Made by a program: the position numbers and the translations under genes
The notes under the pieces: model-generated
What the model was told of the DNA's origin: nothing
The model's database searches: none
What the model saw: only the letters and a program-made list of their open reading frames with translations
Part shown: one piece after another, positions 1 through 64,000 of the stretch
Layout of the letters: each line of letters begins with the position of its first letter
Numbering within the stretch: position 1 is the first letter of the stretch
Origin: Spirochaetota bacterium
GTDB lineage: Bacteria; Spirochaetota; UBA4802; UBA5550
DNA: 64,000 nt
Assembly: GCA_041749375.1 (NCBI GenBank)
Contig: JBGTBN010000071.1
Location: 2,297 to 66,296, forward strand
Direction of reading: 5' to 3'

Positions 1-121
1 AGCGTCGGGGCTGATGATCGCGATGTGGTCCATGTCTCAGTCCAAAAAGTATTGACATGGATTTTCATATGTAATGATCATGTATTGCAAGGTTTTTTTG
101 ATTTTATAAACAATATGATAA

Positions 122-222
122 GGAGGCGACGTGTCACAACGAGCAGGCGACAGGACGTCGCCGGCAGCCTCGTTATACATGGATGTATATACGAGGCGGA
201 GCGAGTGTGATATGGCGCCTCC
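122..222 (+). promoter_or_regulatory. Structured multi-branch leader/repeat element upstream of proS with two GGA-loop hairpins
   Basis: Outer stem GGAGGCG(122-128)/CGCCTCC(216-222), extended by GTGTCACA/TGTGATAT. Inner hairpins GGCGAC-AGGAC-GTCGCC and GCCTCGT..ATACATGGATGTAT..ACGAGGC. Confidence 0.6.
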
Positions 223-258
223 GCATCATGATTAATTACAAAGATACAGGTTGAACCC

Positions 259-1962
259 ATGAGACTATCCAGATACATTCTCCCCACGTTAAAAGAAGAC
301 CCCTCTGACGCGGTCGTACTGAGCCACCGCCTCATGATGCGGGCGGGCCTTATCCGCAAGGAGTCGGCCGGCATGTACGTATACCTTCCGCTCGGGTGGC
401 GCGTGCTGAGAAAGATCATCGCCATCGTGCGTGACGAGATGGACCGGGCCGGGGCGCTCGAGTTCCTCATGCCGGAGATGACCAATGCTGACCTCTGGAA
501 GGAGTCGGGCCGCTGGGAAACCATGGGGCCCGAGATGTTCCGCATACGGGACCGGAACGCCATGGAATACGCGCTCGCGCCGACGCACGAGGAGGCCTTC
601 ACCGCGGCGGTGCGGGGGCTCATATCCTCCTACCGCGACCTGCCGGTCAACGTCTACCAGATCAACACCAAATTCCGCGATGAGATACGGCCCCGTTTCG
701 GCGTGATACGGAGCAAGGAATTCATCATGAAGGACGCCTACTCCTTCGACATGGACGAGGCGGGCCTGGAGAAATCGTACCAGGCGATGCGGGCAGCGTA
801 CCGGCGCGTTTTCGAGCGGTGCGGGCTCGAGACCATTCCCGTTGAGGCGGATACCGGCGCCATGGGCGGCAGTGATTCCGAGGAGTTCATGGTCGCGTCC
901 GATGTGGGCGAGGAGTCTCTCCTCCTGTGCGACGCGTGCGGGTACAAGGCGAACCGCGAGAAGGCCGAGTACAGGCGGCCGGCGAAACAGGCGGGTGAGA
1001 GCGCGAAGGAGATGGCCGAAGTCTCGACCCCGGACGTGAAGACCATCGATGACCTGGCCCGGTTCTTCAAATGCGCCGGCGACCGGTTCCTGAAAAGCAT
1101 CATCTACGTCGCTGACGGGAAGCCGGTCATGGCCGTGGTCCCGGGCAACCGCGAGATCAACGAGCAGAAGCTGGCACGCGCGCTCGGCGCCGCGCAGCTC
1201 GAGCTTGCCGAGGACACGATTGTTGTCGATGTCACCGGCGCCCCGGTCGGGTTCGCCGGCCCGGTCACGAAGAAGGATGTCCGCATACTATTCGACCTCT
1301 CGGTAAAGGACACGGTGAACGGGGTCACCGGCGCGAATAAAAAAGACGTTCATTACGACGGCGTGAACCCGGGACGCGATTTCACCATAAAGGAAGAGGC
1401 AGACATTACCTGCGCTGAAGAGGGCGACGCCTGCCCCCGCTGCGGAGCCCCACTGTACGTCAAGAAGGGGATCGAGGTGGGTCATATCTTCAAGCTCGGG
1501 TACAAGTACACGAAGTCGATGGACGTGAAGGTGCTGAACGAGCAGGGCGCCGAGGTGGTCCCGATCATGGGCTGCTACGGCATCGGCGTGAACCGCACCA
1601 TGGCGGCCGTTGTGGAGCAGCATAACGACGACAAGGGCATCATCTGGCCCGCGTCCATCGCGCCGTTCGACGTGCACCTCGCCGGGCTGGGCAAGGGCGA
1701 GGACGAGATAAAGGAGACCGACGCGATATATGACATGCTCTGCGCTGAAGGGCTGGAGGTCCTGTACGACGACAGGAAGGCGAGCCCGGGAGTCAAGTTC
1801 GCGGACGCGGACCTTGTCGGTATGCCGGTCAGGATCACGATCGGCAAGAACTACTTCCAGACAGGGGAGGCGGAGGTGAAGCCGAGGAAGGGAACAGATA
1901 TACTCAAGGTGAAGAAGCAGGACCTGGGCGTAAAAATAAAAGAGCTGCTTACGAGGGAATGA
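259..1962 (+). CDS. proS: Proline--tRNA ligase (bacterial type with editing insertion)
   Basis: PTHEE, KFRDEIRPRFG, MKDAYSF, GIEVGHIFKLG, MGCYGIG motifs; INS domain and anticodon-binding domain. Confidence 0.97.
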   Translation: MRLSRYILPTLKEDPSDAVVLSHRLMMRAGLIRKESAGMYVYLPLGWRVLRKIIAIVRDEMDRAGALEFLMPEMTNADLWKESGRWETMGPEMFRIRDRNAMEYALAPTHEEAFTAAVRGLISSYRDLPVNVYQINTKFRDEIRPRFGVIRSKEFIMKDAYSFDMDEAGLEKSYQAMRAAYRRVFERCGLETIPVEADTGAMGGSDSEEFMVASDVGEESLLLCDACGYKANREKAEYRRPAKQAGESAKEMAEVSTPDVKTIDDLARFFKCAGDRFLKSIIYVADGKPVMAVVPGNREINEQKLARALGAAQLELAEDTIVVDVTGAPVGFAGPVTKKDVRILFDLSVKDTVNGVTGANKKDVHYDGVNPGRDFTIKEEADITCAEEGDACPRCGAPLYVKKGIEVGHIFKLGYKYTKSMDVKVLNEQGAEVVPIMGCYGIGVNRTMAAVVEQHNDDKGIIWPASIAPFDVHLAGLGKGEDEIKETDAIYDMLCAEGLEVLYDDRKASPGVKFADADLVGMPVRITIGKNYFQTGEAEVKPRKGTDILKVKKQDLGVKIKELLTRE

Positions 1963-2070
1963 CCTCGTCTCGCGGCATCCTCTCACTGAAAACCGGGATG
2001 TCATTCGTTTGAATTTTGTTAGTCCTTGCCAATTAATCCTGAAAAAATGAAATTGGAAGGGCTATTAATA

Positions 2071-2099
2071 TTGACAAGCAACCATATGTTTTCAAGAAT
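2071..2099 (+). promoter_or_regulatory. Putative sigma70 promoter for etfBA
   Basis: TTGACA-17 nt-AAGAAT. Confidence 0.45.
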
Positions 2100-2244
2100 G
2101 TTCGGTAATAGCCCTCTCCAGCTTTTTTAAACTATGCGATGAGGCACAATAGATATGCCGTATTAACGCGGAGTTCAGGCAGGTTTCCGCGCCAGTACGG
2201 CAGGTAGTTATACGTATCAAAATTTAAGTAAAGGGAGTAAGGAG

Positions 2245-3015
2245 ATGAAGATAGCTGTCTGTCTAAAACAGGTTCCAGACATGGAATCCAAGTTCAAACT
2301 CGTTGACGACAAGAAAATCGATGAATCGCAGATCGCTTTCAAAATCAATGACTTCGATAACTATGCCGTTGAGGCAGCGCTGCAACTGAAAGAGAAGTTC
2401 GGCGGCGAAGTCGTTATCGTGACCTGCGGACCTGACCGGGCGGCGAAAGACATCCGCCAGGCGTTCGCCATGGGAGCTGACTGGGGCATCCATGTCATGG
2501 ATCCCGACGTCGAAGCGGGCGACAACTTTGTGGTCGCATCCACCCTTCAGAAAGCCATTGAAACCATCGGCGGCGTAGAGCTCGTCCTGACCGGCGTACA
2601 GGCCGAAGACGACCAGGCTGCGGTGACCGGCGTCATGCTGGCCGACCTCATGGGGTGGCCGCACTGCACCAACGTGAAGAAACTGGAAGTGAACGGCACG
2701 GCTCTCACGGTCAATCGCGAGCTCGAAGGCGGGCTCAACGAAGTGATCGAGATGAGCGCGCCGGCGGTTCTCACTGTGCAATCAGGTATCAACGAGCCCC
2801 GGTATCCGACACTTCCGGGCATCATGAAAGCCAAGAAAAAACGGCTCGATGTCAAGAAGGCCGCCGACATAGGCGCCTCGGCGAAGTCGAAGACCGATTT
2901 CATCAAGATGTTTTTCCCGGTTTCCGAGCACAAGGCGGAAATCATCCAGGGCGACGCCGCTACCGCGGCCGCGAAACTGGTCGAGAAATTAAAGAACGAA
3001 GCGAAAGTGATATAA
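2245..3015 (+). CDS. etfB: Electron transfer flavoprotein beta subunit
   Basis: KQVPD, A.MGAD, G.QA.DD, NEPRYPTLPGIMKAKKK. Confidence 0.96.
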   Translation: MKIAVCLKQVPDMESKFKLVDDKKIDESQIAFKINDFDNYAVEAALQLKEKFGGEVVIVTCGPDRAAKDIRQAFAMGADWGIHVMDPDVEAGDNFVVASTLQKAIETIGGVELVLTGVQAEDDQAAVTGVMLADLMGWPHCTNVKKLEVNGTALTVNRELEGGLNEVIEMSAPAVLTVQSGINEPRYPTLPGIMKAKKKRLDVKKAADIGASAKSKTDFIKMFFPVSEHKAEIIQGDAATAAAKLVEKLKNEAKVI

Positions 3016-3027
3016 GGAGGCCGAACA

Positions 3028-3978
3028 ATGGCAAAGATACTAGCAATAGCTGAACACAGAAACGGAAAACTGACCGACGCCTCCCTTGAGCTCTGCAAGG
3101 CGGCAAAAGCCATTGCGTCGGCGTTGGGCGCCGAGCCCGCTGCCGCGGTTATGGGCAAAGACGATTCGATAGCGAAAGAAGTCGCGAAATATATCCCCAC
3201 CGTGTTCTCGGTAAGCGCCCCGGCACTTGAAGGCTACACGGCCGACGGATACACCCAGGCCATCAAGGCCGTGGTGGATGCGCAGGACGTAAAGGGCGTT
3301 CTCATTGCCCACTCCTATGACGGCGTCGACTATGCCGCCAAGGTGGCCCTGAAAATCGGCGCGGGCATCGTGTCGAACTGCAACAAGGCCAGGGTCGAGG
3401 GCGGCGCTGTCGTCTTCACGCGCAACACCTACAATGGCAAGATCCAGGAAGAGAAAAAGGTCAACACCGACAAGTTCGTAGCCACGTTTGAGAAGGGCGC
3501 GTACGACATGGAAGCGGCCGGCGGCGCCGGTGCGGTAACCGCAGTCGCGGCGACAATCGGCGAGGTCCGGACCAAGTCGAAAGGTATAATCGAGACCATG
3601 GCGGGAGCGGTTGACATTTCCCAGGCCAAGATCATCGTGTCCGGCGGACGCGGCTGCAAGGACGCCGACAAGTACAAAGACGTCATCGTCAGCCTCGCGC
3701 AGAAGCTCGGCGGCGAATACGCGGCCTCACGGCCGGTCGTCGACTCCGGCTGGACCGACGCGGCCCGCCAGGTCGGGCAGTCCGGCAAGACCGTTGCCCC
3801 GGACCTCTATCTCGCGGCAGGCATCTCGGGCGCCATCCAGCATGTTGCCGGCATGAAAGGCTCGAAATGCATCGTCGCCATCAACAAGGACCCGGAAGCC
3901 CCGATTTTCAACATCGCGACCTACGGGATCGTTGGTGACCTTTTTGAAGTCATCCCGGCGATGAAAGAAAAGCTGTAA
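3028..3978 (+). CDS. etfA: Electron transfer flavoprotein alpha subunit
   Basis: [33 protein letters not shown]. Confidence 0.96.
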
Positions 3979-3998
3979 GATTCGTTACATCGATAAAC

Positions 3999-4030
3999 AA
4001 AAAGCCGTTCCGAAAGGGGCGGCTTTTTTT
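3999..4030 (+). terminator. Rho-independent terminator after etfA
   Basis: AAAAAGCCGTTCC-GAAA-GGGGCGGCTTTTTTT hairpin with U-tract. Confidence 0.85.
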
Positions 4031-4063
4031 ATGAATACTCTAAAAAGAATTGCTAATGCGTTT

Positions 4064-4089
4064 GTCATCCCCGCGAAAGCGGGGATCCA
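4064..4089. repeat. REP/dRS3-like palindromic repeat unit
   Basis: GTCATCCCCGCGAAAGCGGGGATCCA; the antisense strand reads as the familiar spurious peptide WIPAFAGMT. Confidence 0.75.
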
Positions 4090-4356
4090 CTGGCAATCAA
4101 GACTGTCACCATGCTGGTGATTCCGAGTTTCTGCGCTGCACGGCGCTCCGCCTCTCCCAGGCTCAAGCGCGGCAGCTGGATGCGGTACTATGATAATGTC
4201 AATTGTTTGCAGAATAATTCCAATTTTTGTTATTGACATTCACTTCGCATGAAATTAGTATTTATTAGAAAACGAAAATGAATGATACCTTTGTTGTTCG
4301 GTATTTGCTGGCGTTATTCTATAGATAATTAAGGTATGGAATAATTAGAGGTCATA

Positions 4357-5169
4357 ATGAACTTCATCCGATACTCCCTCGTTGCCGTTTTTCTTGCCAT
4401 GTTCTCAATTCCTGCCTTTGCTAAAGACGCTGGCGCCGAATTCCCCTGCATCGGCATCGTGACCGCATCAAAACTGTTTTGCAGAAAAGAGCCTGATATC
4501 AAATCCGAGCAGATCGCGAAATATAATTTTTCAAATCCCATAATACTGATCAACAAGTCAAAGGTTAAGCAGAAAATCAACGACATTGAAGACTTCTGGT
4601 ACCAGGACAAGAGCACGAAAGGCTGGCTGTTCGGCGGATTTTTATTTCTTACCAAGCTCGACGAAAAGAACTTTATGAAACTCGCTTCTGACCGGATATG
4701 GTGCAATGTCGCGTGCGGAGGATTCTCCTGCTTTTATGAGTACGAGCCGTTCCTGATCGGCGATTATTACATTGCGTACACGTATCTGACGGATTATCCC
4801 CAGGAGAAAGATCCCTATGCTGGAATCATAATCGGGAAATATAAAATTGAAAACGATACGATCAGCTTCACCGGCCCGCTAAAAATCGGCGCTTATTATG
4901 ATACCGGCGAATGGATCAATGATTACGAAAAATCCAACAAAATTGAGTTTTCCGATTTCAAGGCGGCATACAAAAAAGTCAGTGATCCGGAAGGTGAGTT
5001 TTATATTGATGTGACCGCGAAATCCGTATTAAATAGAAAAGCTGCCCGCGCAAAATGCAAAGACAAGAATAATAAGGAAGAAGTATATTTCGTCGCCCAT
5101 TACCTGACGCCGATTAAACTGGCGGATTATATAACGATTGTTCCATTTGATAATTTTAAGATCAAATAG
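4357..5169 (+). CDS. Secreted protein with N-terminal SH3b-like domain
   Basis: Signal peptide (..PAFA); 'L..RKEPD..S' and 'WY....GWLFGGFL' pattern typical of spirochaetal SH3 domains; AT-rich. Confidence 0.65.
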   Translation: MNFIRYSLVAVFLAMFSIPAFAKDAGAEFPCIGIVTASKLFCRKEPDIKSEQIAKYNFSNPIILINKSKVKQKINDIEDFWYQDKSTKGWLFGGFLFLTKLDEKNFMKLASDRIWCNVACGGFSCFYEYEPFLIGDYYIAYTYLTDYPQEKDPYAGIIIGKYKIENDTISFTGPLKIGAYYDTGEWINDYEKSNKIEFSDFKAAYKKVSDPEGEFYIDVTAKSVLNRKAARAKCKDKNNKEEVYFVAHYLTPIKLADYITIVPFDNFKIK

Positions 5170-5250
5170 CCATGACGGTAATCAGCATGCACGCGCACTC
5201 TTTTTTGATTTTCTTCATCGTAACGCGCGAAACCCTGGCGGGAGAGTAGT

Positions 5251-5547
5251 ATGATAGACAATCAGAAAATATCAAAAAAACAATTCCTGCATGCTGCAGG
5301 CCTCGCGATACTCTGGACGATCGTCGCGGTCTTCATATCGTGCAGCGCTGAAACGGGAGGAACTGTGGATAAAGCAAAAACAGCATCATGCGCAACCTGC
5401 CCCATGAGGGCGCGATACGATCGCAACCCCAAAACCCTGCTCGGGCGCTTGTGGAAATGGCACATAGGCTGGTGCCCCGGCTGGAAGTCGTACCTTGCGT
5501 CTCTTCCGGAAGGCGAGCGGAAAACAGTCATGGAGCGCTACAAATAG
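5251..5547 (+). CDS. Small Cys/Trp-rich hypothetical (lipo)protein
   Basis: Hydrophobic N-terminus with FISC; CxxC..WxWHxxWCPGW C-terminus; RBS GGGAG. Confidence 0.6.
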   Translation: MIDNQKISKKQFLHAAGLAILWTIVAVFISCSAETGGTVDKAKTASCATCPMRARYDRNPKTLLGRLWKWHIGWCPGWKSYLASLPEGERKTVMERYK

Positions 5548-5805
5548 TAGAGCAATTCGGGCCCAAAACTCGAACGTTCGTGCGCTTTCGCCGGACCCTG
5601 ATGGCCGGATGATTGTACCGTGGAGTCCCTGCGCGTCCGACGGACATATGCTGATATCGATCCTTTTGTTGTACCGCCTGTCCTCTTTTTTGCTTGATAA
5701 TAATATGTGGTGTGAATAGTATTATCGCAGACAGGCGCGAACGGTCATGGCGCCGGTACCGCTGGACATGTAAGCGTATTATTATCCCTGACGGCAGGTG
5801 GTCAC

Positions 5806-5958
5806 ATGATACAATGGCTTATCGCACGGTTCACCGATGACGAGTTCAACCAGCGGTCGCGAGCGTACTACCTGGTCTGGTTCCTCCTGATCGCGATGCC
5901 CCTCATGACGATCCTCTCGGTAACCCTCTACGGATCTGCAGGGGGAAGGCACGGGTGA
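5806..5958 (+). CDS. 50-aa single-TM peptide or truncated membrane-sensor remnant
   Basis: AGGTGG RBS then MIQWLIARFTDDEFNQRSRAYYLVWFLLIAMPLMTILSVTLYGSAGGRHG*; below the ORF-track size cutoff. Confidence 0.35.
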   Translation: MIQWLIARFTDDEFNQRSRAYYLVWFLLIAMPLMTILSVTLYGSAGGRHG

Positions 5959-6029
5959 CGGTGAGAGCAGGCCCGGAGCGGAAAGAGGCATACTCGGTGC
6001 TCTGAATCAAATCGGCGGGGTGGCCTGAG

Positions 6030-7004
6030 ATGAAAATAGCACAGCTTTTTCTCATGCTTGTCGGCGTGTTGCTGATCGTATACCTTTTCGGTCCCCGCAT
6101 CAAGGCGGACATCGGCTTCGTGCCGGCGCCGGTTCCGGGAACGGCCCGGGAGGTCGAGAATTACGTCACGCGGTCCGAAGCGATGTTTAGCGACATCAGG
6201 CCGGGCGCTGAAAAAATGATCGCCTGGAGCGACCCGTCAAGAAAAAACGTGACCAGGTACTCGATCGTGTATATTCACGGCTATTCCGCCTGCCGGCAGG
6301 AGCTGGCACCGCTGGTCAATATCGTGGCAAAAAAAATCGGCGCGAACGTTTTTTACACGAGATTAAAAGGGCACATGAGGGAGCCTGACGCCCTTGCCGG
6401 TATCACCGCCGGCGACTGGCTCCGTGACGCGGGGGAAGCGTATGAGATCGGGCGGCGTATTGGTGAAAAAACGGTCATCATCGGAACATCGACAGGTGCG
6501 ACGCTTGCCGCATGGCTGCTGACACTGGGAGACACGGAAGATATCGCCGGAGCAGTCATGATCTCGCCAAATTTTGCTCCGAAGAGCATGGCTGCAAAAG
6601 CCGTGTTATGGCCATGGGGAAAACAGCTAACAGAGCTGGCATTGGGCAAATATCGCGTCTGGACCCCGAGGAACGAAGGGGAGAAAAAATACTGGAATTA
6701 CAGGCAGCCCGTGGAAGCTGTGTTTACGATGATGTCACTGGTCGGGTATGTGGACGGCCTCGACCTGTCGCGCATCGACAGGCCGGTGCTGGTTATTTAT
6801 TCGCCCGATGACACGGTTGTGGATGGCGGCAGGACCCGTAAAAAATTCAAAGAAATCGGTTCGAATAGTAAGGTCATCATCCCATTTACCGGATCCGGGG
6901 ACAAGTACCAGCATATCCTGGCGGGAGATATTCTTTCACCCGGGACCACGCTGGCTGTTGCGGACATGATAACCGTCTTCCTGGCCCAACTGGATTCGAA
7001 ATAG
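6030..7004 (+). CDS. Alpha/beta hydrolase (esterase/lysophospholipase-like), N-terminal anchor
   Basis: YIHG, GTSTG nucleophile elbow, DDTVV, QH catalytic His. Confidence 0.85.
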   Translation: MKIAQLFLMLVGVLLIVYLFGPRIKADIGFVPAPVPGTAREVENYVTRSEAMFSDIRPGAEKMIAWSDPSRKNVTRYSIVYIHGYSACRQELAPLVNIVAKKIGANVFYTRLKGHMREPDALAGITAGDWLRDAGEAYEIGRRIGEKTVIIGTSTGATLAAWLLTLGDTEDIAGAVMISPNFAPKSMAAKAVLWPWGKQLTELALGKYRVWTPRNEGEKKYWNYRQPVEAVFTMMSLVGYVDGLDLSRIDRPVLVIYSPDDTVVDGGRTRKKFKEIGSNSKVIIPFTGSGDKYQHILAGDILSPGTTLAVADMITVFLAQLDSK

Positions 7005-7110
7005 GGGATGACTTTTTATTTTCCGGGGCTATACCGATCGGTCATCAAAACAGCGATATGGCCGGTTCCTCATAGGTTTCCGGTGCACTCGTAAGGCGGA
7101 GTGAGCCGAT

Positions 7111-7142
7111 GCCTCGAAAAACGGCGATACATCCATGTATCG
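7111..7142 (-). repeat. Dispersed 32-bp repeat copy A (CsrA-like hairpin on minus strand)
   Basis: GCCTCGAAAAACGGCGATACATCCATGTATCG, 30/32 identical to 26634-26665. Confidence 0.8.
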
Positions 7143-7221
7143 TTTAGTCCCGAATGCATCGGGACTGTTTTTTAGCAAACTGCTAATTGCAAGCAGGACA
7201 TTTTGCAAAAAGGAGGCGGAG

Positions 7222-9390
7222 ATGAAGATGAATCGGGAAGATACGACTATCCAGTGTCCTTCCGGTGCGGTGACGATCGCCCGGAATGAATACGGCGTGC
7301 CGGAAATCTCCGCCGCCGACTACGAAAGCGCCTTCTACGGCCTGGGGTGGGTCCACTGCCGTGACCGGCAGCTCCAGACCATGCTTACCCGGATCCTCCT
7401 CTCCGGACGCGCAGCGGAGCTCCTGGCGGCCGATCCAGCCCTCGTGGAGATCGATCGGTTCATGCGGCGAATGAACTTCCTCCCGGACCCGGAGGCGGTC
7501 ATGGCAAAGCTCAATCCGGATGCACGACGGCAAACAGAAGCCTACGTGCTTGGTTATAACGATTCTTTCGCACGCCACGGCCGTATCTTTGAATGGAAAC
7601 TCCTGGGGTACGACCCTGAACCCTGGGAAATGAAGGATAGCCTGATCCTCGGCAAGATCATGGCCTTCCTGGGCCTGGCCGACGCCCAGGCAGCCATGGA
7701 GAAATTCCTGGTCCAGATGGTGCAAAACGACGTGGACGAGAAAAAGCTCAAGGAACTCTTCCCCTATTTATCAGAAAAAATCGATTATAAACTATTGAAG
7801 CAGGTGCGTCTCTCCGAGCCACTGGTTCCCGCGGCTATCAAATGGCTTTCGGTGGTGCCCCGGATGACGGCGAGCAACAACTGGGTCGTGGCCGGGAGCC
7901 GGACCGTTTCAGGGAAGCCCATCTTCTGCAGCGACCCTCACCTGGAGATGAACCGGATACCTGGTATATGGCAGGAAGTCGTCATGCGCATCGGCGGCGA
8001 ATCGCTCATGGGTGTGGCCCTTCCGGGCACGCCGGGCATGGCAGTGGGCCGCACGAGGCACATCGCCTGGGGACCGACTTTTTCCTTCATGGACATGATA
8101 GACTACAGGGTGGAGCACTGCCGGGACGGCAAGTACCGGCGCGGGAATAAGTGGATACCATTCAGGGTGCGGGAGGAGGTGATCCGCGTGAAGAAGGGCG
8201 CTTCCGTTGTGGAGCGGGTCTATGAAAACGACCTGGGCGTTCTGGAGGGCGATCCTGCGAAGGAGGGGCATTACCTGCTTCTCTGCTGGTCCGCGTCCAG
8301 CGGCTGTGGCGCGGGCGAATTCAACGGATTGTTCTCACTGCTGCGTGCGCAGAATGTGAAGGAGGCCATGGCCTGCATCCGTAAGCTCGAATCACTTACT
8401 TTCAACTGGGTCATTGCCGACAGTGCCGGCAACATCGGCTACCAGATGAGCGGCCGAATGTACAAAAGGCCCCGGGGCGTAAGCGGGCTTGTTCCACTGC
8501 CGGCCTGGGAAAAGAAATATGATCCACGCGGCTTCGAGGATATGAAAAAGCTCCCGGCCCGGTACAATCCTCCCGAGGGGTTCATCGTCACGGCCAACCA
8601 GGACCTGAACCGATTTGGAACGGCCAGGCCCATCAATCTCCCGATGGCGTCCTATCGGGCAGACCGCATCACGATGCTAATTAAGGAAAAAAAGAAACTC
8701 GTCGTGGATGACATGAAGGGAATTCACTATGACCTGTACTCGCTCCAGGCGAAGCGGTTCATGGACGTTATATCACCCCTCATACCCGGTACCGATAACG
8801 GGAAGATTCTAAAAAATTGGGACTGCACCTATACCGCCGACTCCAGGGGGGCCATGCTCTTTGAGTCGGTCTATCGAGAGCTGCTCCTCGCGGTCTTCGG
8901 CGACCACGGCATGGGCCGTGATGTTGTAAGCCGCGTCATGGAGGAGTCGGGCCTCTTCAATGACTATTACGGCAACTTCGATGACATACTCATGCGCTCA
9001 AAATCGTCCTGGTTCGGCGGTGCGCCCAGGGATGACATATTTCAAAAGGCAATAGCGTACGGCCTCGCTGTCACGGCAAAACCCTACGGCACAACCCGGA
9101 AGGTCGTAATGACGCACCTCCTTTTGGGAGGGAAGTTCCCGCGATTTCTCGGTTTCGATAGAGGTCCCCTGCAGCTGCCCGGGAACCGTGCCACGGTACC
9201 ACAGGGACAGATTTTCCGAAGCGCCGGCCGGGTCACTACCTTCAGCCCGTCGTTCCGGATGATTACTGATATGGCCAAAAATGAGATCCATACGAATATC
9301 GCCGGCGGTGTCTCGGACCGGCGCTTTTCGAAATGGTACATGTCTGACCTGAAGAACTGGTTACGGGGAGTCTACAAGGTACTGAAGTAG
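7222..9390 (+). CDS. Penicillin acylase family (Ntn-hydrolase, S45)
   Basis: RNEYGVP, DRQLQ, ASNNWVV autocatalytic Ser, DPHL, TANQ; start chosen at ATG 7222 after AGGAGG. Confidence 0.9.
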   Translation: MKMNREDTTIQCPSGAVTIARNEYGVPEISAADYESAFYGLGWVHCRDRQLQTMLTRILLSGRAAELLAADPALVEIDRFMRRMNFLPDPEAVMAKLNPDARRQTEAYVLGYNDSFARHGRIFEWKLLGYDPEPWEMKDSLILGKIMAFLGLADAQAAMEKFLVQMVQNDVDEKKLKELFPYLSEKIDYKLLKQVRLSEPLVPAAIKWLSVVPRMTASNNWVVAGSRTVSGKPIFCSDPHLEMNRIPGIWQEVVMRIGGESLMGVALPGTPGMAVGRTRHIAWGPTFSFMDMIDYRVEHCRDGKYRRGNKWIPFRVREEVIRVKKGASVVERVYENDLGVLEGDPAKEGHYLLLCWSASSGCGAGEFNGLFSLLRAQNVKEAMACIRKLESLTFNWVIADSAGNIGYQMSGRMYKRPRGVSGLVPLPAWEKKYDPRGFEDMKKLPARYNPPEGFIVTANQDLNRFGTARPINLPMASYRADRITMLIKEKKKLVVDDMKGIHYDLYSLQAKRFMDVISPLIPGTDNGKILKNWDCTYTADSRGAMLFESVYRELLLAVFGDHGMGRDVVSRVMEESGLFNDYYGNFDDILMRSKSSWFGGAPRDDIFQKAIAYGLAVTAKPYGTTRKVVMTHLLLGGKFPRFLGFDRGPLQLPGNRATVPQGQIFRSAGRVTTFSPSFRMITDMAKNEIHTNIAGGVSDRRFSKWYMSDLKNWLRGVYKVLK

Positions 9391-9432
9391 AATATAATTA
9401 TTCTGCTCGCGAAATCAATCGTACATATCATT

Positions 9433-9903
9433 CTATTGTGACATCTGCGTTTCAATCAGATTGATTATCTCACTGGTTGGGGGAATATCCGACATTGAAT
9501 GACCGTAATGAACAAACCGGACCGTGCCGGATTTATCGATCAGCATCTGGGCGGGCATTCTCCCCAGCTTGAACAGCTTGATCTGCTGACCGTACAGTTT
9601 CAGCACCCGGTGTTCGGGGTCGGGCAGTCCGATGAACCGGAACTGTTCCTTTTCCCAGTACTCCCGGAAGGCATCAGGCTTCTCCGGACCTGCAACAAGG
9701 ATTTCAGTGTCGAGATCCGCGAATTTCTGGTAGTCCCGGCGCAACTGCGCCATGTGCACGCGGCAGAAGGGTCAGAAAAAACCCCGGTTGAAAACAACCA
9801 TGATATTTTTACGGTTGAGAAAATCCGAGAGAGAAATGCGGGTGCCGTTATAGTCATCAAGGGTGAAATCCGGTGCCTTTGCGTGTAATTCGACAACTGG
9901 CAT
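9433..9903 (-). CDS. Peroxiredoxin-like/AhpC-TSA thioredoxin-fold selenoprotein (UxxC)
   Basis: GAGGAGG RBS, ATG 9903. APDFTL..VVFNRGFF-TGA(9772-9774)-PFCR continues in frame to FIGLPDP..IDKSGTVRF. Joins two ORF-track fragments. Confidence 0.85.
9738..9751 (-). promoter_or_regulatory. Candidate bacterial SECIS apical hairpin
   Basis: mRNA GGCGC-AGUU-GCGCC, starting 20 nt 3' of the in-frame UGA, with G in the loop. Confidence 0.65.
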
Positions 9904-10270
9904 GGACGCACCTCCTCGATCAGGGTTATCTCGAACCATAATCCTGCCTGTTACGCCATATAAAGTCAACATAAATTTTATTCTGCCGGGTCGTGCTGGT
10001 CAGCGGTTCCATTGCGTTCATTTCCGCTCGCAACGAGTATTATATCGAGAAATTGGCCATTATTGATGCAGAGCATAATGAATACTGATCATAAATTGAA
10101 TGTGCTTTATTATTTAGTTGACAATTTATTACATATGTAAAAATATATTTACGGGTGATATGGTAATAATGTGAAATGCACACAATGTATCAGGTCGGAG
10201 CGTGATCGGCAATTCGGCCTGGGATTTTCCGCGAAAGTATATTTATTAAATCAATAATTCGGAGGATCTG

Positions 10271-11851
10271 ATGAAGCGTATACCGTTTCTCGCAATGATT
10301 GTCGGGGCAGTGGCAATGGTCTGTGCGTTGTTTTGTTACTCGGTCAATTACGCGGGCAGTTCACCGGTTAGCGGATTTGCAGATATACATATTCACCAGA
10401 TGGCAGAATACGCGTACGCCGGCGCGTGGTTCCACGGAAGCCATAAGGGCGCTGAAAGCGTGGCCCTCAAAGCATGCACCGGTGGAAGCATTTTCGGCGG
10501 GGATCATGCCAGGACAAAGTTCGGGGTCCTGAACGAGTTCCTCGGAAAGTTACCGGGATCCGACGGAGACACGGGCTGGCATTTTTACAAGAAGAACGGG
10601 TTTTCAGCATACACCGGATGGCCGCGTTGGGACACCATCGCGCACCAGCAGGTCTGGGAGGGAGATCTGAAAAAGGCCCATGATAACGGACTCAATCTTT
10701 ACGTAATGTCCGCAGTTGACTTTAAGAATCTATGTGACGCTATGCCGACCGCCAACAGGAAACCGGGGCTTGTCTGTAACGAGATGTCCAGCGTGGACGT
10801 CCAGCTGCAGGCGGCCGTCAATTTCGCCGCAGGGAGGGACTGGGTAAAAATTGCCCGATCACCCGATGAGGCGCGGGCGATCATCAATTCCGGCCGGCTT
10901 GCGATGATCCTCGCAATCGAGGTCACCAGGCTGTTTGACGACGATGACTGGTCGGACCGGCTTGATTACTACTATGACCATTTCGGTGTCCGTTCGGTCC
11001 AGTTCGCGCACCAGCTCGACAACAGGTTCGGCGGCGTTGCACCGCACCACTGGATATTCAAGTTTTTCAAGGTGCTCAGCGACATGGGCCAGGGCGACCT
11101 GAGCCCGGGCTTCGACCTTGACGATGACGGAAAGAACACGCTCGGGCTGACCGGCGAGGGAAAGGAGCTCGGCAGGGCGATGATGGAAAAGAACATGATC
11201 ATCGATATCTCGCATATGTCCGAGCGGGCCGTGCGGGACCTTTATGAGATCGCCAGGGATATGGATTATTACCCGCTGGTGCTTTCCCACGGGCACCTGC
11301 GCTCCATCATGATGAATGAGAAGCAGAAAGAGGAGAAAACCACCCCCGATTACATCATACGGATGATCAGGGAGACAGGGGGCATGATAGGCCTGCGGAC
11401 GGGAGCAGAGCAGGTTAAAACCTATTCGCGCTCGGGAGTGGCCAATGACTGCGACGGTTCCACCAAGTCCTTCGCGCAGGCCTACCAGTACGGCGTCAGG
11501 GGCCTAAGGGTAGATATCGCGTTCGCGAGCGATTTCAACGGCTTTATCCAGCAGCTCAGGCCGCGCTTCGGCGGTGAGAATGAGACCTGCGGGGCTTCCG
11601 GCAATGCAGCGACAGTTAAAGCGCAGAGGTTACGGCAGACCGGCCGCCTGGGGACCGCCCTGGACTACCGGGGGTTCGGCAACATAGGGCTCGAGGGAGA
11701 CATTATCAGTGAACTCAGGAATTTCGGCGTGAACACGTCCGGTCTTGAAAGCTCCGCCGAGACTTTTTTGCAGGTGTGGGAGCGCTGCTACAATGACGAT
11801 CGAATCGGGCCGCTCGATACCAGTGACATGGACACAAGCGGGATTTATTGA
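10271..11851 (+). CDS. Secreted membrane-dipeptidase-like (M19) amidohydrolase
   Basis: Signal peptide; DIHIH, AIE, HQLDN, GLTGEG, IDISH, SHG, SDFNG. Confidence 0.8.
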   Translation: MKRIPFLAMIVGAVAMVCALFCYSVNYAGSSPVSGFADIHIHQMAEYAYAGAWFHGSHKGAESVALKACTGGSIFGGDHARTKFGVLNEFLGKLPGSDGDTGWHFYKKNGFSAYTGWPRWDTIAHQQVWEGDLKKAHDNGLNLYVMSAVDFKNLCDAMPTANRKPGLVCNEMSSVDVQLQAAVNFAAGRDWVKIARSPDEARAIINSGRLAMILAIEVTRLFDDDDWSDRLDYYYDHFGVRSVQFAHQLDNRFGGVAPHHWIFKFFKVLSDMGQGDLSPGFDLDDDGKNTLGLTGEGKELGRAMMEKNMIIDISHMSERAVRDLYEIARDMDYYPLVLSHGHLRSIMMNEKQKEEKTTPDYIIRMIRETGGMIGLRTGAEQVKTYSRSGVANDCDGSTKSFAQAYQYGVRGLRVDIAFASDFNGFIQQLRPRFGGENETCGASGNAATVKAQRLRQTGRLGTALDYRGFGNIGLEGDIISELRNFGVNTSGLESSAETFLQVWERCYNDDRIGPLDTSDMDTSGIY

Positions 11852-11871
11852 TCGGGAGGAGTGATCAAGCG

Positions 11872-11899
11872 AAGGCCGTCCCGGAGGGGCGGCCTTTTT
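11872..11899. terminator. Intrinsic (probably bidirectional) terminator
   Basis: AAGGCCGTCC-CGGA-GGGGCGGCCTTTTT between convergent genes. Confidence 0.8.
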
Positions 11900-11943
11900 C
11901 ATTGAGGGGGAATACTACAGGTCTTGAACTGACAAAGCCGCTG

Positions 11944-12300
11944 TCAGTTTTTATCCTCCATGATGCAGGTACCGTTGAAGATCGAGCCTGATTCGATCGT
12001 CAGCTCCGGCGCGACGATATCTCCGGTGGTCTTGCTCTTCTTGAACAGCTCGATTTTCTTCAAGGCCTTGATCTTGCCGCTGAACACGCCGCTGATATTT
12101 ACCTCGGTGGCCTTCACGTCGGCGCTGACCTTGGCTTCGCGTCCCACGATGAGCTGGCCGTCCGTTTCGATCCTCCCCTCGAAGGAGCCTTTTATCTTCA
12201 GGGAATTCTTGAATTTAAGGCTTCCCTTGAACGCTATGTCATCGGCTATGACCGTGTCTATCTTGTTTTCGTCCTCTAGTGTTTCTTTCGGATCTGTCAT
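11944..12300 (-). CDS. Bactofilin (polymer-forming cytoskeletal protein)
   Basis: TVIA..FKG..LKIKG.FEG.I..G.L.VG..V.A beta-helix pattern, GSIFNGTCIM; start at ATG 12300 with GGAGAGG RBS. Confidence 0.9.
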   Translation of the reverse strand: MTDPKETLEDENKIDTVIADDIAFKGSLKFKNSLKIKGSFEGRIETDGQLIVGREAKVSADVKATEVNISGVFSGKIKALKKIELFKKSKTTGDIVAPELTIESGSIFNGTCIMEDKN

Positions 12301-12509
12301 CGTCCTCTCCATGTTGAATAGTAGCCGCTGTGACTCTTCCAAAAAGCCGGCGGGTACGGGCATATGCGGAACCTTATAATACTGCCGGTAAAATGTCAAT
12401 AAAAAACAGCGGGCACTGTGCGAACGGCAGGCATGCCGGGCCATGAAAAATAATCTTGAATATTATTGTGCCCGGTGCTATCGTTGGCGGGGCAGGATAG
12501 GACTTGATT

Positions 12510-12845
12510 ATGGAAGAGATTTTGAAAAAAGCGGAAGAGCTGGGGCGGTTGCTCAGGGAGACCGATATATATCGGGACTTCCAGGATGCCTCCGGGAGGC
12601 TTCATGCGGACGCTGACGCGGAAAAGCTCCTCGATGATTACATCAAGGTATCGAAGTATATCCGTGAACGGCAGGAGATGGGCGATATCATCGAGAAATT
12701 CGAGATCGAGAATATCAAGAGCATGTCATCGCTGGTTTCCGACAACGAGATGATCATGCAGTACCTCAGGGCGCAGCAGGAATACCTCGACCTGATACTA
12801 CTGATCCAGAAAGAGCTCGAAGACATCGGTCCTGACGGATGCTGA
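12510..12845 (+). CDS. YlbF/YmcA (Com_YlbF) family regulator
   Basis: KAEELGRLL.ETD.Y..F..A, ..N..I..YL.AQ helical pattern. Confidence 0.7.
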   Translation: MEEILKKAEELGRLLRETDIYRDFQDASGRLHADADAEKLLDDYIKVSKYIRERQEMGDIIEKFEIENIKSMSSLVSDNEMIMQYLRAQQEYLDLILLIQKELEDIGPDGC

Positions 12846-12900
12846 GCCGGGCTCGTTTATGGTCATCATGGCGATAGGCGATATTAATAAATATTTATAG

Positions 12901-12929
12901 TTGACTAATTATTCCTGTATGGTTATTCT
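12901..12929 (+). promoter_or_regulatory. Putative sigma70 promoter of the SPFH/DUF4178/speE operon
   Basis: TTGACT-17 nt-TATTCT in AT-rich intergenic DNA. Confidence 0.55.
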
Positions 12930-13052
12930 ACTTGTTGCATAACATGATGATAATGAGGTTTTACAGGCGCACGGGGTGCCAGGTAAAGCAGTATTCATGG
13001 TCACCGGTTATGCGGCAGGACTATTAATCAATAATCAAAGAGGGGTTGTGCC

Positions 13053-13580
13053 ATGCAACCAAATTTGGACAACGTGAAGAAGAAGATCCAGGAGAACAGG
13101 GACCTGGTGAGTAAAATTACCGCCAGGTTTCCCGGCTACTCCGGGTACGTAGAAAAGGCGGAGACCTACGACGCCGATACAATCGTCCGCGGTCTGCTGG
13201 CGGACCGGGTGGGATCGTTCAAGGCCGCCGTCAACGAGAAGTCCTCTGACCTTGCGCAAAAGAAGGAGCGGGGACCGCTTCCGGACCTCGACGCCCTGAG
13301 CCTGAAGATGGAGACCGTCATCAAGAAGTGCCGGCACGCCGATTTCGGAAAGGCCGCGGCTCTCTCGAGCATGAAGCTTTCCGACGATGACGTGAACAGG
13401 CTCCTCGAATATGACTGGCGGCTCATCTCATCGCTTGACGAGTTGGAAACGGCATTGTCCGGGATCAAAGCCGCGTCTGCCGAAAGCCTGGGCCCGGTCA
13501 TCGGCGGGATATCCGATAAACTGAAAGAATTCGAAAAAAAATTCGATGAAAGAAAAAATGTGTTACTGGAGGTGTTGTAA
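13053..13580 (+). CDS. Conserved helical hypothetical protein (SPFH-operon associated)
   Basis: FPGYSGY.EK...DAD..VR and L.EYD motifs; abuts the SPFH gene (TAA-ATG). Confidence 0.75.
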   Translation: MQPNLDNVKKKIQENRDLVSKITARFPGYSGYVEKAETYDADTIVRGLLADRVGSFKAAVNEKSSDLAQKKERGPLPDLDALSLKMETVIKKCRHADFGKAAALSSMKLSDDDVNRLLEYDWRLISSLDELETALSGIKAASAESLGPVIGGISDKLKEFEKKFDERKNVLLEVL

Positions 13581-14702
13581 ATGGCCCTGATAGATGTAGT
13601 CGAATGGAAAAATAAACCGGGTGAAGTAATGTACCGATTCCAGGAGGGAGCCATATCCCTTGGTGCCCAGCTGATCGTAATGGAAAACCAGGAGGCCATC
13701 TTTTTCAGGGAAGGCCGCGCCCTTGACAGCTTCGGTCCGGGACGACATACCCTCAAGTCGGGCAACATCCCCATACTTGAAAAATTGATAAACATTCCCT
13801 TTGGCGGCAAATCGCCGTTCCCGGCTGAAGTATACTTTATCAACAAGACCGAGATCCCCAACCTGAAGTGGGGCACCAAGACGCCAATCGATCTCCTGGA
13901 CCCGCTCTATAACATCGCGGTCCCGATCCGGGCGTTCGGAAATTTTTCGATAAAAATAAAGGACACCAAGTCCTTTCTCACCATGGCCATCGGGACATGG
14001 CAGGCCTACACCACCGAGGCGATTGAAACAACGCTCCGCGACCAGGTCATACTGCCGAAGCTCTCCGACCTCATCACCGAGCTCATGGAAAAGGAAAAGA
14101 TAACCATACTGAAGCTCGCGCCGTTCTATGACGAGATCGGCAGCTACGGGAAGGCGAAGATACTGGATGATTTCGCAAGTTACGGGCTTGAGCTGGTCAG
14201 GTTCGCGGTCGAGTCGATCAACGTGCCACAGGAGGACGAATCGGTCAAGCGGCTCAAGAAGGCGCTGGCGGACAAGGCCGAGATCGGCATCATAGGCCAG
14301 GACGACTACAAGATGAAGCGGACCTTCGACACGATGGAAAAGGCTGCCGACGGCGACGGTATGGCCGGAGGTATGATGGGTGCCGGCATGGGCGTGGGTA
14401 TGGGCCAGCAGATGGCCGGCATGATGGGATCGGCCATGGGCGGCGCAACCGGCCAGGGCGCTAAAGTTGCATGTCCCCACTGCAATGCGCAGAACCCGGC
14501 AGGGGCGAAATTCTGCTCCTCGTGCGGGAAGGAGATCGTCTCCGGCATGGCATGCCCCAAGTGCAAGGCGAAGTTCCCGGCCAATTCGAAGTTCTGTCCC
14601 GAGTGCGGGGCGAACCTCGAGGGCGCCGCATGCACCAAGTGCGGGGCCAGGCTGCAGCCGGGCGCAAAGTTCTGTCCCGAGTGCGGGGCGCAGCAGGGAT
14701 AA
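13581..14702 (+). CDS. SPFH/Band-7-like protein (YdjI type) with C-terminal zinc ribbons
   Basis: GAQLIV.ENQEAIF, FGPGRHTL...NIP, KWGT, GMGVGMG linker, three CxxC..KFCxxCG ribbons. Confidence 0.9.
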   Translation: MALIDVVEWKNKPGEVMYRFQEGAISLGAQLIVMENQEAIFFREGRALDSFGPGRHTLKSGNIPILEKLINIPFGGKSPFPAEVYFINKTEIPNLKWGTKTPIDLLDPLYNIAVPIRAFGNFSIKIKDTKSFLTMAIGTWQAYTTEAIETTLRDQVILPKLSDLITELMEKEKITILKLAPFYDEIGSYGKAKILDDFASYGLELVRFAVESINVPQEDESVKRLKKALADKAEIGIIGQDDYKMKRTFDTMEKAADGDGMAGGMMGAGMGVGMGQQMAGMMGSAMGGATGQGAKVACPHCNAQNPAGAKFCSSCGKEIVSGMACPKCKAKFPANSKFCPECGANLEGAACTKCGARLQPGAKFCPECGAQQG

Positions 14703-14708
14703 GCAGCA

Positions 14709-15308
14709 ATGTCGGCAACGCAATGCCCCTCGTGCGGGGCGCCGGTCGCGGTCAGGAACAGGTTCAGCAAGGTTCTTGTCTGTTCCTATTGCGGCACGCA
14801 CCTCCGCCTGTCGGGAGACGGGTTCGATGCGACCGGGAAGCACCCGAAGCTTGCGGAGTTCCCGTCCCTGTTCAAGGTGGGGGGCACGGGTGCAATCCTG
14901 GGCAAGCCGTTCACGGCCCTGGGCAGAATGCGCTATAACTATCCGGGCGGGCATTTCGACGAGTGGTTCATGGAATATGACGGCGGCACTGCCTGGGTAA
15001 CCGAGGACGAGGGGACAGTATCCCTCTATACCGAGGTCGAGGAAGCGCTTGAGTTCCCGGACATCACCACGGTCCGCGCCGGCCAGAACGTGATGATCGG
15101 CCAGAAAAAAGTGATGGTCAAGGAAAAGGGGAGTGCAGAGGTTGCCGGCGCGGAAGGTGAGCTCTCCTTCTATATCGAGCCTGGCACAAAGCTGACCTAC
15201 ATGGACGGTGTTTCTGACGGCAGGAAGGTTTCCATCGAAGCGACCGAGAACGAGATCGAGCTGTTCTCCGGCAGGCAGCTCCTGGCGAGGGACATTGTGG
15301 TAAGCTGA
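14709..15308 (+). CDS. Zn-ribbon + DUF4178-like protein
   Basis: CPSCGA..CSYCG; GR.RY.Y..G..DEW..W..EDEG; AEGEL. Confidence 0.8.
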   Translation: MSATQCPSCGAPVAVRNRFSKVLVCSYCGTHLRLSGDGFDATGKHPKLAEFPSLFKVGGTGAILGKPFTALGRMRYNYPGGHFDEWFMEYDGGTAWVTEDEGTVSLYTEVEEALEFPDITTVRAGQNVMIGQKKVMVKEKGSAEVAGAEGELSFYIEPGTKLTYMDGVSDGRKVSIEATENEIELFSGRQLLARDIVVS

Positions 15309-15338
15309 TAGCTCCGCAAACGTTTGCGGAGCTATCAG
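15305..15338. repeat. Perfect 34-bp palindrome (REP-like)
   Basis: CTGATAGCTCCGCAAAC|GTTTGCGGAGCTATCAG; degenerate copy at 20256-20285. Confidence 0.85.
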
Positions 15339-15419
15339 GGCGCCTCGCAATGCCCATAAGTGGTTACTGTCACTTCTTATGATTAAGAATGCAATACCTG
15401 GAATCGAATCGAGGACCCG

Positions 15420-16826
15420 ATGGGTACTGACAACCCCGAATTAAAAGCTCTGAAATGCTCCAAGTGCGGGGGTGATCTGGTTAAAAGCTACCGGACGGAG
15501 TATGATGACGAAGAGGAAGAGAACGTCAGCATACCGACGGCGAAATGCTCCGCCTGCGGGCAGGAATACGACCGGAAAACCGAGGAATATTACGGGGTAT
15601 TTGCGGACGACCTGTCATCGGACAGGGACGCTTCGGTCTTCAAGCTCGGGATAAAGGGCACGTTGAAGGGTGTCGAGTACGAGATCATCGGGCGCATACG
15701 ATATCAGGACGAGGACGAGTGGGAAAAGTCGACGTGGGACGAGTGGTTTGCCGTTTCCGCGGACGGGGCTTATCACTATTTCGTCGAAGAGGACGGCGAG
15801 GTCCACTCGTACGAGGATTACACGCCGCAGTCGATCGACCTGGAATCAGACCCGGGCGCGATAGAGTTCGATGGGAAAAAGATCTCCCGTGACGAGGCCT
15901 ACATCGGACGCATCGTGTTCGCGGAGGGTGAGCTCCCCTGGAAGCCGGAGATCGGCGAACCCGCCACGATGTACGACTTCAAGAAGGACGGCGCAAAGTA
16001 CACCATCGAGCATTCCGAGGGCGAGGTCTCGATCACCCGGGGCGAAAAGATATCATACAACGACATCGTCAACTCGTTCGGCGGGGAGAAGGAGAAGGGC
16101 CAGTACCAGGAGACCATGACGATGCGTACGAACTACCGTCGCCGTGCCTTCGTATACCTGGCCGGGTGCGCCGTCACCTTCATCCTGGCGGCAGTGAGCT
16201 GCTTTAATTCCTCACCGGTCGACGGAATCATGAAAAACAGGACCGATCTTGCCACGAATGCCGTCGTCAGCGAGAACGGCCAGAACATGTACCAGAGCGA
16301 AGTCCTGTTAGGCCCGTTTGAGCTGAAGAAGGGTGAGGCGCTCTATAACGCGCAGGTGTCGGTCAACGAGTCGGTGCAGAAACTGAGCCTGGAATGGCAG
16401 TCGTTCAGGCTCCTGCTGGTCCCGGCTGACCGGCTCCAGAAGGCGGCGAACGGCCGGATGACACCGGCCGTCCTCGGGGACGTGTTCGACGATGTGGACG
16501 CCCTCAGGGAGCCGGTGGAGTGTTATTCCATGAGCGGCGATTTCTGGGACGAGGAGGGGCACGACGACGAGGGCTACTGGCACGAGAGCGACCTTTCCGT
16601 TGACGACGATTTCGTGCTCGAAAAGCCGGGCAGCTACTACGCTTTCCTCGAGCTTACCAGCCAGAAGCCCCGGTCCGCGCTGGCGGTCGAGGTGAAGCTG
16701 GAGCGGACCTCGAGCTATCGGTATTATATCATCATCATCGCGGTTCTGGCCGCCCTCTGGTTTTACAACAGGGCGAAGTCCCGGTCCTATAACGCGATGT
16801 CGTTCTCTATGTCAAACGAGGGGTAG
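15420..16826 (+). CDS. Zn-ribbon + DUF4178-like membrane protein
   Basis: CSKCG..CSACG; GRIRY..WDEW..EEDG; AEGELPW; two TM segments flanking an acidic extracytoplasmic domain (DDEGYWHE). Confidence 0.8.
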   Translation: MGTDNPELKALKCSKCGGDLVKSYRTEYDDEEEENVSIPTAKCSACGQEYDRKTEEYYGVFADDLSSDRDASVFKLGIKGTLKGVEYEIIGRIRYQDEDEWEKSTWDEWFAVSADGAYHYFVEEDGEVHSYEDYTPQSIDLESDPGAIEFDGKKISRDEAYIGRIVFAEGELPWKPEIGEPATMYDFKKDGAKYTIEHSEGEVSITRGEKISYNDIVNSFGGEKEKGQYQETMTMRTNYRRRAFVYLAGCAVTFILAAVSCFNSSPVDGIMKNRTDLATNAVVSENGQNMYQSEVLLGPFELKKGEALYNAQVSVNESVQKLSLEWQSFRLLLVPADRLQKAANGRMTPAVLGDVFDDVDALREPVECYSMSGDFWDEEGHDDEGYWHESDLSVDDDFVLEKPGSYYAFLELTSQKPRSALAVEVKLERTSSYRYYIIIIAVLAALWFYNRAKSRSYNAMSFSMSNEG

Positions 16827-16831
16827 CGATC

Positions 16832-17017
16832 ATGATACGGAGCATTCTCATCGCGGCGCTAATTATGGGAGGCGGGTTCGCGATGTCCACCTTCAATGTC
16901 GGGTATTCGACCGCCGGGGAGAAATACATCTCCAAACACCGGGACGAGCGAAAAACGCTCAGGCCCGGGTATTATTACGGCCGGGCCGGGTACGGCGGCT
17001 TCAGGGGAGGGAAATGA
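16832..17017 (+). CDS. Small exported/membrane peptide with Tyr/Gly-rich GGK tail
   Basis: Hydrophobic N-terminus; ends YYYGRAGYGGFRGGK; tightly coupled in the operon. Confidence 0.7.
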   Translation: MIRSILIAALIMGGGFAMSTFNVGYSTAGEKYISKHRDERKTLRPGYYYGRAGYGGFRGGK

Positions 17018-17095
17018 TCATCTGCCTGCTGCGCCGGCAGGACACTGATACGGGCCTTACTGTCACGCATTATAATTCGAGGAGGACACACGATT

Positions 17096-17398
17096 ATGGA
17101 TTGGGGAACCCTGTTGCACGGAATATTGGATACGGCCATTTACTCTCTCGTCGGGATCATCATGATGGGTATCGGCATATTCCTGGTCATTCTATTCACG
17201 CCTTTTTCAGTTAAGAAGGAGATCGAGGACGACCAGAACACGTCCCTGGGGATCATTATCGGCGCCGTCATTCTGGGCATCGCCATAATCATCGCGGGTG
17301 TGGTCTCCTCACCGAGCTCGGATTACAAGAGGAAAGACCGCACTGCGAAGATCGAGCAGAAGGCCGACGTAAAAGACTCAGACGCGGCCGGCAAATAG
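17096..17398 (+). CDS. DUF350 family membrane protein
   Basis: Two TMs around TPF..KEI..DQN..LGI; GAGGAGG RBS. Confidence 0.88.
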   Translation: MDWGTLLHGILDTAIYSLVGIIMMGIGIFLVILFTPFSVKKEIEDDQNTSLGIIIGAVILGIAIIIAGVVSSPSSDYKRKDRTAKIEQKADVKDSDAAGK

Positions 17399-17407
17399 CA
17401 CCCCGTC

Positions 17408-18934
17408 GTGAAGCGTGAAATGAGAGTCTCGGAACAGAGAATATTCTTGTTCTCTGTTTTTTTTCTATCCATGTGCGGAATCATATACGAGCTGGTATTG
17501 GGGTCGCTGGCGACATACCTGCTGGGGAATCCCGTGCAGCAATATTCCATAACGATCGGATTTTTTTTGAGCTCAATGGGCATCGGCTCTTACCTGTCGC
17601 GCTTTCTCACGAAGAACATACTCAGGAATTTTATCGCCATAGAGGCGTCACTCGGCTTCGTCGGCGGGGTCTCGGTCATTGTCCTGAGCTATCTCTTCTC
17701 ATTTTCTTCCACCTATTACATGCTCCATGTATTCTTCCTGGTAATAATCGGGACGCTCGTGGGCCTGGAGATACCGCTGGTGACGCGAGTATTAAAGAGA
17801 TACGGCGCGCTCAAGGACATCCTCTCCAACGTGCTTACGCTTGATTTCATTGGCGGTCTGGCCGGCTCCCTCCTGTTCCCGCTCGTTTTATTCCCGATCC
17901 TGGGCCGCATGCTTACCAGCATCCTGGTTGGAGTGGTCAACATCTGCGTGGCCATGCTGATCATCGTACGGCTTGACTATGACGGGAAACGGAAGACCGA
18001 CCTTGTCGGGCCGGCAGTACTCCTGCTGTTCCTGGCGCTGTTCACCGGCGCTTCGGGCCAGATCGACAACGTGCTGCAGAAGCGCCTGTATTACGACGAC
18101 ATTGTCTTCACCCGGAGGTCGCATTTCCAGGAGATCGTGCTGACCAGGAATGATAATGATTTCCGGCTCTACCTGGACGGATCGCTCCAGTTCTCATCCA
18201 TCGATGAATACCGTTACCACGAGATGCTCGCGTTTCCGCCGCTCCTGCTGTCGCCAGGAATCCGGAAGAATGTGCTCGTGCTGGGTGGCGGGGACGGCCT
18301 CGCGGTGCGCGAGCTGCTCAAATACCCGGGCGTTGCGATCACCCTGGTCGAGCTCGACCCGGCGATGATCGATCTCGCGCGGCACGATTCATCCCTGAAG
18401 ATGCTGAACGGCGATTCCCTGAGCGATCCGCGCGTCAGGATTGTTGTCGGCGACGCGTATGCCTTTTTATTGAAGTGCACGGAGAAGTATGAAGCGATCA
18501 TCGCCGATTTTCCCGATCCCCACGATGAGACGATCTCGAAGCTTTACACGGTCGAGTTCTTCGGAATCGCCCGAAACGCCCTGGCACGGGGCGGCGTCTT
18601 CGTCACGCAGTCAACGTCGCCCTTTTTCGCCCGCGATGCCTTCTGGTGCATAAACGGCACGATGAAGAAAGCGTTCCGCTTCGTGGTCCCCTACCACGTG
18701 TACGTGCCGTCATTCGGCGACTGGGGCTTCAATATGGCCTTTGACGAGCCGCGCGATGTCGCCATGATCCCGGACGCGCTGCCCGGCTTCAGGTACTATT
18801 CACGCGCCGCCTTCTCACAGGCCATGCACTTCCCGGCGGATTCATCCGTCGTGGAAACAGAGGTGAACACGTTTAACAGGCCGGTCCTGTATACCTACTA
18901 CCTGAAGGGCTGGAAGTACTATACCGACATGTAA
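17408..18934 (+). CDS. speE: Membrane-anchored polyamine aminopropyltransferase (spermidine synthase-like)
   Basis: About 7 N-terminal TMs (YEL..G, GLEIPL), LYLDG.LQF, YHEML, LGGGDG, VELDP, DFPDP, VPSFGDWGF. Confidence 0.9.
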   Translation: MKREMRVSEQRIFLFSVFFLSMCGIIYELVLGSLATYLLGNPVQQYSITIGFFLSSMGIGSYLSRFLTKNILRNFIAIEASLGFVGGVSVIVLSYLFSFSSTYYMLHVFFLVIIGTLVGLEIPLVTRVLKRYGALKDILSNVLTLDFIGGLAGSLLFPLVLFPILGRMLTSILVGVVNICVAMLIIVRLDYDGKRKTDLVGPAVLLLFLALFTGASGQIDNVLQKRLYYDDIVFTRRSHFQEIVLTRNDNDFRLYLDGSLQFSSIDEYRYHEMLAFPPLLLSPGIRKNVLVLGGGDGLAVRELLKYPGVAITLVELDPAMIDLARHDSSLKMLNGDSLSDPRVRIVVGDAYAFLLKCTEKYEAIIADFPDPHDETISKLYTVEFFGIARNALARGGVFVTQSTSPFFARDAFWCINGTMKKAFRFVVPYHVYVPSFGDWGFNMAFDEPRDVAMIPDALPGFRYYSRAAFSQAMHFPADSSVVETEVNTFNRPVLYTYYLKGWKYYTDM

Positions 18935-18958
18935 CGCGGAGATAACAACAAGAGCAAC

Positions 18959-19876
18959 ATGAAGAAAATAAAGGAATTCGATTACGACCTCAAGCAGCTT
19001 CGGTCCTTTCTCGAGGTGCTGAACGAAAACAGCTTCACCCGGGCGTCCAGGAAGCTCCGCGTGGGACAGGCCACGGTCAGCCATCATATCGGGCAGCTTG
19101 AAAAAATCCTCGGCGTTACGCTGATCAACCGCACGGCGCACGAGATCGCCGTAACCGAAGAGGGGAAGATCTTCAGGGTCTACTGTGAAAAGGTATTCAA
19201 GGACATCGAAGCCCTCCAGGCCGAGATGGCCGCGGGCGAGCCCGCCGGCGTCACCACGATCGCGGCGAGCACCATCCCCTCCGCCTATTTGCTGCCAGGG
19301 GTCCTGGCCGCTGCGAAGAAAAAGTTTCCCGGCATCACGTACCGCCTGTCCGTCGCGGACAGCCGTGAGGCCGTGGAGATGGTGAAAGACGGCGGCGCGG
19401 ATGCCGGCATCGTCGGGACCGAATACCGGCACCCGTCGCTCGTATTCACGTCCGTGTGCAATGATGAGATCGTACTGATCGCCCCGCGTGGATTTCCAGC
19501 CCGGGCGAAGGTCCGGGACCTTGCGTCAATGCCCTTCATCATCCGCGAGCAGGGGTCCGGTACCAGGAGGGCGTGCGAAGAGGCGCTGGCGGGTCATGGC
19601 ATCCAGCCGTCGGCTCTCCAGGCGGTCATGGAATGCTCGACGACCGAGGCGATCAAGGAGTCGGTCGCAGCGGGTCTGGGCGTCTCGTTCGTTTCACGGC
19701 TCGCCATAGCGCGTGAGATTAAAGCGCGTGCTTTCCACGTGATAGACATTGACGGGCTGACTGTTAAACGGTCGTTTTTTTTCGTACATTCCGGCGTCCG
19801 GCGCATTCAGCGGCCGTCCACGCTTCTTCTTGAGTTGCTTGTTGAGTGGTATTCTGCGGGCGGGTCAAAGAACTGA
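18959..19876 (+). CDS. LysR family regulator (CysL-like/selenium-associated subtype)
   Basis: SFTRAS..L..Q..VS.HI..LE HTH; ASTIP..Y.LP, REQGSGTR, EAIKESV.AGLG. Confidence 0.88.
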   Translation: MKKIKEFDYDLKQLRSFLEVLNENSFTRASRKLRVGQATVSHHIGQLEKILGVTLINRTAHEIAVTEEGKIFRVYCEKVFKDIEALQAEMAAGEPAGVTTIAASTIPSAYLLPGVLAAAKKKFPGITYRLSVADSREAVEMVKDGGADAGIVGTEYRHPSLVFTSVCNDEIVLIAPRGFPARAKVRDLASMPFIIREQGSGTRRACEEALAGHGIQPSALQAVMECSTTEAIKESVAAGLGVSFVSRLAIAREIKARAFHVIDIDGLTVKRSFFFVHSGVRRIQRPSTLLLELLVEWYSAGGSKN

Positions 19877-19883
19877 CAAGCTG

Positions 19884-19906
19884 CCCGGCCGGAGGGACCG
19901 GCCGGG
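19884..19906. terminator. GC-rich hairpin between convergent lysR and rpmB
   Basis: CCCGGCCGG-AGGGA-CCGGCCGGG. Confidence 0.55.
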
Positions 19907-19917
19907 AGTTAACGGTG

Positions 19918-20106
19918 TCAGATGGCCTTCTGCACCTTGCCGGAACGGATGCACCGGGTGCAGACGTATTTCCGGGTAGCGCGATTGTCCTCAAGCACCT
20001 TTATCCTCTTGACATTGGGCCGCCATACCTTCTTGGTTTTCTTGTTCGAGTGGCTGACGTTATTCCCGACCTGTATTGATTTTCCGCAAACTTCACATTT
20101 AGCCAT
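19918..20106 (-). CDS. rpmB: 50S ribosomal protein L28 (Zn-ribbon form)
   Basis: MAKCEVCGK..GNNVSHS..K..WRPN..VCTRCIR. Confidence 0.96.
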   Translation of the reverse strand: MAKCEVCGKSIQVGNNVSHSNKKTKKVWRPNVKRIKVLEDNRATRKYVCTRCIRSGKVQKAI

Positions 20107-20255
20107 GGTTGTTTCCTTCAAAAATTGTTAATAATGGGTGATGACCCGGCCGGCAAAGATCCCCGGCGCTCATATCCAATATGGCTTGACACTATTAATA
20201 GTATGCTGTTTTTTTTCAAGCATTTTATTGGCGATTTTGATTAAATACCTTATAC

Positions 20256-20285
20256 GATAGCCCTGCAAACGCTTGCTGGCCTATC
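20256..20285. repeat. Degenerate copy of the 15305 palindrome
   Basis: GATAGCCCTGCAAACGCTTGCTGGCCTATC, 24/30 identical to 15307-15336. Confidence 0.6.
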
Positions 20286-20384
20286 GCGTTTGCGGGTCCA
20301 TCGGGAGGGTGTGTAATTTCTCTTGACGTAACATTAGTGCTGTATGAAACAAATATATATTGCGTGATGGAAGAGGCAGGTGCG

Positions 20385-20579
20385 ATGAAAATTACCAAAG
20401 CCACGAAGGCGCTTGATGCGCTGAAAATGTCTAACGAGATAATGAAAATATTTAAAAAGCGCGGTCTCTATTGCCCCCGGTGCAAGGGGATCGGTGAAGA
20501 CACGATCGAGAGAATAGCGTTCTGCAACGGCATCGATGTGAAGGAATTTCTGAACGAGCTGAACGACGCGCTGGAGTGA
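20385..20579 (+). CDS. DUF1858-like small CxxC protein
   Basis: IF...GL.CxxC...DTIE..A..NGID...L.ELN. Confidence 0.7.
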   Translation: MKITKATKALDALKMSNEIMKIFKKRGLYCPRCKGIGEDTIERIAFCNGIDVKEFLNELNDALE

Positions 20580-20580
20580 C

Positions 20581-21156
20581 ATGGAGGGGATACGGATCAT
20601 TGCCGGCAGCCTGAGGGGAAGGGTGATCCCCTTCTCGAACCGGCGCTACGATGACGCGGACATCACGCCGCAAAAAGTCAAGGGGGCGATTTTCTCCATG
20701 ATCGGCGAGTGGCTCCCGGGGAGGAGCTTTCTCGACCTCTATGCCGGGTCCGGGCAGATCGGGCTCGAGGCCCTGAGCAGGGGTGCGACGCCAGTCGTGC
20801 TCAACGAGATGGACGCTGCGCGCTACCGCTTCATACGGAAATGCGTCGAGGAGTTCGGTCCCCTTCCATCCGCAACAATTCTCAACCTCCCGGCCTCCCG
20901 CGCGCTCGAGCTGTTGCACGAAAGGGAGAGCCGCTTCGATTACATCTTTCTCGACCCCCCGTACCGGAAGTCGAAAGATGCGGATGACCCGTACCGCGAC
21001 ATCGTGGGAAAAGCAGGAGCCCTCGATCTCCTGGTCCCGGGCGGTGAGATTTTAGTACAGCATTATTCCGAGAACGCGCCCGATGAAACTATCGGCCCCT
21101 TCCGGGCGCAGGCGGTGAAACGATACGGGAAGACGAGCCTTACCGTGTACTCGTGA
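20581..21156 (+). CDS. rsmD: 16S rRNA m2G966 methyltransferase
   Basis: RIIAG..RGR, LDLYAGSG..GLEALSRGA, FLDPPY, YG. Confidence 0.9.
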   Translation: MEGIRIIAGSLRGRVIPFSNRRYDDADITPQKVKGAIFSMIGEWLPGRSFLDLYAGSGQIGLEALSRGATPVVLNEMDAARYRFIRKCVEEFGPLPSATILNLPASRALELLHERESRFDYIFLDPPYRKSKDADDPYRDIVGKAGALDLLVPGGEILVQHYSENAPDETIGPFRAQAVKRYGKTSLTVYS

Positions 21157-21361
21157 TACGGGACTATTCCTCACGCCATGCCGCAGGCACGCATGTGGAG
21201 CGGGTCCCGAGATTGTAACGGCAAGGTAAAAAACCGGCGATTTTCCTCATGGCCGCCTGTTCCGGCTGTATATTTCTTGACGTATCAGGCAGATGGCGGC
21301 AGGTATCATCATAACGGCCCGGCCGGGGCTTCAGCCCGGGGGCACGAACAGGAGACGCGCC

Positions 21362-23068
21362 ATGGAAAGCACCGAGAAAACCGCCACCACGAATTTTATC
21401 AAGGACATCATTGAAGTTGACAGAGCGGCCAATAAAAACAACGGGCAGGTGGTGACCCGCTTCCCGCCGGAGCCGAACGGCTATCTCCACATCGGCCACG
21501 CGAAATCGATATGCCTCAACTTCGGGCTGGCGAAGCAGTTCGGCGGGCGCTGCCACCTCCGGATGGACGACACCAACCCGGAAAAGGAAACCGTCGAGTA
21601 CACGGACTCGATCATCGGTGATGTGAGGTGGCTCGGCTTCGACTGGGGCGAACACCTCTACTACGCATCGGATTACTTCGACCAGATTTACGAGTGGGCC
21701 GTTCTTCTCATAAAGAAGGGACTGGCGTACGTGTGCGACATGACGCCGGAGGAGGTCTCGGCGACACGCGGCGCGCCGACCGTTTCGGGCACGGAGAGCC
21801 CGGGCCGTTCCCGCAGCGTCGAGGAGAACCTTGACCTGTTCGCGCGCATGAAGGCGGGAGAGTTCCCCGACGGGAGCAAGACGCTCCGGGCGCGGATCAA
21901 CATGGCATCACCGAACATGAACATGCGCGACCCGGTCCTGTACCGGATCAAGCGCGCGGAGCACCACCGGACCGGGAACAAGTGGTGCATCTATCCCATG
22001 TACGACTTCGCCCACGGCCAGTCCGACTACATTGAGGGCATCACTTACTCGATATGCACGCTCGAGTTCGAGATACACCGCCCCCTGTACGACTGGTTCC
22101 TCGACCATATCGCGGAGCCGGGAAGGGTCCGGCCGCGCCAGATAGAGTTCGCGCGCCTCTCGCTGAGCTACACGGTCATGAGCAAGAGAAAGCTCCTCGA
22201 GCTGGTCACCGGGGAATACGTACGCGGGTGGAACGACCCGCGGATGCCCACTATCTCGGGACTGCGCAGGCGCGGCTATACGCCGGAATCGCTGCGTGAT
22301 TTCGCCGATCGGATCGGCGTGGCCAAGGCGGACAACGTGGTGGACGTCGCGCTCCTGGAACACTGCCTCAGGGAGGACCTTAACCGGCGCGCCCCGCGCT
22401 TCATGGCAGTGCTCAACCCCCTCAAGCTCGTCATCGAGAATTACCCGGAAGGAAAAACGGAAGAATTTGAAGCGGTGAACAACCCCGAGGACGAAAGCAT
22501 GGGGAAGCGCTCCATTCCGTTCTCCCGCATTATTTACATAGAAAAAGACGATTTCCGCGAGGTGCCGCCGCCCAAGTACTTCAGGCTCACGCCGGGCAAG
22601 GAGGTGCGCCTCAAGTTCGCCTATTATGTGACCTGTACCGGCGTTGTAAAGAACGCCGCGGGCGAAGTCACGGAAGTGCGCTGCACCTACGACCCGGAAA
22701 CGCGCGGCGGCTGGTCCAGGGACGGCCGGAAGGTCAAGGGAACCATCCACTGGGTATCGGAGGAGAACGCGGCCCGGGCCGAGGTGCGCCTCTACGAGCA
22801 CCTGTTCACCGTTGCGGAGCCCGAGGGATCGAAGGAAGTGGCGGACTACAAGGACTACATCAACCCGGATTCGCTTAAGACGCTCGAGGGCTGCCTGGTG
22901 GAGCCGGCGCTGAAAGGAATGAAGCCGGGCGACCGTTGCCAGTTCGAAAGGACCGGCTATTTCTGCGCGGACATTGACTCGACCCCGGATAAACCGGTCT
23001 TTAACCGCACCGTGACGCTCAGGGACACCTGGGCCAGGATCGAGAAGGGCTCACGCGAAGGGGATTGA
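21362..23068 (+). CDS. glnS: Glutamine--tRNA ligase
   Basis: [46 protein letters not shown]. Confidence 0.97.
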
Positions 23069-23077
23069 CCTGGTAGT

Positions 23078-23881
23078 CTACTCGCCGAGGTACGCGACCG
23101 AAAGGTCCTGGATCGCGGTAACGGCGCGGAGGTAGGAGAGGGGCGTCTCGCTTTTCAGGCTGTGACCCGCAAAGGCGACATAGCGGTTAAAACGCCCTGG
23201 TCCCGGATTTGCGGCGTCAACCAGGCGCCACCGGTCCCTGTAAAAAGCCTCCACCCACATGTGATACACGAACACGTCCCGTTTACCCTGGAACGATGCG
23301 GCCAGATACATGCCCACGACCGCCCGGGCAGGAACCCCCTGCTTTCGCAGCAGCGCGACCGCGAGCACACTGTGCTCCGTGCAGTCGCCGCGTTTCATGC
23401 GGTAGACCTGGTCGGCCGGAATGATCGGTATGCCGAGTTCTTTGCCCGTGATGTGCCGGGCAACGAAGTCCTCTGTGGCCCGGAGCGGGTCGGCGGAGCC
23501 CTTCAGGCGCGCGGCTGCGCCGGTGATCTCGGGCGAAGAAAGATTCAGGAACCTGGTATCGACGAGATAAGCGGACAGGTCTTTGCCCGGAAGTGATATC
23601 GCCTGTTCCCTTCCGGTCAGTATCTCGATCGACCGTTTACCGTCAACCAGCGAGCTTGCGGTTATCGCCTGGTAGCCGGTGCTGATGATGGTAAAATCCG
23701 GATCTGAGGAGGTAAGGCGGAACCGGGAAGTCTGCTCCGAGTAGATTTTCGTGTCAAAATGCGCGATCTGTATCGTGTAGTTGAACGCGTCCGCCGGGTA
23801 CACCGACGTGGAGAGCGTGACCAGGAGAGCGGCGATCGCCAGGTGCCGGAGAAGTCCTGCCCGGGAGCCGGTACCGCTCAT
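23078..23881 (-). CDS. Secreted transglutaminase-like domain protein
   Basis: GDCTEHS, G.PAR...G, YHMWVE, W...DA catalytic triad; signal peptide. Confidence 0.88.
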   Translation of the reverse strand: MSGTGSRAGLLRHLAIAALLVTLSTSVYPADAFNYTIQIAHFDTKIYSEQTSRFRLTSSDPDFTIISTGYQAITASSLVDGKRSIEILTGREQAISLPGKDLSAYLVDTRFLNLSSPEITGAAARLKGSADPLRATEDFVARHITGKELGIPIIPADQVYRMKRGDCTEHSVLAVALLRKQGVPARAVVGMYLAASFQGKRDVFVYHMWVEAFYRDRWRLVDAANPGPGRFNRYVAFAGHSLKSETPLSYLRAVTAIQDLSVAYLGE

Positions 23882-24564
23882 TTCAGGACAAGCTCCAGCT
23901 TGTTGTTCAGCATGACGATAGTCGTTTTATGCGTTACGCCTTCTGCATCCATGTACATGTCGATGTTCTTCATGTTCTCGATGGAGAACCCGAGGTGGAT
24001 GAGGCTTCTTTTCTTTCCATTGACGGAAACAGTCTCGCGCCCGAACACCTTTACCATGACCAGCATCGGCTCCTCGACGTCGACCGAGGGCTCGTACACG
24101 TAGTTTTTCAGGATGGTCCCTTCCTTGAACTTGTGCTTGATGAGCTCCTGCATGAAGTAGTTTCCTTCAAGGATGAAAGGCCTGTCGATGGTTATGGTCG
24201 ATAGTGTTGCAGCCGTGTTAAGGTCCACCCTGTTGCCGCTGAATTTCGCGATGGTGACCATCTCGCTCTTCTGACCGTTCTGCTCGGTCATGTTGTACAC
24301 CTCGAGCCTGACCGGTTTAAAGTCCAGGGTTTCAGTTATGATCTGCTTCGTGCTGTTGCGGACGTACCCGGCGTCCATCTCCATCACGGTGGTTGAGACG
24401 TACGTGCCGTCTTTTATCTCGTTGCTGATGACGGCGCTCCCGATGTCCGCGCCGTTGACCAGGAGACGGTAGTTCCAGGTCCCCGTGGGAACCGATTCGA
24501 TCCCTTTGCGGCATGACGCCAGGGGTACAATCAGTACCAGGAGAATCAGTGCTAGTTTTTTCAC
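23878..24564 (-). CDS. Beta-rich lipoprotein coupled to the transglutaminase gene
   Basis: GTG start, KKLALILLVLIVPLASC lipobox; 4-bp overlap with the downstream gene. Confidence 0.7.
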   Translation of the reverse strand: MKKLALILLVLIVPLASCRKGIESVPTGTWNYRLLVNGADIGSAVISNEIKDGTYVSTTVMEMDAGYVRNSTKQIITETLDFKPVRLEVYNMTEQNGQKSEMVTIAKFSGNRVDLNTAATLSTITIDRPFILEGNYFMQELIKHKFKEGTILKNYVYEPSVDVEEPMLVMVKVFGRETVSVNGKKRSLIHLGFSIENMKNIDMYMDAEGVTHKTTIVMLNNKLELVLK

Positions 24565-24616
24565 GAGTGTACCTCTTTCGTTTCGTTGTGATGTATCGTG
24601 AATTGCCGGCGCCCGT

Positions 24617-26059
24617 TCATGAGCAGTAACGGGTGAAGCAGTACTCTGTTCTTTTTTTGCATTTGTCATACCCGATGACCGGCATCGACTGGTCGAGTTC
24701 GGGGCCCTTTTGCCTGCCGGTGATCATCGCCCTGAGGGGCATGAAAAGGCTCTTCCCCTTGAGGGAGGTGGTTTCCTTTACTCGGTTCACGAGCAGCGAG
24801 GCGAAATTATCGGGCGTCAGCTCGGAGACGAACAGGTCACGGGCCGCACCGATGACTTTTCGCGCGTCATCGGTTTTAAGCATCGCGTCCGCGTCCGCGT
24901 CAGGCTCGCACACCTCGTCGAGGAATATGCCGGCGAAATGGCCGATGTCCGAGAGGATGTCGCAGTATTTCCTGAGTATCGCGATGATGTCCTCGAGGTG
25001 CTTCCGGTCTATCTCGTCGACCGCGAACCCTGCCTCTCCCATGTGGGGAAGGAAGAGATCGGTTATCCTGTCAAGGGTGATTTCGCGGAGATACTGGCCG
25101 TTCATCCAGCGGAGCTTCTGGAAATCAAATATCGGAGCGTTTTTCGAGAGCTTCGCCAGGTCCATCTGTCTGATTATCTCGGCAAGCGGCAGGATCTCCT
25201 CGCCGCCCTCCGACGCCCAGCCGAGCATGGACATGTAATTCATGAGCGCTTCCGGGAGATATCCCTGGCTTCGGTACATCTCGACCGAGGTGATCCCGTG
25301 ACGCTTGGAGAGCTTCGAGCGGTCCGGTCCCATGATCAGCGGGAGATGGGCGTATTCCGGTTCGGGCAGGCCCAGGGCACGCGCCACGAGCAGCTGCTTC
25401 GGCGTGTTGGACAGGTGGTCGTCTCCCCTGATGACAAGGCTGACGTTCATCAGGGCATCATCGATAATGACGATGTAGTTGAACACCGGCACGCCGTCCG
25501 ACCGTATGATGATGAAATCGCCGCCGATGTTGCTGCTGTTGAACTCGACCGGCCCCTTGATGCGGTCCTGTACCACGATGGAGACATTGTCCGGGACCTT
25601 GAAGCGAATCGTCGGCTTACGGCCATCGGCCTCGAGCGTTGTGCGCTCCCGCGCGTTCAGGTTGCGGCACTTGCCGTTATACACGAAAGCGTCCGGGTTC
25701 GTACCGGCGTCCTTTTTCGTGGCTTCAAGCTCTTCCCTGGTGCAGTAGCAGTAGTAGGCGCTTCCGTCCGCAAGCAGCTTTTCGGTGTAGGTGCGGTAGA
25801 TGTCGAACCGCTCGGACTGGCGGTAGGGACCGGCCGGGCCGCCAACGTCCGGGCCCTCGTCCCAGGATATGCCCAGCCATGAAAGGTCCCGGTAGATGGA
25901 CTGCTCCGATTCCCTGGTGCTCCGCTCCATGTCCGTGTCCTCAATGCGGAGCAGCATGGTGGCGTTGTTCTTCCGTGCGAAGAGGAAGTTGATGATGGCT
26001 GTCCGCGCGTTGCCCACGTGCAGGAATCCGGTCGGGCTCGGGGCGAATCGTACTCTCAT
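24617..26059 (-). CDS. gltX: Glutamate--tRNA ligase
   Basis: RFAPSPTGFLHVGN, LRIEDTD, YRQSER, IRGDDH, KLSKR. Confidence 0.97.
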   Translation of the reverse strand: MRVRFAPSPTGFLHVGNARTAIINFLFARKNNATMLLRIEDTDMERSTRESEQSIYRDLSWLGISWDEGPDVGGPAGPYRQSERFDIYRTYTEKLLADGSAYYCYCTREELEATKKDAGTNPDAFVYNGKCRNLNARERTTLEADGRKPTIRFKVPDNVSIVVQDRIKGPVEFNSSNIGGDFIIIRSDGVPVFNYIVIIDDALMNVSLVIRGDDHLSNTPKQLLVARALGLPEPEYAHLPLIMGPDRSKLSKRHGITSVEMYRSQGYLPEALMNYMSMLGWASEGGEEILPLAEIIRQMDLAKLSKNAPIFDFQKLRWMNGQYLREITLDRITDLFLPHMGEAGFAVDEIDRKHLEDIIAILRKYCDILSDIGHFAGIFLDEVCEPDADADAMLKTDDARKVIGAARDLFVSELTPDNFASLLVNRVKETTSLKGKSLFMPLRAMITGRQKGPELDQSMPVIGYDKCKKRTEYCFTRYCS

Positions 26060-26215
26060 GTTTTTCTCCTTACATCATGGCTTTCGGTAACGTTACGGCG
26101 CGGATGTTCCATGTCAATAAAAAAGCGGATTTACGCGTTGCACAGGAGGCGCCGGAGGGCCGGACGGAGAAGGGTGCCGGAGAAAAACCCGGAAAGGGGG
26201 CGATGCCGGCGGTTG

Positions 26216-26458
26216 TCAGTAATCGTACAGGTTTGAGGACGGCGTGCCGGTAACGATTTCCTTTGTTTCCCTCTCGATGCGGTTAACCAGCTGCTGAATC
26301 TTGTCGCTGGTATCCTCGGCGGTAAGGATCTTGTCGCACCGCGTGCATTTGAAGGCGGGTATGTTTTCCAGGATCAGGGAGAAATTTTTTTTGCTGACGC
26401 GATACGTTGTTTTGCCGTCAATCAATGCGCCGCCGCAACTGCATTCCATGATGATCAC
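26216..26458 (-). CDS. YgiT-type zinc finger protein
   Basis: CxC.G..GKT...ILENIPA.KCxxC; start may be ATG 26449. Confidence 0.75.
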   Translation of the reverse strand: MIIMECSCGGALIDGKTTYRVSKKNFSLILENIPAFKCTRCDKILTAEDTSDKIQQLVNRIERETKEIVTGTPSSNLYDY

Positions 26459-26633
26459 CCCGCTTCAGAATTTTCCAATCAGGAGAGCCCTGTTTTTATG
26501 GATATAATAACCCGATGTCAAGATATAATTTGTTGACAAAAGTCTCTTATAATTGAAAAACTCATACACAAGAGTTTTCCAGGGGCGGTTTTGCCGAATA
26601 AATCCGCAAAACCTTGCATTTTCCCCGGCACCA

Positions 26634-26665
26634 GCCTGGAAAAATGGCGATACATCCATGTATCG
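26634..26665 (-). repeat. Dispersed 32-bp repeat copy B (CsrA-like hairpin on minus strand)
   Basis: GCCTGGAAAAATGGCGATACATCCATGTATCG, matches 7111-7142. Confidence 0.8.
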
Positions 26666-26775
26666 CATCAGGGAGTTGCAGATATGCAGCTAACTCCTGA
26701 TTTGTTTGGGCGAGAATTGTCTTTAACCGCAACTCGTGATATCTTTAAATCAGGCTATCCCACGAGGATAAGAAC

Positions 26776-27534
26776 ATGGACATAAACATTGCACGGGCAG
26801 TGGAGATAATCCAGAGTGCGAACAATATCATAGCCCTGACCGGTGCGGGCATCTCCACCGAAAGCGGCATTCCCGATTTCAGAAGCGCGGGAGGGCTGTG
26901 GCAAAAATATAATCCGGCGGAATACGCGACCATCCAGGCGTTTCACTCGAACCCGGAAAAGGTATGGCGCATGCTGTTCGACATGGTCGAGCTTACGCGT
27001 ACGGCAAAGCCGAATCCCGGGCACCATGCACTGGCCGAGCTCGAGCGATTGGACCTCCTCCGGTGCATTATTACCCAGAACATTGACAACCTCCACCAGG
27101 AGGCGGGCAGCCGGAACATTATCGAGTATCATGGCAATGTCAGCAGGCTGGAGTGCCTCCGTTGCGGGAGGCTGTTCGATGATTCGGAATTCAACATGGC
27201 CGACGTGATAGCGGTCGGTAATCCTCCACGCTGCCCGGACTGTGATGCAGTCCTGAAGCCGACGGTAATTTTTTTCGGCGAAACGATTCCCCACGAGGCC
27301 ATGGCCCGCTCGCAGGAGGCGGCGCAGGAAGCTGACGTCGTGATCGTTGTGGGAACATCCGCAGTCGTTTACCCGGCGGCCGGGATACCGCTCATCGCGA
27401 AACAGAACAACGCTGCCATCATAGAATTCAACGTGGAAACGACCGACCTGACCCGCTTTGCAACGGACGTCTTCATCCAGGGACTTGCGGGCACGACACT
27501 CCCGGAGCTGGTGAGACAGCTCAAATCATCCTGA
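26776..27534 (+). CDS. cobB: NAD-dependent deacylase (sirtuin)
   Basis: GAGISTESGIPDFR, TQNID.LH, HG, CxxC..CxxC, GTS..VYPAA. Confidence 0.93.
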   Translation: MDINIARAVEIIQSANNIIALTGAGISTESGIPDFRSAGGLWQKYNPAEYATIQAFHSNPEKVWRMLFDMVELTRTAKPNPGHHALAELERLDLLRCIITQNIDNLHQEAGSRNIIEYHGNVSRLECLRCGRLFDDSEFNMADVIAVGNPPRCPDCDAVLKPTVIFFGETIPHEAMARSQEAAQEADVVIVVGTSAVVYPAAGIPLIAKQNNAAIIEFNVETTDLTRFATDVFIQGLAGTTLPELVRQLKSS

Positions 27535-27545
27535 CAGGACATTAC

Positions 27546-29300
27546 GTGGAACGAATACAATTACTGGCGGACGGGGTTCAGAAGAAGATTGCGGCGGGCG
27601 AGGTCGTCGAGGGGCCGTTTTCCATCGTTAAGGAGCTCGTCGAAAACTCGGTCGATGCCGGGGCGACGCGGATCGACGTGCAGGTGTACGAGGGCGGCCT
27701 TAAAAAGATAGTCGTGCGTGACGACGGCCGGGGCATCTACCGAGACGATATCGCCCTGGCAGTCATGGAGCACGCGACCAGCAAGATCAGCGATATCGGG
27801 GACATCGAGGAGATCGGCACGTACGGATTCCGCGGCGAGGCACTGTCGAGCATCTCGTCGGTTTCGAGGATGACCCTCCTGTCGCGTCGGAGCGACGAGG
27901 AGGTGGGCGGCCGCCTCAGCGGCACGGAGTCCGGAACCGAGATAAGCGATCACGCCGGACCCGCCGGCACCACGGTCATTGTCGAGAACCTGTTCTACAA
28001 CGTGCCGGCGCGAAAAAAGTTCCTCAAGTCGGCCCGCACGGAGCTGCGGCTCGTGCGAGAAACAGTGATGAAGATTGCTATCCCCAACCCCGACATAGCC
28101 TTCACGCTTGACGTGGATGACAAGCGTGAGATGACACTGGCAGCCGCCGGCAGCCAGGAGCAGCGGATCGAGCAGGTATTCGGAAGCGGGATCATGAACG
28201 ATCTTCAGCATGAAACACTCAGCGATTTGAAAATATCCGTCAGTGGATATTGTTCGAAGCCGCATTTCCTCAAGTCATCGCGATCCATGCAGATGCTCTT
28301 CATTAACAGGCGGCCGGTCGAGTACCGGTACCTGGGCTTTCTTCTGTCAAAGGCATACGAGGCGGTGGCCGGGCGCGGCAGGTACCCGGCCGGCCTGATA
28401 TTCATCGACATAGACCCCCGCCTGGTCGACGTGAACATTCACCCCGCGAAAAAGGAGGTCAAGCTTTTCGACCACCGCTATGTCGAGCGGCTGATCATGG
28501 GACTGGCGGAGAAGGTTCTCAATCGCGAGCACCGCGTTGAAGGCGGGGTTTTCAAGCCCGGGACGATCCCTGCAGGGACGATGCCGCACGGGGGCGGGCC
28601 CGGTCTCGAGGTGGTTCCCCGGGGCGGCCTGTTCCCGGGTTCGACCGGAGCGGAGCGAGGCACGCTGCCCGGAGACGACCGGCGGCCCTCCGCGTTCGTG
28701 CGGGACGTGGCCGGGATGTACGGCGGCATCCGCGGGGGCTCCGGGAACACGATCATCGGCGTGGCATTCGGCACCTACATGGTGATCGAGAGAGACGACT
28801 CACTCTACCTCGTCGATTATCATGCCGCACACGAGCGCGTTATTTTTGACCGCCTGATGGAAGATCGGCATTCGGCGGAGAGCCAGCGGCTCGCGTTCCC
28901 GCGTGTCATGGATCTCTCGCTCGACGAGCACGCGCTCATCATGGAAAATATTGAAACATTTTCTGAAATTGGGTTTGACATGGAGGATTTTTCGGATACC
29001 TCTATAAAAATAAGCGCGGTGCCGGTGCTGTCGCGCGAGGATGATGTCGCAGATCTGTTTGCTGATTTTTTTGAGACAGTGAGCGGCGGGCGTGACCGGG
29101 ACGATGTTCGCAGGGGCATCGCGGCTTCAGTCGCATGCCGGTCGGCGAAGCGCGCGGGCGACCGTCTCTCCTTCGCAGAGATGGAGCGCCTTGCGGAACA
29201 GGTATTTACGGGCAGCAGGCAGTTGCGCTGTCCCCATGGCCGGCCCTTCGTGTACAGGATCGGCAGGGACGAGATCGAGCGGATGTTCAAGAGGCAATAA
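27546..29300 (+). CDS. mutL: DNA mismatch repair endonuclease MutL
   Basis: IAAGEVVE, KELVENS.DAG, GFRGEAL, DVNIHP.K, DYHAAHER and CPHGRP endonuclease motifs. Confidence 0.96.
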   Translation: MERIQLLADGVQKKIAAGEVVEGPFSIVKELVENSVDAGATRIDVQVYEGGLKKIVVRDDGRGIYRDDIALAVMEHATSKISDIGDIEEIGTYGFRGEALSSISSVSRMTLLSRRSDEEVGGRLSGTESGTEISDHAGPAGTTVIVENLFYNVPARKKFLKSARTELRLVRETVMKIAIPNPDIAFTLDVDDKREMTLAAAGSQEQRIEQVFGSGIMNDLQHETLSDLKISVSGYCSKPHFLKSSRSMQMLFINRRPVEYRYLGFLLSKAYEAVAGRGRYPAGLIFIDIDPRLVDVNIHPAKKEVKLFDHRYVERLIMGLAEKVLNREHRVEGGVFKPGTIPAGTMPHGGGPGLEVVPRGGLFPGSTGAERGTLPGDDRRPSAFVRDVAGMYGGIRGGSGNTIIGVAFGTYMVIERDDSLYLVDYHAAHERVIFDRLMEDRHSAESQRLAFPRVMDLSLDEHALIMENIETFSEIGFDMEDFSDTSIKISAVPVLSREDDVADLFADFFETVSGGRDRDDVRRGIAASVACRSAKRAGDRLSFAEMERLAEQVFTGSRQLRCPHGRPFVYRIGRDEIERMFKRQ

Positions 29301-29323
29301 CACCATCACGGGGCACGGGCCAT

Positions 29324-29860
29324 ATGAAAAAGATAATTCTCGGCATTTCCTCTTCAATAGCGGCTTACAAGGCGTGCGACCTCATACGGCTTTTCGTAAA
29401 GGAAGGGTGGAGTGTGCATGTCGTTGCCACCGAGAACGCACTGTACCTGGTATCGCCACTCACCCTGGAGGTCCTTTCGGGCAACCCGGTGTACAGCGAG
29501 CAGTACTCCCGCGAGCGACGGGAGATGGGCCATATCGAGCTTAAGACCGATGCGTCCCTCTTCCTGGTGGCGCCCGCGACTGCAAACGTTATCGGCAAGT
29601 TCGCAAACGGGATCGCGGACGACCTGCTGGCCACGACCTTCCTCTCCGTGACCTGCCCGGTGCTCATCGCGCCGGCAATGAACCCGAACATGTACCGGCA
29701 CCCTGCGGTGCGCGAGAACATGGCGAAGCTGAAAACATGGGGCGTGAGCTTCGTCGATCCTGACGAGGGGCCCGTCGTGTGTGGAGATGAGGGGGCCGGA
29801 AGGCTCGCTGACATAGAACATATTTTCAGGATTGCGCTAGATGCTGCTGCAGGAGCGTAA
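29324..29860 (+). CDS. coaC: Phosphopantothenoylcysteine decarboxylase
   Basis: SIAAYKA, APATAN..K.A.GIADD, PAMN..M, CG..G.GRL. Confidence 0.9.
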   Translation: MKKIILGISSSIAAYKACDLIRLFVKEGWSVHVVATENALYLVSPLTLEVLSGNPVYSEQYSRERREMGHIELKTDASLFLVAPATANVIGKFANGIADDLLATTFLSVTCPVLIAPAMNPNMYRHPAVRENMAKLKTWGVSFVDPDEGPVVCGDEGAGRLADIEHIFRIALDAAAGA

Positions 29861-30527
29861 AGTTATCGTAACCGGCGGACCGACGCGTGAATGGATCGAT
29901 CCCGTGCGGTTTATCTCGAACCCGTCAACCGGTAAAATGGGCGCTGCTATCGCCGACGCAAGCGCGTTGCGGGCCCGGAAAACGGTCTTCATACACGGGC
30001 CGGTCGGTGACGTGCTCGTCACCGGGAAACGGTACCGCTGCGTATCCGTGGACACCACCGGGGAGATGCTGGGGGCCGTGGTAAGCGAGCTCGAGGAGAA
30101 GTCCGTGCTGATCATGGCGGCGGCGCCGGCCGACTATTCCCCGGCGCACAGATCCGGGCGAAAGATGAAGAAAACCGGGGGAACAATCACCCTGGAGCTG
30201 AACAGGACGCCGGACATTCTCCGCGAGGTCGCGGGTCTGAAGGACACCGGACGTTTCCACAACATCTTCACCGTCGGTTTCGCGGCGGAAACGAACAACA
30301 TCGAGGAATACGCGCTAAAAAAGCTCGCGGAAAAAAAGCTGGACATGATCTGTCTCAATGACGTGTCGCAGAAAGGGGCCGGCTTCGGCTCGGATACGAA
30401 CATTATAACTATTTTCATGAAAGACGGCTCGCGGATAGAGCTTCCGATGATAACCAAGCAGGAGGTCGCGGACCGGATACTTGATGAAATTGAAAAGCGG
30501 CTGCCCAGGTATCTCGCATCACAGTAA
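29841..30527 (+). CDS. coaB: Phosphopantothenate--cysteine ligase
   Basis: TGGPTRE.IDPVRFISN.STGKMG, AA.ADY, GFAAET, GFGSDTN. Confidence 0.9.
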   Translation: MLLQERKVIVTGGPTREWIDPVRFISNPSTGKMGAAIADASALRARKTVFIHGPVGDVLVTGKRYRCVSVDTTGEMLGAVVSELEEKSVLIMAAAPADYSPAHRSGRKMKKTGGTITLELNRTPDILREVAGLKDTGRFHNIFTVGFAAETNNIEEYALKKLAEKKLDMICLNDVSQKGAGFGSDTNIITIFMKDGSRIELPMITKQEVADRILDEIEKRLPRYLASQ

Positions 30528-30544
30528 GAAACAGGGAGGCGCCT

Positions 30545-31363
30545 ATGTACCGGAGAAAACCGGCTGTTGCCGGGGCTTTTTATCCTTCCAATCCGCAGCG
30601 GCTCGGCGGCATGATCGACGGCTACATGCAGGAGGCGAAAAGCGCTCCGCCCGCCGGCGATGTCGTCGGCGTGGTTTCTCCTCACGCGGGTTATATCTAC
30701 TCGGGACCGGTCGCTGCCTATTCCTTTTCCCAGCTTGATCCGGCAACGACCCTCGCGATAGTTCTCGCGCCGTCCCACCGGTCGCGCTTCAACGGCGGAG
30801 CCGTGCTTGCGGAAGGGGTCTACGAGACCCCGCTCGGCGACGTGCAGATCGACGTCGCAGTCGGGGGCGCGCTGGCGGGCAAGAAGCCGTTCGGCCTTTT
30901 GAAAGAGGCACACGAGCTCGAGCATTCGCTCGAGGTTCAGGTGCCCTTTTTGCAGAAGCGACTACCGGAGTTCTCCATCGTGCCGGTCATCATTGGAACG
31001 GTCGACCTGGCTTCCTGCATGGAGATTGCGCGCGGACTTCATGAGTGTATCGCCGGCGAGAAAAGAAAGCTCGCGATCGTCATATCAACGGATCTCTCGC
31101 ACTATCATTCATACGAGGAAGCGAAAGTGATGGACGGCAATTTCATCAAGGCCCTGGAGAGCTTCGACGAAAAGAGCGTAAAAGCGGTCATCGACAGCGG
31201 TAAGGCGGAGGCCTGCGGCGAGGGACCGGTGATTGCAGGAATGGCCCTCTGCCGGCTGCTCGGAGCGGGGTCGGTGCGGATTTTAAAGTACGCCAACTCG
31301 GGAGATACGGCCGGTAGCAGGGACCAGGTGGTCGGCTATCTTTCCGCCGCGTTCGTCAGATAA
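30545..31363 (+). CDS. amrB: AmmeMemoRadiSam system protein B (MEMO1 family)
   Basis: PAVAG.FYP, PHAGY.YSG, EHSLEVQVPF, STDLSHY, CG, Y..SG..VVGY. Confidence 0.93.
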   Translation: MYRRKPAVAGAFYPSNPQRLGGMIDGYMQEAKSAPPAGDVVGVVSPHAGYIYSGPVAAYSFSQLDPATTLAIVLAPSHRSRFNGGAVLAEGVYETPLGDVQIDVAVGGALAGKKPFGLLKEAHELEHSLEVQVPFLQKRLPEFSIVPVIIGTVDLASCMEIARGLHECIAGEKRKLAIVISTDLSHYHSYEEAKVMDGNFIKALESFDEKSVKAVIDSGKAEACGEGPVIAGMALCRLLGAGSVRILKYANSGDTAGSRDQVVGYLSAAFVR

Positions 31364-31386
31364 CAGGGAAGATCAGCGAGGAATTA

Positions 31387-32256
31387 TTACCTGATGATCC
31401 CGGCAGCGGGTCGATAGATCCAGTACCTGCCGGACGTAACCAGGTTGAGGTTCACTGGCGACGTGATGACAAAGCGTTTCCCCCCGATGTTCTGGTGGGC
31501 GAGCGTGTATTCCTTGTTGCCCCGGACCGCAGTGATGACAGCGGTATGATCGGGCGCACCAAAAACTTCCCACCTCTTCCCGCCGCCCGCCAGTTCCTCC
31601 AGGGTTTTCACTGTTTTGAACTGTATGATATCACCGGGTCTGATCCGGTCCTTTTCCGGGTCGAGAAGCTTTCCAAAAGAAAGGGGACGGTTCCAGTCCG
31701 CGCCTGCTGCATCGAGCGCTTCCTGCGCGAGGTCCCAGCATTCACCGCGCCCGACTGTCGTGCCCATGACGGAATCAACGAAAGCGATTATCCGGCCGTT
31801 GATGTCCGGGAGCGCGGTTTTTTTTGAAATGTCACCGACCGATGTGACCCTGAAGGAACAGAGTCCGCGAAGCTGCAGGCCGCCGGGGTTCCGCTTGCCG
31901 AACAGGGTCACTTCGTAATCCCCCGGGCCCTCTTTCAGAAGATATGAGAAATCAAACGACTGCTTCCCCATCATTCGGTATACCACCTGGCGGGCCGGAC
32001 TGCCCGTGCACCTGTTCCGTGCCTCCATCTGTAACTCGGAGAAGGAGCTTGTCCCTGACAGGCGCAGGACGGGGCCGGTTGTTGCAGACGGCGGCGCAAG
32101 AGTGAAGGCGCCCTCGGCGTCAGCGTAGTAGGTAATAACGGCCGGCGGACCGGCCGTCTTTTTCGTACCTGAACTACATGCCGGCGCTGTAGTGAAAATG
32201 ACGCACATTGATAGTGCCCACAGGGCAGAATGTAAGCGGATTGACGGTCTGAACAT
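31387..32256 (-). CDS. Lipoprotein with C-terminal papain/CHAP-like Cys-His domain
   Basis: APAC lipobox; VGRGECWDLA, GDIIQF, DHTAVI, HQN; start uncertain. Confidence 0.65.
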   Translation of the reverse strand: MFRPSIRLHSALWALSMCVIFTTAPACSSGTKKTAGPPAVITYYADAEGAFTLAPPSATTGPVLRLSGTSSFSELQMEARNRCTGSPARQVVYRMMGKQSFDFSYLLKEGPGDYEVTLFGKRNPGGLQLRGLCSFRVTSVGDISKKTALPDINGRIIAFVDSVMGTTVGRGECWDLAQEALDAAGADWNRPLSFGKLLDPEKDRIRPGDIIQFKTVKTLEELAGGGKRWEVFGAPDHTAVITAVRGNKEYTLAHQNIGGKRFVITSPVNLNLVTSGRYWIYRPAAGIIR

Positions 32257-32465
32257 CGCCTGGTATCTCCCGGGAAGAAAACCCGCCTTTTTCATCATAT
32301 TCAGCGGCGGGGAATGGCTGATTATTGTATATGACCGGCAAAAAATCAATACTTTTTCTATTCAGTGGCGGTTGCAAGTTTCTAATTGACATGCGGCGAG
32401 TTATCGTCAACAATGCAAAAGCACAAACGGGCTCGCCCGATTACATGATCCGGGAAGGTGTCGAC

Positions 32466-33038
32466 ATGATCGAGCTGGACAGGAAACAGCAGGATGCTCT
32501 GCTCGCCCTCGCGCGGACAACCATCGCGGAATCGCTCAAGATCGGCGGTAAAAGAGATGACCTCGAGCTGGGCGACGAAATATTCAAAAACAAGTGCGGC
32601 GCATTCGTCACGATCCATATTCGCGGGCGGCTGCGCGGGTGCATCGGGTACATCCAGGGCGTGAAGCCGATCCCTGAGACGATCATCGACATGGCGCGCG
32701 CGTCCGCCTTCAAGGACCCGCGGTTTCCGCCGCTTCGCGCGGAAGAATACGATGCGATTGATATAGAGATATCAGTGCTTTCCCCCATCGAGCCGGTGAC
32801 GGACATCAGGGAGATAGTGGTGGGACGTGATGGGCTCATCATATCGAGGGGCTTCAACTCGGGCCTCCTCCTTCCTCAGGTGCCTACAGAGCAGGGGTGG
32901 GACCTCGAGACCTTCCTCCAGCAGACCTGCTACAAGGCCGGGCTACCTCCTGCTGCGTGGCGCGAGAAGGGGACAAAGATCGAAAAATTCTCGGCCCAGG
33001 TGTTCGGTGAAAAAGAGCGGGCCGGACAGGGGCAGTGA
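32466..33038 (+). CDS. amrA: AmmeMemoRadiSam system protein A (AMMECR1 family)
   Basis: GAFVT...LRGCIG, DPRFPP, EISVL, GLLLPQV, KAGL. Confidence 0.93.
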   Translation: MIELDRKQQDALLALARTTIAESLKIGGKRDDLELGDEIFKNKCGAFVTIHIRGRLRGCIGYIQGVKPIPETIIDMARASAFKDPRFPPLRAEEYDAIDIEISVLSPIEPVTDIREIVVGRDGLIISRGFNSGLLLPQVPTEQGWDLETFLQQTCYKAGLPPAAWREKGTKIEKFSAQVFGEKERAGQGQ

Positions 33039-33688
33039 CCGCCATGTTTAAAGAGACCATCAAAGTCATGCCGGCAACGCTCGGCGAATCGAAAGGGGAC
33101 GCCGTCTATCTCGACATGCGCGCTCTCAGAAGCGAATTTTCCTACTGCGGAGTCTGGTACGCGAGGGATAAAAGCGAGGAGAGCGTCCTAACGACGCTGT
33201 TTTATTATTCAAAAGACGACCGGCGTCCCGACGTGCCGGGCGAAGAGATCAAGGAGAACAGCTTTCAGCAGGCCGGACGGTTCAGGATAGATTCGTCCCA
33301 CGACCGGGTCTGGATGGGGCTCCGGCTCGGCGAGGACGCGTACGCAGGTATACGCCTGTCCGAATTCAGGAAAGAGACGGCCTATCTCAATTGCAAGGTG
33401 GTGCGCAACAGGGCTTCCGGCGCGGAATCGGTCGGCGGCGGCATTATCCGCGGCGGTGATGCCCGGTTCGCAAAGATAGGGGTCGAGGACCGGCTCGGGT
33501 CGGCTGATTTCCAGGACCTTATACTATTCCTTGTTCTTATCAAGGAGGGCCCCCCGGCGGACTGGATGGCGGACTCCTGCCTGGGTGTGGTGGGTGTTCC
33601 CGTACAGGTGCCGCCTTGCCGGTTCGCACACGACCGTAAATATTCATCATGGAACGGCCAAAACCCTCTTGACGGGATTAAAGGATAA
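33035..33688 (+). CDS. Hypothetical protein
   Basis: 217-aa ORF overlapping the amrA stop (GTGA), typical codon usage; no motif recognised. Confidence 0.6.
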   Translation: MTAMFKETIKVMPATLGESKGDAVYLDMRALRSEFSYCGVWYARDKSEESVLTTLFYYSKDDRRPDVPGEEIKENSFQQAGRFRIDSSHDRVWMGLRLGEDAYAGIRLSEFRKETAYLNCKVVRNRASGAESVGGGIIRGGDARFAKIGVEDRLGSADFQDLILFLVLIKEGPPADWMADSCLGVVGVPVQVPPCRFAHDRKYSSWNGQNPLDGIKG

Positions 33689-33771
33689 ACGAATATAGCC
33701 GGGTTGCGGGTTCGTGTCCCGTACTGACTCTATCCGGCCGCACCCGGGGCCGGAAGTATTCCGAGGTATTC

Positions 33772-34221
33772 ATGAAAAGACGCATATTTTCCGCGTTACT
33801 GATGCTGCTTGTACTGACTCTTGTTGCGTGCAAAAAAGAAAAAAAGTTCGTTGAGCCGGAGTATATCTTCGCACGATGGGCCAGGGCGATCGAGTCCCTG
33901 AACTACCATGATTACGCGGCATGCGAGGCATACCCGAAAAGCGAGGGCGTATTCAGGGAGATGTTTCGGGAAGCTTATTATGCCGACCTGATGGTGACCG
34001 AGGTTGAGAAGCTGGACGAAAAAAAGGTCGCGGTTGACCCGGACGGCAATTCGTACATAAAGAGAAACGTGCTGTTTGAATGCACCGAAATCAGGCGTAC
34101 CGGACGGCGACCGATACGGGTCCTGCGCGGCGACGTCGATTTCATCAAGTTCGTATCAGGCGAACGGGAGCAGCAGGGCTGGTTGATGTGGAATCGAAGG
34201 ATTGTACGGGTAGAACGATAA
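33772..34221 (+). CDS. Hypothetical lipoprotein
   Basis: MKRR..LVAC lipobox; GAGG RBS; upstream of lolE/lolD. Confidence 0.75.
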   Translation: MKRRIFSALLMLLVLTLVACKKEKKFVEPEYIFARWARAIESLNYHDYAACEAYPKSEGVFREMFREAYYADLMVTEVEKLDEKKVAVDPDGNSYIKRNVLFECTEIRRTGRRPIRVLRGDVDFIKFVSGEREQQGWLMWNRRIVRVER

Positions 34222-34238
34222 TACGGCGGTTGACAGAG

Positions 34239-35588
34239 ATGAGTCTTTATGAATTGTTTATCGGGTTCCGGTACCTGAAGTCGAAAAAAAGCCAGGGCCT
34301 TGTATCCTCCAACACACTTCTTTCCATAATTATCGTATTCCTGGGCGTGTTCATACTGATCGTCGTTCTCTCCGTAATGAACGGCTTCCAGGCCACGATC
34401 AAGGACAAGATCCTCGATGTTGACTCACACATCACGGTACAGCCATCGTACGGGTCCGAGAGCCAGGGCATACGCAACTACGACCGGCTGGTTATGAAGA
34501 TCATGCGGTCGGAAAACGTCCGCTCGGCCGACCCGTATATTCTGTCGCAGGGGCTCTTCCGGTTCGGTTCTAACATCCTCCCCGTGATGATACGGGCGAT
34601 TGGCGTAAACGGCACGATTCCCCGGGATGTCGAGAAATTCATCGTTAAGGACGAGGAACAGTTCGTGAAAAAGGGGAAGAACCGCGTTTCCCCGCAAGTC
34701 GCCCGGAAATTTTTTAACACACGGTCGGTCTTCATCGGGCAGGAGATGGCTGACAGCTATAACATACTCCTTGGAGACTATATCGAGTTGATCGTACCCA
34801 AGGGCACCCTGTCCGTAAGGACCGGCGTCACGCCGGGCATGGAGCAGTTCAGGGTTAGCGGCATGTTCAAGACGGGATACTACGATTTCGACACCAAGCT
34901 TGTGATCATGGCCCTTCCGCAGGGACAGCGTCTCTTCGAGATCGGCGACGCCGTGTCGGCGATCGGCGTCAGGATACGCGACGTGTTTAAAATGGACCGT
35001 GTATCCGATGAGCTGGATGCGATTGTCGGTTATGAATACACGACGATGACGGCCGAGGAGAAGAACGGAAACCTATTCTATGCTCTCAAGCTGGAAAAGC
35101 TTATCTTGATGATAATCCTCTTCCTGGTAATTATTTCAGCCGGGTTCACCATCATGGGTACACTCGTAATGGTGGTCATGGAAAAGCGCAAGGCGGTGGG
35201 AATCTTAAAATCAATGGGAGCCAAGCCGAACTCCATAATGGTCATTTTCGTCCTGGAGGGTTTCTTTATAGGGATCATCGGCGCTTTTCTGGGGGTCGTG
35301 TTCGGTATAGCAACGGCGCTCAACCTGGACGCCATCATCCGATGGGTCGAGAGGATGATAAACAGCATCATGGGCGGAATTTATTCATTATTCAATATCG
35401 GCCTGTACGAGAAGATCAATCTCGTACCCAGCCATGTATATTACATCGAAGGTATCCCGACCGATGTGAACCCGGAACTGGTGGTCTTTATAGCCATCAC
35501 AGCCGTTTTTCTCTGTACCGTGGCCGCGATACTGCCTGCATGGAGCGCGTCCAGGCTACAGCCGGTCGAGACTATCAGGTATGAATAA
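34239..35588 (+). CDS. lolE: Lipoprotein-releasing ABC permease (LolC/E family)
   Basis: SVMNGF, G.F.TG...FD, LEK, VMEK...GILKSMGA, PAW.ASRLQPVE.IRYE. Confidence 0.88.
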   Translation: MSLYELFIGFRYLKSKKSQGLVSSNTLLSIIIVFLGVFILIVVLSVMNGFQATIKDKILDVDSHITVQPSYGSESQGIRNYDRLVMKIMRSENVRSADPYILSQGLFRFGSNILPVMIRAIGVNGTIPRDVEKFIVKDEEQFVKKGKNRVSPQVARKFFNTRSVFIGQEMADSYNILLGDYIELIVPKGTLSVRTGVTPGMEQFRVSGMFKTGYYDFDTKLVIMALPQGQRLFEIGDAVSAIGVRIRDVFKMDRVSDELDAIVGYEYTTMTAEEKNGNLFYALKLEKLILMIILFLVIISAGFTIMGTLVMVVMEKRKAVGILKSMGAKPNSIMVIFVLEGFFIGIIGAFLGVVFGIATALNLDAIIRWVERMINSIMGGIYSLFNIGLYEKINLVPSHVYYIEGIPTDVNPELVVFIAITAVFLCTVAAILPAWSASRLQPVETIRYE

Positions 35589-36279
35589 GGATACGGCAAT
35601 GGAACGCAGGGTGGTTATCAGGGCCGAGGGTCTTGAAAAAATATACGGATACGGACGGAGCGCTCTCACGATCCTCCAGGGGGTTTCGCTCGAGATACAG
35701 AAGGGCGAGGTCATCTCCATCGTCGGGCCTTCGGGAGCGGGCAAATCAACACTGCTCAACCTCATCGGCTGCCTCGATATGTTCCAGGGCGGACGCCTGT
35801 CGGTTATGGACCGGGACGTGACGGACCTTTCGGTCGAAATGCTTTCCGGGTTCAGGAACCAGCATATCGGTTTCGTGTTCCAGCTCCACAATCTCCTTCC
35901 TGAATTCACCGCATTGGAAAACATCATGATGCCCCTGCTGATCCGCCGCGTGAAAAAGGGCGAGGCCAGGGAGCGGGCGTATCGTCTCCTGCACAGGTTC
36001 AACATAGAGGACCGGGCTCATCACAAGCCGGCCGAGATGTCGGGCGGAGAGTGCCAGCGCGCTGCAGTCGCGCGCGCGATCGTCGGGGATCCGGACATAG
36101 TACTGGCGGACGAGCCGACCGGAAGCCTTGACAGGACAAACTCTCAGAAGCTTGTCGAAACACTTTTCGAGATCGGCAGGGAGCGAAATGCTACGATCGT
36201 CATCGTCACGCATGACAGCGGCATCGCTTCGAGGACCGAGCGGACCATCTCGCTCGTTGACGGGCGGATCGAAAGCTGA
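35581..36279 (+). CDS. lolD: Lipoprotein-releasing ABC ATPase
   Basis: GPSGAGKST, GFVFQ.HNLLPEFTALEN, SGGE.QR, LADEPTG. Confidence 0.9.
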   Translation: MNKDTAMERRVVIRAEGLEKIYGYGRSALTILQGVSLEIQKGEVISIVGPSGAGKSTLLNLIGCLDMFQGGRLSVMDRDVTDLSVEMLSGFRNQHIGFVFQLHNLLPEFTALENIMMPLLIRRVKKGEARERAYRLLHRFNIEDRAHHKPAEMSGGECQRAAVARAIVGDPDIVLADEPTGSLDRTNSQKLVETLFEIGRERNATIVIVTHDSGIASRTERTISLVDGRIES

Positions 36280-36398
36280 TTCCCGGATTATTTAAGAGTT
36301 GACATGCCCCGCGTTTTTCATTAAGGTCACGGGCTATGTTTTTTGCAGCTGTATCGAAGAAGTATACAGGAAATCACGGTCGCGCCGGTGGCGAGTGA

Positions 36399-37484
36399 AT
36401 GGCTGAAACAATCAAGACAATAACCGACAGGGGCCAGTTCGAAGAGATTTTCCTCAAATTCTTCCAGAACAGGGAAGTCTTCATCAAGACGAAAAGCGGC
36501 GACCTCTACATACAATTCCTGGGTTACAGTGACGGCAATGTCGCTTTCAGGATTCCCCGTGTCAAAAACGTCCCTGACTCGATCGTGGCACTGACGAGGC
36601 TCGGCGATAACACCATCTACGCGAGCCTCAAGGTGCTGGACTCCAACGAGGACACCTTCACCTTCCTGCCGGTCAAGTTCCAGATCATATCCGAAAAAAG
36701 GAAAGAGGAGCGGACCGACCTGGGGCAGACTGACGGGAAAAACATACTCTTCGTGACGGGTGTTATATCCGAGTCCATGATCCAGGCCTCGCTCGAATCG
36801 AGCGCGAAGAAGCTCGACCAGGTAAAGGACAAGATCGCATCCGACCTGAAAGGCAGGTTCGAGCGCACAAAGGTCGTCTTTTTCAATGAGACACGAATCG
36901 ATTCCAGGATGAAATACTTCAAGGAAACCTGGGCGCCCCTTTTCGTGAAGGATTACTCTTCAAACGCGGCCGATCAGAAGAATAAGGACCTGCGATTCTA
37001 CATGTCTGAAATATACTCCAAGGACTACAAGCTCGCGTCCCAGAAAGAGCTGATCTCGGAAGTATCCGTGCCGTTTATATATAAAGGCATGATCCCCTAT
37101 GGCTATATCCAGGTCAACAATTCCAAACCCATGGACGACAACCATATTACGGTGATCAAGAGGCTTGCGGTAATGATCAATGATTACCTTGTGAAAGAGC
37201 AGATATTCGTCCCTTCAAAGGACAGGTTCCTGGTAATCGACATATCAAAGAAGGGCCTCGGCATCGTGTTCAAGGACCGTCGGCAGCTCCGCTATTTTGT
37301 CAAGGACAGCCGGCTCGTGCTGGAAATGAGCCTTCCTGATTCAAACAAGGTGACGATGATGGTCTTGGTGAGAAATACGATTTTCCACGAGAGCGGCTCG
37401 ATCAAGGTGGGGCTTGAGATCTCGAACATAGACGCGATAAGCGAAGCGAATTACGATGAGTTTCTTGATGAGATGAAAAAATAG
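36399..37484 (+). CDS. DUF1577-like protein (PilZ-related with GAF-like insert)
   Basis: RKEER motif, central SE..VP..Y....PYGYIQV GAF-like segment, C-terminal DISKKG PilZ barrel. Confidence 0.7.
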   Translation: MAETIKTITDRGQFEEIFLKFFQNREVFIKTKSGDLYIQFLGYSDGNVAFRIPRVKNVPDSIVALTRLGDNTIYASLKVLDSNEDTFTFLPVKFQIISEKRKEERTDLGQTDGKNILFVTGVISESMIQASLESSAKKLDQVKDKIASDLKGRFERTKVVFFNETRIDSRMKYFKETWAPLFVKDYSSNAADQKNKDLRFYMSEIYSKDYKLASQKELISEVSVPFIYKGMIPYGYIQVNNSKPMDDNHITVIKRLAVMINDYLVKEQIFVPSKDRFLVIDISKKGLGIVFKDRRQLRYFVKDSRLVLEMSLPDSNKVTMMVLVRNTIFHESGSIKVGLEISNIDAISEANYDEFLDEMKK

Positions 37485-37485
37485 C

Positions 37486-37806
37486 CTATTTCTTTTTCCG
37501 TTCTTTTCCCTGCGCCTTCAGCATTTTCTTATTATACTTCAATTCAGCCTTACCGGGAACTGGAACAGCGTTACCCGCCTCCTTGTCGCCGTATCCCTGC
37601 ATTATCGGGGTCGGGCTGCCGCCGGGCAGCGTGCCTGTCTGTTTGGCTGTTTTACGATTTTTGAAATTTTTAAATTTCTCGATAAGATAGGCGGCGAATT
37701 TTTTCCCGAACTGGGCTATAAAACCGGCAACGAGGATAGTTATCGCCCATTTCAACATGGTGAGACCGGTTTCTGAATCGAAGATGGTATATCCCGGGTC
37801 GCTCAT
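37486..37806 (-). CDS. Small single-TM protein with Lys-rich tail
   Basis: LKWAITILVAGFIAQFGK TM; basic C-terminus. Confidence 0.6.
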   Translation of the reverse strand: MSDPGYTIFDSETGLTMLKWAITILVAGFIAQFGKKFAAYLIEKFKNFKNRKTAKQTGTLPGGSPTPIMQGYGDKEAGNAVPVPGKAELKYNKKMLKAQGKERKKK

Positions 37807-38088
37807 GGTATTCAGCCTTGTTTAAACGTTAAAACACCAAGTCATACATCCTGTAAATTATTATTTTTTGAATATGCAACCCCGGGTGGATAACCAGTCT
37901 ATATAAATTTACATATATAGTATTGTTTATTTGCAGTAATTCGCATCGTTTATCCGTTGAAAGTCATTCCATGCAGTAAGATTCTTTGCTTTGACAGGTT
38001 TCCTGTTAATTAATTCTCATTATATGCCCGTTACATACCGATTAAAGTAATGAATAGGTATCCCATTATGTCTACCGGGAGATGCGCC

Positions 38089-38589
38089 ATGGAAAAGAAT
38101 GTTATTGCAATGACAAATATTCTGAAAGAAGAAACGGACCTTTTCGAGAAACTGTGCTTGCTGGAAAAATCCAAGACCGGGGCTATAATGGAGCATAACG
38201 CGAAGCTCCTTGAAAGCATTTCACGGGAACAGGAAGCAATCCTCGGCCGGATATCCGCGCTCGAGAACGACCGGACCAGGAAGATGGATGATTATAAAAA
38301 ACACCGCCACGTCAGGAACGTATCCTTTACCCTGAAAGACATGGCCGGAGTCCTGGACGGCAATGCGGCAACCAGCGTCCTTACGATAGGAAGGAACCTG
38401 AAAGACGTGATGATCAGGCTTTCCAGGATCCAGGACACGAACCGCGTACTGATCAACGACAACATGGAATATTATAATATTTTACTCACAGGACTGCGCC
38501 GTGACCCTTCCCTCGAAACCGGTTACAAACGCGATGGTCGTGAGGATGAGAAGCTGAAAAATTCAATCCTGTTCAACCAGACAGCCTAA
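38089..38589 (+). CDS. flgN: Flagellar export chaperone FlgN
   Basis: Helical pattern LE..R...N..LI, position immediately before flgK. Confidence 0.8.
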   Translation: MEKNVIAMTNILKEETDLFEKLCLLEKSKTGAIMEHNAKLLESISREQEAILGRISALENDRTRKMDDYKKHRHVRNVSFTLKDMAGVLDGNAATSVLTIGRNLKDVMIRLSRIQDTNRVLINDNMEYYNILLTGLRRDPSLETGYKRDGREDEKLKNSILFNQTA

Positions 38590-38600
38590 GGAGAGCGGCA

Positions 38601-40517
38601 ATGAATTCAACATTTATGGGTCTCGAGATCGGGAAAAAGGGGCTGATGTCACACCAGCAGGCGCTGCATGTTACCGGCCACAATATCTCCAACGCGGAGA
38701 ACAAGGAATACTCGCGACAGCGCGTCGTCATCACCGCGGCTGACCCGTTATATGTGCCAAGCCTGAACAGGGGAAACCAGCCGGGAAACATCGGGCAGGG
38801 TTCGGTAGTACAGTCCATCGAGCGGATACGGGACAGCTTTATTGATGACCGCATCGTGGTTGAGAAGAACAACTCGGGTTACTGGAAAGTGAGGAACGAA
38901 TTCATATACCAGATCGAGACCGTATACAACGAGCCGAACGACCAGTCTCTCAGGACCAGGCTCGATGAGCTGTGGAAGTCGTGGGAAGAGCTCTCCAAGT
39001 ACCCGGAAGAGCGTTCGACGCGCGAGGTGGTGCGGGAGAAGGCGATCAACCTCACGAATGACGTCAACTATACTTACAACCAGCTCTATGACCTGCGGCT
39101 CAACGCAAACAGGCAGATCGAGCACCGTGTCGATCAGATCAACATGTACGCCATGGACGTCCGCGACCTGAACGAGCGTATTTTAAAAGCGGAAGCGCTC
39201 GGCGACAATCCCAACGACCTGAAAGACCGGAGGGACGCCCTTATAGAAAAAATGTCAGAGATCGTGGACATAAGCGTCGGTCGCAGCGACAAGGACGAGA
39301 CCATCGTCTACATAAACGGGGAAAACCTGGTGCAGGGAGAGATCATCCGGCCGATACAGGCGATGATGGACGCAGACAACGGCGGGCTTTTCAAGATCGT
39401 GTGGAAGGACACGGGCCGGGACGTCACGGTGAAGGGCGGGGAACTTGCCAGCCTCTTCGACATACGCGACAAGGTCATACGGCAAAACATCAATGACATA
39501 AATGCGTTCGCGATAAACCTGTCCGACCTGACGAACGAAGTTCACCGCGACGGCTTCAGCAGGCGAAACGAGACCAACATCGACTTTTTTAAGCACCTGA
39601 TGATCAGCGACAATGTTGACGGAAACTTTGACCTGAACAATGACGGTGTATACGGCATTAATGACGTCACCGCGATCTTCAAGGTATCGGGGAACAACAG
39701 GGTCGATGCATCGGCGGCAATAGGCGTGTCAGGGACCCTGACGTTCAGGATGAACAACGAGCTCGAGTCCAACATCGAGATCGACTATCATGAGAAAGAT
39801 ACGGCTCTCACTATAATAAAGAAGATCAACGACGCCCACATGGGGGTCGTTGCATACATGAACCATAACAGCCAGCTGTCGCTCAAGGCGACGGCGGCCG
39901 AGGATAACGACAAGAAAAATTTCATGATACGGCACCTCGAGGATTCGGGGCAGTTCCTGGTCGGATTCACCGGGATACTGAAGCAGAGCGGACAGCAGGG
40001 ATCGTTCGATTACAACCGGCTTGATGACATCAAGAAGTTTCTCCCGTCACGGGAGCATGTCACCATCGCGCCGAAATTCAACCCCGCCGCGCACATGGCC
40101 GTTTCGGAATCGATAATGCAGGACGTAGACCGGATCAGCGCGGCCCGCGGCAAGGATGTCGGCGGGACGGGCGATTATAACACGTCGAACGGAATCGGCG
40201 ACGGAAGCAACGCGCTCCGGCTGGCAAGTATACGGCACAAGAACGCCATGGTGGATACGAATACCACGTTCAATGACTTTTACACGGCGCTTATCTCGCG
40301 GACAGGAACGCAGGGAGAGGAGGCAAAGGACCGGGTGAAGAACCAGGATGTTCTCTTAAAAAACCTCGCCAACCTGCGCGAATCCATATCCGGGATAAAC
40401 CTTGACGAAGAGATGTCGAACATGGTCGCGTTTCAGCATGGCTACAATGCAGCGGCACGCGTTATTACCGTAATGGACAACATGCTTGATACGATAATTA
40501 ACAGAATGGGGGTATAA
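38601..40517 (+). CDS. flgK: Flagellar hook-associated protein 1
   Basis: TGHNISNA...YSRQ, NDL.DRRD, RESISGINLDEEM..FQ..Y.AAAR. Confidence 0.96.
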   Translation: MNSTFMGLEIGKKGLMSHQQALHVTGHNISNAENKEYSRQRVVITAADPLYVPSLNRGNQPGNIGQGSVVQSIERIRDSFIDDRIVVEKNNSGYWKVRNEFIYQIETVYNEPNDQSLRTRLDELWKSWEELSKYPEERSTREVVREKAINLTNDVNYTYNQLYDLRLNANRQIEHRVDQINMYAMDVRDLNERILKAEALGDNPNDLKDRRDALIEKMSEIVDISVGRSDKDETIVYINGENLVQGEIIRPIQAMMDADNGGLFKIVWKDTGRDVTVKGGELASLFDIRDKVIRQNINDINAFAINLSDLTNEVHRDGFSRRNETNIDFFKHLMISDNVDGNFDLNNDGVYGINDVTAIFKVSGNNRVDASAAIGVSGTLTFRMNNELESNIEIDYHEKDTALTIIKKINDAHMGVVAYMNHNSQLSLKATAAEDNDKKNFMIRHLEDSGQFLVGFTGILKQSGQQGSFDYNRLDDIKKFLPSREHVTIAPKFNPAAHMAVSESIMQDVDRISAARGKDVGGTGDYNTSNGIGDGSNALRLASIRHKNAMVDTNTTFNDFYTALISRTGTQGEEAKDRVKNQDVLLKNLANLRESISGINLDEEMSNMVAFQHGYNAAARVITVMDNMLDTIINRMGV

Positions 40518-40520
40518 CGC

Positions 40521-41783
40521 ATGAACCGCATCACCAACCAGATGATCAATAACACGATGAGCTACAATCTCCAGCGGCACCAGACCGAAATGGACAGGAT
40601 CCAGAACTCGCTCGCGACGGGGAAAAACGTGAACGTTCCGCGGGACAACCCCATAGCGGCAACGAACCAGATGCTCTACCAGACCCGGCTCACCGAGATA
40701 GACCAGTACCTGAGCAATATAAACGAGAGCCGATCCAAGCTCGACGAAGTGGACACCGCGCTCCAGTCGTCGCTGAGGATTTTCCAGCGGCTGCGGGTGC
40801 TTACAGTGCAGGGGGCAAACGGTATTTACACATCGTTTGAACTTAAAGAGGCTGCGGCGACTGAAATTAACCAGCTCCTCGAAGAGCTGGTCAACATCGC
40901 GAACACAAAGGGCGCAACCGGGAGATCGATATTCGGCGGTTACAAGACCGGAACGGAGAGCCAGCCGAACCCGTTCGTTCCGATCTATCAGACCCTTACC
41001 TCGGGAAACCAGGGCGATGCGATGATCGGAGTCGAGTACAAGGGTGACATCGGGGAATTGCAGCGAGAGGTAGCCAAGGGCGAGTACCTCTCGGTGAGCA
41101 TACCGGGAAACCAGGTATTCTGGGCAACGAACCAGATACTGACGTCCAACAAGGACGCGTCAGCGTACACGGCCTCGACGAACCAGATGATCAGGATCGA
41201 CGGCAAGGAGATCAACATCTCCGCGGGCGACAATCTCGATATCATACTGGACAAGCTGAACAATGCGGGACTCAGCATGCGGGCTATCAAGGGCGGCACG
41301 AACAACCTGATCCTGGAAACGACGACCCCGCACCAGATATGGCTCGAGGACGTCGGAAGCGGCACGGTCCTGAAAGACCTGGGGCTGGTCAATGCCAGCT
41401 TCCCAGAACCGCCGTCGAACATCGACCCAACGGTAACGATCAGCGGCATGTCGGTGTTCGAGATGGTCATCAAACTCCGCGATGACCTTGTCCGGGGTGA
41501 CCAGCTCCTGATCGGCGGGGAGGACCTCGGACTCATCGACATGGGCCTCGAGAACATCCTAAAAAGCTTGGCACTGGTGGGTGCGCGGACAAACCGCATT
41601 GACGAGGTCGCCAAGCGTACCGAATACGACAAGGGCAACGTGACCACGATGCTCGCGAACACCGAGGGGATCGATTACGCCGAAACGATCATGAATTTCA
41701 AGTGGCTCGAAAGCGTGCACCGCTATGCTCTCGCGGTCGGCGCCAAGTCGATCATGCCTACCCTGATGGATTTCCTCCGCTAG
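40521..41783 (+). CDS. flgL: Flagellar hook-associated protein 3
   Basis: TGK....P.DNP, V.GANG, GR.IFGG, GAR.NR, TLMDFLR. Confidence 0.95.
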   Translation: MNRITNQMINNTMSYNLQRHQTEMDRIQNSLATGKNVNVPRDNPIAATNQMLYQTRLTEIDQYLSNINESRSKLDEVDTALQSSLRIFQRLRVLTVQGANGIYTSFELKEAAATEINQLLEELVNIANTKGATGRSIFGGYKTGTESQPNPFVPIYQTLTSGNQGDAMIGVEYKGDIGELQREVAKGEYLSVSIPGNQVFWATNQILTSNKDASAYTASTNQMIRIDGKEINISAGDNLDIILDKLNNAGLSMRAIKGGTNNLILETTTPHQIWLEDVGSGTVLKDLGLVNASFPEPPSNIDPTVTISGMSVFEMVIKLRDDLVRGDQLLIGGEDLGLIDMGLENILKSLALVGARTNRIDEVAKRTEYDKGNVTTMLANTEGIDYAETIMNFKWLESVHRYALAVGAKSIMPTLMDFLR

Positions 41784-41892
41784 TAAAAAAATTGTTGCAT
41801 ATACTGAAGAAACTGATATTGTGTACCAAGGACCGGGGGCGGGGTCTCAAGATCCCGCCCGCCGCATGCAGCGAAATACAAGGAGCTTGTGT

Positions 41893-42348
41893 TTGAGTCT
41901 GAAAATACAAACAAGGCCGTTCGGCGAAGTCGAGATTGACGAGCGTCAGATCATAGATTTTCCTGACGGGATCCCCGGGTTCGATTATGTAAAAAAATTT
42001 GTTCTCCTGGACACGGGGGACGACAAATCTCCCCTGAAATGGCTCCAGGCCCTGGAAGAGCCGGAGCTGGCGTTCGTCATTGTACGTCCCGTGGACTTCA
42101 TGCGCGAATACGAGCTTGCCGTATCCTTCGGCGATATCGAGGCGGTAGGCGCCGAGGGCGCCGAGAACCTTCTCGTGTTCGCGATCGTCACTATTCCGAC
42201 AAACCCGTCCGAGATGACTGCCAATCTGCAGGGGCCGGTCATCATCAATCCGGATAAAAGGCTCGGGCGCCAGGTAATATCCCTGAGCGACAGGTACAAC
42301 GTGAGGCACCGGATCCTCGACGAGATGAAAAAGGCCGCAGAGGGTTAG
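41893..42348 (+). CDS. fliW: Flagellar assembly factor / CsrA antagonist FliW
   Basis: T.PFGE....I.FP.GIPGF, WLQ...ELAF, TANLQGP..IN; TTG start after AGGAG. Confidence 0.93.
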
Positions 42349-42352
42349 GGAA

Positions 42353-42601
42353 ATGCTGGTACTGGCGCGCAGGTTAAACGAAAGCATCATGATCGGCGAC
42401 GATATCGAGGTCGTCGTAATAGACATCAAGGGTGACCAGGTCAAGCTTGGCATCCGGGCGCCGAAGCGGGTATCGGTACACCGCAAGGAAATATACGATG
42501 AGATCAAGAAAGAGAATATAGCCGCGATGGATTCCCGCTTCAAACCGGAAGAGCTCACGGACCTCTTCAAAAAAGGAAAAAGCGACCAGGATAAGAAGTA
42601 G
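42353..42601 (+). CDS. csrA: Carbon storage regulator CsrA
   Basis: MLVLARR.NESI.IGDDI..VKLGI.AP..V.VHRKEIY. Confidence 0.97.
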
Positions 42602-43275
42602 TGCCGCACGTGGATTTTTTTGCAATTAAGTATTTCCCCGGACTATTAATCGCCCTTATGGTTGTCTTTTACGCGCGCGAATATGTGACCTTCACCGGAC
42701 GTCTTTCGCTCAAGTACATATTCACGCCGATGGTCACCGCGCTAATCGCAGGCTTTGTCATGCTGAGCATTATTGAGGACGGCGTGTCCCCGTATCGTAT
42801 GCTCATCCTGGCGGCGTTGATAGCTTCACTTGTGGCAGACACCATGCTCATGGTCGTCGAGGTCGACCTGATGAAGCAGGGGATCGTATTTTTCATGCTG
42901 GCGCATGTCGTATACATCGCGGCCTTTTCCCTTACCTATGAATACCGGCCCTGGAACATGGCCGTAGTAGGTGTTCTCTGTATCATGCTCGCAATATTTT
43001 ACCGGGGCATATGGCGCGTGGCGGGAAGAATGAGGATACCCATCATGGTATATGCTGCCGTGCTCTGCACCATGCTTTTTTTCGCCCTCTCGAGCATGAA
43101 CATGGAAGTAACGCGCAGGGAGACGCTCATCGTCGCAGGCGCAATACTCTTTGTTATGTCTGACTTTCTTCTCGCCTACCTTTCGTTCATCCGCCCACAC
43201 CGCTATGAGTCGGTCATCGTATGGGCAGTATATGCTCCTGGCCAGTTCCTGATAGCTCTTTCCTGTTTCAGCTAG
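42601..43275 (+). CDS. YhhN/lysoplasmalogenase family membrane protein
   Basis: Multi-TM; S..AD, F..AH..Y, GA.LF..SD, Y..GQ. Confidence 0.8.
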   Translation: MPHVDFFAIKYFPGLLIALMVVFYAREYVTFTGRLSLKYIFTPMVTALIAGFVMLSIIEDGVSPYRMLILAALIASLVADTMLMVVEVDLMKQGIVFFMLAHVVYIAAFSLTYEYRPWNMAVVGVLCIMLAIFYRGIWRVAGRMRIPIMVYAAVLCTMLFFALSSMNMEVTRRETLIVAGAILFVMSDFLLAYLSFIRPHRYESVIVWAVYAPGQFLIALSCFS

Positions 43276-43450
43276 AGGATTATTCCACCGACCTCATTTA
43301 TTACCGTTACAGCGCCCGCGCGGTTATGTCAAAAAAATTATTTTGAAAGATTCCGGATAATTAATATCTTGAAAAGCTGACCCCGGTATCATTCTATGTA
43401 TTAATGGATACACGCAGCAATAACCGTCAGGCGCCAGGCAGAAAACAGCG

Positions 43451-46400
43451 ATGAGCATTATGACCGGGTACTCCATCACGGAGAAGATCTCCGAAGGGAA
43501 CAAGTCGATCGTATATCGGGGCTTGCGTGAGAGCGACAGTCTGCCGGTCGTACTTAAAATATTCAGGCAGGCATACCCGACCCTCGCTGATATCGCACGC
43601 TTTAAAAAAGAATACGAGCTTATTAAAGACCTCACCATCGACGGCGTTGTCGCCTCCTACGGGCTTGTGGAAGACAAGGACCGCATCGCCCTGGTGCTCG
43701 AAGACTTTAACGGGACATCACTAAATGAAGTCCTTAAAACGAACAAAATGTCCATGGAAGAATTCCTGCACATCGCCATACGAGTGGCGGATACCCTGGG
43801 CTATATTCACACCAATAACATCATTCACAAGGACATAAAACCCCATAACATCCTGTATAACTCTTCCTCGGGGGCGGTGAAAATAACGGATTTCGGCATA
43901 TCGACACTGCTGGCCCGCGAGAACGAGAACCTCTATGATCCCCGGATCATAACGGGCACGCTGCCGTACATGTCGCCCGAACAGACCGGGCGCATGAACC
44001 GACCGATGGATTACCGGTCCGATCTCTATTCGCTCGGCGTCACGCTTTACGAGATGACCACCGGCGATGTGCCGTTCAGGTCCAAAGACCCGCTTGAAGT
44101 AATACACTGGCATATAGCGAGAAAGCCGGTCGCTCCACGGCGGGTGAACGACGACGTCCCGGAGGCCATATCCGATATCATCATGAAGCTGCTCGAAAAA
44201 AACGCCGAGAACCGCTACCAGAACAGCTACGGGCTCAAGGCTGACCTCGAGGAATGCCGCGACCGTTTGAGACGCGGCGGTAGAATAGAAAAGTTCGAGC
44301 TGGGCACCAACGACCTGTCGTTTCGATTCAGCCTGCCGCAGGCATTTATCGGGCGGGACCGGGAAAAGGGGGTCCTGGTCGACGCGTTCCACCGGGTATG
44401 CCAGGGCGGCAGTGAAATTCTCGCAGTTACCGGAACGCCGGGGATCGGGAAAACGGCCCTGGTCCATGAAATTGAAAAAAGCATCACCGAGGGCAGGGGC
44501 TTCTTCATACACAGCAAGTATGAGACTGTCAAGAAAAACGTGCCGTACAGCGCCATCATTCATGCGTTCCAGAAGCTGATGCTGATGATACTGGCCGAGG
44601 GCAGCGAACAATTGGCGGGCTGGAAGCAGAAGATACTTGCCCGGCTGGGCGCCAACTGCCAGGTGATCATTGATGTCATCCCGGAGCTCGAGATGATCGT
44701 AGAGCAACAACCGGCGCTTCCGGAAATCGATCCTGAAAAATCACAGCATCGGTTTACCCAGGTATTCGGCGATTTCATCCGGATCTTCATGACCCCGGAC
44801 CATCCCCTGGTCATTTTTCTCGACGATCTCCAATGGGCTGATTCCGCGAGCCTGAAATTGATCTCCAGGCTGCTGATGGACTACCGCACCGAGTATTTCC
44901 TCCTGATCCTCGCCTACCGGAACAGCGAGGTTAGCCCGGACCACCAGCTCGCGGGCGTTATTTCAGCCATGGACGACAGGCTGACCACGATCACTCTCGA
45001 TAACCTGTCTGCAGGACAGATAGGCGAGTATATCGGTCATTTTGTCAACAACCCGCACGGCGGGGTCGCGCAGCTCTCCGAGGTGATTTTCCGGAAGACC
45101 AACGGCAACCCGTTTTTCCTGATACAATTCCTTCGCTCTATTTACGATAGCCGGTACCTCCGGTGCGTTTCCTCTGAAGGATGGATCTGGGACCTCGACA
45201 GGATAAAGGGAATGCAGGTATCGGATAACGTGGTGGAGCTGATGATTGACCGTATCAATTCGCTCAGGCCGACGACGAGGGAAATGTTGAGAATCGCGTC
45301 ATGCATAGGGAACCGTTTTGATCTTGAAAGCATCGCATTGCTGTCGGGCCGCAGCTTCGAGGTCGCTCTCACCGACCTCCTTGATGCCATGGACGAAGGG
45401 ATCATATACCTCTCTGGAAACCATTATTATTTTCTTCATCATCGCGTTCAGGAAGTCGTATACTCGATGATCCCTGAGCAGGAGCGGTGCGGGCTCCACT
45501 ACCGGATCGGGCATCTTCATGCGGATGCCTCGTCGCCCGAGGAAACCGCGGATAAGATATTTTACATAGTGCATCAGCTCAATTCCGGTGTCGCGTGCGC
45601 TGAAGGTCGCGATGAGCGAATAAAGCTGGCTCAGTTAAACCTTGTTGCCGGGCAGAAGGCCAAGGCCTCCACTGCGTACCTGTCGGCGGAAAGCTATCTC
45701 GATATCGGTATCGGGCTCCTGGACGCCGGATCTTGGGGGAGGGACTACCGCCTCGCGTTCGATCTGTATTTTGAGAAGGCCGAGTGCGAATATCTGAACG
45801 GGAATTTTGACCGGGCAAACGAGTTTTTTGATTTTCTTCTTACACACGCGACCAGCAGGATCGACAAGGCGCTGGTCTACGATAAGAAAATCATCATATT
45901 AACGAACATCGGCAATCATCGCGCTGGCATGGAGTACGGCCTTGAGGCTCTGCGCATGTTCGGGATCAGGATCCCGGCCTCTCCATTCCGGGGCAGGATT
46001 ATTAAAGGAGTCATAACCGCGACATTGCTGCTTGGGAAGAGGAAGATACGGGCCCTGCTGTACGCCAAAGAGATCACCGATCCGGAAAAGATCATGATCA
46101 TGACGCTCTGCATGGATACGGGCACCTCGGCCTACTTTGTGAATAATGACGTGGTGGCGGTCCTGGCCCTCAAAATGCTTAACCTGTCGCTGCGCTACGG
46201 GAATACCCGCATATCGCCCTTCGCCTATCTTTCGTACGGACTGATTCTCGGCTATGGCATGGGACTCTACAGGACCGCATATTCGTTCGGCGAGCTGGCC
46301 ATGGCGCTCACCGAAAAATATCATAATATCGACCTGAAGCCGCGTATACTCTTCATCTTCGGTTTTCTCATCAGTCACTGGAGGAAGCACTATTCCCAGA

Positions 46401-48643
46401 CCATCGAGTTGATGAGGGAATCGTACCGGGTCGGCGTTGAGACCGGCGACATCAATTACGCGGTATTTTCGGCCATCAATATCATCCAGTTACGGATACG
46501 TCTCGGGGACAACCTGGACCAGGTTTTCCACGAGTTGTTACAGTACCGCGACTTTGTGTACAGGACGAAAAACGAGGAATTTATCTACGAGTTTATCATG
46601 AACGAGCGATATATCCTGAGCCTCAAGGGCAGGACAAACTCGCTCACGGATTACGGCGACCATGAATTCATCGAAGCTGAATTCTATGAAAACATAAGGA
46701 AATTCCGGGTAACGAGAAACAGCTACACCCTGTACAAGATCATGTCCTGCTACCACGCGGGCGAGTATGGCAGGGCTTTCGATAACGCGGTCTCGGTCGA
46801 GAATGGTATCGGCGAGGTGCTTTACAGCCAGACCAATGTCGCCCTTTATTATTATTACTATTCCCTGACACTTGCGGCCCTGATGCGCGTATCGGATCCG
46901 GCGGACAAACGACGCCACCTCCACAAAATCAGGCGCAATTTGAAAAAACTCGGGAGATGGGCGCAGCAGAGCCCGGAAAACTATCTCCATAAAAAATTAC
47001 TCACCGAGGCGGAAATGGCCCGCGCTACCGGCAGGGACGATCGGGCCGCGGCACTGTACGATGCGGCGATACGTGAAGCACATGCGAGCGGCTTCCTTGA
47101 TGCGGAGGCGCTCGCTAATTCCCGGGCGGCAGATTATTACCATGCCCGCGGTTCCGAGCGGATCACGAGAGCGTATCTCCTTGAAGCGCGGTACTGTTAT
47201 TTGCGCCTAGGCTCAACGGTCCAGGTTCAGCGTCTCACCGAGATTTACCCGCAGTACCTGAGCGGCGATACACACCGCGATGGTGCAGAAACCGCCATGG
47301 AGCAAACAAGCAGCTCCTCCGGCACGAAGGCCCTCGATTTCAAGACGCTCCTGAAAACGACCAGTATAATCTCCGGTGAGATCGTACTCGAAAAGCTGCT
47401 GAAAAAGCTGGTCGTGGTGATCGGCGAGTGTGCGGCCGCAACGAAAGGCGCACTGATACTTGAAAAGGACGGGAAGTTTATAATCGAAGCAAGCGGCGAC
47501 ATGGTGACAAACCATATAAGCGTGCTGCAGGGCACCCCGATCGACATAAGCAACGAGGTTCCGCCCGCAATTATCAACTATGTCGCGCGTACAAGGGAGA
47601 GCCTTGTTCTGAACGACGCGTCGAATACCGGCCTGTTCGTGAATGATCCCTACATCAAGAGGAATCGCTGCAAGAGCGTCCTGTGCATACCTGTAATATA
47701 CCAGGCGAAGCTGACCGCAATACTGTATGCTGAGAACAACCTGGCCGAGCACGCTTTTACCGAGGACCGGATCGAGCTGCTTAAAACGCTTGCATCCTAT
47801 GTCGCTGTGTCGGTGGACAACGCACGTTTGTATGCGAACCTCGAAGAAAAGGTGAAGGAGCGTACCATGGAGTTGGAGGACGCGTATGAAAAGATCACCG
47901 GCGCGTACCGCATGATACAGGAGGATATTGGACTGGCGCGACGGATACAGGAGAGCATCCTGACCAGCCAGACCGAGTATGAGTCCCGGTTTAATGTGAA
48001 CGTGCATTTCTACCCGATGAGCGAGGTCGGCGGCGATATCTATGACATTGTGGAAATCAAGCCGGGGATACTTCGCGTTTTCATTGCAGACGCGACAGGG
48101 CACGGGATACAGGCAGCGCTCGTGACCATGCTGATAAAAAGCGAATATGAGAAAATTAAGCTCCAGCACCTGGCGCCATCGGAGCTCATGGGCATCCTGA
48201 ACAACCAGTTCATCAACCAGTATCGGAACCTGCTGGTGCTCTTCTCGTGTATGATTGTGGATATTGACATCAACACCGAGCAGGTCAGATATGCGTCGGC
48301 AGGTCATCCGGACCAGTATGTCATCAGTGGGAGCGATGTCACGGTTCTTCGGCGGACCGGGAAGATCGTCGGGTTTGTCCGCGACCTGACGTACGGGCTG
48401 GGCGAGATCCCTTTCGCCCCGGGAGGCAAGGTCATACTTTTTTCCGACGGTATCTACGAGGAATTTGACATGGATTTGAAGGAATACGGCGAGAAGCGGT
48501 TGATCGACGTCATCAGGAAGAGTTCGGGCCAGCCGGTGGAATCAATCACGAAGAACATCATACAGGACGTGCGGAATTTTACCGGCAAAGAGCGGATCAA
48601 CGCAAGCGATGATGTGACAATAATCGGGATCGAGACCGTATAA
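43451..48643 (+). CDS. Ser/Thr kinase - AAA/STAND ATPase - TPR-like - GAF - PP2C/SpoIIE phosphatase hybrid
   Basis: HKDIKPHN, DFG, YMSPEQTGR; GTPGIGKT, LDDLQWAD, GNPFF; GAF (SVLCIP..Y.EN..F); GGDIYD, DATGHG, FSDG, DDVT. Confidence 0.92.
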   Translation: MSIMTGYSITEKISEGNKSIVYRGLRESDSLPVVLKIFRQAYPTLADIARFKKEYELIKDLTIDGVVASYGLVEDKDRIALVLEDFNGTSLNEVLKTNKMSMEEFLHIAIRVADTLGYIHTNNIIHKDIKPHNILYNSSSGAVKITDFGISTLLARENENLYDPRIITGTLPYMSPEQTGRMNRPMDYRSDLYSLGVTLYEMTTGDVPFRSKDPLEVIHWHIARKPVAPRRVNDDVPEAISDIIMKLLEKNAENRYQNSYGLKADLEECRDRLRRGGRIEKFELGTNDLSFRFSLPQAFIGRDREKGVLVDAFHRVCQGGSEILAVTGTPGIGKTALVHEIEKSITEGRGFFIHSKYETVKKNVPYSAIIHAFQKLMLMILAEGSEQLAGWKQKILARLGANCQVIIDVIPELEMIVEQQPALPEIDPEKSQHRFTQVFGDFIRIFMTPDHPLVIFLDDLQWADSASLKLISRLLMDYRTEYFLLILAYRNSEVSPDHQLAGVISAMDDRLTTITLDNLSAGQIGEYIGHFVNNPHGGVAQLSEVIFRKTNGNPFFLIQFLRSIYDSRYLRCVSSEGWIWDLDRIKGMQVSDNVVELMIDRINSLRPTTREMLRIASCIGNRFDLESIALLSGRSFEVALTDLLDAMDEGIIYLSGNHYYFLHHRVQEVVYSMIPEQERCGLHYRIGHLHADASSPEETADKIFYIVHQLNSGVACAEGRDERIKLAQLNLVAGQKAKASTAYLSAESYLDIGIGLLDAGSWGRDYRLAFDLYFEKAECEYLNGNFDRANEFFDFLLTHATSRIDKALVYDKKIIILTNIGNHRAGMEYGLEALRMFGIRIPASPFRGRIIKGVITATLLLGKRKIRALLYAKEITDPEKIMIMTLCMDTGTSAYFVNNDVVAVLALKMLNLSLRYGNTRISPFAYLSYGLILGYGMGLYRTAYSFGELAMALTEKYHNIDLKPRILFIFGFLISHWRKHYSQTIELMRESYRVGVETGDINYAVFSAINIIQLRIRLGDNLDQVFHELLQYRDFVYRTKNEEFIYEFIMNERYILSLKGRTNSLTDYGDHEFIEAEFYENIRKFRVTRNSYTLYKIMSCYHAGEYGRAFDNAVSVENGIGEVLYSQTNVALYYYYYSLTLAALMRVSDPADKRRHLHKIRRNLKKLGRWAQQSPENYLHKKLLTEAEMARATGRDDRAAALYDAAIREAHASGFLDAEALANSRAADYYHARGSERITRAYLLEARYCYLRLGSTVQVQRLTEIYPQYLSGDTHRDGAETAMEQTSSSSGTKALDFKTLLKTTSIISGEIVLEKLLKKLVVVIGECAAATKGALILEKDGKFIIEASGDMVTNHISVLQGTPIDISNEVPPAIINYVARTRESLVLNDASNTGLFVNDPYIKRNRCKSVLCIPVIYQAKLTAILYAENNLAEHAFTEDRIELLKTLASYVAVSVDNARLYANLEEKVKERTMELEDAYEKITGAYRMIQEDIGLARRIQESILTSQTEYESRFNVNVHFYPMSEVGGDIYDIVEIKPGILRVFIADATGHGIQAALVTMLIKSEYEKIKLQHLAPSELMGILNNQFINQYRNLLVLFSCMIVDIDINTEQVRYASAGHPDQYVISGSDVTVLRRTGKIVGFVRDLTYGLGEIPFAPGGKVILFSDGIYEEFDMDLKEYGEKRLIDVIRKSSGQPVESITKNIIQDVRNFTGKERINASDDVTIIGIETV

Positions 48644-48644
48644 G

Positions 48645-49493
48645 TTACCCGAGGTAGAGCAGGATATGATTTGTACCGAACAGCCTGATTCTTCCTGGCG
48701 AAAGCGCGTTGGATCGGGCCTTTTTAAAAGGCTTTATCATCGGTGATATGAAATCATGGTCGCTGTATATTTCCCTGCCGAGGCTGCCTGCCGCCAGGTT
48801 GTTTCGATTTCCGTCGATCATCAGTATGTAGCGCGGTTTTTCAGGATCGTCCGGTGATTTGATGAATATGTCCCTGGACCTGACGACGCGACCGTCAATA
48901 TTCACGTTGATGAAATCAGGTTCCTCGACGGAAATGACCGGGAAGCCGGTGCTTCTCTTGATATCGATGGTCCGGTACGGAATTATGAACCAGGAACGGT
49001 TACGCTCAAAGGTGATCCACTTGTATTTTTTTTGGGAGTAATCCTTGCGGACGGCGACAGGATGCCCGGCGCCGGTACCCGTGCTGTCGTGGGAAAGGGC
49101 GGGGAAACTCTCGAATGAGACTGACCTGGCATCGGATATCCTGGACAACAGGGAATGGACAAGGTCGAAATCCATTCCCTCCCGTGTATAGCGCTCGCGG
49201 TAGGTGCGAAGGACCGCTTTAAGCTTCATTATGTCTTCGTGGCCGGTTATTGTGTTGTATCCGGCGTATATGGATGAGAGGATGTCAAGTTGATGGTCGA
49301 GGTCGGCGTACAGGGACTCGAATCCGGCGTAGCTGTTCTCGAGCTTGCCGATCGATTCTTCGACACGCTGATGAATCTGCTCGATCTTCTGCAGAGTGTA
49401 ATTCCACAGATCCCCGTAATCACGGTATGAAGTAAGGGTGTTGCCGCCTGGCGTCATTGTCTGCTGACCGTTTTCTTTTTGTTCATATGACAT
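48645..49493 (-). CDS. Hypothetical protein (N-terminal coiled coil, beta-rich C-terminus)
   Basis: 282-aa ORF filling the gap, convergent with the kinase gene; family not recognised. Confidence 0.65.
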   Translation of the reverse strand: MSYEQKENGQQTMTPGGNTLTSYRDYGDLWNYTLQKIEQIHQRVEESIGKLENSYAGFESLYADLDHQLDILSSIYAGYNTITGHEDIMKLKAVLRTYRERYTREGMDFDLVHSLLSRISDARSVSFESFPALSHDSTGTGAGHPVAVRKDYSQKKYKWITFERNRSWFIIPYRTIDIKRSTGFPVISVEEPDFINVNIDGRVVRSRDIFIKSPDDPEKPRYILMIDGNRNNLAAGSLGREIYSDHDFISPMIKPFKKARSNALSPGRIRLFGTNHILLYLG

Positions 49494-49724
49494 AAAATTT
49501 ATTTATTGTGTACACGAATCCCTGATAATAGTCAATTATTTTTACAATGAGCTCCAAATTACTTGACACATCGTATAATAGCACCATGATTGAATACCGA
49601 TGAGGTAACCCGTTCGGCCTTTCCAGAACGAAAGGCCCCCGCGGACCACGAATTAATACCGAACAGACTGTTGCAGCCCGGCCGGTTTCGCGGCTGAAGG
49701 GCCATGAATTTACGAGGTGTATCC

Positions 49725-50486
49725 ATGATAGGAAAAAAAATTCGGCTCCAGCGGATAATCAACCGCAATACGCAGAAAACCATCATCGTTCCGTTGGACC
49801 ATGGGGTGACTGTCGGTCCGATCCCTGGACTGATCAATATGACCACGACGGTGAACCAGGTCGCGGAGGGTGGCGCGAACGCGATTTTAATGCACAAGGG
49901 TATCGTCGAAACAGGCCACCGGAGCGGGGGAAAAGATATCGGTCTGATCGTTCATCTTTCAGCGAGCACTGTCCTTGCGCCTGATTCCAACGCGAAAACC
50001 CTGGTCTGCTCTGTCGAGGAGGCGGTTCGCCTCGGCGCTGACGCTGTCTCGATCCATGTTAACATCGGCGCAAACACCGAGTCGGACATGCTGAGCAATA
50101 TGGGCATGGTTTCGCGCTCGTGCAGGGATTGGGGGATGCCCCTCCTGGCCATGATGTATACGCGTGGCTCCAAGATAAAAAACGAGTATGACGTTTCTGT
50201 TGTAAAGCACGCGGCCCGTGTCGGCGCCGAGCTCGGGGCCGACATCGTTAAAGTCAATTACACGGGGTCTCCCGAAACATTCCGCGAGGTTGTTCTGGGG
50301 TGCCCCGTACCGGTTGTCATTGCAGGCGGAGAAAAGATGGAGACTGATGAAGAAATCCTTACCATGGTGAAAGGATCTATCGAAGCCGGCGGGGCCGGCG
50401 TCTCGATCGGGCGGAATATTTTCCAGCATGAAAACCCGGCGATTATTGTCAAAAAAATAGCGGAAATCGTCCACGGGAACAATTGA
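49725..50486 (+). CDS. 2-amino-3,7-dideoxy-D-threo-hept-6-ulosonate (ADH) synthase, DhnA-type aldolase (AroA')
   Basis: [37 protein letters not shown]; coupled to DHQ synthase II. Confidence 0.9.
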
Positions 50487-51490
50487 TGAAAGAAGTATGG
50501 CTCCACCTTCCCACGTGGGATAAAAAGCTCGTTACCGAGGCGATCGAATCAGGTATTGACGCGATCCTGACCGTTCCGGAGCACGTTCGGAAGATCAAGG
50601 AGCTCGGCCGGATATCAGTGATCGCGGCCGAATCCGGCGACCGCAAGGTGCCGGATGACGTGGAAGTGATCACAATCCGGAACAAGGAGGACGAAAACCG
50701 GGCAGCGGCTTCACTCAAGACGAAGATCGTTGCGGTCCGCACGACGGACTGGGACATCATCCCCCTTGAAAACCTGATTCCACAGGGCGGGGAGCGTCTC
50801 TATACCTTCGTGCGGGGACTTGAAGACGCAAAGGTTGCGGCCGGTATACTTGAAAAAGGGGTTGCCGGCATCGTGCTCGAGACGGCAGATCCCTCGGAGA
50901 TCTCGCGTGTCGTCAGGTTCGTGAAGGACCTGGACAGCGAGACGTTCGGTCTTGTCGAGCTGAAAATCACCGGTATCAGGAATATCGGGATCGGCGATCG
51001 GGTGTGCGTCGATACCTGCTGCAATATTAATCTTTCCGAAGGACTTCTCGTCGGCAACGCGAGCCAGGGAATGTTCCTGGTTCATGCCGAGAACATAGAA
51101 AACCCATATGTTGCCCCTCGTCCCTTCAGAATAAACGCCGGCGCAGTCCATTCCTATGTCCGTGTTCCCGACGGCAAGACACGGTATCTCGGAGAGCTTA
51201 AAACCGGCGATCCGGTGCTTATAGTGGCGAAAAACGGAAAGACCTATACTTCCCATGTCGGCCGCTCTAAGATCGAAAAGCGGCCCATGCTTGTCATCCA
51301 TGCGGCTGACGAGGCAGGAACCGAATGCTCCATTGTCCTCCAGAACGCCGAAACGATCCGTCTTACCGCGCACGACGGAAGCGCGGTTAGCGTGGCGGAG
51401 CTGAAGATCGGCGATCGAGTGCTGGGTTTCATGGAGAAGGGTGGCCGTCATTTCGGCATGGCTGTTGAAGAATCGATCAAAGAACAATAA
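50483..51490 (+). CDS. 3-dehydroquinate synthase II (AroB')
   Basis: [45 protein letters not shown]. Confidence 0.93.
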
Positions 51491-51648
51491 CGGCTGTTAT
51501 CTGTATTAAAGCCCGGTAATACCGGCCTGGCGGTTGAATAAATCCTTCCATATCGTTATATTCTTATAACCGATAAGCTATTTTCAAATCTACTCTTCGT
51601 TAATATTGATTGAATACATTTACCGTGAGTGTAAATGTGCATCAGTAA

Positions 51649-51666
51649 TCGTGAAATATTTCACAA
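51649..51666. promoter_or_regulatory. Rex-type operator upstream of PFOR
   Basis: TCGTGAAATATTTCACAA versus consensus TTGTGAAnnnnTTCACAA (1 mismatch). Confidence 0.7.
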
Positions 51667-51704
51667 ACTTTAGATTTATAGCATACCTATCTCATATCTT
51701 TGGC

Positions 51705-51733
51705 TTGACGGAAAACCCGTTGTTTTTTAATTT
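51705..51733 (+). promoter_or_regulatory. Putative sigma70 promoter of nifJ
   Basis: TTGACG-17 nt-TAATTT. Confidence 0.5.
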
Positions 51734-51832
51734 GAAAAAAAGATTTCATAATCGATACGTTTACAGATATTCTAATAAATATGCACATAGGGGAATAAAG
51801 TTAATATATAAATTGGTATAAGGAGATTCCCG

Positions 51833-54800
51833 ATGCCCCAGAAGAAAAAAATGAAATCAATGGATGGAAACATGGCGGCGGCACATGTGGCTTACGCATT
51901 TACAGAAGTCGCAACTATTTATCCCATAACACCTTCTTCTCCCATGCCTGAGTTTATAGATGAATGGGCGGCACAGGGAATGAAAAACATTTTTGGCGAA
52001 GTACCCAGGGTCGTTGAAATGCAGTCCGAAACAGGAGCGGCCGGAGCGATGCATGGGGCTCTCCAGTCCGGGGCACTGGCGACAACGTATACCGCTTCTC
52101 AGGGACTCCTCCTCATGATACCCAACATGTACAAGATTGCCGGAGAATTGTTGCCCGGCGTCATGCACGTTACCGCGCGGTCGCTGTCGACCCACGCACT
52201 TTCCATATTCGGCGATCAGGCCGACGTCTATTCGGTGCGGCAGGCTGGATTTGCCATGCTTGCCAGCGGCGGTGTCCAGGAAGTTATGGACCTTGCCAGC
52301 GTCGCTCACCTGGCCGCAATCAAGAGCAGGATTCCGTTCATGCATTTTTTTGACGGTTTCCGCACATCGCACGAGATACAGAAAATTGAAGTCATAGACT
52401 ACGAAGATCTGAAGAAGCTCCTCGACAGGGAAGCGCTTGACCAGTTCAGGAAACGCGCCCTGAGACCGCAGAGTCCGGTGACGAGGGGGACCAACCAGAA
52501 CCCGGATATATACTTCCAGCTCCGCGAAGCTTCTAACTCCTACTACAACGCGGTACCGGACTGCGTTGAAGCGTACATGAACGAGATAAGCAAACTGACC
52601 GGCCGCGAGTACCACCCGTTCAATTATTATGGAGCGCCGGACGCCGAGAATGTCATCATCGCGATGGGATCGGTCACTGAAACGGTTGAGGAAACGATCG
52701 ACTACCTCATGGCCAAGGGCGAGAAGGTGGGCCTGATTTCGGTTCATCTCTACCGGCCATTCTCGGAAAAGTACTTCATGAAAGTGCTCCCGAAATCCGT
52801 CAAACGGATCGCGGTGCTCGAGCGGACAAAGGAGCCGGGCGCTAACGGTGAGCCCCTCTACCTCGATGTGCGCGATATATTTTACGGGAAGAATACCTCG
52901 ACACTGATCGTCGGCGGAAGGTACGGTCTGAGCTCCAAGGACACAACGCCTGGTCAGATTATCGCGGTATACGATAACCTGAAACTGCCGGAACCTAAAA
53001 ACGGCTTTACTATCGGTATAACAGATGATGTGACGTTTACGTCTCTGCCTGTTAAGGACAATATTGCCACCACGCCGGTGGGGACCTTTGCCGCCAAGTT
53101 TTACGGCATCGGTGCAGACGGGACCGTTGGGGCGAACAAGAACTCGCTGAAGATCATTGGCGACAACACGGACATGTTCGCGCAGGCGTACTTTGCTTAT
53201 GATGCCAAAAAATCGGGCGGGGCCACCATTTCACACATCCGGTTCGGGAAAAAACAGATAAAATCGCCATACCTTGTCATAAACGCTGATTTTGTTGCCT
53301 GCCATGTCCCTGCTTATATTGACCAGTATGACATGCTGAAGGGTCTGAAAAAAGGCGGCACATTTTTATTGAATAGCATCTGGGATGCGGAGGAGATAAA
53401 GGAGCGTCTTCCGGATTCAATAAAAAAATATCTCGCTGATAATGACATCAAGTTCTACATAATCAATGCAACTCAGATAGCCGAGGACCTCGGCCTGGGT
53501 TCACGGACCAATAGCATCATGCAGGCGGCTTTTTTCAAGCTCGCAAATGTAATTCAGCATGAAGAGTCTGTCCGGTACATGAAGACAGCGGTCGATAAAA
53601 CCTACGGGAAGAAGGGCGATGATGTCGTAAAGATGAACTATGCAGCTATCGACAAGGGCGGCGACGGCCTCGTGAAGATAGAGGTGCCGGCTGAATGGAA
53701 AAATCTCACGGTTGAGAGAGACAGGGCGCGCGGAGACGTTCCTGAATTCGTAAAGAACATCGCCGACCCCATGAACAGGCTCGAGGGTGACAGTCTGCCG
53801 GTAAGCGCTTTTAATGATATGCCGGACGGCACATTTCCGATGGGCACCACCGCATACGAGAAGCGTGGCATAGCGGTCAATGTGCCGGAATGGCAGCCGG
53901 AAGAGTGCATCCAGTGCAACCAGTGCTCCTACGTCTGTCCCCACGCGGTCATACGGTCCTTCCTCCTGGACGATAAGGAAGCGGCAGGCGTCCCTGCCGG
54001 CACAAAGCTCATAGACGCGAAAGGGAAGGGTCTCGAGGGCCTGAAATTCAAGATTCAAATAAGTCCGCTGGACTGCACGGGATGCGGGAACTGCGAGCAG
54101 ACCTGCCCGGCAAAACCCAAGGCGCTCGTGATGAAGCATCTTGGCACGCAGATGGTGGAAAGCGAGCGGTGGAACTACTTCAGCCGGAACGTAACCTACA
54201 AGGACACCCTGATGCCGATAAGCACGGTCAAGGGGAGCCAGTTCGCACAGCCGCTGTTCCAGTTCTCCGGCGCCTGCGCCGGATGCGGAGAAACGCCCTA
54301 CATCAAGCTCATTACTCAGCTCTACGGAGAGCGCATGATGATCTCAAACGCGACCGGCTGTTCATCAATATACAGTAGTTCGGCTCCTAGCACTCCCTTC
54401 TGCGTAAACGCGGACGGGTGCGGGCCCTCGTGGGCAAGCTCGCTATTTGAAGACAACGCGGAATACGGCTATGGCATGCGAGTAGGCGTCGAGCAGATGC
54501 GGGAAACCATTGCCAGTCTGTCCGCCGCGCTTATTTCCGGCGATGCGTCCCCGGAACTCAAAACGGTGCTCCAGCAATGGCTTGACGGGCGGAATGATCC
54601 TGTTGCGTCGAAAAAGGCCGCCGAGGTCATGGCCCGGTTGCTGGAAAAGGACGGCTCGGCCACGGCTAAAGAGCTTCTTGCCCTGAAGGACTACTTCGAA
54701 AAGCGGTCAGTCTGGATAATCGGCGGCGACGGATGGGCGTACGACATCGGGTACGGAGGCCTGGACCACGTCCTCGCTTCCGGTGAAGACGTTAACGTAC

Positions 54801-55366
54801 TGGTACTTGATACCGAAGTGTACTCCAATACCGGCGGGCAGTCGTCAAAGTCGACGCCAACTGCAGCGGTGGCCAAGTTCGCCGCGTCCGGGAAGAGGGT
54901 GAGAAAAAAGGACCTGGGCATGATGGCGTTGTCATACGGGTATGTGTACGTGGCGCAGATAGCCATGGGCGCAAACCAGGCCCAGACCCTCAAGGTCATG
55001 CAGGAGGCGGAGGCATATCCCGGCCCGTCTCTGATCATAGCATATTCGCCCTGCATCAATCACGGTCTCCGCGCCGGCATGGGTAAATCCCAGCTTGAAA
55101 GCAAGCTCGCAGTCGAGAGCGGCTACTGGCACCTGTACCGCTACAATCCGCTTCTCGAGCGCGAGGGGAAGAACCCTTTCACACTTGATTCGAAGGAGCC
55201 GGACTGGAGCAAGTTCCAGGACTTCCTGCAGGGAGAGGTAAGGTACACCTCTCTCAAGAAGGAATTTCCCGCGAACGCGGCCGAGCTTTTCAAGGCGGCC
55301 GAAGAGAACGCGCGCTGGAGATACAAGTCGTACCAGCGGCTCGCAGGGGTTGAACAGAAACAATAA
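51833..55366 (+). CDS. nifJ: Pyruvate:ferredoxin (flavodoxin) oxidoreductase, homodimeric type
   Basis: YPITPS, ASQGLLLM, GFRTSHE, two CxxCxxCxxxCP ferredoxin motifs, FSGACAGCGETPY, GGDGWAYDIG. Confidence 0.97.
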   Translation: MPQKKKMKSMDGNMAAAHVAYAFTEVATIYPITPSSPMPEFIDEWAAQGMKNIFGEVPRVVEMQSETGAAGAMHGALQSGALATTYTASQGLLLMIPNMYKIAGELLPGVMHVTARSLSTHALSIFGDQADVYSVRQAGFAMLASGGVQEVMDLASVAHLAAIKSRIPFMHFFDGFRTSHEIQKIEVIDYEDLKKLLDREALDQFRKRALRPQSPVTRGTNQNPDIYFQLREASNSYYNAVPDCVEAYMNEISKLTGREYHPFNYYGAPDAENVIIAMGSVTETVEETIDYLMAKGEKVGLISVHLYRPFSEKYFMKVLPKSVKRIAVLERTKEPGANGEPLYLDVRDIFYGKNTSTLIVGGRYGLSSKDTTPGQIIAVYDNLKLPEPKNGFTIGITDDVTFTSLPVKDNIATTPVGTFAAKFYGIGADGTVGANKNSLKIIGDNTDMFAQAYFAYDAKKSGGATISHIRFGKKQIKSPYLVINADFVACHVPAYIDQYDMLKGLKKGGTFLLNSIWDAEEIKERLPDSIKKYLADNDIKFYIINATQIAEDLGLGSRTNSIMQAAFFKLANVIQHEESVRYMKTAVDKTYGKKGDDVVKMNYAAIDKGGDGLVKIEVPAEWKNLTVERDRARGDVPEFVKNIADPMNRLEGDSLPVSAFNDMPDGTFPMGTTAYEKRGIAVNVPEWQPEECIQCNQCSYVCPHAVIRSFLLDDKEAAGVPAGTKLIDAKGKGLEGLKFKIQISPLDCTGCGNCEQTCPAKPKALVMKHLGTQMVESERWNYFSRNVTYKDTLMPISTVKGSQFAQPLFQFSGACAGCGETPYIKLITQLYGERMMISNATGCSSIYSSSAPSTPFCVNADGCGPSWASSLFEDNAEYGYGMRVGVEQMRETIASLSAALISGDASPELKTVLQQWLDGRNDPVASKKAAEVMARLLEKDGSATAKELLALKDYFEKRSVWIIGGDGWAYDIGYGGLDHVLASGEDVNVLVLDTEVYSNTGGQSSKSTPTAAVAKFAASGKRVRKKDLGMMALSYGYVYVAQIAMGANQAQTLKVMQEAEAYPGPSLIIAYSPCINHGLRAGMGKSQLESKLAVESGYWHLYRYNPLLEREGKNPFTLDSKEPDWSKFQDFLQGEVRYTSLKKEFPANAAELFKAAEENARWRYKSYQRLAGVEQKQ

Positions 55367-55393
55367 GCCGGGATTATCACAGTGATATTGAAC

Positions 55394-55425
55394 GTTGTCC
55401 CCGCCAGTGCGGGGACAACTTTTTT
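55394..55425 (+). terminator. Intrinsic terminator after nifJ
   Basis: GTTGTCCCCGC-CAGT-GCGGGGACAAC followed by T6. Confidence 0.8.
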
Positions 55426-55517
55426 ACGGCCAGGGCCGATTCCCGCTTGCGCCGCAGGGACTGCGGGTTTATGTATGGCGCGGCGGTATTGCATTTATAT
55501 AGAAAGAGGAGGGCGCC

Positions 55518-56624
55518 ATGCCAGAAAAGATAGTGTGGATAGATTTCGATACGATGGAGAGGTTCATGAAGGACGCCCTCAAGGCAGTCGGTGTTCCTGA
55601 GGAAGACGCGAAAATCTGCGCCAATATCCTGATAACATCGGACAAGAGGGGCATCGATTCTCATGGCATAAACCGCCTCAAACCGATCTACATCGATCGC
55701 ATCAGGGACGGGATTCTCTCGCCGACCACGACGTTTGAAATCGTGAAAGAGGGCCCGACGACAGCCGTTGTCGACGGTCATAACGGCATGGGGCATGTCA
55801 TAGGAAAACGCTCCATGGCGACGGCCATAGAAAAAGCAAAGAAATACGGCATGGGAATGGTCGCGGTGCGCAACTCGACCCACTACGGCATCGCAGGATA
55901 TTTCTCCATCATGGCGGCCGACCAGAACATGATCGGCATAACCGGTACCAACGCGCGGCCGAGCATAGCCCCGACGTTCGGAATTGAGAACATGCTGGGC
56001 ACAAACCCGCTCGTCTTCGGCATTCCCACTGACGAGGAGTTTCCCTTCGTGATAGACTGTGCCACCTCGATAACGCAGCGAGGAAAGATAGAGGTTTATG
56101 CGCGCCAGGGCAAGACGATGCCGGAGGGTTGGGTTATCGACAACGAGGGTCAATCAACGACTGACGCGAACAGGGCGTTAAAACAGCTCATCGACGGGAC
56201 CGCGGCCCTCACGCCTCTGGGCGGGATAGGCGAGGACGGAGGCGGTTACAAGGGGTACGGCTACGCAACGGTTGTCGAGATACTCTGCGCAGCTCTGCAG
56301 GCAGGAAGTTTCCTCAAGATGCTATCCGGTTTTGACGGGGGGAAGAAAATCCCATACCACCTAGGACATTTTTTCATCGCGATCGATATTTCGCACTTCA
56401 TAGATCCGGCGGATTTCAAAAAGACGGCCGGCGACATTTTAAGGGAGCTGCGCGCGTCGAAGAAGATGCCGGGAGAGGAGCGGATATATACCGCCGGCGA
56501 GAAGGAATACCTCGCATGGCTTGACAGGAAGGACAGGGGCGTCCCCGTAAACAAGAGCCTGCAGGATGACATCGTCGCTCTGCGTGACGGGTTAAAGATA
56601 ACAGGGTACGATTTCCCGTTCTAA
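55518..56624 (+). CDS. Ldh_2 family (malate/L-lactate/sulfolactate-like) oxidoreductase
   Basis: G.DSHG, NSTHYG, GTNPL, D.ATS, GYKGYG. Confidence 0.9.
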   Translation: MPEKIVWIDFDTMERFMKDALKAVGVPEEDAKICANILITSDKRGIDSHGINRLKPIYIDRIRDGILSPTTTFEIVKEGPTTAVVDGHNGMGHVIGKRSMATAIEKAKKYGMGMVAVRNSTHYGIAGYFSIMAADQNMIGITGTNARPSIAPTFGIENMLGTNPLVFGIPTDEEFPFVIDCATSITQRGKIEVYARQGKTMPEGWVIDNEGQSTTDANRALKQLIDGTAALTPLGGIGEDGGGYKGYGYATVVEILCAALQAGSFLKMLSGFDGGKKIPYHLGHFFIAIDISHFIDPADFKKTAGDILRELRASKKMPGEERIYTAGEKEYLAWLDRKDRGVPVNKSLQDDIVALRDGLKITGYDFPF

Positions 56625-56629
56625 TCTGC

Positions 56630-57000
56630 TCATTTTGCCCAGATTATTTTTTCGTAATTTTTCACGCCCTGGTTATTAATAGAAGCTTTCCAGTGGGAGC
56701 TGACCGCGGCGCCCGCGAAGTCCGCGTTCCTGAAATACGCGTTGCAGGTAACTGCCTTTGGCCGGTTCGCGGCGTTTTCCGATCCGTTCTCATCCGGCGC
56801 ATTGGCTGCCAAACCATGTTCCATAAATCCGCCCCGCTCAGGTCAACATCGTGGAAATATGCATCGATCAGCACGGCTTCCCTGAATTATGCATCAGATT
56901 ATTGAAATCATATCCCGAGTGGTTAACGCCGATCAGTTTCTGGCTTTTTTGCAGCATCCGAATTTTCCGCTCTTGAAATCGGCTGCTGCCAGTTCCAGAA
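56630..57000 (-). pseudogene. Degraded pentapeptide-repeat gene
   Basis: Fragments in different frames: LAAADFKSGKF; *FREAVLIDAYFHDVDLSGADLW; NAYFRNADFAGA; stops and frameshifts. Confidence 0.55.
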
Positions 57001-57325
57001 TGACTATTGATGCGACATCCCGGGAATGTGCTCATCTCACAACTGGCTTTCGTTGTAATATTCAGCGATATACATTGCCTGTATTTATCATGATATTAAA
57101 TTAGCCACGGAGTAACACGGTTGTTCACGGATTGCCGGTTTGTTACAATGATTATTTAGTTCATCCATGATAATCGTGAAAATCTGCTGCAAATTGAATG
57201 GCTTGTCACATTGCATATAACATGTTTACTCACATGCTTCAAGATAAACTATGGGATGTTATTTTCTTGACTTTTTTGCGTTAGGAGTTATAAGGATATC
57301 ATCATTTTAAATAAGGAGGCCGGTT

Positions 57326-57583
57326 ATGGAAGAGCAAAAAATCGGTATCGTGGTCAAATTCTTCGCAAAGCCGAGCGTGGCGGCGATAGAATTGACCGAT
57401 GGCTCCCTTAAAGTGGGTGAAACCATACATATTCATGGCAGCAGCACCGACTTCCAGCAGACGATCGATTCCATGCAGATCGAGCACGCGTCGGTCACGA
57501 CCGCTGATCAGGGCGCGTCTATTGGCATCAAGGTCAAGGACCGCGTACGCGAACATGACGTCGTGTACCTGGTGAAGGCGTAG
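57326..57583 (+). CDS. Translation elongation factor-like small beta-barrel protein (U32 C-terminal-like)
   Basis: IG.V..FF.K.SVAAI.L..G.L.VG..IHI.G..TDF.Q...SMQI; AAGGAGG RBS. Confidence 0.8.
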   Translation: MEEQKIGIVVKFFAKPSVAAIELTDGSLKVGETIHIHGSSTDFQQTIDSMQIEHASVTTADQGASIGIKVKDRVREHDVVYLVKA

Positions 57584-57769
57584 TGTCAATCTGAGCCGGG
57601 GGGACGAGCGGCGGCTTCAGTCTGTCGGGAGCAGTAGTATGCAAAAAATGGTGCAAATTTCTTGCAGTTCACTAAATAATTCTTGAAATGTCTCGCAGAG
57701 AAAGACACATTTACAATATTGATTATATATAACATGTGCCTGTGAGAGATCATCGGAGGGAGGTTGCGT

Positions 57770-57973
57770 ATGAATAGCATTTACAAGGTTGTCGAAATAA
57801 TTGGTACCAGCGATAAATCATGGGAAGACGCATCACGAAGCGCTATAGAAATGGCATCCAAGACCCTTAAAGAGCTGCGGGTCGCCGAGGTGAAGGAGAT
57901 GGACATCAGCGTTGACAATGGCAAGCTTACATATCGGATAAAATTGCGGCTGTCATTCAAATTCGTCGACTGA
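57770..57973 (+). CDS. Dodecin family protein
   Basis: YKVVEIIGTS..SWEDA..A.KTL..LR.AEV...Y...L.LSF. Confidence 0.88.
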   Translation: MNSIYKVVEIIGTSDKSWEDASRSAIEMASKTLKELRVAEVKEMDISVDNGKLTYRIKLRLSFKFVD

Positions 57974-58106
57974 TACCGGGCAAACCGATCGAACTGGCCG
58001 GCGTAAACTGGCCGGCTTTTTAAATGAATTGAATTGAATATAGAACAGAATTGTTACAAGAGGCCGTGTTGGTGCCTTATTATGTTCAGAAAATGGGGAG
58101 TTTTAC

Positions 58107-58460
58107 ATGGGATTAATGGATATACTTGGTGAAGTCGCCGGAGCCGTGGGTAAACAGAAAGGGGCCAGCAAGGGTCTGCTTGACGGGGTCGTGGACCTGC
58201 TAAAAGGGAGTGGTCTCAACAGCATTCTGGGCAGCCTGAAGGACAGCGGGCTGGAGGATATCGTATCATCATGGATCAGCACCGGGAAGAACAAGCCGAT
58301 CTCGATCGACCAGATCAGGGAGGCGCTCGGCAGCGAAAAGCTTGAGGCGCTCGCCGGTCGGGCCGGGATACCTGTAGATCAATCGTCAAAGCTCCTGAAA
58401 GAGATGCTTCCGGATATTATTGACAGGTTGAGCCCGAACGGAAAATTGCCGAAAGAATAA
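58107..58460 (+). CDS. YidB/DUF937 family protein
   Basis: GL..IV.SWI.TG.N.PIS..Q....LG, LP.IID.LSP.G. Confidence 0.85.
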   Translation: MGLMDILGEVAGAVGKQKGASKGLLDGVVDLLKGSGLNSILGSLKDSGLEDIVSSWISTGKNKPISIDQIREALGSEKLEALAGRAGIPVDQSSKLLKEMLPDIIDRLSPNGKLPKE

Positions 58461-58500
58461 GGGTATTCAGAGCAAGTAATTCAGGGGCGCCGGAAGTGAT

Positions 58501-59667
58501 ATGATGCGTACCGGTCTTGAAAGGCTTCTGGCAAAACCTGATGCGGTCAGGGGCAGGGGAGTCGGATTAATAGCGAACCATACCTCTGTGGCAGGTGAGT
58601 TCCGTTACGGGTGGGACCTCCTCCGGTCCGCCGGCGTAGACATTCGGAAAATTTTCTCGCCGGAGCACGGCCTGTTCGGCGAAGAACAGGACCAGGTCGC
58701 TTCGCCCGCATCAGACATTCCCTTCAAGGTTGTAAGCCTCTATGGCGACTCGGCTGAATCTCTTGCGCCGCTTGATTCTCACCTCGATGATATCGACTGC
58801 GTTTTATTCGACATACAGGACATCGGCACACGGTATTACACCTATCTGAATACACTGGTACTCTTCCTGGGTGCGATCAATGGAAAGGGCATCGAGCTCA
58901 TCGTGCTCGACCGGCCCAATCCGCTCAACGGGTTGACCGTGGAGGGGCCTGTACTGAAAAAAGGCTTCGAGTCCTTCGTGGGCCTGCTCCCGGTATCGGT
59001 CAGGCACGGTCTTACCGCGGGCGAGATGGCACGCCTGGCGCTTGATTATCACAATTACGATGTAAAGCTGACGGTGATCGAGATGACAGGATGGACAAGG
59101 GACCAGTATTATGACGATACCGGCCTCGCCTGGATGCCTCCTTCCCCTAACATGCCGACGCTGAACACGGCCCTCGTGTATCCCGGCGCCTGTCTTCTCG
59201 AAGGGACCAGCGTGTCAGAGGGGAGGGGGACAACGACCCCTTTTGAGATATCAGGGGCACCCGGCATTGATCCGTACAAGCTCACCAACCGGCTTAACGG
59301 ACTTCGCCTGCCCGGCGTTATCTTCCGCCCGTTGTTTTTCAAGCCGACTTTTAACAAGTACGCGGGCCGTACCATCGGCGGTTCATGCATCCATGTAACA
59401 GAACGCGACCTGTTCAGGCCGTTCATGACTGGAGTCACGGTGACGATGGTGTACAGGGAAATGTTCCCCGGTTTCAGTTTCTCAACGGGAGCATACGAGT
59501 TCAACACGTCCCATCCCGCATTTGACCTTCTTGCCGGAAGCGGCGCTATAAGGGAGATGATAGAGGCCGGAAAACCTCTCGGTCGGGTTGAATCCCTCTG
59601 GGAAAAGGAGGAAAAAATGTTCTCCGGAATTGCAGGGGAATATCACCGCTACGGGGACCGTTCATGA
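58501..59667 (+). CDS. Exo-beta-N-acetylmuramidase NamZ (DUF1343) family
   Basis: N.TS, F.PEHG, DIQDIG.RYYTY, LDRPNP, RHG.T.GE, PSPNMP, SEGRGT..PFE. Confidence 0.9.
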   Translation: MMRTGLERLLAKPDAVRGRGVGLIANHTSVAGEFRYGWDLLRSAGVDIRKIFSPEHGLFGEEQDQVASPASDIPFKVVSLYGDSAESLAPLDSHLDDIDCVLFDIQDIGTRYYTYLNTLVLFLGAINGKGIELIVLDRPNPLNGLTVEGPVLKKGFESFVGLLPVSVRHGLTAGEMARLALDYHNYDVKLTVIEMTGWTRDQYYDDTGLAWMPPSPNMPTLNTALVYPGACLLEGTSVSEGRGTTTPFEISGAPGIDPYKLTNRLNGLRLPGVIFRPLFFKPTFNKYAGRTIGGSCIHVTERDLFRPFMTGVTVTMVYREMFPGFSFSTGAYEFNTSHPAFDLLAGSGAIREMIEAGKPLGRVESLWEKEEKMFSGIAGEYHRYGDRS

Positions 59668-61118
59668 TGCTGGATATCGCAATAATCGCATTCTACATGC
59701 TTGCAGTCAATATTGTTGGTCTCTCGTGCGCACGCGTCAAATCGGTTAACGATTATTTTTTAGGCAATCGCACCATACCCTGGCCCGTGGCCTGCTTTTC
59801 GATCGTTGCCACTGAAACAAGCTCTTTGACTTTCATATCAATACCGGGTCTTGCCTATATCTCGAACCTGGGTTTCATGCAGGTGGCGCTCGGCTATGTC
59901 CTGGGGCGGTTCCTGGTTGCCGGCGTTCTTCTCCCCCGGTATTTTGCCGGCAATATGGAAACAGCGTACCAGTTCTTGCAGAACCGATTCGGTCTGACTG
60001 CGCGCAGGGCAATATCCGTCATATTTCACATAACCCGTCTGCTTGCAGACGGTATACGCTTGTTCGCCACGGCGATCCCACTATCACTCCTCCTTGGGTT
60101 TGACGGGTACTGGCAGGCGATTATAATCATAGGACTTACCACGTTTTTCTACACCCTCTACGGCGGGATCCGCTCTGTTGCGATCGTCGATACCATCCAG
60201 CTGGTAGTCTACCTGGTGAGCGCGGTAACGGGAATCTTCGTGATTTCGCACATGATGGACATGCCGATCTCTGCGATCTTTCATAAGATCCCGGCCGACA
60301 GGCTGATATTCTTTTCATCGGGCCTCGAAAACGGGGTGGAGGGATTTTTCGGGACGTATAACATCTTCTCCGGTGTCATCGGCGGCGCGCTCCTTTCGTT
60401 CGCCTCTCACGGGACCGATCATCTCATCGTCCAGAGGGTGCTCTCCTGCCGCGACCTCAACGCAGCGCGCAAGGCAATGGTATGGAGCGGGATCCTGGTG
60501 TTCGTGCAGTTTGCGCTGTTCATGATCTGGGGGCTGTTCATCTACGCGGCCCTGGGAGGGAGGACGTTCGATTTACCCGATACGATCATGCCCTATTTCA
60601 TCATAAACACGCTCCCTCCGGGGGTCAAGGGCCTGATGTTAGCGGGAATATTCGCCGCGGCCATGTCCACGATCGGTTCGTCCATCAATTCCATTGCCTC
60701 GTCAACGGCGATGGACCTGCTGATGATCTCGGGGAAGGATATGCCGGAGAAGCGAAAAGTGATGGTTTCACGCCTTATATCTCTCGGGTGGACCTTTGTC
60801 ATGATGCTCATCGCGGTCTTCCTGCATGACACGAAAAGCCCCCTCGTGGAGCTTGGTCTGAGCATCGCGTCGATCACCTATGGCGGCATGCTGGGTATTT
60901 TCCTGCAGGGCGCCCTGTTCGAGAAATTCAGCGACCGGGCGGCGCTTGCTGGCGTGATGACGAGCATCGTCACCGTGCTGGTCGTATCGGCTGCGTTCAA
61001 GGTGTTCTGGCCCTGGTTCGTCCCCATCGGGTTCACGGTATCGTTCGTGACCGGAACGGCACTGAACATGGCTGCAAAGAAGAAGGATGGTCTTACTCCT
61101 GGGAGAGGTCTTCGATGA
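59664..61118 (+). CDS. Sodium:solute symporter (SSS family)
   Basis: DYFL, S.VATETS..TF, YT..GG, G.D...VQR.L, AAAMST..SS.NS. Confidence 0.9.
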   Translation: MMLDIAIIAFYMLAVNIVGLSCARVKSVNDYFLGNRTIPWPVACFSIVATETSSLTFISIPGLAYISNLGFMQVALGYVLGRFLVAGVLLPRYFAGNMETAYQFLQNRFGLTARRAISVIFHITRLLADGIRLFATAIPLSLLLGFDGYWQAIIIIGLTTFFYTLYGGIRSVAIVDTIQLVVYLVSAVTGIFVISHMMDMPISAIFHKIPADRLIFFSSGLENGVEGFFGTYNIFSGVIGGALLSFASHGTDHLIVQRVLSCRDLNAARKAMVWSGILVFVQFALFMIWGLFIYAALGGRTFDLPDTIMPYFIINTLPPGVKGLMLAGIFAAAMSTIGSSINSIASSTAMDLLMISGKDMPEKRKVMVSRLISLGWTFVMMLIAVFLHDTKSPLVELGLSIASITYGGMLGIFLQGALFEKFSDRAALAGVMTSIVTVLVVSAAFKVFWPWFVPIGFTVSFVTGTALNMAAKKKDGLTPGRGLR

Positions 61119-62046
61119 TCTTCAGTGACGAGTATCCGCAGGAGGTGTCGTTCTCATACATCGAGTCGAACAGGATTATTATCTCCGTGCGGATGTCCTT
61201 CTTGATTATAAAGTAGTATTCCCCGGCCAGTTTCCTGACAAGATCGATCCCCCTGCCGGTCTCGGATATCTGCGTTAGTATCTCGTCTTCATCAGCCGTG
61301 GCCTGGGTGAGAAGCGCGCTCTGCTTAATGACATTATTGATGCTGTCGAGAATGATCATTTTTGACAGCTTCCCCCTGTAGTCATCAATGGCAATGCCGT
61401 ATTTATACCGGGACCTTCCGAAAAAAATGTCGACGAATTGGCCTTCCTGTAGGGTGACCGGTATCCGCTGTTTTTTCTGTTCGGTCAGCCCGTGTGAGTG
61501 GTATACGGCATTGATAACCATCTCGTTGAGTATGAGGTTCAGCATGGTTCTGTTCACGATATTGAACCCCCATGCCAGTATCTCATCACAGACCATTGTT
61601 ATGGCCTTTTTTATCTGCATGGAGCTGTGAATCCGGATTTTCTTGGTTTCCAGAAGGCCGTCGATATAGTGATCGAGGCCGAAAATATTTTTCTTCGTGA
61701 TAAGCTTCTCCGCAAGGCTGAGCAATTCGTCCTTTTTGAACGGTTTGCACAGGACGTTCCCGATACCCTGGTTGAATATGACATCGAAAAACGAGTCTAT
61801 GTCCCTGTCGGTCGTCATGATCATTGGGATATAGGGGTATGTCGAGGATATGTAATTGTACAGATCAAACGAGTTATCGCCCGGGAGCTCGACTTCCGAT
61901 ACGACAAGATCAACATCGACCGCCTTGAGTTTTTTCATGGCATCGTATGCCGATTCGCAAAGCTCGACGGTATAGCCGCTTTCCACGAACGTTTTTACGA
62001 TGGATTCTTTAAATATTGAGAAATCAACTACTAGTACAGTATGCAT
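61093..62046 (-). CDS. Atypical receiver + RsbW-like HATPase protein
   Basis: Receiver fold with VVSEVELP (Glu at the phospho-Asp site) and KPF; NEMVINAVYH N-box; ETGRGI G-box. Confidence 0.8.
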   Translation of the reverse strand: MHTVLVVDFSIFKESIVKTFVESGYTVELCESAYDAMKKLKAVDVDLVVSEVELPGDNSFDLYNYISSTYPYIPMIMTTDRDIDSFFDVIFNQGIGNVLCKPFKKDELLSLAEKLITKKNIFGLDHYIDGLLETKKIRIHSSMQIKKAITMVCDEILAWGFNIVNRTMLNLILNEMVINAVYHSHGLTEQKKQRIPVTLQEGQFVDIFFGRSRYKYGIAIDDYRGKLSKMIILDSINNVIKQSALLTQATADEDEILTQISETGRGIDLVRKLAGEYYFIIKKDIRTEIIILFDSMYENDTSCGYSSLKIIEDLSQE

Positions 62047-62389
62047 AGAATAATCCTGAAATTGTCGCCCAGTATGACGGGTTATCGAAGCCTGTGCTAT
62101 TATTATCGATATTCCCATGGAAATGATAAATGCCTTTTATTCTGCGGCACGGATGGTTCAAAGAGCTCATGATGAAGCGTATGATACAATACGTACCAGA
62201 TATAGCTGCACCGACGTCTAAATTCGGTCTATACAATATAATATACCTGATTATTGCCGTTTCAGGGAAAATTACTACAGAAAAATGGCCGTTTTGTACG
62301 AAAATAATATTGTAATTATAGTAATCTGGTTTATATTTTGCAGGCCGTTGCAACAAGGCATGCTCCATAACCAGACCGCCGGAGGATAT

Positions 62390-63085
62390 ATGAAAAAGCT
62401 GTTTCTTGTCAGTGCGTGCATCATGCTCATGGTTGCAGTATCAAGCGCGCAGGAAAGTGGTGATAAAGGACAGGCGTACAGGTTGTCGTCTGAATCTCTG
62501 GACCAGCAGGGCAAGGGGCTGGATACACAGGTCACCTCTCTCTCAAAACGCATGTCGGAAATAATCAAGAAATATGAGTTGCTCAAGGCTGACGGAGTTC
62601 GACTCATACCGTACCAGACGACCTATGTGCTGGGGCCAAACTTCATCGAAATGGAAAAACACAGCTTTAAAAAAGAGGATATTTATGCACGCGAGGTCGT
62701 TGGTATACAGACAAGAAAGGTAAAAATCTACACGGATGGTCAGAGCATATCCAAAATCGAGTCCGAGATTTATGACAGGGACTATTATTCGGGCACATCA
62801 TATGTCGTACGAATTTCAGACCCATCGCCAACGGGAGAGGGAACCGATGATATTATTTTCACTCACGTGGTTAACGGCAAGACGTTCCTCGACGGCAAGA
62901 AACTGGGCGATATAAAAAATACGACCGCATTCCCGATACGGAACGAGTTGAAGCGGGAATTCCTTATTCCACATTATTCGTATTTCATGAACTCGATGCT
63001 CTTTATCGCGGAGGCGTATTTCAAGGGACTCAAGGATGCGGAGTCGAGCATGTCGGAATTTCTCAAAAAGGCGAACAAATACTGA
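62390..63085 (+). CDS. Secreted protein resembling Leptospira flagellar-coiling sheath protein FcpB
   Basis: Signal peptide (SSA-Q); C-terminal NT..PIRN..K..F....YF...LK...KY pattern recalled from FcpB; GGAGG RBS. Confidence 0.55.
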   Translation: MKKLFLVSACIMLMVAVSSAQESGDKGQAYRLSSESLDQQGKGLDTQVTSLSKRMSEIIKKYELLKADGVRLIPYQTTYVLGPNFIEMEKHSFKKEDIYAREVVGIQTRKVKIYTDGQSISKIESEIYDRDYYSGTSYVVRISDPSPTGEGTDDIIFTHVVNGKTFLDGKKLGDIKNTTAFPIRNELKREFLIPHYSYFMNSMLFIAEAYFKGLKDAESSMSEFLKKANKY

Positions 63086-63104
63086 CGGGAACCAACACAT
63101 GATG

Positions 63105-63135
63105 AAAAAAGGCTGCCCGCATGGGCGGCCTTTTT
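63105..63135 (+). terminator. Intrinsic terminator
   Basis: AAAAAAGGCTGCCC-GCAT-GGGCGGCCTTTTT. Confidence 0.85.
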
Positions 63136-63312
63136 GTTTTTCCGGGGATAATAACCCGGATGGGCACGATCGGTTTCAAATAAAAGTGTTGACACCAATC
63201 ATGGGGAAATATTTTATTTTTTCCTATGAGTTTCGTCGCCAGTCCGTGTGTGGCCTGGTGCATCGTTTCTTCGTCATTCAATGAAATCAAAAAGTACCGA
63301 ACGGAGTAAATA

Positions 63313-64000
63313 ATGAAGCTGGCAGTTGTTGGTAGCGGATATGTCGGTCTGGTAACGGGAACATGTTTTGCTGACATGGGTAACGATGTTTGGTGCATCG
63401 ATATAGATAAAAAGAAAATACAGGGCCTGAAAGACGGGATCCTCCCGATCTATGAGCCGGGCCTAGAGGAAATGGTAAAGCGTAATTTTACAGAGGGGCG
63501 GCTCGCCTTCACGACGAACCTCAAGGAAGCGATAAGTGAAGCGCTCTTCGTGTTCATTGCAGTTGGCACACCGTCTGACGAGGATGGATCGGCCGACCTC
63601 CAGCACGTCATAGCAGTCGCGCGTGAGATCGGAAAGTGCATAGAGAAATATACCATCATCATAGACAAATCAACCGTGCCTGTCGGCACCGCGGAAAAGG
63701 TACGCGAGGCGGTGCGCGAGGAGCTGAAAAAGCGCGGCAAGACCGATATCGAATTCGACGTTGTCTCAAATCCGGAATTTTTAAAAGAGGGTAACGCGCT
63801 TGAAGATTTCATACGGCCCGATCGCGTCATTATCGGGACCGATACCGCCCGCGCCGCTGAGAAAATGCGCGAGCTCTATTCCACCTTCGTCCGCAAGGGC
63901 GACAGAGTGATGCTCATGGACATCCCTTCGGCCGAGCTCACCAAGTACGCAGCGAACGCGATGCTGGCCACGCGCATCAGCTTCATGAACGAGCTGGCCC
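63313..64000 (+). CDS. ugd: UDP-glucose/GDP-mannose dehydrogenase family (runs off the window end)
   Basis: [48 protein letters not shown]. Confidence 0.93.

Follow-up and report, generated by a model that had tools for sequence, protein, structure and literature searches.

Does the membrane-embedded aminopropyltransferase encoded in a seven-gene operon of an uncultured spirochaete supply its cell with spermidine, or does it modify a partner encoded beside it? The window, a stretch of 64,000 nucleotides (contig JBGTBN010000071.1 of assembly GCA_041749375.1), carries these genes, here called g1 to g7, together with the neighbours listed in Table 1. The cassette type has already been published, and we regard this operon as a local version of that still unexplained envelope module (Ravi et al. 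2024).

Organization and distribution of the operon

An ORF check recovered all seven genes on the forward strand where an earlier reading of the DNA (hereafter the sequence-only reading) had placed them, with mostly short intergenic gaps (0, 6, 111, 5, 78, and 9 nt from g1 to g7) and the start of g2 abutting the stop codon of g1. That reading was also right that the operon is without PspA, SpeD, and an FAD oxidase: the PF04012 profile for PspA had no match in the whole genome (91.65% complete), and the SpeD gene lies on a different contig. The single promoter-like site that it saw ahead of the genes fares less well, as 9/12-match sites around the region are no more numerous than expected by chance (5 observed vs 4.1 +/- 1.9 from shuffles), and such a site is weak evidence by itself.

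Table 1 Features of the operon and its surroundings (positions within the window)
Feature	Position	Strand	Best match or remark
YlbF/YmcA-like gene	12504-12845	+	PF06133, 56 bits; upstream of operon
Promoter-like site	12901-12929	+	TTGACT-17-TATTCT, 9/12 matches; upstream of g1
g1, 175-aa five-helix protein	13053-13580	+	unclassified family; first gene of head pair
g2, soluble SPFH protein	13581-14702	+	Band_7_1 (PF13421), 165.7 bits; three Zn ribbons
g2, Band_7_1 part	13632-14243	+
g2, three C-terminal zinc ribbons	14472-14687	+
g3, soluble Zn-ribbon + DUF4178, 199 aa	14709-15308	+	PF13785, 44.3 bits
g4, Zn-ribbon + DUF4178 membrane protein	15420-16826	+	PF13785, 57.7 bits
g4, ectodomain (~170 aa)	16209-16712	+	invariant acidic/aromatic motif
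g5, 61-aa single-TM peptide	16832-17017	+	tail ends R-G-G-K; Lys codon 17012-17014
g6, DUF350 half unit, two TM helices	17096-17398	+	PF03994, 57 bits
g7, 7-TM domain fused to aminopropyltransferase domain	17408-18934	+	Spermine_synth (PF01564), 126.4 bits
g7, 7-TM domain	17441-18064	+
g7, aminopropyltransferase domain	18086-18745	+
g7, GGGDG	18284-18298	+	residues 293-297
g7, DFPDP	18506-18520	+	residues 367-371
LysR-type regulator	18959-19876	+	NF040786, 251.9 bits vs cut-off 250; downstream of g7

The sequence-only reading had staked its case on the genes keeping company elsewhere, and they do. Of 11 related genome loci, nine preserve the complete order and two are truncated at the edge of a contig. 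The complete order is also seen in six of 18 additional spirochaete loci and in the 19 metagenome loci that extend far enough upstream. At the family level, g1 and the 7TM enzyme were both present in 25 of 32 genomes, both missing from seven and never found one without the other (agreement 32/32). All of these co-occurrence counts overstate independence, because the compared genomes are related to one another. We confirm a real, conserved membrane operon, and its distribution resolves it into two modules, a head (g1 and g2) and a core (g3 to g7). The order g2 to g7 recurs on a Novosphingobium plasmid (SPFH, DUF4178, DUF4178, 48-aa peptide, DUF350, 7TM enzyme, oxidase, SpeD), and similar clusters occur in Ralstonia wenshanensis, Burkholderia stagnalis, Ensifer, Tritonibacter, and Gemmatirosa. 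Alpha- and Betaproteobacteria, Gemmatimonadota, and metagenomes thus share the core with its gene order unchanged, in many cases accompanied by SpeD and by an amine oxidase exported through the Tat pathway (twin-arginine signals were present in this adjacent oxidase in 3/3 proteobacterial clusters read). In Leptospira-like genomes, two DUF4178 genes are found with those for the peptide and the 7TM enzyme at a locus of their own. Within the window's own genus only some genomes carry the cassette, and some bacteria have it on large plasmids.

The optional head module

No Pfam family describes g1, which is a distant relative of NF047596 (LIMLP_15305; 57.7 bits against an NCBIfam cut-off of 210), although a profile search gathered 1289 cluster representatives of its relatives at E<=1e-3. 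The helical protein expected from the letters is borne out by an all-helical AlphaFold2 model (pLDDT 84.2; helices at residues 5-25, 35-69, 76-95, 111-140, and 143-174), for which no specific fold match emerged (Foldseek best E 0.06; VIA best Z 9.8, a generic helical bundle). Some relatives carry additional domains, a Zn ribbon in P0345 and P0371 and a DUF4178 domain in P0316, and the latter natural fusion ties the head and core modules together.

The protein g2, the product of the sole Band_7_1 gene of the genome, continues from its Band_7_1 part through a Gly/Met-rich linker into three Zn_Ribbon_1 stretches (Pfam; residues 298-316, 325-343, and 351-369), ribbons that the sequence-only reading had also counted. 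Nine of the 18 distant spirochaete loci have the g1 and Band_7_1 pair by itself; among the seven such pairs scanned with Pfam the C-terminal tail is SHOCT in four and a Zn ribbon in three, and one genome with such a pair has no DUF4178 at all. Conversely, the head is missing from most distant cassettes and is therefore optional, which weakens the earlier proposal of an SPFH microdomain as a feature of the whole system. What stands of this proposal is a likeness to B. subtilis YdjI/SamI, in which integral partners reportedly bring a soluble SPFH protein to the membrane; purely by this analogy a microdomain based on g2 is plausible.

Core proteins and the lysine-ended peptide

The two Zn-ribbon DUF4178 proteins were correctly recognized from the letters, as both g3 and g4 match PF13785 and carry an N-terminal CxxC...CxxC ribbon (residues 6-28 in g3, for which sequence searches gave no relative of solved structure). 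In g4 two TM helices enclose a beta-sandwich ectodomain, all of this lying after the cytoplasmic ribbon/DUF4178 part (AlphaFold2 model, pLDDT 88.5; strands at residues 264-431 between helices 223-262 and 433-456). The ectodomain gives weak structure matches of the jelly-roll type (Z 7.2-7.8), and the residues D374, W376, D377, E378, G380, D382, G385, W387, H388, and E389 are invariant across 43 sequences. The DUF350 assignment of g6 likewise holds, with the refinement that it spans profile positions 2-70 of 133, i.e., a half unit. In the 12 aligned sequences (the window and 11 orthologues) its acidic loop, KKEIEDDQN, is conserved and its C-terminal tail is basic.

The short frame g5, already picked out as a 61-aa peptide, belongs to no Pfam or NCBIfam family but behaves like a coding gene in its pattern of codon differences. 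Among ten orthologues of the same length, codon positions 1/2/3 show 490/164/1311 differences, and the differing codons are 1084 synonymous vs 511 non-synonymous in frame; either alternative frame gives about 100 vs about 1430. Its tail is basic and rich in Gly, Tyr, and Arg, and its last residue does not vary: the ending is R-x-G-K in 15/15 genome orthologues, and a C-terminal Lys is found in 38/38 metagenome orthologues and in the counterparts at the same position in 16/16 distant metagenome loci (~11 distinct sequences), on six plasmids, in two Leptospira-like genomes, and in Alteromonas, where the counterpart is a 510-aa lipoprotein. No exception was met among the loci examined, whereas only 5.5% of 6267 background ORFs end in Lys. 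Lipobox forms of the tail protein occur in Burkholderia, Alteromonas, and L114 and, like the twin-arginine signals of the neighbouring oxidase, favour chemistry on the outer side of the membrane; the window's g5 has no lipobox Cys, and most peptides of this type are anchored by an uncleaved inner-membrane helix, with Gly/Ser-rich, disordered-looking tails. The strongly basic character of the spirochaete tail would be unusual in a segment that crosses the membrane, and it counts against an outer-face reading.

The membrane aminopropyltransferase

The multi-TM, SpeE-like nature of g7 and the integrity of its motifs are upheld: it falls within PRK03612 (NF002956; 573.6 bits vs a cut-off of 472), and GGGDG and DFPDP are invariant in 15/15 orthologues. 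The charge distribution of the membrane domain is strongly skewed, with a mean K+R of 12.2 on the N-terminus and loops 2-3, 4-5, and 6-7 and of 0.77 on loops 1-2, 3-4, and 5-6, and the bias runs in the same direction in 61/61 sequences of this type. On account of this bias the catalytic domain, which follows TM7, most likely faces outside the cytoplasm, a placement that uses the positive-inside rule alone in a protein whose TM2 is weakly hydrophobic (mean Kyte-Doolittle 1.09). A domain so oriented would require export of decarboxylated SAM (dcSAM), for which we know of no mechanism. The architecture has an experimental precedent in fungal NHMT, which according to a preprint (bioRxiv 10.1101/2022.10.03.510680) combines seven TM helices with a spermidine-synthase-like "ectodomain", acts on secreted LPMOs by methylating their N-terminal His, and has Ile in place of the aminopropyltransferase Asp/Glu in GxG(D/E)G.

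A proposed role and its alternatives

We tentatively propose, being close to evenly divided about it, a two-module envelope cassette that uses dcSAM to transfer aminopropyl groups, on the outer side of the membrane, to a cassette-specific acceptor, with the head acting as a scaffold under membrane stress. The unlinked SpeD, which co-varies with the operon (see below), would make the donor dcSAM, and the 7-TM domain of g7 would hold the intact aminopropyltransferase domain, most likely toward the periplasm, where it would modify this acceptor instead of supplying spermidine generally. The best candidate, and probably the acceptor, is the epsilon-amine of the invariant C-terminal Lys on membrane-anchored g5. 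By its cytoplasmic Zn-ribbon/DUF4178 part and acidic beta-sandwich ectodomain g4 would link the two sides of the membrane, and g6 may be a small membrane partner of the core. The head proteins would form a cytoplasmic scaffold pair, g2 reaching the membrane via integral partners in the manner of YdjI/SamI, these partners probably being the ZnR-DUF4178 proteins, and the pair would organize or gate the core during membrane stress.

The dedicated acceptor of the sequence-only reading thus fits the invariant Lys, the outward domain, and the coexistence of a second enzyme in relatives (see below), its chemistry being a prediction, yet g7 could simply be the cell's spermidine synthase. This main rival to a peptide acceptor, in which g7 is a membrane-tethered synthase of spermidine or another free polyamine, and its neighbours sense or buffer membrane state or polyamine level, none of them being a substrate, we consider somewhat unlikely. 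It draws strength from the retention in g7 of every residue that an aminopropyltransferase acting on a diamine should have, both Asp of DFPDP among them, from the NCBIfam family name (polyamine aminopropyltransferase), and from the nearest solved relatives, which produce free polyamines (the best being thermospermine synthase 6bq2, E 1e-38). Moreover, g7 is the only full-scoring aminopropyltransferase found in this 91.65%-complete genome, where neither a canonical SpeE nor nspC of the carboxyspermidine route was found, so that free spermidine, if any, would come from g7. SpeD of this genome scores above the cut-off of the AdoMetDC equivalog TIGR03330 (126.6 bits vs 75.65), and strong SpeD matches track the operon within the genus (9/9 carriers vs 0/4 non-carriers), as they also would in a plain two-enzyme spermidine pathway. 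Against a general supply of spermidine, however, the whole pathway is dispensable in this genus (operon and SpeD are missing from 4/13 genomes), of the 42 genomes of the order with the 7TM enzyme 15 also have a canonical SpeE (~300 aa) adjoining SpeD genes, linkage to DUF4178 and a Lys-ended anchored peptide holds for the 7TM enzyme across phyla, and the charge bias puts its catalytic domain outside the cytoplasm.

Braun's lipoprotein is attached to the wall by its C-terminal Lys, and g5, being small, anchored, and invariably Lys-ended, could be a similar tether that an L,D-transpeptidase cross-links to peptidoglycan and that anchors a membrane complex whose enzyme modifies lipid, wall, or a free surface amine. 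The lipoprotein forms in three lineages agree with such a tether; we nevertheless find it improbable, given that most versions lack a lipobox and are held by a helix that is not cleaved, that the tails are not coiled coils, that no locus read contains a linked L,D-transpeptidase gene, and that the enzyme to which the peptide is strictly linked is an aminopropyltransferase rather than a wall enzyme. Least credible of all is an anti-phage or abortive-infection system set off by envelope damage. SPFH and PspA-type modules do respond to membrane damage, and the patchiness and plasmid carriage of the cassette would suit defence, but the phage-response role suggested by the sequence-only reading is unsupported: PADLOC returned no system match, only a methyltransferase-fold model (mad2, 61.9 bits) for g7, the cassette contains no nuclease, protease, or pore-forming effector, and the surroundings of the loci read contain no phage genes.

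Flanking genes

The genes flanking the operon are housekeeping genes (Pfam, NCBIfam), which also speaks against a defence setting. The YlbF/YmcA-like gene lies upstream in 9/11 related genome loci and is missing at L012 (whose contig begins within the operon), at L013, and in all distant cassettes; it is a conserved neighbour in close relatives and at most a putative member of the system. The LysR-type gene, found downstream in 8/11 of these loci (it is absent at L012 and L013, and the L003 contig stops short of its position), is similarly conserved in close relatives and is a possible regulator of the operon.

Organization of the operon and its gene families

The seven co-oriented genes named by the sequence-only reading are borne out as seven open reading frames of the + strand (g1 to g7, see table), separated by gaps of 0, 6, 111, 5, 78 and 9 nt from g1 to g7, and PspA, SpeD and an FAD oxidoreductase are, as that reading had also stated, absent among them. 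The promoter-like site that it had placed ahead of g1 is present, but does not stand out, as five such sites were found where 4.1 are expected by chance. The DUF4178 assignments of g3 and g4 agree with the genome search. As only the first half of the DUF350 profile is matched, g6 corresponds to a 2-TM half unit, whereas full DUF350 is a 4-TM repeat pair. The Pfam scan gave neither a SHOCT domain nor a TM segment in the SPFH protein g2, and a sequence search of the PDB returned no match to it, while the DUF4178 proteins gave only Zn-ribbon matches there. One of these is LysW, an amino-group carrier protein, whose globular domain weakly resembles the Zn ribbons of g3 and of a DUF4178 protein from the comparison locus L069 (Pfam E 2.4e-4 and 3.3e-3; PDB 3wwl, E 0.07); this is probably a generic ribbon similarity.

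Directly upstream of the operon, the YlbF/YmcA-like gene recurs at 9 of 11 related genome loci as well as at many metagenome loci, and is absent from more distant cassettes. The LysR regulator follows the operon in 8/11 related loci.

Features of the operon, its flanks and the loci compared with it (positions are those of the window unless another locus is named; G000 is the window's genome)
Feature	Position (strand)	Length	Assignment
526-aa protein	10271-11851 (+)	526 aa	N-terminal hydrophobic segment; partial M19 membrane-dipeptidase domain (82 bits); no NCBIfam name
Bactofilin gene	11944-12444 (-)		upstream flank, opposite strand
YlbF/YmcA-like gene	12504-12845 (+)		PF06133, 56 bits
Promoter-like site	12901-12929		
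Operon, g1 to g7	13053-18934 (+)		
g1	(+)	175 aa	no Pfam family; sub-threshold end-to-end match to LIMLP_15305
g2	(+)	373 aa	SPFH Band_7_1 (PF13421), 165.7 bits (gathering cut-off 24); Gly/Met-rich linker; three Zn ribbons
g3	(+)	199 aa	N-terminal Zn ribbon and DUF4178 (PF13785), 44.3 bits (gathering cut-off 25)
Zn ribbon of g3	14709-14810		N-terminal
g4	(+)	468 aa	N-terminal Zn ribbon and DUF4178 (PF13785), 57.7 bits (gathering cut-off 25)
g5	(+)	61 aa	neither Pfam nor NCBIfam family
g6	(+)	100 aa	DUF350/YjfL (PF03994), 57 bits (cut-off 26), profile positions 2-70 of 133
g7	(+)	508 aa	membrane-fused polyamine aminopropyltransferase PRK03612 (NF002956), 573.6 bits (cut-off 472), model positions 13-520 of 522
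LysR regulator	18959-19876 (+)		'selenium metabolism-associated' equivalog barely passed (251.9 bits vs 250)
Zn ribbon of DUF4178 protein, L069	6268-6400		
Alteromonas mediterranea plasmid pAMCP48-600 locus, L070	7932-15169		TelA-headed version
Apparently part-duplicated core, L114 (metagenome)	~5000-8500		
SpeD, G000 contig C5, L074	5956-6351		AdoMet-decarboxylase equivalog, 126.6 bits vs 75.65
IF-2B family gene, G000 contig C5, L074	9008-10036		methylthioribose-1-phosphate-isomerase-like
SpeE-like protein, G000 contig C77, L075	5330-6763	477 aa	PRK03612, 91 bits, far under cut-off

A portable head on a widespread core

Co-occurrence, on which the sequence-only reading depended, holds among relatives: the seven-gene order is kept in 9 of 11 close genome loci (uncultured Spirochaetota or 'Leptospirales' MAGs; g4 identity 49-89%), the other two ending at contig ends, and also in 19 metagenome loci that extend far enough upstream, the remaining spirochaete-like loci being incomplete but consistent. 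Of the 32 genomes in the window's family, 25 have g1 together with the 7TM enzyme, seven have neither and none has just one of the two, although the genomes are related and this count overstates their independence.

Away from these relatives the operon comes apart into two pieces. Among 18 further g1 loci, six have all seven genes, nine have g1 and the SPFH gene only and three have g1 alone (one on a 1.7-kb contig); in the seven of the nine stand-alone pairs that were Pfam-scanned, the SPFH protein ends in SHOCT (four) or in a Zn ribbon (three). One pair-only genome has DUF4178 nowhere, and in two Leptospira-like genomes the 7TM enzyme lies at a separate locus together with a 64-65-aa peptide and a fusion protein of the form DUF4178x2-TM. 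Distant metagenome cassettes (enzyme identity 37-44%) run from two DUF4178 genes through the peptide, in some cases followed by DUF350, to the enzyme; they have no SPFH head, and their neighbours are unrelated. Two of them carry a divergent DUF350 and DUF2617, and one an ATP-grasp GSP synthase and SpeD. Thus, we consider the operon a portable head (g1 and g2) docked on a widespread core (g3 to g7), the SPFH protein and its unclassified helical partner being an independent portable pair, in extension of the view that SPFH, PspA and TelA scaffolds can stand in for one another as front ends. Given that the 339-aa protein P0316, found by profile search with g1, combines a g1-like helical domain (residues 3-170) with DUF4178 (202-330) in one natural fusion, head and core also appear tied to each other.

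Two metagenome loci (L133 and L143) have the core next to XisH/XisI-type or CinA-type genes, with a divergently transcribed 4-TM DUF350 and DUF2617, a pair listed for actinobacterial variants by Ravi et al. 2024 (PMC11237479). At the metagenome locus L114, which holds a spirochaete-like cassette, the core appears part-duplicated: peptide, DUF350, a second long DUF4178 gene, a second DUF350 and the enzyme.

The head partner g1 is a distant relative of LIMLP_15305 rather than its equivalog, judged by its match to NCBIfam NF047596 (57.7 bits against an equivalog cut-off of 210; residues 8-172 to positions 7-174 of 175). Profile searches with g1 recovered 1289 cluster representatives and, among 401 Spirochaetota genomes, a family member in 85; a Pfam scan of 19 of these representatives gave no family covering the g1 domain. 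In two relatives (P0345 and P0371) a Zn ribbon precedes the g1-like domain, and another (P0366) has a long Gly/Ser/Thr-rich tail. The model of g1 is a compact, all-helical five-helix bundle, and g1 is not recognisable as PspA: there is no Pfam match, Foldseek found nothing in the PDB at E<=0.001 (best E 0.06), and the best VIA hits (Z 9.8, to IncA and other helical bundles) are below the level meaningful for helical proteins. With regard to an ESCRT-III-like long helical hairpin, these fold searches gave only generic helical matches. A CesT/Tir-PspA head was likewise not found, as g1 is all-helical and PspA (PF04012) has no match in the operon or anywhere in the genome (91.65% complete), where g2 is the one Band_7_1 gene. 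CesT has an alpha/beta fold. The helical protein of 169 aa encoded ahead of TelA in Alteromonas showed no relation to g1 (BLASTP E 0.48).

The core in other phyla and in published cassettes

A tblastn search of plasmids with g7 returned 193 records. On plasmid p1 of Novosphingobium sp. ES2-1, an SPFH protein (Band_7_1 and SHOCT), two DUF4178 proteins (219 and 420 aa), a 48-aa ORF, DUF350 (69 aa) and the 7TM enzyme keep the order of g2 to g7 and are followed by an FAD amine oxidase and SpeD, the two enzymes that the window operon is without. In Ralstonia wenshanensis and Burkholderia stagnalis this gene set is arranged divergently, further versions of the core occur in Ensifer, Tritonibacter and Gemmatirosa (Gemmatimonadota), and Alteromonas has a version headed by TelA. 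In the last (L070) the genes encode the 7TM enzyme, SpeD, the 169-aa helical membrane protein, TelA, DUF4178, a 510-aa lipoprotein ending in SSGK and a 289-aa DUF350 protein.

These loci match the in-silico descriptions of Ravi et al. 2024. The same work (paper and preprint) was all that a literature search for DUF4178 found; further searches added nothing on membrane aminopropyltransferase clusters, and turned up neither topology nor function for Rv2601, Rv2600 or Rv2597. The cassette type is thus already in print and not categorically new; four points set the window's version apart, namely the g1 family as SPFH partner, Zn ribbons in place of SHOCT, SpeD being unlinked and the lack of an oxidase.

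One of the nearest published arrangements is the second group of Ravi et al. 2024 (mSystems, PMC11237479), in which a CesT/Tir-PspA pair heads a 7TM spermine/spermidine synthase, YjfL (DUF350), the Ctha_1186 lipoprotein and DUF4178. Window and published operon share the 7TM-fused aminopropyltransferase, DUF350 and DUF4178, and probably a small exported or anchored protein, and for both a link of membrane dynamics with 'aminopropylation of other substrates' has been proposed in silico. The window differs in having neither PspA nor CesT/Tir, with the unclassified helical protein and the Zn-ribbon Band_7_1 SPFH protein at its head, in its 2-TM DUF350 (8 TM in the published operon), and in its two DUF4178 genes, one of them membrane-spanning. 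A small anchored protein does stand at the place expected for the Ctha_1186 lipoprotein, but without a lipobox Cys; g5 may be this protein.

Ravi et al. 2024 (PMC11237479) also describe a PspA-free variant with Band-7, 2TM and SHOCT accompanied by AdoMet decarboxylase and polyamine oxidase, of which the Novosphingobium plasmid p1 and Ralstonia wenshanensis plasmid p56D2 are examples. It has the SPFH family (PF13421) in common with the window as well as, in Novosphingobium, the gene order, whereas the window has g1 in front, three Zn ribbons instead of SHOCT at the end of the SPFH protein, SpeD on another contig and no amine oxidase in the operon.

Two further systems have features in common with the window. 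The B. subtilis pspA-ydjGHI (samGHI) system (Scholz et al. 2021, PMC8581546; Baur et al. 2026, PMC13713150) has a cytosolic SPFH protein that relies on integral membrane partners, which by analogy may apply to g2; this SPFH protein is a band-7 domain with a C-terminal Zn ribbon, and YdjG is a ZnR-bearing membrane protein (Ravi et al., PMC11237479). PF13421 was present in the B. subtilis control genome. The window is without PspA and the TPM-domain protein YdjH, and has the aminopropyltransferase that is absent from the B. subtilis operon. The E. coli yjfIJKLMC-type operon (third group of Ravi et al., PMC11237479), with the PspA-like YjfJ, the DUF350 protein YjfL and the ATP-grasp YjfC, resembles the window in coupling DUF350 to a polyamine-type enzyme and a membrane-stress protein, but the enzyme is a ligase rather than an aminopropyltransferase, DUF4178 is absent, and the lipoproteins are others (DUF1190).

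Enzyme topology and the membrane-spanning DUF4178 protein

The two motifs of g7 claimed to be intact, GGGDG (residues 293-297) and DFPDP (367-371), proved invariant in 15/15 orthologues and align with those of thermospermine synthase (6bq2, 1e-38), to which the catalytic domain is closest among solved structures; with GGGDG retained, g7 would be expected to use decarboxylated SAM (dcSAM). Seven hydrophobic segments lie in residues 12-219. In an alignment of 61 full-length enzymes, Lys+Arg average 12.2 over the N-terminus together with loops 2-3, 4-5 and 6-7, against 0.77 over loops 1-2, 3-4 and 5-6, a bias that holds in all 61. Thus, by the positive-inside rule, the domain after TM7 would lie outside. 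Such a placement fits the lipoprotein forms of the tail protein and the twin-arginine signals on the adjacent amine oxidase, found in all three proteobacterial clusters examined for it (SRRSFL; TRRQVL with lipobox; DRRTFI with lipobox), whereas the weak hydrophobicity of TM2 (mean Kyte-Doolittle 1.09) and the very basic tail of the spirochaete peptide speak against it. We know of no dcSAM exporter. A fungal precedent also fits: NHMT/AN4663 (bioRxiv 10.1101/2022.10.03.510680) has 7 TM helices followed, as in g7, by a spermidine-synthase-fold domain, there called an 'ectodomain', and adds a methyl group to the N-terminal His of secreted LPMOs; this eukaryotic methyltransferase has Ile at the acidic position of GxG(D/E)G, where g7 keeps GGGDG.

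The model of g4 (pLDDT 88.5) has one TM helix on either side of a 170-aa beta-sandwich, which bears an invariant acidic/aromatic motif, and places the ribbon and the beta domain of DUF4178 ahead of the first helix. This fits a trans-membrane role with a predicted cytoplasmic ribbon/DUF4178 part. Fold searches with this whole model, which barely cover the DUF4178 domain itself, gave only low-TM beta-sandwich matches in Foldseek (TM 0.1-0.18), and in VIA unrelated hairpins for the TM hairpin and weak likeness to Eph-receptor/CBM jelly rolls for the ectodomain (Z 7.2-7.8).

A small protein that ends in lysine

That g5 is a real gene is indicated by third-position and synonymous excess in its own frame only. 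The peptide has one N-terminal hydrophobic helix, then a basic Gly/Tyr/Arg tail, and its end is strikingly constant: R-x-G-K in 15/15 genome orthologues, and K in all 38 metagenome orthologues (G-K in 37). At 16 of 16 distant metagenome loci with DUF4178 upstream of the enzyme (about 11 distinct peptide sequences), the long DUF4178 gene is followed immediately by an ORF with an N-terminal TM helix and a terminal K. Six plasmid counterparts end in GGHK, GSHK, PSHK, ESGK, NRVK and RHGK, both Leptospira-like counterparts in YSGGK, and the large Alteromonas lipoprotein conforms as well. No exception to the terminal Lys at this position was seen in the loci examined, the background being 5.5% of 6267 ORFs of the same loci. 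Leptospira-like and Gemmatirosa peptides further share an internal (S/T)-V-R-E-N-P-G-x-Y-R-S motif. A lipobox Cys is present in three versions (Burkholderia, Alteromonas and L114), and the enzyme-adjacent peptide of L114 is a lipobox form ending in FRHGK. In the ESM Atlas the nearest clusters to g5, all 'hypothetical protein' and of value as leads only, are from Spirochaetota (117 members, score 0.93) and Myxococcota (239 members, 0.91).

Putative function and aminopropyl donor supply

To our knowledge, no function has been demonstrated for PRK03612-type enzymes, DUF4178 or DUF350, which are widespread, the loci examined ranging over spirochaetes, proteobacteria and Gemmatimonadota. We tentatively favor, with confidence just short of even, a core that uses dcSAM as aminopropyl donor for a cassette-specific acceptor, the transfer taking place at the membrane and probably at its outer side, with g1 and the SPFH protein as a cytoplasmic scaffold. 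The leading acceptor candidate would be the terminal Lys of g5, and, if the analogy with YdjI/SamI holds, the Zn-ribbon/DUF4178 proteins would recruit the head. The 'other substrates' idea reportedly stems from Li et al. 2019 (Biochem J). A vague association of polyamines plus membrane stress thereby becomes a concrete question, i.e., whether +57 Da is found on the terminal Lys of a ~60-residue peptide, and on which side of the membrane. If so, the cassettes would represent a protein modification and an envelope-stress output of a new type; if not, they would be localised polyamine factories.

We further postulate, as an unlikely but far-reaching version, that the 7TM-fused enzyme is a protein-modifying aminopropyltransferase outside the cytoplasm that makes a tethered spermidine-like polycation and is coupled to the membrane state. 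The 7-TM domain would carry dcSAM across the membrane, the product would be displayed on the outer face of the inner membrane, a Tat-exported amine oxidase could take off or process the added group in proteobacterial versions, and DUF4178/DUF350 together with SPFH, PspA or TelA heads would couple the switch to membrane state. Such an activity would represent a new post-translational modification and a first function for DUF4178, DUF350 and PRK03612 enzymes.

Donor supply bears on these readings. SpeD stands alone on another contig of the window's genome, and within the genus strong SpeD matches occur in 9/9 operon carriers and in 0/4 non-carriers. Family-wide, the SpeD match is strong in 23 of 25 carriers (one has a weak match only, one none), while six of seven non-carriers have none and the seventh a weak match only. 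This co-variation ties the 7TM enzyme to dcSAM supply. Across the order, the enzyme exceeds the cut-off in 42 of 91 genomes, and 15 of these 42 also have a canonical SpeE (~300 aa), which adjoins SpeD genes; the genus and order counts thus make the 7TM enzyme dispensable within the genus and often not the sole aminopropyltransferase.

The plainest alternative, that g7 is an ordinary spermidine synthase tethered to the membrane, gains from the window's own genome, where neither a canonical soluble SpeE nor a carboxyspermidine decarboxylase was found (91.65% complete) and g7 is, by sequence, the only aminopropyltransferase; the carriers that also keep a canonical SpeE argue against it, and we regard it as somewhat unlikely. 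That g5 acts as a Braun-lipoprotein-like wall tether agrees with its C-terminal Lys but not with its missing lipobox Cys, and is quite improbable. The suggested phage response found no backing and a defence system is very improbable, as PADLOC 2.0 returned no system match, leaving six of the seven proteins without any match and g7 with the mad2 model only (methyltransferase fold).

The SpeD gene of the window's genome lies among unrelated genes, with an IF-2B family gene ~2.7 kb away; an enzyme of the latter's type would recycle methylthioadenosine, the by-product of aminopropyl transfer. Apart from g7, the search for SpeE in this genome gave a single match, a weakly SpeE-like 477-aa ORF that adjoins a radical-SAM gene and a Memo/AMMECR1 fusion, and ORFs of ~740-890 aa with the same weak PRK03612 match occur in many genomes of the order.
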